Below, piece by piece: positions 1 to 37,639 of a stretch of 37,639 nucleotides of DNA. The DNA lies in the NCBI GenBank assembly GCA_032718475.1, contig JAUCBJ010005280.1, positions 1 through 37,639 on the forward strand. The letters are read 5' to 3'. A program made the translations under genes and the position numbers. Source of the stretch: Nemertoderma westbladi (taxonomy: Eukaryota; Animalia; Xenacoelomorpha). Numbering within the stretch: position 1 is the first letter of the stretch; each line of letters begins with the position of its first letter. The notes beneath the pieces were generated by a model, which ran no database searches, was not told the DNA's origin, and saw nothing but the letters and a program-made list of their open reading frames with translations.

Positions 1-3
1 AGC

Positions 4-215
4 GGTACTCGTCGGATACAGTGGACCCTCCTGAATGCAGGCAGCTTTCTGCATTTTTTTGCAATTTTCTGCTCTTTTGTTTTGTCAAATTGTTTATTGT
101 TTTGGTTCCTTCTGGCCACCACTGTAACCTGCTCCTTTACTTTTCAATTTTGTTTGTGATTTGTTGTGATTCTGAAATCAACATTCAGGAGGGTCCCCTG
201 TATCCGACGAGTGCC
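4..215. mobile_element. Small foldback/MITE-like element with 34-bp inverted repeats
   Basis: 4-37 (ggtactcgtcggatacagtggaccctcctgaatg) is the reverse complement of 182-215 with 2 mismatches. The TSD cannot be assessed at the window edge. Confidence 0.6.
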
Positions 216-387
216 CAACCAACTTTACGAAACTACCTGCTCGCTAACTTTTGGTCCACAGTTGGCAACTAGACAATTATTGCCATAAAATCGAAGAACA
301 ACAGCACGTCGCCATCATCATCATCACTCCACTACTGGCACGGTTGGTCTGAGTCATTCCATCATCATAGGCATGTACAGAACAGAG

Positions 388-988
388 GGAGTCCTACAAG
401 AAATGAAAACGAATTATGTTGGTGGCCGATCTCAAGAAGGGCAACCTAACACATGTCTTATAGTGGATATCGAAGAGTTATCAAAAAAGAAAAACAGACA
501 TCTGGCTGTTATCTTTGTTGACTTCTTCAAGGCCTTCGATTCAGTCTCTTGACCACGTATGTTCAGAATACTTGCATTATATGGGATTCCTGGGGAAATT
601 TATGCAGCAATCAGATCAGTATACGATGGTTCGACACCATTTGTATTGTGTAAACTGCTGATGGTGACACAAATCCATTCGGGAGGTCCGGCCGCAGGGA
701 AATACGTTACTTTCTCGTAAGGCGATAAAACCTATAACGCAAGCTGAATTCACATCGAATTCTAATAATTATTGAGTCGAGTTATTTCAGGAGCTTCAGG
801 GAGACACATTTTTGTTCATAATTGTGGTTGATGTCCTTATACCACCTTAATTAACATGTGGTGATGATAACTTTAAGACAAAATTTTGACAGTTAACTTG
901 GACAGTCCTCTGGAAATTTATTATCGCATGAGCATAAGCACTAAGGATGATGCCCCAAGCTTTTGCATGAGCACGTGGATGATTTCCA
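388..988 (+). mobile_element. Degraded RTE-clade LINE RT fragment
   Basis: Collinear nucleotide similarity to 25143-25975 (caagaaatgaaaac..., catctggctgttatctttgttgacttcttcaagg = LAVIFVDFFK, gagca-gtgga-ga-ttc), with internal deletions and stops. Confidence 0.75.
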
Positions 989-1098
989 TAACATCGTTGA
1001 TTTTTATTAGTAATGGCCCTAATTTATTAGATAACATTATTGATTTTTATTAGTTAAGGCCCTAATTTATTACATAACATTATTTATTTTTATTAGTT
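988..1098. repeat. 43-bp tandem repeat, ~2.5 copies
   Basis: ataacat..ttgatttttattag..ggccctaatttatta recurs at 988, 1031 and 1074. Confidence 0.7.
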
Positions 1099-1133
1099 TT
1101 ACTTAGATTAACCATTTTTTTTCTTCGTTCCAG

Positions 1134-4100
1134 AGTGAATGCGTAACAAGACGAACAAGAATTACTATTTTGGGATTATTGATAAGAGTTTATTTGAAAG
1201 AATACTTATTATGTGCTTTCTTGAATATCATTTATGAAATTTGCCTTATAATTAGATTAATATTTTTTCGACGTTTGATTGCGTACTATTTACAAATCGA
1301 AAGCAGTACTTCACTTGAAAGCGCATTGGTCGATTGTCTCATAATTGGAATCGCATCTTTTATATCAGTACTGGCATTTACAAATTCGAATTTCTATTCT
1401 TTTCTATTATGGAATAAGATTAAAGTTGGATGCAGTGCACTTATCTATGGCAAACTCCTGACATTAGATGCAGGAGGAATCCAAAGTACGACAATCGGCC
1501 AGATAACTAACCTGTTGTCATCTGATGTTGGACGATTTGAGACAATGGCGATCTATGGAAGCTATTTAGTCTCAATCCCTATTGTTATAATTCTATGGTT
1601 CCCATTGATGTATTACTATATTGAGTGGTCTGGTATTTTTGGATTATTTCTCTCCATTTTAGTTATTCCATTGAGTTTAGGGTTGTCAGAAATATTTAGC
1701 AGATTACGTGTTAAAGCTGCAGCATTAACTGATCGAAGAATAACATTGTTGAGTGAAATATTAGTTGGAATGAAAGCAGTAAAAGCATATGGTTGGGAGG
1801 AATTATTTGAAGAAGCTATAAAAATGGCTCGAAGCAAAGAATTTTTACAAATAAGTAAGATCATGTATTGCCATTCGTTCTACACTGTAAACTTCTTTGC
1901 CTATGTCAATATTGTAACATTTTTTGTTTTTGTATTATATTCAGCACTGGAATTTAAATTAAATATTATCACTGTACTAACCGCTAACATTATGTTCTCC
2001 ACTTTACTCACAAATGTAATGGAATTTGCTGTCTCTTTGCGAGATTGTGGTGAACTTAAGAGTGTTTTTCAAAGAATAGATAAATTTCTTGGTTTCAAGT
2101 ATAATTATTTAATTGACGTGGAATGGTTAGAAAGTAGTAAAAAAGATAAAATCATGTTAGATCCTAAAGATATTTTTCTATCTGTTGATAATATTTCTGG
2201 GAGATGGGCAAACAACACCCCATATGTGATACATAATCTAACATTTAAAGCATATTTTGGGGAGATTGTTTACGTAATAGGACCAGTTGGTTCTGGAAAG
2301 TCTAATCTACTGCAGGCAATATTAGGAGAGTTGCCTATAGAAACTGGATCTATAAATAAGAATGGGAAGATGGCCTATGTATCGCAAACACCATTCATAT
2401 TCTCGGGAACTATACGGGACAATATCCTACTGGGCCAAACATTTGAGGCAAAATGGTTTAACGAGGTTCTCGATCTTAGCTGTTTAACAATGGATCTATT
2501 AAATTTTAAAGATGGGGATAATACTTTAGTTGGAGAAAAAGGTATTTCATTATCTGGTGGCCAAAAAGCTCGTATTGCTTTAGCGAGAGCGGTTTATTCT
2601 AGAGCAAATATATATCTTATGGATGATCCTCTTTCAGCTGTGGACAGACGAGTGGCCAATAACTTAGTAGATAACTGTTTGAAGCACTGCCAATCAAGAG
2701 GTATTGTAATTATCGTTACCCACCTACTGCAAATTATCCCTTCAAATTCAAGAATTGTATCTCTTTATGACAATGATGTCTATAAATCGCTAAACATGGA
2801 GTTCTCATCACAAACTTATAACGAAACTAACATAAGTTTATCTCGAACTTATGAAAGCGAAATGATCGAAGGTGATAAATTCGATATTATGATAGATTCT
2901 GTTAGTGATTCGTTCATGGAAAGAACAAATGATTCCGGATGGATACCTACTCTGGTCTTTATAATGGCTGGTTTATCTGGACCGCGGCTTATAGTTTTAA
3001 CATTATCTTTACTATTTTTATTGATGCATTTAACATTATCAGATTATTGGTTGGTAACTTGGGCTATGCAAGAATCTATAAATGACACACAAGATATTGA
3101 GTACAATGATGAAAATATTATTATGAAATTTATCGCTGAGAGCAATTGGAGTGGCATTGTACTTGGGTATGCATACCTGGTTTTTTCATACTTAGTTTGC
3201 ATAACTTTCAGTATGTTTGCAGCATATACTATTGTTCTGGGCGATTCTAACAATGTACATAGAAGAATTCTAAAAACAGTATTGCATGCACCAATGGCAT
3301 TTTTTCATAATAATTCAGCAGGAGGTATATTGAACCGATTCTCGAAGGACTTGGGAATATTGGACAACATAATCGCGGACTCACTTGCAGATATGTTGCA
3401 ATATATATGTCGTTGTTTTCTTGTTATTTTACTTGCGGGGATATCTAATCCACTTTGATGATATCAATTCCCACACTTATCGCTGTTATATGGATACGAA
3501 ATTATATAATGAAAAGTCTTAAACAGGTGAAGTTTCTGGAAGGATCAGCAAGGAATCCAGTATATCAGCATGCCTCTGATACCATAGAAGGCCGAGTTGT
3601 AATAAAGGCATTCGGGATTCAGGCAATTTATTTGAAACGTTTTCTCTACCACCTGGATAATCACACTGGATCATTGTTTATGGTTTATGGGCTCCAATCA
3701 TTGCTTACTATCAGTGTTTCTATGTTTTATGCTGTCTTTACCATATTGTTTTTACTCATATCTTTGTATATGGATAGCTTTGTATCAAAAGAAGTATTAG
3801 GTATAGCAGTAACATATGTGTTTGGCTTTGTAAATTTTTTAGCATTTATTATGTTCGATTCGGCAGTGCTGGAACTGCATTTAACATCTGTTGAACGAGT
3901 TCTTGATTACACAAAACTAGACCAAGAGGCTGCATTCCATATACCTAGTGTTCAACCTCGAATTACTTGGCCGAGTGCCGCAATTATTTATTTCAAAAAT
4001 GTTAAACTTACATACGGTGATAATGAGGTGTTGCATGGAATCAATTTTGTAACTCGGCCTTTTGAGAAAATAGGAATTGTAGGACGAACAGGAGCTGGTA

Positions 4101-4744
4101 AATCCTCATTGTTTACAGTATTGCTTCCCCTTGTAGAACCTCAAGGAATAATCATGATAGATGATGTTGATATAACAGAAATTGGTTTACATGATTTACG
4201 GAAGTCAATAGCAGTCATTCCACAGGACCCCGTTCTGTTTCAAGGTACTTTGCGTTACAACTTAGATCCTTTTAGTGAATTTGACACTATAGAAATCATG
4301 AAAGCTCTAGAATGCGTTCAATTGAAAACATCACTAGAAATGAGACCCCTTTCTAATTGGGGTTATGGTTCTATTAGCCTCTCTGACAAGAAAACAGCAG
4401 ACGTTTTGGATTTTGAAGTTGAAAACCGTGGCAGTAACCTCAGCGTTGGGGAGAAGCAGTTAGTTTGTTTAGCAAGAGCAATGTTAAGAAACTGTAAAGT
4501 TGTGCTTATTGATGAGGCAACATCATCCATTGATCAGTTTACAGATGGAATTATACAGAAGATAATTTCAAATAATTTCTCTAAAGCAACTGTGTTCACA
4601 ATATCCCACAGGATTAATACTTTCGTGAACTGCGACAGGATAATAGTGATGAGTGAAGGAAAGATTGTAGAATTTGAAGAACCAGAATGTTTACTTGAAG
4701 ATAAGAACAGCTTCCTATATAACGTAGCTAATGAGGAACACTAG
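1134..4744 (+). CDS. ABCC4: ABC transporter subfamily C (MRP4/ABCC4-like, TMD1-NBD1-TMD2-NBD2); large terminal exon with one frameshift at ~3455
   Basis: NBD1 has GPVGSGKS, LSGGQ and the ABCC-type Walker B IYLMDD. NBD2 has GRTGAGKS, IPQDP, LSVGEKQ, VLIDE and SHR. TMD motifs include GQITNLLSSDV and GGILNRFSKD. There is no ATG: a polypyrimidine tract plus CAG acceptor at 1131-1133 opens the frame in phase at 1134. ORFs 1170-3458 and 3455-4744 join at ccactttgatg. The symbol is family-level; orthology is not established. Confidence 0.9.
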
Positions 4745-4988
4745 CAATCTAAAATACGAATTTCGAAAGTTCAAATGTTATGTGTTAAAGGGTGCAGGGT
4801 AAAATAATAATAGCAACAAATATTGGATAAGTATTGTAGTTGAATGTTTGACAATTGAAAGTGAAAATTTTTGTTATTCCAAATATTTATTCTACAAATT
4901 AATATTAATATCAAATTTAAATTAACTAATATTTATTGCATGGTAAATAATGTATAACTTTATTTTCATTATACTCGAGATATTTTAT

Positions 4989-5400
4989 TTATTTGTGGTT
5001 ACTGGATTTATTCAATTCGCAATCGTTGCAGCTGGCGACCATTGTTGTTACATCGTTTGTAATTCCAGGCCAAAAAACGCATTGCCTAGCTCTCCTGAGT
5101 GTCCGATCTCTGCCCTGATGGGCTGCGTGTAATCCGAGTAATATGTCTTTTCTCATGGTTTCTGGTATGACTATACGTTCTTCACCATACACGACAATGC
5201 CGTTGAATGCAGAAAGTGCATTACGATAAATCCAATATGGGCGACAATTAGTAGAAACAAGGTTTTTAATTTGAGGAAACACATTTATCACAATTTTCAA
5301 TAATTCACAGTATGTGGCATCACCTGCAGCATTTTTCTTTACCTTTTGGCACGACATATCGATGGTGTTTATCTTTATTGAGTTATTGCTGATCTGATTG
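4989..5400 (-). mobile_element. Ty3/Gypsy pol fragment (integrase zinc-binding HHCC region)
   Basis: YWIYRNALSAFNGIVVYGEERIVIPETMRKDILLGLHAAHQGRDRTLRRARQCVFWPGITNDVTTMVASCNDC matches the Gypsy integrase H2C2 pattern. Confidence 0.85.
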
Positions 5401-5402
5401 CA

Positions 5403-5703
5403 GTGACTAGCTCGGCACTTGAACACAACCGCCTCCGCTTTGCAGGACATTGCTTTCGCAGCGAGGACCAGCCAGTGCATAATCTTGTACTTTGGCAGCC
5501 TCATGGAGTGAATAAGCATGGCGGACAGCCCATGACTTTCTTGAGACGCATCTTAAAGGACACTGGCCTTGAAGATGCGGATGATCTAGCAAATGTCATG
5601 GGTGATAGGGAGTTGTGGCGGCGCAATTTTGTCGACAAGCCGGCCCAGCATTTTTAAAAATGCAGCTGCAATGCAGCATGCCGATCCTAGCAGTAGTAGT
5701 AGT
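5403..5703 (+). mobile_element. RTE LINE 3' end with (TAG/AGT)n tail
   Basis: RLRFAGHCFR...LVLWQP...DRELWR C-terminus, stop at 5657, short 3' UTR and agt repeats. Matches 26305-26360 plus 28391-28622. Confidence 0.8.
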
Positions 5704-5762
5704 ATGCTTCCCCCATCCATTCCAACCTTATCCGATAGCCTCACCCTCCCCGGTGTCCCCAT
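5704..5762 (+). mobile_element. Short CRE-clade retrotransposon fragment fused to the RTE tail
   Basis: Nearly identical to 28623-28681 (LPPSIPTLSDSLTL...), which continues into the CRE ORF. Confidence 0.65.
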
Positions 5763-5944
5763 GACTGAAAACTGTCCGAAATTTATTGAAGCTTATGAAA
5801 TTGCATGATCATGAATGAATTCATATAAAGCAAAAATTGTAAAAAGGGTTTAGAAACGACGGATGGATTTTTCGTGTGAAAAAAATGTCATTCTGAGATA
5901 ATTGCCTTCAAAGTTCAATAGAGAACTAAAAGAGAACTCTCTAA

Positions 5945-7990
5945 GCCGTTTGAGGATGTACAATCAAAAGACCCTGTTACCTTCTCCCCCCATGGTGTTT
6001 CCTCCCTATCCAAGATCCACGGGCAGGTCAAACACCTCGCCCACCCGCAAGGCTTGTTCCCTTGCCACCCTGCCCTCTCTCGCTTCCTAACGAGAAGATT
6101 CTCCAACTTAAACCCCCTCTTCGCTGTCAAACCCACAGATAAATCCCATCGATTGAGAGCCCCCTCGTACTTCCTAACCACGTCCCTAAATGCCCCTTTC
6201 ACTTCCATTACTCACAGGCATAAAAACCCTCTGCTTGGCTGCACCCGCCCCTCCGTTGGGACCCGCCCGGCCCGGCTTGGCCCAGCTCTGGACCCCACGA
6301 ATATCATTCAGGAAATCCAAAGGGTACCCCATAGCCCAGCAATCGGTCAAATACCTGTCTCTAGCTTTCCCAAACTCCTCCCCTCCCCCGGTCAGTCTCC
6401 AGAATCTAGTAACCTGCCCCTTAACCACACCCTTAAGTACCCTATCATCGTGAAAACTACAGTAGGGTATGGGTAACTTGTTTGACAATGGCTTAAAATG
6501 CACCGCTGTAGATATCGACCTGTCCCCCCTATTAAAAAATAAGTCCAAATCTTAAAAAGGTCGATTTTACGTTCGAGAATTCTACGGTAAATTTTATTGA
6601 GTCCTTACCAAACACAATCTCGCTAGCCCCATTATACTCATCCGTAATTAACTGCTTCTCCCTGAGAGACAGGACCTTCCCGAATATCCCCTCCCCGTCA
6701 TCCACAAACGTCTTAAAATACGTCGCACCAAATAATGTTATCAACCCTACATGTTCATGTACCCGATTAACCATCAATACCGCAATTGACTTCCCAGCTG
6801 GCCCCCCCCCATAGCTAAACCTTTAATCAATAAATAGAATTTCCCAAAAGCACAAAAATAGGTGTGAGATATAACAAATAACAGTAGTGCATTAATCTGT
6901 CCTAAGGTGTATCCCGTCGCGTCCAATATATCAGGGTTCTCGTTGATTGTTGTCGTAATCGCTTGGGTCACCAGGGAATGGTCAACAGACGGGTACATAT
7001 CCACCACGTCCAGCGCCATAAAGGTGACCTCATCGTGCGGATCCCTCGGCAACTGCCGTCGAGCCGTTGCCGAGTCCGGCACGAAATGGGACATTCTCTC
7101 CAACAGGGGCTGGATAAGTGTATTTAGTAGCTGAGCTGGCCTCTCCGATACCGTTCCCGTTGCTGATATAATCAATCTCGCCTTGGGGACCCTCACCCCC
7201 CCACCCCAGTCTATCCATACCGAGGGATCTTTATGGTCCTTAAATAGGGTAAAAACGTAACCCAAAGCTGGGCGCTTCACTACCAGGTACTCTCGTAATG
7301 CAGCATCCCCTATGCTATGTTCTCGTAGTAGGCGTTTCAACCGGGCTACATACTTGTTTGTTGGGTCACGCGGCAACTCCTCGTATATGGATTCGTCCCC
7401 CAGGGCCCTCTTTATTTCCCGCTCCTTTATCCCCGCATCGATAACGACCACATTTCCCGTCTTGTCCCCTATAATGATATCGATTCACTCGTCCCGCTTT
7501 AATTTCTTCAGATCAGTGCGTTGATGCGAGTCTAGATTCGATGCTCTCTTCGGTAGCATGGCCACCTTCTCCGCCGCGCAGTGCAGTTCGCTAATAAAAG
7601 ATTCTAAAACGGGGTCGGTACACGGTCGGGCTACATACCGAGCCTTAAAGGGAATGGAATAGGGAATATAGTTTAGCTCCCCTCTCAATGCATCCGGACC
7701 GTCGTTCCCCGATAGAAACGGGTGCACCCTCGCTCCCGGCTCCCGAGTTCTGTCATCCCGAATCAAGCGTCGGTACCCTAAACTCCTCCTCGGAGTCTGG
7801 TCCCCTCCTCCCGCATCACACCCACGATAAGGTGTAGATTCTGCCATGATTGGATAAATCCCTATGTCGGCTCGACTTCCGCTGCCCTGCAGCTCGTCGA
7901 CTCCACTGAACAAGTTCCTCGCGATGCTCCTAGTCGGAAAAGCATCCTATAATATCGGTGTTGAGACTCGCGGACATCCTCCTTCCCCGC
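5945..7990 (-). mobile_element. Penelope-like element (PLE) RT pseudogene, truncated at the start of the GIY-YIG endonuclease
   Basis: Across frameshifted ORFs: SNLDSHQRTDLKKLK..DK.GNVVVID..IYEELPRDPT, LFKDHK, ARLIISATGT, LDVVDMYPSVD, GLAMG, FVDDG, thumb KGVVKGQVTRFWRL..MGYP, linker LENLLVR..PCG..RCLTCPWI..FDCTSSN. Markedly more GC-rich than its flanks. Confidence 0.85.
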
Positions 7991-8300
7991 CTGGGGAAAC
8001 CGTTGCGCCCCCCCCCCCCCTCCACCCCACCCCCACTCTCCCTTAGGTTCTCACGAATCCCTAAATTTCTGATAGAATGTGCACAATTCTAGCTCAGTCG
8101 ACCGACACGTGCTGTGTTATTAGTTAGAGACCTGATGGCAGGGAAATAATAAAACAATGGCAGGAAAACTTTAAAGTGCTAATTATGAACAATGGAGATT
8201 TTAATTTTATTTATTTGTGGGGAAGTATTTGTAGTTATGCACTGAAACGTTCTAGAACAACCTAATAATGACGCAGTGACATACTGGAATACTGTACATA

Positions 8301-9042
8301 CAGTACAGGCCACCAGAAAACGCAAATTTGTACAATTGTGAACACATTTTATCAAATGTGTACCAGTGTAATGTAATGTTGTTGAACGGGACAATTGAAC
8401 ATAATTGAATTGGCAACAACCAAAATTTTTTCGCCAAAGGATACAATTGAATACTTTTGAAACGCTTAGTAATCTGGAAACTCTCTGTAGTTTGCCGCTA
8501 ACTGTCACTCACTGCAGCTGGAAATGCGATAAGGATATTGTTTACCTTTATAGTGTGCGGTTAATGGTGTCTAGTAGGCAGGCCTATAGTTAGTGATGTT
8601 AAGGCATCTTCTGGTGTTTCTCTGTGCCCTCTCGGAGTCAGACTAATGGCGCGACATCTCCCTGCACTAAATTAATTATTCAATGGTCTAGGCTCCTCCA
8701 TCCATATGCCCATCCACTCCCATACACCCCATGAACATTAACAGTGTGCGGTTAGTAGTCTCTATATACACTCCATGAACCTCCATGTGGTCTTGTATGT
8801 AGTTCTCTCTCTACCAATACAGCCCATGTCCGCAATGTTACGCCCTGGGGGCTCTCTCATCTACCTGATATCAGACATACAGGCGCACCGCACACAAAGC
8901 CTTTGTCGGTCCCAGCAAGTCAGCCTCCTGCTGTGTGATCTAGAAGATAACTCGCCATAACCTGCCAATCAGACGACTTGAACAAATGTGTTCACATGTG
9001 ATCACATTGGATGAAATCTGCTTTTTCTGGTGGCCTGTACTG
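8301..9042. mobile_element. Non-autonomous Tc1/mariner-type DNA element (742 bp)
   Basis: TIR cagtacaggccaccagaaaa (20 bp perfect, ~29 bp with 2 mismatches). TA flanks both ends (8299-8300 and 9043-9044). Confidence 0.85.
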
Positions 9043-9046
9043 TAGT

Positions 9047-10312
9047 TGTAAAAGCTTTTGCGGATATAACCAGTCATTTTTCTCCACAATAAACTGTTTA
9101 GTTGTTTTAGCGGACATAACAAGCCATTTTCTCCGCAATGTACCCTGTAGGTGTTTTAGCGGACATAATAAGCCATTTTATGCCACAATACGCCAAATAC
9201 TCTAAATACAGTGTAGTTCAGATGACGAAATCTGTCAGCTGATTTGATGTCGATGTGGAGCTTTCTTAACTTTCCTTGTTCGGCTCGCTCGACCAATCAG
9301 AGCGATTTTCATTTTATTTTGCACAGAGGCCTATGGAAAACCGCGCAATGCATGACGGTCTTTGTTTACCTTTCTGAGCGAGAACAACTGCTTGGAAATT
9401 ATTCTGTACTTCTGTGTTAGAAGTTTCAGACTTTGGCCAACATTAGACGGCTTTGATTACAAGAACGTAAATCTATTATCTGCACTCTGGCCACCTGAAC
9501 AACTGTAAACCAAACTGCATCACCTGGACTGACTGGATGCATTACTGGCCCTACTGCACTGTGCAACTGTGCAACTAACCATAAAACTGGTTACTTGGCA
9601 CCTGCGGTACCGGTATCACCGATACTGGCTGAATATCACTGCATTATTGTACTTCTGTTTACTGTCTGTTATTAATGGTTATATGTTGATGGATATGTTG
9701 TTATATTTGGAGAATATCGATAAATAATTATAAAACCCCATCTTCTTGATTACTAAAGGTTAGAGGGACCGGTTACCGGTAGCAATTGCGACTTACATTA
9801 CAGTGGTTTTAGTGTGCATTCAAAGCATTCAAATGCTATTTCATAATCCCTACATGTGTCAGTTGCTATCCTCCTTATATATGATCAAATTCAGTGACGG
9901 TCGGCAGATCAGTGTGCAGCAGTGTGAAATCGTATGCAGCAGTGTGACAGATAATAAAGCATATCCTAAAGAATGCGCTATTTACGAAAATCATTAGCCA
10001 TCTCGTTGTGTTTAGTATAAGTCATAACTCTGTTTTATACTTAAAACGCCACATCCTAAAGGAACTGTTAATATTTCCCTGAAAGTGAATAATATTGTCA
10101 GAGATTATATAGTAACAATCAATCGAATAATACAGTAGGTCTGCAATGCAATAAGGTCAAAGCATCCGAATCCAGTCTCCCTTAACTGTGGGTTAATGAT
10201 CGCGCATAGACTGGCTTCGGCTAATGTTACTTCATGTGCATTAAATAATTGTTATAGGCTAAAGTCGATTTATAAACAAGAGGACACCTAAAATTGGATA
10301 GTTCTTTTTACA
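9047..10312 (+). repeat. 5' LTR
   Basis: Matches 20391-21633 up to 10297. TGTAAAA...TTTTACA inverted termini suggest the end is at 10312 (tentative). It starts with three ~50-bp internal repeats (gcgga..ataac...ccgcaat). Confidence 0.85.
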
Positions 10313-10382
10313 GAACACAGCAGAACACAGTAGAACACAGCAGAACACAATAGAATACAGACGGAACATAGGCGAACACAGC
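10313..10382. repeat. 10-bp minisatellite (gaacacagca), ~7 degenerate copies
   Basis: Seen directly after the putative LTR end, where a PBS would be expected. Confidence 0.7.
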
Positions 10383-11841
10383 TGTAATTAAAATCTACAC
10401 CAAAAAATAACACACTTGGGAAAGTACCGGACTTAATCATACAACTGTAAGATGTCAATTACATATTTAAATTAAATGGCGGTTTTCCATATCCTCCAAA
10501 ATAAATTACCTGATCAGGCCACCCTGGTTTTTTATTGGGATTTTACTTATTTCTGTCAGTTTTATTTATATGTAAGTGTAATATTGAGCAGAAGGCGTGT
10601 AAGCCCGCTCAAATTGTACAGATAATTTGTAGGCTGGATTGTTGTCTGGCTGTTGTTAGGTCTGAAGAGATTGCAGTGTGTGTAGAGTGTATGTCAGATA
10701 AAGTACTAGTTAGGAAGGTGGGGACATCCAGTGCTGTAAGGTAAATCCCCCCTGAAAGAATAAGTCGTACTACTCGGTTAGAACGCATACTAACTAACCA
10801 TTTCGGAGTCTGCATATACTGTAGTTTATTTAGGCTTGATAGTAGTCTGCCAGCGTTTGGTCTGTATTTTGTTTGTGTAGTCTGTACGGGTAGCGTAATA
10901 TTTATTATTCAGAGTCTATGCGAGTATTCGCAACATACATAACTCCACAAGTTTATTCCTACAGTAATTGTGCTTGTTATACATACCGTTATAGTTAAAT
11001 TAACCCCGGTACTACATCAGGGCTGCTTGGCGTAGGTAAAGACGGTGATTTTATGCTCTAGTTACTCCTCCAGATACCGTGGTTCTTTTAGCTGTACAAG
11101 TATTTTTAACCGCTGGTTATTTGTTGTATAAGTACTTGTACCTAATTTAGGGTTTAGTGTACAGTACTTTCCGAAGGTAATTAGTGTGTAGGCAGTATAT
11201 TTGTGTTGTAAAGTGGTTAATAGGCACGTTAGCTCTGGTTGGCTGCGGTAATTAACTTCTAGGTAAGAACACTCCGGGTACATAACGTAGTACTTAAAGA
11301 CTATAAGTCGTCAGACGGTGGTATTTTCTTATCTGGACAACGCAATTTATTTACTACTGCTTAATTATTTTCAAATACCGTAGTCTCCTGTCCGTTGTAA
11401 TAACCAGAAATTCTAACACCTTGTTAGGCTGGTTTGTAGATTTCCTGTAAAATTACCCTAAAATTTGTACGTGTAATTTTTGTGTTTATTTAGAGATTGT
11501 AATCTCACTCCGTAATTGTACATAATTTGTAGTAATAAGTAACTTAGTCAAGTAGAATTATTTGTTTTAGTGTCCAACAAGTAGCATTTCACTGAGAGCG
11601 TTCAGCTTCTGTGTAGTGACTCCTTACCAGAAATAATAACATTTATTTCAAATATTGTCAAAAACCCATTATAAGGGTATATATATATTACAAATCAACT
11701 CAAACCGACTTATAAAATAGTAGGCCTGTCATACATCAATTAGGTCTTAATATCAGTTGGACTACTGCTTAATAACAGTAACAAAGTAAAGAAAAGTAAC
11801 CCCAAAATTCAGAAATTCAGTTATTATAAAATAATTGACAT

Positions 11842-12092
11842 TACCGGTATTTATAGTAGGCTTATTATATTTATTTATATAAATTTACGCTGAAATTATA
11901 TACCGGTATTCTGTAATTAGTCTTAGTCTATAATTGTACTTATATATACTATAAGTGTAAGCTGTATACCGGTATTCATGGTAGGCTTATTATATATTTA
12001 TATATTTATGCTGAAATTATATACCGGTATTCTGTGACAAACCCTAGTCTGTAATAATACTTATATATACTACAAGTGTATACCGGTATTCT
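11842..12092. repeat. ~125-bp AT-rich tandem duplication containing taccggtatt motifs in the BEL leader
   Basis: taccggtatt...gtaggcttattatat...gctgaaattatataccggtattctgt occurs twice, plus a partial third motif. Confidence 0.7.
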
Positions 12093-12227
12093 AATATATT
12101 GTATATATATCACGTTACATTGAGTAACGATATCGGTAATTAATTACTAGGCTTACAGTTGATACTGAATTACTAGATTTGCTTTAGCTGTCGTTATAGT
12201 AGTAGGCATTCAACTGTACAATCAAAC

Positions 12228-15200
12228 ATGGCTGACCCAAAGCAAACTCTGTCAGATAGTCTCCTAGAAAGAACAGTCTGCGACTCCGACAGGAGTACCG
12301 AACATTTGACACCAAAGTTCAAGTCCCCTCCTACTGTAAGAAAGGTCATCCCTCCAGTAGTAGTATCAGACCCTAGGCTAGTAAAGCACAGTAGGTCTAT
12401 CATAGGCACTCGGGCTCAAGTCAAGCGGGACCAAGAGGCAGCTGTTAAACAACAGCAACACTCGAGCCGAGAACTTATTTCTCAGCGGCCCGATAGCTCC
12501 GGTAGTTCAGATACTGTAGAGTTGACACCCGAGCGCGGAACAAAGATAGCAGAAGCAGTTTATTCGGATCCACTTCTCATTCTTCCTGAAGCTGTACTCA
12601 CTAGGGTATTGATTGCGGTGGAGGAACATCAAATCAATTGGGCGAGAAGTAAGCGATCGACCAAGGACAGTTATGCGGGATACACAATGGAGGAACTGAA
12701 GTCTATTGTCGAGACGCAATGGAACTTCCCCGGACCCGGACTCCCGTTTAACTTATCGGAAGCTGCCTGAGAGGACTTATACAGGATGGGAGTGGTAAAG
12801 GACACTAGAGATCCAGCTGTATGGAAGAGGTCGGCAGCAGGATATGTACAGGGATTCTTCAGCTCTTTAGAGCGATTAGAGGAACAACTGTTCCAACAAC
12901 CCCAGGGACCTCAAGAGCAGGGAGAGCTGCTTTATCAAGTTCGAGAACGTATCCTAAGAATCAGACTAATCCTATCGGCCTTTGAGGAAGCTTCGAAAAG
13001 AAGCCAAGACACGTCGTTGCAAGTTGCCGTAAAGACTTGGTTCCAGCGGGTGGGTGTCAAAGTTCAAGGAACGGCCCAGTGGAACATTCAGCTGGCTGAG
13101 CACTCGACCCACGGAGAATCAACAGACGCTACCTTTTCTCAGGTGGAAAGCGAGGTTACATTAGAGAAACCTCAGAAGAAGGATGCCATTGACATCTATC
13201 TGTCGGACTATCAACGATTTATAGGAGATGAAGAGCTAAGGAGACGACTATCTGGACTTCATCCTACTAGTGAGGGAGCCAAATTTGTGTTAGACGCATT
13301 AGATGCGGAAATGTTATCCGTAGAACAGGCTAAATTTGATGAAAGTATCCTCATCGCTAGGGAACAGGAAGAACAATTAAAGAAATAATGGATAGAAGAC
13401 AGAAAGGCAGCAGCAGCGGCAGCGGCAGAAGTTGAAAGAAAAGCGGCAGCTGCAGTGGCAGCGGCAGAGGCTGAAAGAAAAGCGGCAGCTGCAGCGGCAG
13501 AGGCTGAAAGAAAAGCGGCAACGGCAGAAGCGGAAAGAAAAGCTGCAGAAGCGGAAAGAAAAGCGGAGGGCATCTGAAGAGACAGTCCAACTAGAGTTGG
13601 AAAATCTTCAAGAGAAGCAAGATTACTTCAATAAACAAAGAACAGCTAAGTATATGCAGATGGTAAGTCGATCTACTCCCAAGAGACAGGGATTTACATC
13701 ATCTGATGAAGGCGATACAACAGATCCTGAAGGCGGAGGAAATAGATCTCGTTCCAGCAGACGTAGAAGAACGCCTCACCATCAGAGATTGCCTAATTTG
13801 CCCCCAGCTGTGAGAAGGCAACTAGCTAGTGCAGACTGAGGTAGTGCAGAACCCACAGACCAAATTATTAGAGTAGAAAGACTCCCTACTATAGTAGATG
13901 AGCCTGAAATAATTAGGCCTGTTCTCGAAGCCACCCCTTCGGTGATCGAGACACCTGTACTTCCAGAACCTAACTCTAAATTCCCTTTGCACAGTACTAA
14001 ATTACCTGTGCCCAATAGAATAGCCACAGAAACAGTCCCAGTCTTGGACGCCGAGCGAGACATCAATGATTTATCGCCCATCGTCCCTCGTCTACCCGCT
14101 ACTATGTTAGAACTGCAAAAAGTGCAGCAGAGTATCGCGTTAGAACGCGATAAATTAGTAAATATACAAAGGGGTATAACACCACCCCCTGTAACAATGT
14201 GTCAACCTGTTAGGTCTGAAGTATTTCATGTGCAAGGTGTGGAGCCTACACGCATCTATACTGCTAGTGAAGTAGAAACTCCTATAGTAAACCCTATTAA
14301 GGGTAATTATAAACCTGTTGATAATGATATTACATATAGACCTGATCATAATCCGAGAAATTTATATACCGATAACTCGATATTAAATAATACGATGGCC
14401 CAAGAAAGTTTTACGCGTCAAATGGCTAGAACCGAAGCCCGTCAAGCGGTAAAGGTGGGAGAGATCGTCAAGTTCAACGGAGATGAGATGAAATGGTTAC
14501 CTTTTAATGAATATTATAAAGATAACATACAGAACTCTGTGCTATCTAACGGAGAGAAACTTAGATTCCTCATCGTGTGCTTGGAAGGACCGCCCAAGTT
14601 AATGGCGTTAAAGTTTATTGGACATCCAGATGGATTAAGACAAGTTTGGGATACACTAAACATCAGGTATGGTAATAGGACTAACATAGCTCGGTATTTG
14701 TATGCGAAATTAATGGCGCCCCGAAAGTTTCTTAGCAGCGGGATTATAGAGTTTTCCGATGAGATTCAGGAGATCTGTAGACAATTAGACTGGTTGGGTA
14801 AGTCTCATGAATACCAGAATTCTATGGTTGTAGGAGCCTTAGCATCAGCTTTGCCAAAGGGTGAAGTAGGTACTCGCTGGGACAAAAAGGTTCTCTATTT
14901 GATGGACCAACAACATAGAGATCCAACCATGATGGACCTTCTGTCATTCTTAAACCGAGAGGTAAGATTACAACTCCTAAAACAGTCTAGAGAGAAGACT
15001 CCTGAAAGTGAGGTAAGTGAAAAACCCGTTTCTAGGAGAAAGGTAACACCAGTGTGTTATACAGACGACGGCGAAAGCCAAACCTCCCACGAGGAGAACA
15101 GCGGGAAAGACACCGAAAGATCTTATTATATCAACAAAACTCGGAAAGATGTAAGTAAATTTAAGTCTCGAACCAGTGACAGGAGAGAACAGGTAACAAC

Positions 15201-17039
15201 TCCTCCTACGTCTCCTAAGAGAATTCATGGAAGAAAGCCCGAGGAAAGAACAAGTGTGCACCACACAGCACAGGTTAAAGTAAGTAACATCAAGCCCAAA
15301 TGTGTATTGTGCGATGGGCCACATCGCTTAAGTGGGTGTGATGAATTCCTGAAGAAATCCCTTAAGGATAGACGTGATGTCATGTGGGATAAGCGGTTGT
15401 GTTATAATTGTCTCAGACGAGGCCACCAACGGCGGACCTGTTACTCAGATGCTAGGTGTGCTAAGTGCGGCGCGAAACATCATATCTTGCTGCATACAGA
15501 ATTTGAAAGAACCCGCACGAGTCAGGTAAGTGAGCCCGAACTACATGTCCAATTCAGTGATGTGAACGACACTGACCACAGCTCTGAGATGGAAGGATTC
15601 TACACTGACGAATTCTCCGACGAAAACGAATCCTGTTATATGACAAACACCGCGGTGTATCGAGCGCTTACGTATGAGACTGAAACCGATAACGAAGCGA
15701 ACCCGGCCATTCCTGACCGACAACCATCTTGGAAAGCGCCAACTTCCAACGTCGGAATCCGGGAATTCCCCATAGTTCAGCTGAGAGTCCATGGATCAGG
15801 TAAGAGTTTTATAGTCAACGCCCTCCTGGACTCCGGCAGCACAGGAACATTCATCGACAAAGAACTAGCCGAAGACATCTTTGCTGGACAACCCAAGTTC
15901 CGAACTAAGTTGAACCTTTCAGGAATTATGCAGGTTTGGAAATCCACAGTAGCTACAGACTACTATGTAGGAGCGTTGTCCACTCCCCAGGACCAACTAG
16001 GAGAACATAGCATAAGGTCAGTAAAAATGGTGGCGATAAAGAACTTTGCTACCAGCCAAATGGAACCTTACAACTGGGATGAAGACGATTTTACCCAGCA
16101 GCATGATATCCCTAGATTCAACACCACCCAGGGGTACAGATACTCATCGGACAAAATGTGCATGAAGCGCTAGAGACATTAGAAAAACGGCCTGCTCGGC
16201 CGCAACCATTACAAACATATGCGGGAAGAACAAGAGTAGGTTGGTACTTCACTGGACCTTCCCGTAGGACACTCATGGAAAGGCTACCTAACGACCAAGT
16301 CCATCAAGTGAGTGAATGGGAAGAAGAAATCAGTGAGGGAGAGACCACAACTGATGGAATACCATACTCCTCAGATAATGACGATATTAACTCTAATGTA
16401 GATCAATGGAGACATTGCCCTGGGACGATTAATCCAGCCGACATCGCTTCCAGAGGAGCAACCCCTCAAGAACTGATAGATACTCCGGACAGGTTAGGTG
16501 GACCCGACTTCCTAAGTAAAGAAGAAGATGAATGGCCTCCCCATCTTACCACGGCTGAGATTAGACAAGCCAAGGGAGCGGAGAAAGTCAAACCTAAAAC
16601 CCGGACGAGTAAATCAAAGTTATTCAAACCCGTGATAGATCGGTCTGTACTACACATTTCCAGGGACGACGCTGTAGATCTAAACTCCCCCGCCACAAAT
16701 AAATCTGTTGTGGAAATCAGAGAAAAAGACTGGAAATCTGGAACACCAGACGTCTCGCAGGGATTCTCACCTCTCCTGCAGAGAGCGATAAATCACTATA
16801 GCTCCTTGAATCGGCTTTGTAAGGCCGTCGTGTATTTGAAGCGATGTTTCTATTGTCACTATTCCAGGACGAAGAAGAAACCTGGAATTGTATTTGAAAC
16901 ACAACAACCCAATCGCTCAGTTGGTCGTTTATGTTTACTGGAAAGAGACAGAGAACTATCCGGAAACTATGGAAGGCAAGATACTCTTCCCACGACCACC
17001 TCCCTAATCCAACAAACATCTAGGGACTCCCCAACATAA
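12228..17039 (+). pseudogene. BEL/Pao gag-pro-(deleted pol) polyprotein pseudogene
   Basis: ORFs 12228 and 12786 share a frame, as do 13432 and 13942. Stops at 12768, 13386 and 13837; frameshifts at ~13570 and ~16130. Motifs: DUF1759-like FNGDEMKWLPF..EKLRFLIVCLEGPP, three Cys/His knuckles (CVLCDGPHRLSGC, CYNCLRRGHQRRTC, CAKCGAKHHILLH), protease ALLDSGS, RTRVGWYFTGP, RNase H end QWRHCPGTINPADIASRG, pol C-terminus RSVGRLCLLE. No RT or integrase core. Confidence 0.9.
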
Positions 17040-17565
17040 CAGCGTCTGGAGTGGGTGTGTGACCATATTATTTTATATTCGTTTTTTTTTATTATTTTAT
17101 ATTTAGGTATGTATTATTATGTAATTTTCTAATAATCGTTTTCTTTAATTTTATTTAGTAGAATGTTATTTTAGCGATTATTTAGTAGAATTAGTGCAAT
17201 ATATATTCGTGTTTATTACTTAATTACTTATATTATATATTTAGTGCAATGGCGAGAAATAATTCTTTTTCTCTTTCCTTACTGTCCGTATCATATTATA
17301 AATACGTGACTACAGTAAGATGAAATGTCCGTACTTATTAAAGTACAATAAAGCTCCTACTATACTTAAGTATTATTGGTAAGTAGAGTATTAGGAATGC
17401 AAAGTTCAGATCCTCGTGTCTTGGCTAAACCAAGCTCTGGGTAGACCTTGGAAACGACTTGCCTCTTCTCACTGACATTGCTTCTTGCAATATTGCTCTC
17501 ATACCGTATATTAAATAATACAAATAGTAGTGTGATGTCCCTTTAACAGTAGCGTACAATGCAAA

Positions 17566-17968
17566 TAAATCTGTTAAACCCTTTGACCATCTGTAATTCT
17601 AGTCGATTAAGATATCGTGGCACCCACCGATATACTTGAAAGACAAAATTCTAGAATCAATGGTTAATGTCCCCAGACATGTTCTGGAATAAATCGGTGC
17701 CCATCTTAAATATTACATAGTTAATATTTATAAAAATCTATTAAAACAAATGTTATAATAGAGTAAATGCATACAAATAAACTCTAAGGAGTTTGTAAAC
17801 CAAGAAAATTTATAAATCAAAATCTGTTAAAATTTAGATCCTTTAAAATTCTAGTCGATTAAGATATCGTAGCACTTACCGATACTCTTAAAAAGACAAA
17901 TTTCCTAGAATCAAGGATCCCAGTCCCCAGACATGCTCTGGAATAAAATTGTGTCTATTTTAATATTA
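17566..17968 (+). ncRNA. Two ~150-nt direct repeats predicted to fold into the same RNA structure (copies ~17566-17715 and ~17819-17968)
   Basis: The attctag/ctagaat and ttaagatatcg/cgata..ctt.a stems are shared. The basal stem is ttgaccat/atggttaa in copy 1 and gatcctt/aaggatc in copy 2 (compensatory). The repeat is certain; the RNA function is inferred. Confidence 0.45.
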
Positions 17969-18572
17969 AATAATAAAATTTATGGGAATAAATTTAAATT
18001 CATATCCTTTCATGAATTTGATAAATTGTCATTTTATACAATTTATAATATTCCCAAAATTCCATTAATTAATAGATCATGGGAGCGGAGATTCACCCTA
18101 TTAAGTGTATTAGTGTGCGAGAATCTCCAATATATAGTCAATAGCCGATAAAATTCATAAAATCATGTATAAGGGGGAATATTGACAATTAAAGAATTAC
18201 TATTAAATAGCATCCCAGATCTGTATGCATGAGAATTACCCTAATTCTACTGCTAGCTTTCCATAATGTCACCATGGCAACAACCACGCTAGAATTAGAA
18301 GTGAGTTAAAAGAACAATAAAAAGCTTGCCCCATTGAATAGCATACGGAATAAATAGCGCACTGCTAGTATCCAGGGATACATAATAATAACGTGGCATT
18401 CTGGAAGGCACTTGACTAACGGACAGATGGCCCGAATGTGTACAATTTGTGACAGTTGTGTGGAGTTTGTGCGTTTATAGGTGAATGTTACTACTAAAGT
18501 GTGTTTACAGTAGCGAGTCGCAGTTGTGAAAGTAGCCCTAACCCTGCAGTAAGAACCTGAAGTAAATATAAG

Positions 18573-18704
18573 CCCTTGGGACGGACAGTGGAGTGACTCG
18601 CGCTGGTTGTTGTTGTCGTTGTGCAGCTACTACGTTGGCGATAGACACAGCGGCGACAGTACATCAGCGCTGAGGATCTTGCACTGTCCGGGGGCCGTGA
18701 GGGG
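18573..18704 (+). ncRNA. Long G-U-rich RNA hairpin upstream of the extra ORF
   Basis: cggacagtg (18582-90) pairs with cactgtccg (18682-90); gcgctggt with atcagcgc; tgttgtcgttgtg (18611-23) with cacagcggcgaca (18646-58). Confidence 0.5.
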
Positions 18705-18769
18705 TAGGCAGCGACGCCCGCTAGCCTAATTATAATTAATTATAATATTGATAAACTCATATAGCAGCT

Positions 18770-20298
18770 ATGTCTGAGTTGATAGAAGATGATCTTGGTA
18801 TCAGGGAGCGATATACCCTACCATTGTTGATAGTTTAATACGCGGTGACGCTAGTCCCTCTACTACGGAGGACGATGGCCGTTATATCGAACCGCCAATG
18901 TCCAAGGAACAACTCACGCGTGAATTGGACTATAGAAAATTCACCGCTCGCTATACGCATCGTAATGGTACGTATATAGACTTCTTTACTACTGGCCATC
19001 CTATTGATTTACACGATATGGACAATGTAGGCACCGAAAGGGAAATGATCCTATTTAAATATCATACCCAGCAGAGTCGGAACGACAAACTGAGAATCGA
19101 ACACGAAAATTCTATTCGAAACCAACTCGAAAGAGAAGACGTTAAAGAACCTGATAAACGCAGTGACTTCAACGTATATTTGGAATTCTTGAGAGAGACG
19201 TTGTAAAACTGGAGAAAGATCACCCGCGTTTCCCCTACAAGACGTGCTTCTTTGGTATTATTACGATGAATGCCCTAGACCCAACCAACACACGGAAAGA
19301 CATAAACATCCACGGAGACGTTGCGCTAAACACAGTTTTACTCGCTATATTTACGGGAGTTTCGAGCGAAACTTGTTCGACGTATCACTTACGCTCGCTC
19401 GACTCAAACGATCCTTAAATAAACCGATGATCAGAGTTCCGGAATACTCGGTCAGGCCTCCTCACTCCCTGGTGAGACCTCAGACTCTTGATCCTAATAG
19501 TATGACGGATCCTCCTGAGCTGTACTCATTGTTCAAAGATCTAGTGTTATCCGAACAATTAGTTGGTGGCACTCCGGTTGTAGGCTCCCTCGATATTCGC
19601 CCATCCTACCTAGCTGGATTGGGACGCGGATACCTAATATCGCCGTTCAACCCGTATAATCGTCCCAATCTAACCCCGATACAACCTGTCACCGAGGTGG
19701 AGGAGAGAGTTGTACGCAACGCGTTAGACACTATTCGACAAAAGATTGGAAAAGGAACCTACGATTGTTCAGAGAAATGTAAATTGTAGCAGCAAGTCCA
19801 AGCGGTAAACGAATTAGCTTTATCTCAGTTCAATCGGGAAATCCAGAATCTCTAAGAAGATATCGAACTTGGACGACTCTACTCTCTGCAAGAGTTTTGG
19901 ACGAATGCTTCCAACGACAAGCAGAGGAAAATCAGCTCGAGGAGAAGCATATCGATTTCGACAAAGCCCGAGAACGTGAGTCGAAAAGAACCATCAAACT
20001 GAGGAAATTTCTCACTACACGCGGTCCACCTACCACTCTCGTGCAAACGACCCGTCAGGAACCAGTAAGAGCTGCTGTCTTAAAACGCGCTCTCAAGGTT
20101 GTTCGACCTCATTCCATTGAGGTTGATACCGATCAACCGGGTACCTCGACTGGCGGATACACCGACCATAATCCTAAACCTTCCGATGCAATTGTATTGC
20201 ACCCTTCACCCAGGAGTTATAGCCCTCCTAGTAAAGTGGCTCGCCCCAAAGAGAAAAGGACTCTTGCTAGCCTCAAAAAACTGCGTAAACACCGTTAG
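18770..20298 (+). pseudogene. Decayed extra ORF of the BEL element (unknown soluble protein, ~500 aa)
   Basis: ATG at 18770. Sense ORFs 18898-19206, 19244-19789 and 19897-20298 are contiguous and linked by frameshifts and in-frame stops. It ends in basic KRTLASLKKLRKHR ~90 bp before the PPT. No signal peptide or TM segment is visible. Confidence 0.65.
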
Positions 20299-20382
20299 CG
20301 TAAGAAAGACTAACTGTTTAGAGTATTTTTATATTTTAGAAACTGTGATTTTTATATTTTATAGAATTAAATCCCATTTTCT

Positions 20383-20390
20383 GGGAGCGG
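20383..20390 (+). promoter_or_regulatory. Polypurine-tract-like plus-strand primer site
   Basis: gggagcgg lies immediately before the TGT start of the 3' LTR. Confidence 0.6.
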
Positions 20391-21633
20391 TGTAAAAGCT
20401 TTTGCGGATATAACCAGTCATTTTTCTCCGCAATAAACTGTTTAGTTGTTTTAGCGGACATAACAAGCCATTTTCTCCGCAATGTACCCTGTAGGTGTTT
20501 TAGCGGACATAATAAGCCATTTTATGCCACAATACGCCAAATACTCTAAATACAGTGTATAGTTCAGATGATGAAATCTGTCAGCTGATTTGATGTCGAT
20601 GTGGAGCTTTCTTAACTTTCTTTGTTCGGCTCGCTCGACCAATCAGAGCGATTTTCATTTTATTTTGCACAGAGGCCTACGGAAAACCGCGCAATGCATG
20701 ATGGTCTTTGTTTACCTTTCTGAGCGAGAACAACTGCTTGGAAATTATTCTGTACTTCTGTGTTAGAAGTTTCAGACTTTGGCCAACATTAGACGGCTTT
20801 GATTACAAGAACGTAAATCTATTATCTGCACTCTGGCCACCTGAACAACTGTAAACCAAACTGCATCACCTGGACTGACTGGATGCATTACTGGCTCTAC
20901 TGCACTGTGCAACTGTGCAACTAACCATAAAACTGATTACTTGGCACCTGCGGTACCGGTATCACCGATACTGGCTGAATATCTCCGCATTATTGTACTT
21001 CTGTTTACTGTCTGTTATTAATGGTTATATGTTGATGGATATGTTGTTATATTTGGAGAATATCGATAAATAATCATAAAACCCCATCTTCTTGATTACT
21101 AAAGGTTAGAGGGACCGGTTACCGGTAGCAATTGCGACTTACATTACAGTGGTTTTAGTGTGCATTAAATGCTATTTCATAATCCCTACATGTGTCAGTT
21201 GCTATCCTCCTTATATATGATCAAATTCAGTGACGGTCGGCAGATCAGTGTGCAGCAGTGTGAAATCGTATGCAGCAGTGTGACAGATAATAAAGCATCT
21301 CCTAAAGAATGCGCTATTTACGAAAATCATTAGCCATCTCGTTGTGTTTAGTATAAGTCATAACTCTGTTTTATACTTAAAACGCCACGTCCTGAAGGAA
21401 CTGTTAATATTTCCCTGAAAGTGAATAATATTGTCAGAGATTATATTGTAACAATCAATCGAATAATACAGTAGGTCTGCAACGCAATAAGGTCAAAGCA
21501 TCCGAATCCAGTCTCCCTTAACTGTGGGTGAATGATCGCGCATAGACTGGCTTCGGCTAATGTTACTTCATGTGCATTAAATAATTGTTATAGGCTAAAG
21601 TCGATTTATAAACAAGAGGACACCTAAAATTGG
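20391..21633 (+). repeat. 3' LTR (probably lacking its last ~15 bp)
   Basis: About 16 substitutions and 2 small indels versus 9047-10297 by eye. Homology stops at cacctaaaattgg. No matching TSD was found. Confidence 0.88.
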
Positions 21634-22078
21634 CAGGTTAAACTGCTAAAGGTCTGAAAGCGCGAACAATAGTAAATGTATGGCGTGGAGATATGGTAGT
21701 GCGAAATTAATTTTTTTACCGGAAACGAGTTTTATAAATATAGGCCCGAGGCCCTAATAGATAAAAATAAAAAGGATAAATTAATTGTAGATAAAATAGT
21801 TGTTGATAAAAAAAACGTGTTAGAAATAACTTCTTGACCCTAATTTAATTTAACCGAAATTGAGATGTTCTGCCCTCGTGTATTGAATTTTGCATTGGAT
21901 GGCCTTTCCTGCAAAACCTAAAAGCATAATTGGGCAGCATAATTGAATTTGGTAAATTAAAATTAGTGACAAAAATTACTTATTTCCGAGACTGTTCTCT
22001 ATCGGAGAACATTTCTTTCTCAGCAAGTCCAAATCTAGATATGAAATATTATATCTTTGCACTAAGCCCACACTTTTG

Positions 22079-22675
22079 GTGTGGGCTACTCCTATCTGCT
22101 ACCCGAAGGTAGGGGTGAGCGCTACTCCTATCTGATACCAGAATGTAGGTGTGGGCGCCACTCCTATCTGATTGATACCCGAAGGTAGGGGTGGGCGCTA
22201 CTGCTATCTGATACCAGAATGTAGGGGTGGGCGACACTCCTATCTGATACCCGAAGGTAGGGGTGGGCGCTACTGCTATCTGATACCAGAATGTACTGGT
22301 GGGCGCCACTCCTATCTGATACCCGAAGGTAGGGGTGGGCGCTACTGCTATCTGATACCAGAATGTAGGGGTGGGCGCCACTCCTATCTGCTACCCGAAG
22401 GTAGGGGTGGGCGCTACTCCTATCTGCTACCGGAAGGTAGGGGTGGGCGATACTCCTATCTGCTACCCGAAGGTATGGGTGAGCGCTACTCCTATCTGCT
22501 ACCAGAAGGTAGGGGTGGGCGCCACTCCTATCTGCTACCCGAATGTAGGGGTGGGCGGTACTCCTATCTGCTACCCGAAGGTATGGGTGGGCGCTACTCC
22601 TATCTGCTACCCGAAGGTAGGGGTGGGCGCTACTCCTATCTGCTACCCGAAGGTAGGGGTGGGCGCTACTCCTAT
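22079..22675. repeat. 36-bp minisatellite, ~16.5 copies
   Basis: Unit tactcctatctgctacccgaaggtaggggtgggcgc. It produces the 12-aa periodic ORFs in several frames. Confidence 0.95.
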
Positions 22676-22717
22676 TCCAAGTTTTGTCCCCGGTACTTCA
22701 ACTGGTCCTCATTTTCA

Positions 22718-22843
22718 GACATACTTGCACCATTCTTGTTCATAATTGTGGTTGACTATGTTCTACGCATGTCCTTAGATCATCAAAATGATGATGGGGT
22801 GATGATAACTCCACCTACTGGCTCCAGAAGTCGAGGAAATCCT
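22718..22843 (+). mobile_element. RTE RT fragment
   Basis: Near-identical to ~25613-25739 (LAPFLFIIVVDYVLRMSLDH..PPTGSRSRGNP). Confidence 0.85.
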
Positions 22844-24313
22844 TTTAATAGTAGGAATATGTTCGTCAACATCCATTTCCATCAAGTCATAATAATAATA
22901 GGCAGATGGAAGTGATAGTGAAAATCATTCTCAAAGTGAAAGAAACATTACTGTTAGGTAGGTGGATATTTATGGTGCCAGAGAGGGTGGGGTGGGGTGG
23001 GGTGGGGTTGACTTTCAACGTAATCAAAATTGTTCCCTCTCCAGGGGAAAATCGACGCAAATAACGCCCGATTACTCTCAAAAATTAAACTTCAATCTGT
23101 TCTATTGAGATTCGTTTATTGTTTTATTTCGAATAACGTACCACTGTAACCTGCTCCTTTCCCTAAATTGATAATTTAACATTGAGACAAAATAATTCAA
23201 CGAAATGGGATTCTGCCCCCCCCCCCCCCCCCCCCCCGCCCAACCCCGTCTCGACGGTGCATAGTGTGATGTATCTGACTGTTCCAAAACTAATATCTCA
23301 GCAGCATTTAGAATGAGTTAACTATTAACTGTAGGTCTCCTCAATTAACGCCTGAGATACTTTAAAATTCATATTTGTATTAAACAATATTCCCCAAGTC
23401 AAGATAGGATGTTATGTATTGGATGACTAACAGTCGAAGGTTATAGCTATGCGACGTGTGTCACATTTAATGTCTCAAAACTCTGGTAAGTTAAACTAAG
23501 GAAAACTGCATTATAGTTACTCTGTAAATTAAATTCTTATTAAATTGTCTCATTTGGTCTGTTGCTATGGTAACGTGGACTGTATATGTCACCGGAATGT
23601 GTACAATATGACGGGAAGCATCACCATGCTACTGAGCTGTAGTGATATTTTTAAATAATTACAAATATGGGAGCATATAGTTGAGTAAAGGTACACGAAT
23701 TCTCCACTTAAACTTAATATTTTGATACTTGTGTAAATTACTCTGGTCCAAATAATGGGCCTGTGTCTGCGACATTGACGCTATTTTATTACTGTATATA
23801 TTGCCCTTGATGTGTTCCCAAGATGTTATTTAAGTTGTGATATGGGTTTTTTAATTTTTAAAACTGTTTGTTGATATTCTCAGGAAAAGGAAATATGAGA
23901 CAAATAAATTCATAATTTAAATTTCATAAATCTGTTGCTAAGGCGGTTACTAGGGCCGGATTTGCGGACTAGAAGGGAATTTCGGAAATTTTCTTCTTAA
24001 CCAAAGTGTTTACAACAGTTTCAGGTCAACATTGATGCATTTTGATTAACTTTCAATTTATACACTGGTTATGAGACGAGATTCACTAGCATTCACCATG
24101 AACTTTTATCCTAAAATCGAAAAAACCCATTTTTGAGCAAAAAACTTTGAAGCCCAAAAAAAGGTATTAAATCAAAAATGCAGAGGTGGCATCCGGCCTA
24201 GCCGGATTCGCCATGTCTTGAAGTACAAAAATCAGGTGGATGCCAACCTTTAACAAAAAATGCCATCTAAACTTAATTTTAGGGAGTTGGCAGGTAGACT
24301 ATTAATGGATGTA

Positions 24314-24838
24314 TCACAATGGGGCGGCAGAGCTACCAAACATACACATCTTGAAATCGTCTATATTTAATGTTAACATTTCGTCAGCATCACAACTAGT
24401 AACGCTTTTAAAAACGATGAATTTTCCAAGCGATCGACAAAATTTCCAAATAAAGTACATAATGTCATTTTCCTTGTCACGAGTGTTTGACCCTTCAGGA
24501 GACCTATTCATAACAATGACTTTGTCAACCATATCTGCTAACCGTAATTTAGGCGTTATGTACAGAAATTTGAACAATATGTCTCTCCTGGCTCTAGGGA
24601 GATACCGAATGAGCTTCGATTGAAGTATATCAACTGCCGCCTTCCGTGAATCCACGAGTTGGGCATTAATACAATTACCCATGAATGTATTAATTTCAGG
24701 GAACGATGTTTCCACGGGGGGGATGAGACCTAGGTCCAAACTCTGCTCTTCAACTATCTCACTAATTTTTCCAGTTGAGAGAAATGCTGATGTTGAATTG
24801 AGTATTGATATACATGGCCAATGGGCTAGTACCGACAT
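24314..24838 (-). CDS. Orphan 174-aa ORF or pseudogene fragment of unknown origin
   Basis: Long, globular-looking open frame in AT-rich DNA. No family recognised. Confidence 0.3.
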   Translation of the reverse strand: MSVLAHWPCISILNSTSAFLSTGKISEIVEEQSLDLGLIPPVETSFPEINTFMGNCINAQLVDSRKAAVDILQSKLIRYLPRARRDILFKFLYITPKLRLADMVDKVIVMNRSPEGSNTRDKENDIMYFIWKFCRSLGKFIVFKSVTSCDADEMLTLNIDDFKMCMFGSSAAPL

Positions 24839-26360
24839 GGGAACCCGTTCACCATATGCAATAAACTACGCAACTACAGGGTGGATAATTCCCACAAACC
24901 TTCACTATGAAGGTGGATCATGGCGAATAATTTAGCAATAGAAGACATTCTTCCATTATTTTTGTGCACAAATATTAATTATCATTATTATTTAAATTTA
25001 CATTTTGCAGCTACTGACTATTTTTATACCGGTTTAAGTATTTATAAATTTATGCATTGTTTTATTTTTAATGCATATACAGTATTATAAAAATTTTTTG
25101 GAGGCCCCCTTGAGCAGAGGCTCCTAGGCACGTGCCTAGACAAGAGTCCCACAAGAAATGAAAACAAATAAGTTGGTGCCAGTTACCAAGAAGGGCAACC
25201 TAACTCTTTTTAGTTCTTTTCGGGGAATCTCATTGATCTCGATTGCTGCAAAGCTATACAATAGAATTATATTAAATCGCATCAGGGATCCCATTGAGAG
25301 ACTGCTCTGTGGAATGCGTCAGAATGGGTTCCGTAAAGGTCGTGGGACCATGGAGCCCATTTTGGCACTTAGAAGGATAATTTAAGAGTTAACAAAATAG
25401 AAAGACCGGCATCTGGCTGTTATCTTTGTTGACTTCTTCAAGGTCTTTGATTCAGTCTCTCGCTCACGTATGTTCAGCATACTTTCAATATATGGGATTC
25501 CTGATGAAATTATTGCAGCAATCAGATCAGTATACGATGGTTCGACAACATTTCTGTCTACTGTTGACGGTGACACAGAACCATTTGAAGTGTTATGGGG
25601 TGTCCTCCAGGGAGACACACTTGCGCCATTATTTTTCATGATTGTGGTTGACTACGTTCTACGCATGTCCTTAGATCATCATAATGACGATGGGGTGATG
25701 GTAACTCCACCTACTGGCTCCAGAAGTCGAGGAAATCCTGTCAAGTACCTAACTGATCTAGACTTTGCTGATGACTTAGGAGTACTCTCAGAATCGCTAG
25801 AGGGAGCCCAACGGCTCCTCGGCTCATTAGAACAGGCTGCTTCTAGTGTTGGTCTTTTTATTAACTCCAAAAAGACCAACTTTGAAACTTTGTTAACTTT
25901 GAAAGTCCTCAGCAAGTCTCTGACCGGATGAGCATAAGCTCAAAGGATGGTATGCTTGAGCATGTGGACGACTTCTGTTACCTGGGATCATGGATCCGGA
26001 AGTCAGGTGAGGGACCTTCGAATACGTAAGGGAAAGGCATGGGCAGCCTTGAATAGGCTTTCCAGGATTTGGAAGTCACAGAGAATTAATAGGAAACTTA
26101 AGGTCCGGTTATTTAGAGCAGCAGTAGTTCCAGTACTCCTCTATGGGAGTCCATGCTGGGCTCTAACTGCTGAGGACACCAAATCTCTGGATGGCCCATT
26201 CACAAGAATGCTACGCCGGGTTCATTGTGTCATGTACAATGCACACATCTCCAACCAGACACTATATAACATTGGAGGTGTCTCATTGGTTCCCCCAAGC
26301 TTGACACTAGAACAAAGTCGCCTCCGCTTTGCAGGACATTGCTTTCTCCGTGAGGACCAG

Positions 26361-28390
26361 TGTTGCTGCACGAGTGAACTTAGCCTTTTAGATTACTTAT
26401 TCTACCAATTTTAGTCCAAAATTATATTTTTATTGATAAAAGACCAGTTGCGGTGTAATATTAATTATTTCTATCGAATTATTCTCTAGTAAGGGTCTTA
26501 TGCCATCTAGTGAGGCTATTATACCCATATTCGAATTGATTTATTCAGCCTGTTGAAGCCCCAATGAGATACGTGATGCCTTATTGGTCCATATTATTGC
26601 TTTAAGTGAACCTGGTATATAATGCTTGCTAGTCGACCATTTATTCACTTAGTACATCAGCATTCTGCAGAGGAGTTGCTTCCTATGCAGGCCCTTGGAC
26701 ACTGGTCAGATTACTGACGACCAGTGTTTATTACATGCCTTTATGTATGCGCAATAATTCTTATTGTCCGTTTAAATCCTTTTTTTTCCTTTTTTTAAAT
26801 TTTTTATGTCCTCCAAAAATCTAATGTTAGGTTCCATGCTACCGGTTTCTCTACTGCTGTTCTCTTAGGCTATCAGTACCGGTATTAGTATATATAGCAC
26901 TATTTTGCTGTATTGTATGTACAGATGTAGGTATAAAGCAGGTATTTCTGTATTTTAGTACCGGTACCGGCACCGGTACTGCTGTAGGCATACTGTGTAG
27001 CCTACCATTTAAATACGGTACTGGTAGGCCTATTCTCTCAATTGGTAATGTTATCGTTTATTGTTTTGGTTAGAAAATCCCGTCCCTGTAACCTGCTCCT
27101 TTCCCTCAATTTGTTAAATGATCGTTTATTGTTTTGGTTAGAAAATCCCGCCTCTGTAACCTGCTCCTTTCCCTGATTTGGTAAAGTGACTGTTTATTGT
27201 TTTGGTTAGAAAATCCGGCCTTAACCTGCTCCTTTCCATCAATTGGTAATTGTTTTTGGCTATAAAATGAGTGTTTTGCTACGTCATGTGGTAATCGATT
27301 ATCGACAACAACCACAAACTATTAAATTTAGAGTCTTTTACAACAGGCGCATATGGAATTCTATCTCATAGTCTATAAATCATGGAATCATGGAATGTTT
27401 TGGCACAGGCATAGTGAAACCAACTGTCCGACAGACCAGAAATCAACAAAGTTTGAATGTTTTGGCATAGGCATGTTGAAATCAACTGTCTGACAGTCCA
27501 GAAATCAGCAGTCTGACAGTTTGAAGAAATACATACATAAAAAGTCATTAAAAGGACAACAAAAGTCATTAAAAGGACAACAAAAGTCATTATGCACAAT
27601 TCGTAAAAAAAGGAGGACAAAAAAAGTCAAATAAAAGGACATAAAAAATCACTGCCTTATGTATGTGCCTTTATGCTTTGTATCTTTGTCGTTAACATTA
27701 TAATATTACTAATTGATATTCTGTCGTTAAATTCAATTTACTCTCTTTGTTTGTATATCGCCGATATTACGAGATCAAGAAGGTTTTACACGCGCCATAA
27801 CAAGGTGGGTCTCTACAATTAAGTATTAGTGATAATCTGGACAATTGTATTAGATTCGTGTGTTGTCTTACCTCTGATTTGCTAAATAATTAATATATGG
27901 CGATATACCAGACCATTATTATAAGCAAAGCCCTTATTATTAATTGTATCACGATTGAGAGTGGTCATAAATTGATTGCGGTAGAAATATTAATATAATT
28001 ATACATAAAGACAAGTCAAAATACGTTTCCCATAAAGGGAAACACAAACACTGGACTTGGGGTCCTTACAGAATTAATTAGTCAGCATTTACTTGTTATA
28101 CTGTGTTGTCGCACCCTCCCGGTATCGATCTCAGCTAAATACAATAGATAATCAATTACCGTATCGAACTAAATAAGTTATAGAGCAAATCAATACTTGA
28201 GAAGGAAAGGAAGGGGATTTAATCGAAACAGTGAGCGGTCCTCGGTGACAGGTACACTAGCGCAATTCCGTTTATTGTATCAGACCAATATCCAAAGGCC
28301 CTCAGTGCATAGAATCTCTGTGTAGTACTAAAAGAGTCAAAATATATGAAATTGCGATTGAAAGAACATATTTTACTAAAAGCGCTAACA
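26361..28390. mobile_element. Solo LTR-like insertion (2030 bp) with a 5-bp TSD
   Basis: Begins TGTT and ends AACA. ACCAG is duplicated at 26356-26360 and 28391-28395. The copy at ~5465 shows the empty site (gaggaccagccagtgcat). Confidence 0.85.
27038..27258. repeat. ~67-bp tandem repeat, ~3 copies, carrying the gtaacctgctcctttccc motif
   Basis: gtttattgttttggttagaaaatcc...taacctgctcctttcc is repeated three times. Related motifs occur at ~120, ~23142 and, inverted, at ~33433. Confidence 0.75.
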
Positions 28391-28622
28391 ACCAGACAGT
28401 GCATAATCTTGTGCTTTGGCAATCTCATGGAGTGAATAAGCATGGTGGACAGCCCATGTCTTTCTTGAGACTTGATCTTAAAGGACACTGGCCTTGATGA
28501 TCTAGCAAATGTCATGGGTGATAGGGAGTTGTGGCAGCGAAATTTTGTCGACAAGCAGGCACAGCATTTTTAAAAATGCAGCTGCAATGCAGCATGCCGA
28601 TCCTAGTAGTAGTAGTAGTAGT

Positions 28623-29530
28623 ATGCTTCCCCCATCCATTCCAACCTTATCCGATAGCCTCACCCTGCTCGGTGCCCCCATCGGTCCTGCATCATTCTTT
28701 GAGGAGGTAGTCATGGCGCGGATCCATAAGGTCTGTGCAAATGTGTAATCATGCGTCTACCAGACTTGCAGGATTCCCAGATGGAATCTGCCCTCCTCCG
28801 TTCCTGGCTCTCCCCTCCCAAGGTAGTATTTGCCCTGCGGTGCAATCCTCCCCTGGTCATACAGTCCTCCTTTGAGTTCGACCTTACCATGCGCGATGCC
28901 TTGTCTGACCTGGTTGGAGGATTCCTCCCAGACTGGTCTTATGACAAGGCCACTTCACATGCCCCAGCTTCCTACGTGGCATCTGCATGTCAGGCTGAGC
29001 CACTCATATCTCGCATCCTTGGCCATTCCTCAGTCAACCCAAACTTACAACCTGCTCTCACCTCTCTGTCCACCATTGCCAACGAAGCTGAGTGGAGATC
29101 AATCTCTGCTCTACCAACCACTGTAACCCAGAGAAAGCTTTCCCACTTAGTGGACTCTGCCCTGGCACAGCTCCTGACCTCAGATCCCGAGCCCTTGCCA
29201 ATTCCACGGCATTGCACCATGCCGGGGACTGGCTTCAAGGCATCCCCTCTGAGAGTCTGGGCCTACATTTCCTGGACTACTGGCCAGGTGTCCTGTCTAC
29301 TGGCTATTCCCTGTCCCATCTGCTCCTCTGCCTCTGACCCATTTGGAGACCATCATGTTGGCTGTGGCGGTGAAGGAGACAGGATATCACACCATGCTAT
29401 CCGGAATGCTATCTTCCAAGCAGCTCAATCAGCAGCTCTAACGGCCAGGAGTGAAGTCCCCGGCCTGATCCCTGGCTCCCGCAGTCGCCCTACCGACGTG
29501 TACCACCCTAACTGGAAAAGGCACCAGCCA
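28623..29530 (+). mobile_element. CRE-clade non-LTR retrotransposon fragment (end of RT, CCHC, start of restriction-like endonuclease)
   Basis: LLGAPIG, DSQMESALLRS..PKVVFALRCNPP, HAPASYVAS, AGDWLQGIP..LGL, CPIC..DPFGDHHVGC, HHAIRNAI..E..GL..RPTD are typical of CRE/SLACS-like RLE elements. Confidence 0.8.
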
Positions 29531-31290
29531 ATGTTCAGGTCATGATTCAGGTCAGGTCAGGTATTCGAGGTCATTGATCAAGAAAACTTGCCACTTCCAT
29601 GCAGCATAAATGAGGTGGCACCTGTGGCTGTATAGACCCTCTTACTAGGGCAAATCTGGTCCTGTAACTTGGACCCCCTTCGTTCTGGGATAAGGGCACC
29701 CTTGGTCCTGGATTAAGGACCCATATACTTGGCTGCTGGGGTATATGGCCTGGCCAGGCAGATGGTGATCTACCAATGGCTGGTCTGGAGTAGATTGTTC
29801 TCATGTCCACTCTGAGTGCACTTCACTGCGACCTGCATCTGGCAGCAGGGGTACAGGGCATGGCCCAGCAGATGAGCTGCACAGCCATTGGTGGGTAATG
29901 TGCGTCAGAGTAGATATGGGCGATGGGCCTTATATCTGACTCCACTGCGACACCCACCCTATGGAATGGCAAACCAGGGTGTGGTATTTGCCCCGAGAGC
30001 TGACTCGGCAAAAATGCACCCCCCAACCCCCACTATGGATTACATTAGTAATGCGGAGGTCCGGCCACTAAAGGCCAGTATAATTACTGGACACAATTGG
30101 CCTCACAGGCGTCAGTTTTCTCCTGACCGGCTGCCTGTCTCACCCCCTACTGGAGAGAGAGCGGCCAACAATTCTGTGAGTCCCTTTCCTGATGACCTTT
30201 CTGGCCCAAACCCTGGGTCATCAGGGACGCCAGATTGTAAGGGGGAGAGGGATTCTGGAGTTGGAGGCTATTCTCACGTTCCACACCGACCAACAAAGCC
30301 ATTGGTGAATCTGAGGCAAGTCACTAGACTAGCCTCAGTAAACACCCTAACACTCGGGTCCTCAATGTGACAAGGTGAGCTGACTGCCCTGGAAGATAAG
30401 CTTTCTCTTAGCGCAGTGGGTATTCAAGAGCACCGAATGCAGACTGGACAGACTGATAAGGTTCTGATTAAGGACATGGGGGACGGTTGGCGACTCACCC
30501 TCGCATCAGCAGATGATAGTGGCAATGGTGGTATTGGTCTATTGATAAATCCAACTACACATGCAGCATTGGACAAAATAGACCAAATCTCTAACCGCAT
30601 CATCCGTTGCCACTTCTCATGTTCTGGAAGACTGGCTAAGAAGTTTCCTAAAGTGGTTCTGATTGTGTGCTACTCTCCAACTAGTGTTGCCCCTGTAGAG
30701 GAGGTGGAAAATTTCTACCACAATCTACAAGCAGCTACTGATGGAGTGGATCAGCATGCATTCTTAACATTCCTGGGAGGCTTTAATGCAAGTCTGCATC
30801 AATCACCTACATCGGCCTGTGTCTATAGCGATAGTGTAAATCGAAATTCCGTCCATCTTCAGGATTTTATCTCTGGAAATGGATTATTTTCAGCTGGAAC
30901 CCAGTTCAAGAAGCGAACTGGAAAGCTATGGACTCAGAGTGGACCCAGTGGTCACAAGTCCCAGATAAAAATATATTCTGTTTCGTAGGAAATACAGGAG
31001 CTCTATACAAGACTGTAACGCATTTACACTTCGACCCTTCTCCAGTGATCACCGCCTTATTGTGGCCAAGGTAAGACTTAGTCTGCGTTCTAGCAGAACA
31101 ACGGAATCTGCCGTGCCGCGCCGCGGCATGACTGGTCCTCTCTGTTGCAACAGCCAAGTGTGAGATCCAGCTTCACACTACAGCTGAGCAACAGGTATGA
31201 GGTTCTTGCCTCTGAGGCGGCAGATCACTGCGAGGGCTATACTGCCTTCACAGAAGCAGTTAAGTTAGCAGCTGCAGAAACAGTTCCTGT
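29531..31290 (+). mobile_element. RTE LINE 5' part: structured 5' UTR plus APE endonuclease pseudogene
   Basis: LASVNTLTL, GIQEHR, GNGGIGLLI, ISNRII, IVCYSPT..FY..LQ, LGGFNA and an SDH-like agtgatcac motif. Upstream are many short hairpins and a (caggt)n start. Confidence 0.8.
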
Positions 31291-31387
31291 ATACCTTCTC
31301 GCAAGTTACTTTGCTCTTCTTTAATACAGTGTCACATGGACTATGCGTGCTCTTCTTGGTATGAAGGCTTTTAACCAAACAGCTTAA

Positions 31388-32614
31388 GGCCCCGGTAGCG
31401 CTACATCAATATTTTTTTGAAAAACATTTTTTTTATTTCATCTAGAGCAGATTTTTATCAAGATTCCAAATTTGAAAACCGTTTAGCAAGATCTGTCCTA
31501 CTTCTCGAGATATTGCTGTATGTCCGTTTTACTGTCGGTTTGTCCGCAAGTATGTCTGTCCGTCAATAAAAAGCATACTATCTGTCTAAAAAATTCCCTG
31601 TATGGGTTTTCGTGGGCGGTGACTTCATTTCTGATGTCATTAATCAAATTTGGCCTTGTCGGTTCTGTCTGTATGCCTGTCAGTCTGTCTGTCAAAATAT
31701 AACCGACAATCTGACAGCCAAACATACAATTTGGAAGTCGTCAAATGTTAACATTGACAGTCGAAATTAATTCTGCGACCAGGAAAACCGCTATAGCTAA
31801 ACTTTTAGCTCAATGCTGTGCATTTTTCTTATATTTGACAGACAGATAAGTCGGATAGTCAGAAAGACCGAGAGACAGACATACAGACAAACTAGATTTC
31901 ATTAAAATTGAAAAGTGACCTCAGAAATGAAATCAGCGACCAGGAAAACCCCCATAGCAAAATTCTTAGCATGGTTTTATGCTTTCTTGCTGATAGATAT
32001 ATATTGACAGACTTTCTCACATATTAACAGAAGACAGTTTTGTGCGGGAAGGTTCAAATTTGAAAGGCAATTATCTCGGAATGGTATTTTTGGCCTAAAA
32101 AAGCTTTAGACAATTAAATTTTCAATAAATTTTCAAAAATTTTGCTCAGAGGGGTTCTCTGATGTGCTCTCTCTTCAGATATCTCGATCTCGATCTCGAA
32201 TTCTGATTGTTTTATTCCAATATGGAAATAAATGGCCAAAATTGAATAAAATATTGATAATTTTTAATTTATCAAAATTTGTACAAAACAACAGCACCAA
32301 AATGACAATTGTTAATTAATTTTCGAAGTTTTGCTTCGAGATATAGAAAGAGCAAACATTTTTGATGCGATTTGAAAAATTAGAAAGAAAAATACTCAAG
32401 ATTGAATCTGCTGAAGGTTTTTGGATTTTTGTCCAAAAATTTGCCAACATTTGTCAATAATTTTCCAAATTTTTGAAAAATTTGAATTTTTTATTTTTAT
32501 TCATAATTACAATCTTCCATTGACCTTCATACAAAGTTATGGTCGTTTCTAACAATGAGAAGTTGCTCTAACAAGGCAATATAAAAATTATGTCCATGTA
32601 GCGCTACCGGGGCC
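31388..32614. mobile_element. Non-autonomous TTAA-specific DNA transposon (Kolobok-type GG termini), 1227 bp
   Basis: Perfect 19-bp TIR ggccccggtagcgctacat, TTAA on both sides (31384-87 and 32615-18), and long imperfect internal inverted repeats at ~31550-31690 and ~31860-31990. Confidence 0.85.
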
Positions 32615-33779
32615 TTAAATACTGTATAAATTACAAGTAGCTCAGAATAAAGTACATTAGTACGATTTAATAAAGACTACAATCTTAGGCACCATCTGAC
32701 TCCTGGGGCGGTATTCATAAATGTGACTAACTAGGAACTTAGTCCATCAAGTTAGTAAGTGCTTGTACTAATTCGGTATTCAGAGAAGTTGGTGCGACTT
32801 ATTACTAACGTATTTAGTACTAGTTGTAGTACTAGTACTAGTAAACTCGTATTCATAGAATTTTAGTCTTACTTAAGTTAGTAATAGCTGTAACTTAAAT
32901 TTCTAGTCACATGAAGATGTGACTAAGTTGGTAAGAACGCTTACTTATTCTATGTTGGCCTCCATACATACAGTAGGCCTATGGTTATTATGTACTGACG
33001 ACTCCGGCCACATTATACTCTCTCTTGTTTTTCTAGCTTTCTATGTTCATTGCAAATGTGTTGTTGCAGAAAAACTGTCAAATGTAACGACATAAAGCAT
33101 TTTGTTTTTTAAACATATATCCGACTTAAATTTCCAAATTTCAGCTTACATTCTTGAATGGTGAGATTGCTGCCGAATGGTCCGCGTCCGTTGAAAAATG
33201 TGTTTCGCTAAAGAATTCTACCATTCGCGAACTTTCGCAAGATGAAAACTTTTCCACTTCATTATTTTCCTCTCTATATTACCGAATGTAAATAATGGTA
33301 TTCGATAATGGTAGCCAATTGATTTATCGCCTTACTAAAAATAATAATTTTTCACAAAAATTTTAACAGGAAATCACTAAAATATTCAGTTTCCACTAAA
33401 ATCTATTAATTATAAAATTATTGCTAAAATTTGGGAAAGGGCAGGTTACAGTGCCACTAATAATGAAGGGATTTTATTACAACAGGCCGTAACAGATTTA
33501 TTTTTGATGATTCAAAAATATATTTTAGTGATAATTAAATTGAGTGGAGGAAATATATATTTGATAACGAACAAAATTTACTGGAAAACAGGAATTGTTT
33601 TAGTGACCAATAAAATTAATGGGTTTAATGTAGGCTACCAATACTAGTAAAACAGTAAACATAGAGACATGCAGGGCATAGCTACCGTCCTTAAGTTGAA
33701 ACTGAAAGCTTTTTGATAAACATAAGTTAAAGTACCGGCACTGCTACAAATAGGCTAGAACTAAGTTTAGTAACAGTTT

Positions 33780-33976
33780 ATGAATACTGATCACTTAAAT
33801 AAAATATCATTTCCAATGCTAGCATATGCGGATGATTTAATTATTATGGCTAACCTCAAAAACGACACACAGTTCTTGCTAACTACTTGTGAAAGTTATT
33901 TCAAAAAGTACAACCTGAGATTAAATTTGAGAAAAACATGGTTTGTCACAAGCTACACGAAACTTGAGATCCCATC
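33780..33976 (+). mobile_element. Old LINE RT fragment (YADD region)
   Basis: LAYADDLIIMA....QFLLTTCESY...NLRLNLRKT is the standard non-LTR RT domain 5-6 pattern. Confidence 0.8.
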
Positions 33977-34267
33977 TGTAATGATTCCACGTAAAGAGGA
34001 ACACGTTCGTGGGGCCTTCGCGCAGCACGAGGCCCAGTTATGAGATACAAATTAAAATTGAGCGACTGTATCACAAAATCAGTATTTGAGAAATTTAACC
34101 ACACCGCCAATCAATCAAAGAAAGGGGGACAGTACGTGTTCAGCCCTTTTAATCTGCACCCCCCCCCCCCCCCATCCCCTTCCCACCAACCAATACATAA
34201 CCGCGACATCTACGACCCACGGGCTGACGGGACGGAAGGGTAGCACAAACTTTTTTCCAATCGCACA

Positions 34268-34620
34268 TTCAATATGCGAAGCCATGTGGTTTATAGGAAT
34301 ATAATAAACGCAGTACTCGTCTTCATTATATGCCTCGTTGAGATCGTCCTGTTTTGTATTTAAATATATTTCTTAAACGCTGGCTGTCGATCTTTATAAT
34401 AATTATAACAAGGGATGCGTTCAATATGTGAAGCCAGGTGGTTTATATAATAATAATAGTCAACGCAGTACTCGTCTTCATTATAAGTCTCGTTGTGCTC
34501 GTCCTGTTTTGTATTTAAATATCTTTCCTAAACGAAGACTGACGATCTTTATAATGCGTTCAAAAGGCGAAGCCAGGTATGGTTTTGGTTTATAGGAATA
34601 TAGTCTACGCAGCACTCATT
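34268..34620. repeat. ~140-150-bp tandem repeat, ~2.5 degenerate copies
   Basis: gaagcca.gtggtttata...acgcagtactcgtcttcattata...cgtcctgttttgtatttaaatat recurs. Confidence 0.7.
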
Positions 34621-35980
34621 CCTCATGAGCCCGAGTTATAGTGTGGCAATGTAGATGCAGCAGTTGCACCCGATCAGCCGGAAACTCGGAGCAATAGGCC
34701 TACTGTTTGTACAATGCGTGTCAATTTCAACACCGCCGGGCACTGGGTGATGGCAGAGTGAGATTAAAAAACCGGATTATTTCATCCTCGGTTACGGTTA
34801 GTCCAGTTTGCCCGTAGCGGCAGCGATACTGAAAGTCGAGGTCAACAGACAGAGGCGGCCTTGGTGGTGCTGCTGTAGTGGTGGTGGTGAGTTGTTTGAT
34901 TTCAATTCCAACACTTCTCTGGGCAGCTGGGTAGACTCTGGTAGTGGGTACCTGATCTTCGAATGCCGGTCAGCTGGTTAGTCCGCATAACTTCCATTGT
35001 TGCAGTTGCCGAGTCGATGGATGGTTGGTAGGGGTAGGCCTATTGCTATTGTTGTATTGGCAGATTGGTATGTACATCTACATCTGATTATACCAGTTCA
35101 GCCAGTTGCCCGGTCGTACCAATACATAGTCTTTAATTAACATATTTAACCGTTAACAAGACACCAAGAGTAGAAACCGCAAACGAAGAAATTCATTTTC
35201 TTCCGTCGCTGACAGGAGCGTAGAAATGCGGTATAGTGCTGTCGTAGTTCAGTAACGGTACCGTACCGGTAGTTCTGTAGTTGGCAGTTGCTACCAGTCC
35301 GGTTCTACAGTCTGACAGTAGTAGGGCGGTACGGCGCCAACGGACCCTCTAATCTAATTCAGGACCGCAGTCCGCAGTCCAGCACTCCGGAGTCCGCACT
35401 GCAGTGCATAGCATGGCAGCATGGCTAATTAGGGCCTACAGAATTAGGCCTGTCCTGTACCACGTACGTACCAGTATACGTGATTTATAATCACTGCACC
35501 GGTACCGCGGTACCAGTCAGCCAGTACCGTAAAACACCAAATACAGTATGGTATTGCTGTATTGTCTGATTGCAGGATTCCTGATTCAGGGATTGACATT
35601 GAGTATAGTACCGGTACAGGCAGACAGGCCACAATGGTATTACTGCAGTACTGTAATTTCGTAATTTGCTAGAAACCCAGCTGATTTAGTCTCCTAGCAA
35701 CCTGCTGATGTCAAGCGTTATACTTTTGGATAAATAAATTTATTATAACTGTAAGACAGTTACACTGGTGCTGCACGAAGGCCCCAAGCAAATTCAACTT
35801 GGAAAATTTCTAAGCTTTTGACAGACTATTTGTGTACCAAGTTTGGTTACATTTCATCGAGGATTGATCGAGTTATTAACGTTCAAAATTGAACACCTTT
35901 GAACAAATTTGGCAATGTAAAAATAGGTACAAATAGTCCTACAGTAAGTTATTAGTTTATTAATTATTTACTATTTATAC

Positions 35981-36191
35981 TGTAATTACGTTTTATAATA
36001 AATTGTTCTGTACATTACATCTTTATCGTTGAGTCGGGCATTGTCACGCTCTCGGTAAAGTTGTACATGTACATAGTGTAATTACGTTTTATATTAAATT
36101 GTTCTGTACATTACATCTTTATCGTTGAGTCGGGCATTGTCACGCTCTCGGTAAAGTTGTACATGTACATAGTGTAATTACGTTTTATATT
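35981..36191. repeat. 96-bp tandem duplication (2.2 copies)
   Basis: tgtaattacgttttata... starts at 35981, 36077 and 36173. The copies are almost identical. Confidence 0.9.
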
Positions 36192-36289
36192 GGTTTTAGG
36201 TTAGCGTAGTGTAATATTGTATTTGTAACCAAGTAACATAAAGGACCCCCTTGGAAATAAGCTGCAAAGCTTTAGGGGTAATCCTATAT

Positions 36290-36855
36290 GTTACCCCATA
36301 CTTGGGTCTACCAGCAGAAAACTGGAAGTTAAGAGACCATTGCACCAAGCGCATATGGGGAAATCTGCACCAATTACATAATAATTGGTTTGGAGCTGAC
36401 AGTGTTCCTTCCATTCGATATTACTAAACTGATATGGAATACGGTCTGCTTACCATCAGCACTTTATGGATGTGCTTGCATTCCAAGTAACATTATAGAA
36501 GATATTAAAATAACCTGGTATAAAGCACTGAGAAGTATACTATCTGTCAAAAACTACTGTATGTATCCAACCAAACAATAGATTGTACATTCCTCATTCC
36601 AAATTTCTTCTAAAGTCAGCAAGTCTTCGCTCTAATTACAGCGCATTCAATTCTAATACCAAGGGGATCTATCTCTCTTATTACTTCCTTTCTCACCACA
36701 TAGCGGGAACATCGAAAGATTTAATGCTACAAGATTACAGCAGATACGCATTTCAACTTGGAATTCCATCGCTAGAAGCGCTCTCAATTAATCAATACAA
36801 AATTAAACAGATTATTTATCAGAAAAAAACAGGAAGGAAAACACGACTTAATTAA
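36290..36855 (+). mobile_element. Old LINE fragment, RT thumb region; likely the continuation of 33780-33976
   Basis: PYLG...KRIWGNLHQL, then after a frameshift KLIWNTVCLPSALYG..WYKALRSIL. Confidence 0.6.
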
Positions 36856-37049
36856 CACACGTTTCAGCATTCACTTTGACGCACGATATATGCAGGTAGT
36901 TTTAAATAAACCCAAATATAATTTCAACGTAAAAACATGACGTGTTAGTTGAATATTTTCAACCCAGGTGGCAAATAGTTTAATAAGCAACACATACACT
37001 GGTGTGGTACTTAGGAATAACAATAATAGGATTGTTTAGAATTCCGACC

Positions 37050-37156
37050 ACGATCTTGGGACAAAAAAATAATATATATTATATTGTGCAACCCTAAATA
37101 TTTTAACGATCTTGGCACAAAATATATATTATATTGTGCAACCCTAAATATTTTAT
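37050..37156. repeat. ~56-bp tandem duplication
   Basis: acgatcttgg.acaaa..atatatattatattgtgcaaccctaaatatttta occurs twice. Confidence 0.75.
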
Positions 37157-37639
37157 TCTATCGATAGAGACAAAGTATGTATAGTATAATATTCTGCTGT
37201 TTTTATGTGTTTTGCAGTATTTTACCGTCTACTATACCGGTCATGTGACGTATTATATATTTGGTTTTAACATTTGAATTCAATTAAAGGCACCGGGGCC
37301 AAATCCGGGAATGAAATGAATGAATGATCGCAGGTGATTTGTGATTTTAATTGCGTCATGCGTTTTTATTGCGGCTCAATAAATAGCGATAAAACTCTTG
37401 TGATTCGCATGTGATTCACATGTAAAATAGGGAAGCGATTAACCACGCATGCGATTCATTTACGCTTGTAATTCCGTGCATGAAAATCGCATGGGAATTA
37501 CAACTCATTTAACGCTTATAGTTGCAGCTCTTAATAAAAGCTGTCACTAAGTAGCTGTACGAATACTAACTCTAATGAATACCACCCCTGATGACTTTTC
37601 TGAATCTGGACTACTTACTTAAATAGTAGAGTTAAGCAG

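Follow-up and report, generated by a model that had tools for sequence, protein, structure and literature searches.

BEL/Pao elements are known from animals only, and the ICTV profile of the Belpaoviridae lists gag, pol and env as their only genes, although belpaovirid replication is poorly understood (PMC8742986). As far as the available text of the sources goes, the third genes named for BEL/Pao elements are env-like only (PMC554778, PMC9094657, PMC8742986), and no BEL/Pao accessory gene is mentioned in the accessible parts of PMC3118150 and PMC2774666. The closest described systems belong to other LTR retrotransposons. The Cer1 element of C. elegans (Gypsy/Ty3) encodes CERV, a spliced and nuclear product which is required for export and has exons in common with gag (PMC10309623, partial text), and the MusD transport element (MTE) is a probed and functionally tested structured RNA that uses the cellular export machinery (PMC5767303, partial text). 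Overlapping frames in C. elegans elements have also been cited as complex-retrovirus-like (PMC9094657, partial text). Extra ORFs and export elements are already known, then, from LTR groups other than BEL/Pao. The paper behind the citation on overlapping frames reportedly proposes an accessory protein for Cer7. A literature search, made outside Repbase and subscription journals, turned up no title dealing with a non-env gene alongside structured RNAs in a BEL/Pao element. The first-pass annotation of the locus described here had proposed an undescribed trans-regulator acting on cis RNA structures; an export protein resembling Rev has already been published for one LTR retrotransposon (PMC10309623, partial text), and no BEL/Pao analogue was found.

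The window analyzed in this study is a stretch of 37,639 nucleotides from Nemertoderma westbladi, and a BEL/Pao-derived element spans positions 9047-21633 (Table 1). Its LTRs, which start at 9047 and 20391, are 98.7% identical (1,241 alignment columns, 1,225 matches, 16 mismatches and two small gaps; distance 1.3%). The end of the 5' LTR was set at 10312 from the inverted repeat of the LTR start, as the 3' LTR stops earlier. No target duplication flanking the element was found. A search of positions 10313-10700 with a simple tRNA-end pattern gave no match, and the first TGG in this interval is at 10417. The 9-nt sequence that precedes the 3' LTR occurs twice in the window, compared with 0.10 occurrences expected.

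The gag product matched DUF1759 (Pfam, E 5.1e-13), and its Cys-His knuckle and DSG motifs were identified by reading the sequence; the protease matched Asp_protease_2 at E 0.011, which is under the family cut-off, with the DSG motif present. The reading frame of gag-protease is interrupted by stops at 12768, 13386 and 13837 and by a frame change near 13390. Among 1,620 candidates, the sole relative of gag was a mosquito BEL/Pao protein (P0002) containing DUF1759, RT and Peptidase_A17. The pol remnant aligns to residues 369-455 and then 966-990 of this mosquito protein, skipping both its RT (600-713) and its Peptidase_A17 domain (773-933). When 16170-18772 was translated in its three sense frames without regard to stops, neither integrase nor any other family was detected. 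Because RT and integrase are missing, this copy of the element cannot copy itself. The BEL/Pao origin given by the first-pass annotation was upheld, but RT and integrase are missing from what it had called pol, as is most of RNase H. As it had also reported, about 3.3 kb intervene after pol, with 3,351 nt separating the stop of the pol remnant (17037-17039) from the 3' LTR (20391).

The element is a BEL/Pao derivative, and is classed as such rather than as a complete member of the family. Two LTRs, gag domains, a protease and a purine tract before the 3' LTR are present, the length of the 5' LTR being slightly above the belpaovirid range of 0.2-1.2 kb. Of the other features of the Belpaoviridae, the copy in the window has no RT, no integrase and little of RNase H, and the simple pattern detected no 18-nt tRNA-Arg or tRNA-Gly primer site after the 5' LTR.

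Table 1. Features of the BEL/Pao-derived element and of the region between its pol remnant and 3' LTR (positions in the window)
Feature	Position	Strand	Description
5' LTR	9047..10312	+	1,266 bp, TG...CA ends, short terminal inverted repeat
Leader	10313..12228	+	1.9 kb; 10-nt tandem array after the LTR, at the expected tRNA primer site
gag-protease	12229..16173	+	DUF1759, three Cys-His knuckles, DSG protease motif
pol remnant	16116..17039	+	pre-RT stretch fused to post-RNase H motif; stop 17037-17039
Structured unit, copy 1	17567..17731	+	predicted long stem-loop, small hairpin, possible 6-bp loop-tail pseudoknot
Structured unit, copy 2	17820..17983	+	possible pseudoknot retains only 4 pairs (by eye)
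AT-rich three-way fold	17964..18074	.	predicted; z -4.7; antisense equal or better
Candidate second plus-strand primer	18080..18088	+	exact internal duplicate of the 9 nt preceding the 3' LTR
Candidate splice acceptor tttacag	18504..18510	+	weak tract, 7/14 pyrimidines
Long hairpin	18572..18696	+	125 nt, 48 predicted pairs, 9 G-U on sense strand
Candidate splice acceptor atagcag	18761..18767	+	2 nt before ATG; weak tract, 6/14 pyrimidines
Orphan ORF relic	18770..20298	+	about 510 codons; ATG 18770, stop 20296-20298; no membrane segment or relative found
Arg/His-rich patch	19289..19333	+	second frame, 19167-19418, also open across the patch
Purine-rich tract	20382..20390	+	7/9 purines, abuts 3' LTR
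3' LTR	20391..21633	+	lacks last 15 bp of 5' LTR

Sequencing runs were compared with positions 16900-20500 in order to examine the region beyond this copy. Four of the seven listed runs were used, which come from three studies overall: X1 and X2 represent one sample, possibly the source of the window, and X3 and X4 were taken from other studies, with X4 carrying another organism label. Matching contigs numbered 33,665, 19,948, 9,888 and 205 in X1 to X4, respectively, and were mostly 90-99% alike to the window; in each of the four runs they provided depth in 30 of 30 bins. Because these contigs are short, they show that the region is present and abundant but do not reveal how whole copies are arranged. 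The 3.35-kb region is a regular component of a very abundant family and not a one-off insertion. Other copies have small deletions, at low depth, within the ORF and over the long hairpin.

Both the duplicated structures and the long hairpin of the first-pass annotation were evaluated as predicted RNA folds. The duplicated unit is about 165 nt long, its copies are 78% identical, and its joint fold, which was fitted to these two sequences only, contains 31 pairs with three double-sided changes, three one-sided changes and no broken pair. When the structure of copy 2 was scored on copy 1, four of eight changed pairs were broken (null 8.8, P 0.018) and three double-sided changes were found (null 0.58, P 0.014). 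The reverse test, with the structure of copy 1 scored on copy 2, was not significant (six of 13 changed pairs broken, P 0.066; three double-sided changes, P 0.062). The duplication was confirmed, and the covariation that had been claimed with it comes from two copies and is significant in one direction and marginal in the other.

The long hairpin was confirmed as a prediction, with a folding energy of -65.4 kcal/mol and a z score of -4.89, and none of 200 shuffled sequences was equally stable. It is 19 kcal/mol more stable as sense than as antisense RNA, and the 43 aligned positions of its arms comprise 32 Watson-Crick, seven G-U-type, no A-C-type and four other combinations (p 0.008). At least the long hairpin looks, from these predictions, as if it has been selected as sense-strand RNA. 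The antisense strand was predicted to be the more stable one for copy 2 of the duplicated unit (-31.7 vs -25.5) and for the AT-rich fold (-29.5 vs -24.4). Across the region, six of 40 overlapping windows reached a z score of -3 or lower, versus five of 122 when the leader and two flanks were scanned (Fisher p 0.028, for windows that are not independent of each other), and the host flanks also fold strongly, with four of 77 windows at this level. Rfam 15 had no match in the region, its one match within 9000-22000 (E 0.85) being located outside it, and neither viral nor metagenome contigs gave a match to a 23-nt motif taken from the duplicated unit. A ribozyme was considered and rejected, as none of the five matches to a hammerhead-core pattern in the window was within 17040-20390 and no Rfam match was obtained.

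The ORF of about 500 codons that had been annotated at the end of the region corresponds to a coding relic, which is real and spans about 510 codons, but it is not intact. Three frame changes (at 18793-18836, about 19201-19206 and about 19900-19935) divide it into four pieces, and stops interrupt it in frame at 19787 and 19853. Its stop-free runs of 198, 171 and 137 codons were compared with means of 88, 70 and 61 in 2,000 null simulations (P 0.0005 for the longest run; the third run was equalled in none of the 2,000), and because these runs are far beyond the simulated lengths, the region was once a gene. The first-position purine and G bias of the first and last runs resembles that of the gag control. 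Some of the breaks could be assembly errors. At 19201, the run contigs split into two classes, and other copies hold sequence at this position that is absent from the window. The product has no membrane segment, as the first-pass annotation had stated: the highest hydropathy of any 19-residue window was 0.27-1.10 across the annotated frames, none exceeding 1.10, and 1.38 in an overlapping frame. The pieces contain from zero to five cysteines each.

Searches for relatives of the extra ORF gave no usable match. The piece at 19193-19786 had no relative in 1.84 billion protein representatives, and two pieces had none in a search that covered longer proteins only, which is weak evidence. No relative was found in metagenome or viral contigs, and the best matches in PDB (E 0.13) and in Pfam (E 0.035, all under the cut-offs) included no glycoprotein, DNA-binding or chromatin domain among the Pfam families. 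The pieces did not match the rest of the window, including its other elements; the C-terminal piece was compared against Pfam and the window only. No likeness to CERV emerged from these database searches. The ESM Atlas yielded no usable match for one piece. A PAS-like identity suggested for the first piece by ESM Atlas clusters (0.93) was rejected, as only 123-131 of 256 features were common, recognition was sub-threshold and neither Pfam nor PDB gave a PAS match. Two single-sequence structure models were too poor to interpret (pLDDT 39.0 and 39.5), and a fold search with one such low-pLDDT model, which returned no match at E 0.001, was uninformative. The first-pass annotation had named a match to a known env, or to a fragment of an unrelated mobile element or host gene, as counting against its proposal. 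The ORF in the window is not a recognizable env, having no glycoprotein family match and no membrane segment, and no source was found in Pfam, in PDB, among the other elements of the window or, for the one piece searched there, among the 1.84 billion representatives.

The Arg/His-rich patch and the nuclear localization signal-like basic end of the ORF, the latter at about 20250-20295, are both present as annotated, but such features are frequent by chance: across its six frames the window has 10 stretches with at least nine R, K or H in 15 residues, of which the patch is one. The helices following the patch were predicted at a pLDDT of 45-57 at best. Selection was examined on the differences between the window and the four runs at 19170-19440, where 40 of 83 differences were listed and 39 were classed, the one at the break being left out. 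In the annotated frame, 15 of the 39 listed differences were synonymous, compared with 11.4 expected (P 0.13), and none of the six frames was significant on this set. Neutral evolution, which the first-pass annotation had named as counting against a regulator, is in line with this outcome, as there was no significant synonymous excess overall. A subset at 19341-19415, one of seven and chosen post hoc, had 10 of 18 listed differences synonymous vs 6.1 expected (P 0.036), and the part that includes the patch (19219-19340) had four of 17 vs 4.4 expected. Within the patch itself, four of six listed differences were non-synonymous, and one of these four accounts for about 99% of the X1 and X3 depth. 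Over the ORF span in the comparison of 16900-20500, five of 23 listed differences were synonymous, as a raw count.

The second frame (19167-19418) also acquired no stop among the 39 listed differences, and its first-position purine content of 0.59 equals that of the gag control (0.59), vs 0.44 in the annotated frame. Only the annotated frame remains open to 19786, and divergent contigs span 19201-19413 and 19337-19623 free of gaps. On these sequence comparisons, the annotated frame appears likelier over the patch than the second frame.

Both words annotated as splice acceptors are present, but they are not beyond chance: of the 62 YAG sites in 17040-18800, 13 others have richer tracts, with at least nine pyrimidines in 14 positions. 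Among the 42 joints from the comparison of 16900-20500, none of the 15 listed was supported by X4, a run only presumed to be RNA, and this speaks neither for nor against splicing. Donor-like hexamers in the internal region numbered 20 on the sense strand and nine on the antisense strand (p 0.03). An AT-only palindrome was found at 18729-18746.

The explanation that we favor, to which we would give about an even chance, takes the region for the 3' part of an abundant BEL/Pao family, here represented by a copy lacking RT and integrase; the folds would be cis signals, and the ORF would be the broken relic of a likely accessory gene that had no membrane segment. Breaks are present in gag, in pol and in the extra ORF, and few of the differences listed over the ORF span are synonymous (five of 23), although the young LTRs differ by only 1.3%; the decay would therefore predate the insertion, in a lineage copied by the enzymes of intact relatives, although no autonomous relative was among the sequences examined. 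Such an enzyme-less lineage may have retained its cis signals (LTRs, purine tract and RNA folds) as its genes decayed, and a need for cis signals only would agree with folds that show signs of selection next to genes that appear neutral. Judging from their position and by analogy, the folds would probably act in cis on the export, stability or packaging of full-length RNA, most likely by recruiting host factors in the manner of the MusD transport element. Where relatives are intact, their extra gene may be read from a shorter RNA, either spliced or internally started, and by the same position and analogy its product would be soluble and probably a nuclear helper that handles element RNA.

A closer relationship between the gene and the folds would exist if they formed a cognate Rev/RRE-type pair, in which the gene's product, translated from a spliced RNA, would enter the nucleus, bind the duplicated fold or the long hairpin and export unspliced RNA. 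All of the folds are upstream of the candidate acceptor that ends at 18767, where a splice would remove them as such a switch requires, and the sense-strand excess of donor-like hexamers is in keeping with this, as is the precedent of CERV, a 517-residue export protein without outside homologue that evolved in an LTR retrotransposon (PMC10309623, partial text). We nevertheless consider a pair of this type unlikely, because the acceptors are weak, patches like the basic one recur in the window, most listed differences in the patch change the protein, the second frame across it has the more coding-like composition, and no relative links the extra protein to RNA binding. Just as unlikely in our estimate is the fuller proposal of an independent Rev/RRE-like switch, whereby an orphan nuclear protein of at least 500 residues, made from spliced RNA, would export genomes via the duplicated pseudoknotted element, and enzyme-less copies would keep the RNA element and the second primer and borrow the protein.

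Other explanations separate the ORF from the folds or deny it a function. That the ORF was captured from a host gene or another mobile element, as a passenger fragment that never served the family, with folds arising as by-products of duplication and inverted repeats, seems improbable: no source was found in Pfam, in PDB, in the window's other elements or, with one piece, among the protein representatives, the G-U strand bias is unexpected for a neutral inverted repeat, and there is the weak, post hoc synonymous excess at 19341-19415, although the missing overall excess, the low-depth deletions in the ORF and hairpin and the two contig classes at 19201, as expected of a rearranged region, would suit it. 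Quite improbable, too, is a transcriptional activator or anti-silencing factor expressed from an internal promoter and unrelated to the folds. The AT-only palindrome could contain a TATA box 25-40 nt upstream of the ATG, the C-terminal end is basic, and a regulatory role has been proposed for the ORFs between pol and 3' LTR of Retand elements (PMC11963269, partial text); neither a DNA-binding nor a chromatin domain was found, and the structure models were of very low confidence. The ORF occupies the position of env in belpaovirids (PMC8742986), and the sequence present at 19201 in other copies might encode a membrane segment, but we regard a very divergent env or cell-fusion gene as very unlikely in view of the low hydropathy maxima, the few cysteines, the failure to match any glycoprotein family and the membrane anchors possessed by described belpaovirid Envs (PMC9094657, partial text).

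If a family-wide, non-env gene with adjacent RNA folds is established, the gene plan of belpaovirids would be extended, and the region offers a concrete site for asking how these elements export unspliced RNA. Were the protein-RNA pair true, the logic of Rev/RRE would have arisen independently of retroviruses and of CERV. Given a long-read assembly, the very high copy number of the family makes tests of covariation and dN/dS cheap.

Comparison with the Belpaoviridae (PMC8742986) showed that the element has their LTRs, a DUF1759 gag with Cys-His knuckles, the DSG protease, the post-RNase H motif, the purine tract before the LTR and a gene in the third position. It differs in its length of 12.6 kb, compared with 4.2-10 kb in the family, in the lack of RT, integrase and a detectable tRNA primer site in this copy, and in a third gene that is not env-like and is preceded by 1.7 kb of non-coding DNA with folds. 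Like the ORF3s of bdelloid rotifers (PMC5408684, partial text) and the Retand ORFs (PMC11963269, partial text), the extra ORF is non-env, is located between pol and the 3' LTR and occurs in a non-autonomous copy, as some of these do. The rotifer ORF3s also display near-neutral variation within a genome, but they have known folds or membrane segments and belong to another superfamily and host (PMC5408684, partial text), whereas the Retand ORFs are antisense and are found in another superfamily and a plant host (PMC11963269, partial text). The sORF1 and sORF2 of the Drosophila MDG1 group are likewise accessory genes of env-less animal LTR retrotransposons, and sORF1 stains nuclei; unlike the extra ORF, they have 70-110 residues and are mostly upstream of gag, and sORF2 has a membrane segment (bioRxiv 10.1101/2025.03.14.642691, partial text). 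Like the MusD MTE (PMC5767303, partial text), the folds of the element are structured RNA within an LTR retrotransposon for which loop-loop or pseudoknot pairing is possible, but they are predictions, are duplicated and have no Rfam match. CERV belongs to a different superfamily, Gypsy/Ty3, and its function has been demonstrated, whereas a like role of the extra ORF is hypothetical; both are orphan proteins of about 500 residues from animal LTR retrotransposons, with a candidate nuclear signal and a basic and Cys-containing stretch (PMC10309623, partial text).

The nine nucleotides that precede the 3' LTR of the BEL/Pao derivative, a purine-rich tract, were found to recur exactly inside the element; 0.10 such occurrences are expected by chance in the window. 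The 3' LTR itself is truncated by 15 bp at its end, next to which a search for a target duplication detected none. Each LTR opens with a tandem repeat.

Coordinates in the window of features in the element and in neighbouring sequence
Position	Feature	Detail
1107-4744	pair of abutting ORFs	783 and 431 codons
6774-7946 (minus), 24314-24865 (minus), 25401-26414, 29876-30988	presumed mobile-element fragments	
9056-9190, 20400-20523	tandem repeat in LTRs	49 nt
10313-10382	tandem array	10 nt, 7 copies
11793	leader window with predicted fold	z -4.0
11842-12080	tandem duplication	121 nt
12229-14400	gag N-terminal part	~720 codons
13406-13566	repeats in gag N-terminal part	21-39 nt
18080-18088	internal copy of purine-rich tract	9 nt, exact
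19200-19201	break	two contig classes
21633	end of 3' LTR	
22078-22675	minisatellite	36 nt, 16.5 copies

Directly 3' of the 5' LTR, at the position expected for a tRNA primer site, lies the short tandem array, and no such primer site was identified 3' of this LTR by simple pattern search. One window of the 1.9-kb leader gave z -4.0 for its predicted fold, and a tandem duplication lies at the end of the leader. The gag N-terminal part, which is unusually long ahead of DUF1759 and contains internal repeats, showed no protein family match.

At the break, one class of contigs is continuous like the window, while the second carries upstream letters that differ from it (22 contigs from sequencing run X1, eight from X3, two from X4 and two from X5), the differing sequence reaching 215 letters in one contig record.

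In the neighbouring sequence, the ORF pair resembles, by its motifs, one intron-free ABCC-type ABC transporter, and the other fragments, judged likewise, resemble Penelope-type and LINE reverse transcriptases and endonuclease, and a DNA transposase. Several frames are open across the minisatellite.

The literature search returned no title on a central purine tract in BEL/Pao elements; central purine tracts are known in Ty1, EVADE and HIV (PMC7197481).

What the first reader, a model, noticed from the sequence alone, without database searches (positions are those of the whole stretch)
17566..17968. Duplicated RNA motif with compensatory base changes and a possible pseudoknot
Seen: two copies ~253 bp apart. 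The basal stem changes from ttgaccat/atggttaa to gatcctt/aaggatc while keeping pairing, and the upper stems and a second hairpin (ccaga..tctgg) are conserved. The apical loop tggcacc can pair with downstream ggtgccca in copy 1, and tagcac with gtgtcta in copy 2 (one bulge, covarying G-C to A-U). Inference: a functional RNA (packaging or export signal, IRES-like element, nuclease-blocking element or new ribozyme). It fits no motif I recognise.
Basis: partly seen in the sequence, partly recalled or inferred. Interest (0 to 1): 0.7.

Follow-up and report, generated by a model that had tools for sequence, protein, structure and literature searches.

The report
Twin RNA folds in a retrotransposon
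A jumping gene in what is likely an animal genome carries two side-by-side copies of a 140-base non-coding sequence whose predicted stems are spared by mutation across the family, so it is likely a working RNA signal, most likely one that helps the full-length RNA leave the nucleus; it matched no catalogued RNA family.

Summary
The duplication is real: two copies 253 nt apart, 78% alike. Each is predicted to fold into a long interrupted hairpin plus a 5-bp hairpin (alignment fold z -5.6, 0 of 1000 shuffles as stable).

They lie on the sense strand, in the 1.7-kb non-coding gap between the pol remnant and an orphan, broken 3' gene of a BEL/Pao-type LTR retrotransposon that lacks the RT and integrase cores.

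New evidence comes from sequencing runs: of 30 listed variable sites, 5 fall in stems (about 17 expected); of 15 common ones, 1 does, and it can still pair.

The pseudoknot is less secure. It is strong in copy 1 (-12.1 kcal/mol, p 0.001), but weak and unprotected in copy 2, and its 'covarying' base also covaries with a partner inside the loop.

No Rfam, hammerhead, HDV-like, group I or type 6 IRES match. Best reading (0.4): an export signal for unspliced genomic RNA, working like CTE/RTE/MTE without being one. Rivals: packaging or dimer site, nuclease block, new ribozyme, IRES, hitchhiker. Expression was not shown. The scan's notes held no look-alike on other DNA.

The parts
17567..17704 (+). 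Motif copy 1: A/U leader shared by both copies (17568-17579), long hairpin P1 (17583-17667) with apical loop 17618-17627, hairpin P2 (17673-17687), tail 17696-17703 complementary to the apical loop
17820..17958 (+). Motif copy 2: leader, P1 (17837-17919) with apical loop 17870-17879, P2 (17927-17941), tail 17950-17957 (weak complement of the loop)
17705..17819 (+). A/U-rich spacer between the copies; some other family copies have a shorter one
   Evidence: contigs in X1, X3 and X5 join across it with 8-44 letters between; depth drops sharply
9047..10297 (+). 5' LTR (starts TGT; 3' end not defined)
   Evidence: 97.8% identical to 20391-21633 over 1253 nt; no PBS or target duplication recognised
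12228..16173 (+). BEL/Pao-type gag-protease region, interrupted by stops
   Evidence: DUF1759 E 5e-13; weak zinc knuckle and Asp protease hits; 26 hits, all with BEL/Pao-type Pfam sets
16116..17062 (+). pol remnant; RT and integrase cores absent
   Evidence: tblastn of 9 of the 26 relatives: matches jump from about residue 810-840 to 1360-1400 (P0005, P0021) and stop by 16883. The end at about 17062 is inferred from reading frames.
18771..20298 (+). Orphan 3' gene in several frames (broken), basic C-terminal end
   Evidence: ORFs; no homologue found; model pLDDT 39
20383..20390 (+). purine-rich tract just before the 3' LTR (likely PPT)
   Evidence: sequence
20391..21633 (+). 3' LTR (starts TGT; 3' end not defined)

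Best explanation
The two copies are a tandem, predicted RNA structure that is likely under selection in the 3' non-coding part of the full-length RNA of a BEL/Pao-derived LTR retrotransposon, and they most likely act as a docking site that would bring an export factor onto the unspliced RNA so that it leaves the nucleus to be translated and packaged.

Shown: the duplication, its position and strand inside the element, and the lack of listed variants in the stems. Predicted: the P1 and P2 helices, and a loop-to-tail pseudoknot in copy 1 that would compete with a three-pair closure of the same loop. Inferred by analogy only: the export role; the partner (host NXF1, or a protein of the element such as the orphan 3' gene, as with Rev or CERV); and the benefit of two copies (two binding sites, as with multimerised CTEs).
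For: Structure. z -3.0/-2.9; alignment z -5.6, 0 of 1000. Between the copies, 13 changes in 40 pairs break 3 pairs and give 3 double-sided compensations (p 1e-4 to 5e-3 by simulation, post hoc).

Family variants. 5 of 30 listed sites in stems (134 of 242 positions, p 4e-6); 1 of 15 among sites with at least 10% share in X3 (p 7e-5). Per copy, Fisher p 0.048 and 5e-5.

Age. The copies differ by about 22% while the LTRs differ by 2.2%. Both copies are covered in runs X1, X3, X4 and X5, and X5 contigs join the end of copy 1 to copy 2. So the duplication is likely old and kept.

Position. Sense strand, after pol. An element lacking RT and integrase cores would depend on cis signals.

Analogy. The MPMV CTE is a 150-175 nt stem-loop with internal loops; RSV uses direct repeats (PMC7551171 passages). 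IAP RTE and MusD MTE, the latter with pseudoknot and kissing loop, export retrotransposon RNA (PMC12786077 passage). Tandem gamma-CTE copies add activity (PMC4174252 passages). Both window copies carry AAGACA beside an internal loop (17640, 17893).
Against: No functional or expression data. AAGACA is weak support: it occurs 8 times in the element, its GAC is predicted to pair with GUC (probability 0.45-0.99) rather than sit in a loop as in CTEs, and 17894 differs in 35% of X3 depth. The two-fold symmetric loops of a CTE are absent.

No splicing of this element was shown, so the need for an export signal is assumed. No homologue outside this family was found, so there is no deep covariation.

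The variant tables are filtered by the tool (89 rows hidden; appears to list only sites well inside contigs), depth shares are rough, and some copy-2 variants could be cross-laid copy-1 contigs. Single contigs break stems (17883, 17908, 17940). The flank 17400-17560 is about as conserved in the family as copy 1 itself.
Confidence: 0.4

Rival explanations
1. No present function: a once-folded or captured sequence was duplicated and hitchhikes in a young, abundant family.
For: The flanks are about as conserved as copy 1. No homologue elsewhere. The copy-2 tail varies as freely as unpaired sites (4 of 12 vs 17 of 45, p 1.0). The variant tables are filtered.
Against: Variants avoid stems in both copies; two double-sided compensations in the basal stem; the two-copy layout persists in four runs under two organism labels.
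Confidence: 0.15
2. Packaging or dimerisation site: the hairpins bind Gag, or loop and tail pair between copies or between two RNA molecules, helping a non-autonomous RNA into particles.
For: The element keeps gag but not the RT or integrase cores. Cross-pairing of each loop with the other copy's tail is possible (-6.2 and -6.8 kcal/mol). A tandem layout allows domain swapping.
Against: Packaging signals of LTR elements usually lie in the 5' leader (own knowledge). Cross-pairs are weaker than the copy-1 self pair (-12.1). The loop is not self-complementary.
Confidence: 0.13
3. Nuclease block (xrRNA-like): the pseudoknot stalls 5'-3' decay and leaves a stable 3' RNA that carries the orphan gene.
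For: A hairpin whose apical loop pairs downstream, in tandem and upstream of a 3' gene, resembles the layout of viral xrRNAs. Flavivirus and Tombus/Luteo xrRNAs need a pseudoknot (PMC8374639 passages) and flavivirus ones often come in tandem (abstract listing).
Against: No three-way junction. P1 spans 85 nt, far larger than the 15-16 nt ring described. The pseudoknot is unprotected in copy 2. 11 AUGs lie before the gene. A GC-rich stretch and a TATA-like run just before the gene suggest its own promoter (sequence; inference).
Confidence: 0.13
4. A new self-cleaving ribozyme; two in tandem would cut out a short RNA or shorten the 3' UTR.
For: Compact pseudoknotted topology with conserved unpaired bases around P2. 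The scan's unchecked notes report many hammerhead elements in this genome.
Against: No Rfam ribozyme hit. No hammerhead core, HDV-like descriptor match, twister or hairpin-ribozyme loop in the motif on either strand (motifs recalled). Internal-loop bases vary widely (17857, 17894). Sense-strand cleavage would cut the genomic RNA.
Confidence: 0.1
5. IRES that drives the orphan 3' gene from the genomic RNA.
For: Intergenic position. A long interrupted hairpin whose loop pairs beyond a small hairpin loosely recalls the PKII domain of type 6 IRESs.
Against: No PKI followed by a reading frame; the gene starts about 810 nt later, past 11 AUGs. One pseudoknot at most, against three in typical type 6 IRESs (PMC12221177 passages). 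No Rfam IRES hit.
Confidence: 0.07

Closest known systems
MPMV/SRV-1 constitutive transport element and MLV gamma-CTE (PMC7551171, PMC4330393, PMC4174252; passages read)
   Same: Long stem-loop with internal loops in a retroelement RNA; AAGACA beside an internal loop; repeated unit
   Different: No two-fold symmetric loops within one stem; GAC of AAGACA predicted paired; the hexamer varies in copy 2; extra hairpin and possible pseudoknot; NXF1 binding untested
MusD MTE and IAP RTE (seen only as described in review PMC12786077, passage; primary papers not read)
   Same: Structured cis element of an LTR retrotransposon; MTE has a pseudoknot and kissing loop
   Different: BEL/Pao lineage rather than mouse elements; no sequence likeness shown; tandem 140-nt units
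Rous sarcoma virus direct repeats (PMC7551171 passage)
   Same: Duplicated non-coding element beside an added 3' gene
   Different: RSV repeats flank the gene; here both lie upstream of it, 253 nt apart
Cer1 CERV and Rev/RRE-type export (PMC10309623 abstract only)
   Same: An LTR retrotransposon with an extra gene of its own; the orphan protein here ends in a basic stretch
   Different: No homology found; no evidence that the orphan protein binds RNA or is made from a spliced RNA
Tandem viral xrRNAs (PMC8374639 passages)
   Same: Tandem pseudoknot-capable units in a 3' non-coding region
   Different: No three-way junction, much longer stem, resistance untested

Membership tests
BEL/Pao LTR retrotransposon (host element) | DUF1759 gag with zinc knuckle, followed by Asp protease | tested here: met
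   DUF1759 E 5e-13; knuckle and protease hits weak (E 0.056, 0.011); 26 polyprotein relatives
BEL/Pao LTR retrotransposon (host element) | RT, RNase H and integrase in order after the protease | tested here: not met
   RT and integrase cores absent; only short flanking pieces match: a deletion derivative
BEL/Pao LTR retrotransposon (host element) | Two LTRs starting TG, purine tract before the 3' LTR | tested here: met
BEL/Pao LTR retrotransposon (host element) | PBS and target-site duplication | tested here: inconclusive
   LTR 3' ends not defined; none of 20 TGG sites in the leader recognised as a PBS by eye
CTE / gamma-CTE | AAGACA hexamer in each unit | tested here: inconclusive
   present at 17640 and 17893, but 17894 differs in 35% of X3 depth
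CTE / gamma-CTE | AAGACA displayed in an internal loop; loops in two-fold symmetry in one stem | tested here: not met
   GAC predicted paired; the units are separate hairpins; definition from PMC4330393 passage
CTE / RTE / MTE | Recruits NXF1 or a cofactor and exports unspliced RNA | not testable with these tools
   needs binding and reporter assays
xrRNA | Conserved pseudoknot | tested here: inconclusive
   strong in copy 1, weak and variable in copy 2
xrRNA (flavivirus classes) | Three-way junction core | tested here: not met
   predicted folds are unbranched
xrRNA | Ring around the 5' end and Xrn1 resistance | not testable with these tools
   needs structure or enzyme assay
Type 6 (dicistrovirus IGR) IRES | PKI directly followed by an open reading frame | tested here: not met
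   no + strand ORF of 60 aa starts right after either copy; 11 AUGs before the next gene
Known self-cleaving ribozymes | Catalytic core sequences of hammerhead, HDV-like, twister, hairpin | tested here: not met
   Rfam; regex and descriptor scans with recalled motifs, both strands; the only hammerhead-like heptamer is at 18670, outside the motif
Group I intron | P7 with J8/7, P3 and a P4-P6 domain in order | tested here: not met
   one P7/J8/7-like pair at 18073/18135 with a mismatch, among 18 loose candidates on + and 6 on -; no Q-like element on +; no Rfam hit

The most novel reading that the evidence does not exclude
The twin motif is a new class of catalytic or nuclease-blocking RNA with which an LTR retrotransposon cuts or trims its own genomic RNA to release a subgenomic RNA for an orphan 3' gene, the loop switching between a local closure and a pseudoknot.
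Probability: 0.18. Interest if true: 0.8.

Novelty: new variant of a known kind. Interest (0 to 1): 0.45.

Why it matters
Structured cis signals are well studied in retroviruses and mouse retrotransposons, but my eight literature searches turned up none for BEL/Pao elements, a large animal lineage. This one is compact, has a natural duplicate and natural variants, and is easy to test in vitro. If it exports RNA, it would show how an invertebrate-type LTR element solves the unspliced-RNA problem. If it blocks nucleases or cleaves, it would be a new RNA class in a retrotransposon.

Tried and rejected
No whole genome is held for this window, so no alignment of genomic copies or R-scape test was possible.

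Homologue searches for the motif: viral contigs 0; prokaryote genomes 0; metagenomes 1 hit, L001, a 19-nt match in a bacterial-looking contig with no other likeness, dropped as chance. Relatives of gag or the orphan gene in viral contigs: none.

Rfam gave only sub-threshold chance hits (mir-23, RT-19, Bacteroides-1). No tRNA.

Orphan gene: no hits; the Atlas PAS-like hits (0.93, 131 of 256 features shared, recognition below threshold) were not accepted; the single-sequence model was unusable, so no fold search was run.

No RNA holder listed. X5 is only guessed to be RNA and all runs are contigs, so nothing is said on expression or splicing.

Considered by eye and dropped: K-turn (its G varies), SECIS, H/ACA, IRE, Helitron end, Pol III boxes (consensus patterns recalled); and pairing of the P2 loop with the tail (fits some copy-2 variants, poor in copy 1, loop too short). 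A group I intron, a lead from earlier notes, was not supported. The sigma-70 scan is irrelevant for an animal.

Literature searches found no description of this motif; the library holds open-licence papers only, and no supplements were read.

Full report
CONTEXT. The window is likely animal DNA: an uninterrupted ABCC4-like reading frame at 1170-4744, satellites, and an LTR element whose named relatives are from arthropods and a tunicate. The element runs from 9047 to at least 21633, with LTRs 97.8% identical over 1253 nt, both starting TGT, and a purine tract before the 3' LTR. It holds a BEL/Pao-type gag-protease region (DUF1759 E 5e-13) and a pol remnant without the RT and integrase cores (tblastn with 9 of 26 relatives). 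Then follow 1.7 kb of non-coding DNA (about 17063-18770) and a broken 3' gene (18771-20298) with no homologue found. The finding lies in the middle of the non-coding stretch, on the sense strand.

OBSERVATION. The copies are 253 nt apart and 78.4% alike over 167 nt; no third copy is in the window. Each folds into a long hairpin P1 (basal stem, internal loop, 6-bp stem, asymmetric bulge, 3-bp stem, small loop, two 5-6 bp stems with a one-base bulge, apical loop) and a 5-bp hairpin P2. Single-copy z-scores are -3.0 and -2.9 on +, weaker on -. The alignment folds at -23.5 against a shuffle mean of -8.0 (z -5.6, 0 of 1000). Over 40 homologous pairs, pseudoknot included, 13 changes break 3 pairs and give 3 double-sided compensations. 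Random placement gives this in 0.01-0.5% of simulations, but the pairs were chosen with both copies in view.

FAMILY VARIATION. Public runs hold many variants of the region: 8047 contigs laid in X1, 1839 in X3, 40 in X4, 26 in X5 (depth is not a copy number). I pooled the 30 substitution sites listed inside the two motifs; indels and sites outside the motifs were left out, and hid 89 rows. Stems cover 134 of 242 positions but hold 5 of the 30 sites (p 4e-6). Among the 15 sites with at least 10% share in X3 they hold 1 (17660, which can still pair; p 7e-5). Per copy, stems vs unpaired: 1 of 70 vs 4 of 37 (p 0.048) and 4 of 64 vs 17 of 45 (p 5e-5). Two variants (17912, 17920) would add pairs, and 17905 favours G17854 pairing with C17897. 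Against: single contigs break stems at 17883 and 17908, and 17940 and 17848 vary in 4-6% of X3 depth; the tables are filtered; the 5' flank is about as conserved as copy 1. The spacer is shorter in several contigs, and X5, under another organism label, also has both copies. As the copies differ ten times more than the LTRs do, the duplication likely predates the family's spread.

PSEUDOKNOT. Copy 1: six contiguous pairs, -12.1 kcal/mol as a duplex; 0.1% of shuffles and 0.8% of real 60-mers do as well; opening the loop costs 3.9. No variant is listed in its 14 positions, while the two bases just before the tail vary, but this is not significant (p 0.56). Copy 2: -4.5, matched by 55% of real 60-mers; 4 of 12 positions vary, like unpaired sites (p 1.0). 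One phased lineage (X4 and X5 contigs) has two tail changes and, by count of its listed differences, at most one unlisted change that could lie in the loop, so at least one pair is lost there (inference). One X4 contig keeps five pseudoknot pairs while breaking the local closure. So the pseudoknot is likely in copy 1, doubtful in copy 2, and may alternate with a CAC triloop.

IDENTITY. No Rfam family reaches significance. Hammerhead, HDV-like, twister and hairpin cores are absent from the motif (motifs recalled). Earlier scan notes raised a group I intron in BEL/Pao pol elsewhere in this genome (the two notes disagree). Here only a loose P7-like pair exists downstream, with no P4-P6, and no look-alike window is indexed. 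No ORF follows the motif, and 11 AUGs precede the 3' gene, which argues against a type 6 IRES (PMC12221177 passages). No homologue was found in the viral, metagenome or prokaryote collections; none of these is an animal genome collection, so this says little about range.

MECHANISM. Shown: a kept, stem-protected, sense-strand duplication in the region after pol. Inferred: it works in the full-length RNA. Retroelements place export signals in such RNA: MPMV CTE, RSV direct repeats and MLV gamma-CTE (PMC7551171 passages; PMC4174252 passages), IAP RTE and MusD MTE with a pseudoknot (PMC12786077 passage). Cer1 uses a protein of its own (PMC10309623 abstract). I therefore favour an export signal (0.4). 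It is not a CTE by the structural definition (PMC4330393 passage): AAGACA is present but predicted half paired, is common in the element and varies in copy 2. Rivals: hitchhiker 0.15, packaging or dimer site 0.13, nuclease block 0.13 (PMC8374639 passages), new ribozyme 0.10, IRES 0.07.

NOVELTY. A new variant of a known kind (retroelement cis-acting RNA). Eight searches of the open library found no account of it or of such a motif in BEL/Pao elements (listings read, no supplements). The structure is fairly well supported; the function is a reasoned guess. Interest 0.45.

Noticed in passing
window 18582-18694 (+): Long GC-rich hairpin with many G-U pairs (-72.9 kcal/mol for 18575-18730; z about -2.3), followed by a TATA-like run and the first ATG of the orphan gene at 18771: possible internal promoter or second RNA element.
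   Followed up: partly
window 17977-18061 and 18087-18128 (+): A three-way junction of A/U-rich hairpins (z -3.4 on +, -4.5 on -) and a further hairpin directly after copy 2. Several listed variants fall in their loops, some break the outer stem; depth in X4 and X5 rises here with many loose ends, so the block may be shared with other families.
   Followed up: partly
window 18771-20298 (+): Orphan extra gene of the BEL/Pao element, in several frames, with a basic C-terminal end and no homologue in five searches.
   Followed up: partly
window 1170-4744 (+): ABCC4/MRP4-like transporter with no introns apparent, split in two overlapping frames near 3455: possible retrocopy or assembly error.
   Followed up: partly
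window 10297-12228 (+): About 2-kb leader between the 5' LTR match and gag, with a 121-nt tandem duplication at 11842-12091; no PBS recognised.
   Followed up: no
window 8299-8367 / 8976-9044 and 31570-31985: Inverted-repeat pairs typical of MITE-like elements; one ends just before the 5' LTR.
   Followed up: no
window 22078-22675: 36-nt minisatellite of about 16 units just after the element.
   Followed up: no
window 17275-17350 (+): Two further hairpins upstream of the motif (z -2.9 on +, -3.5 on -; fold).
   Followed up: no
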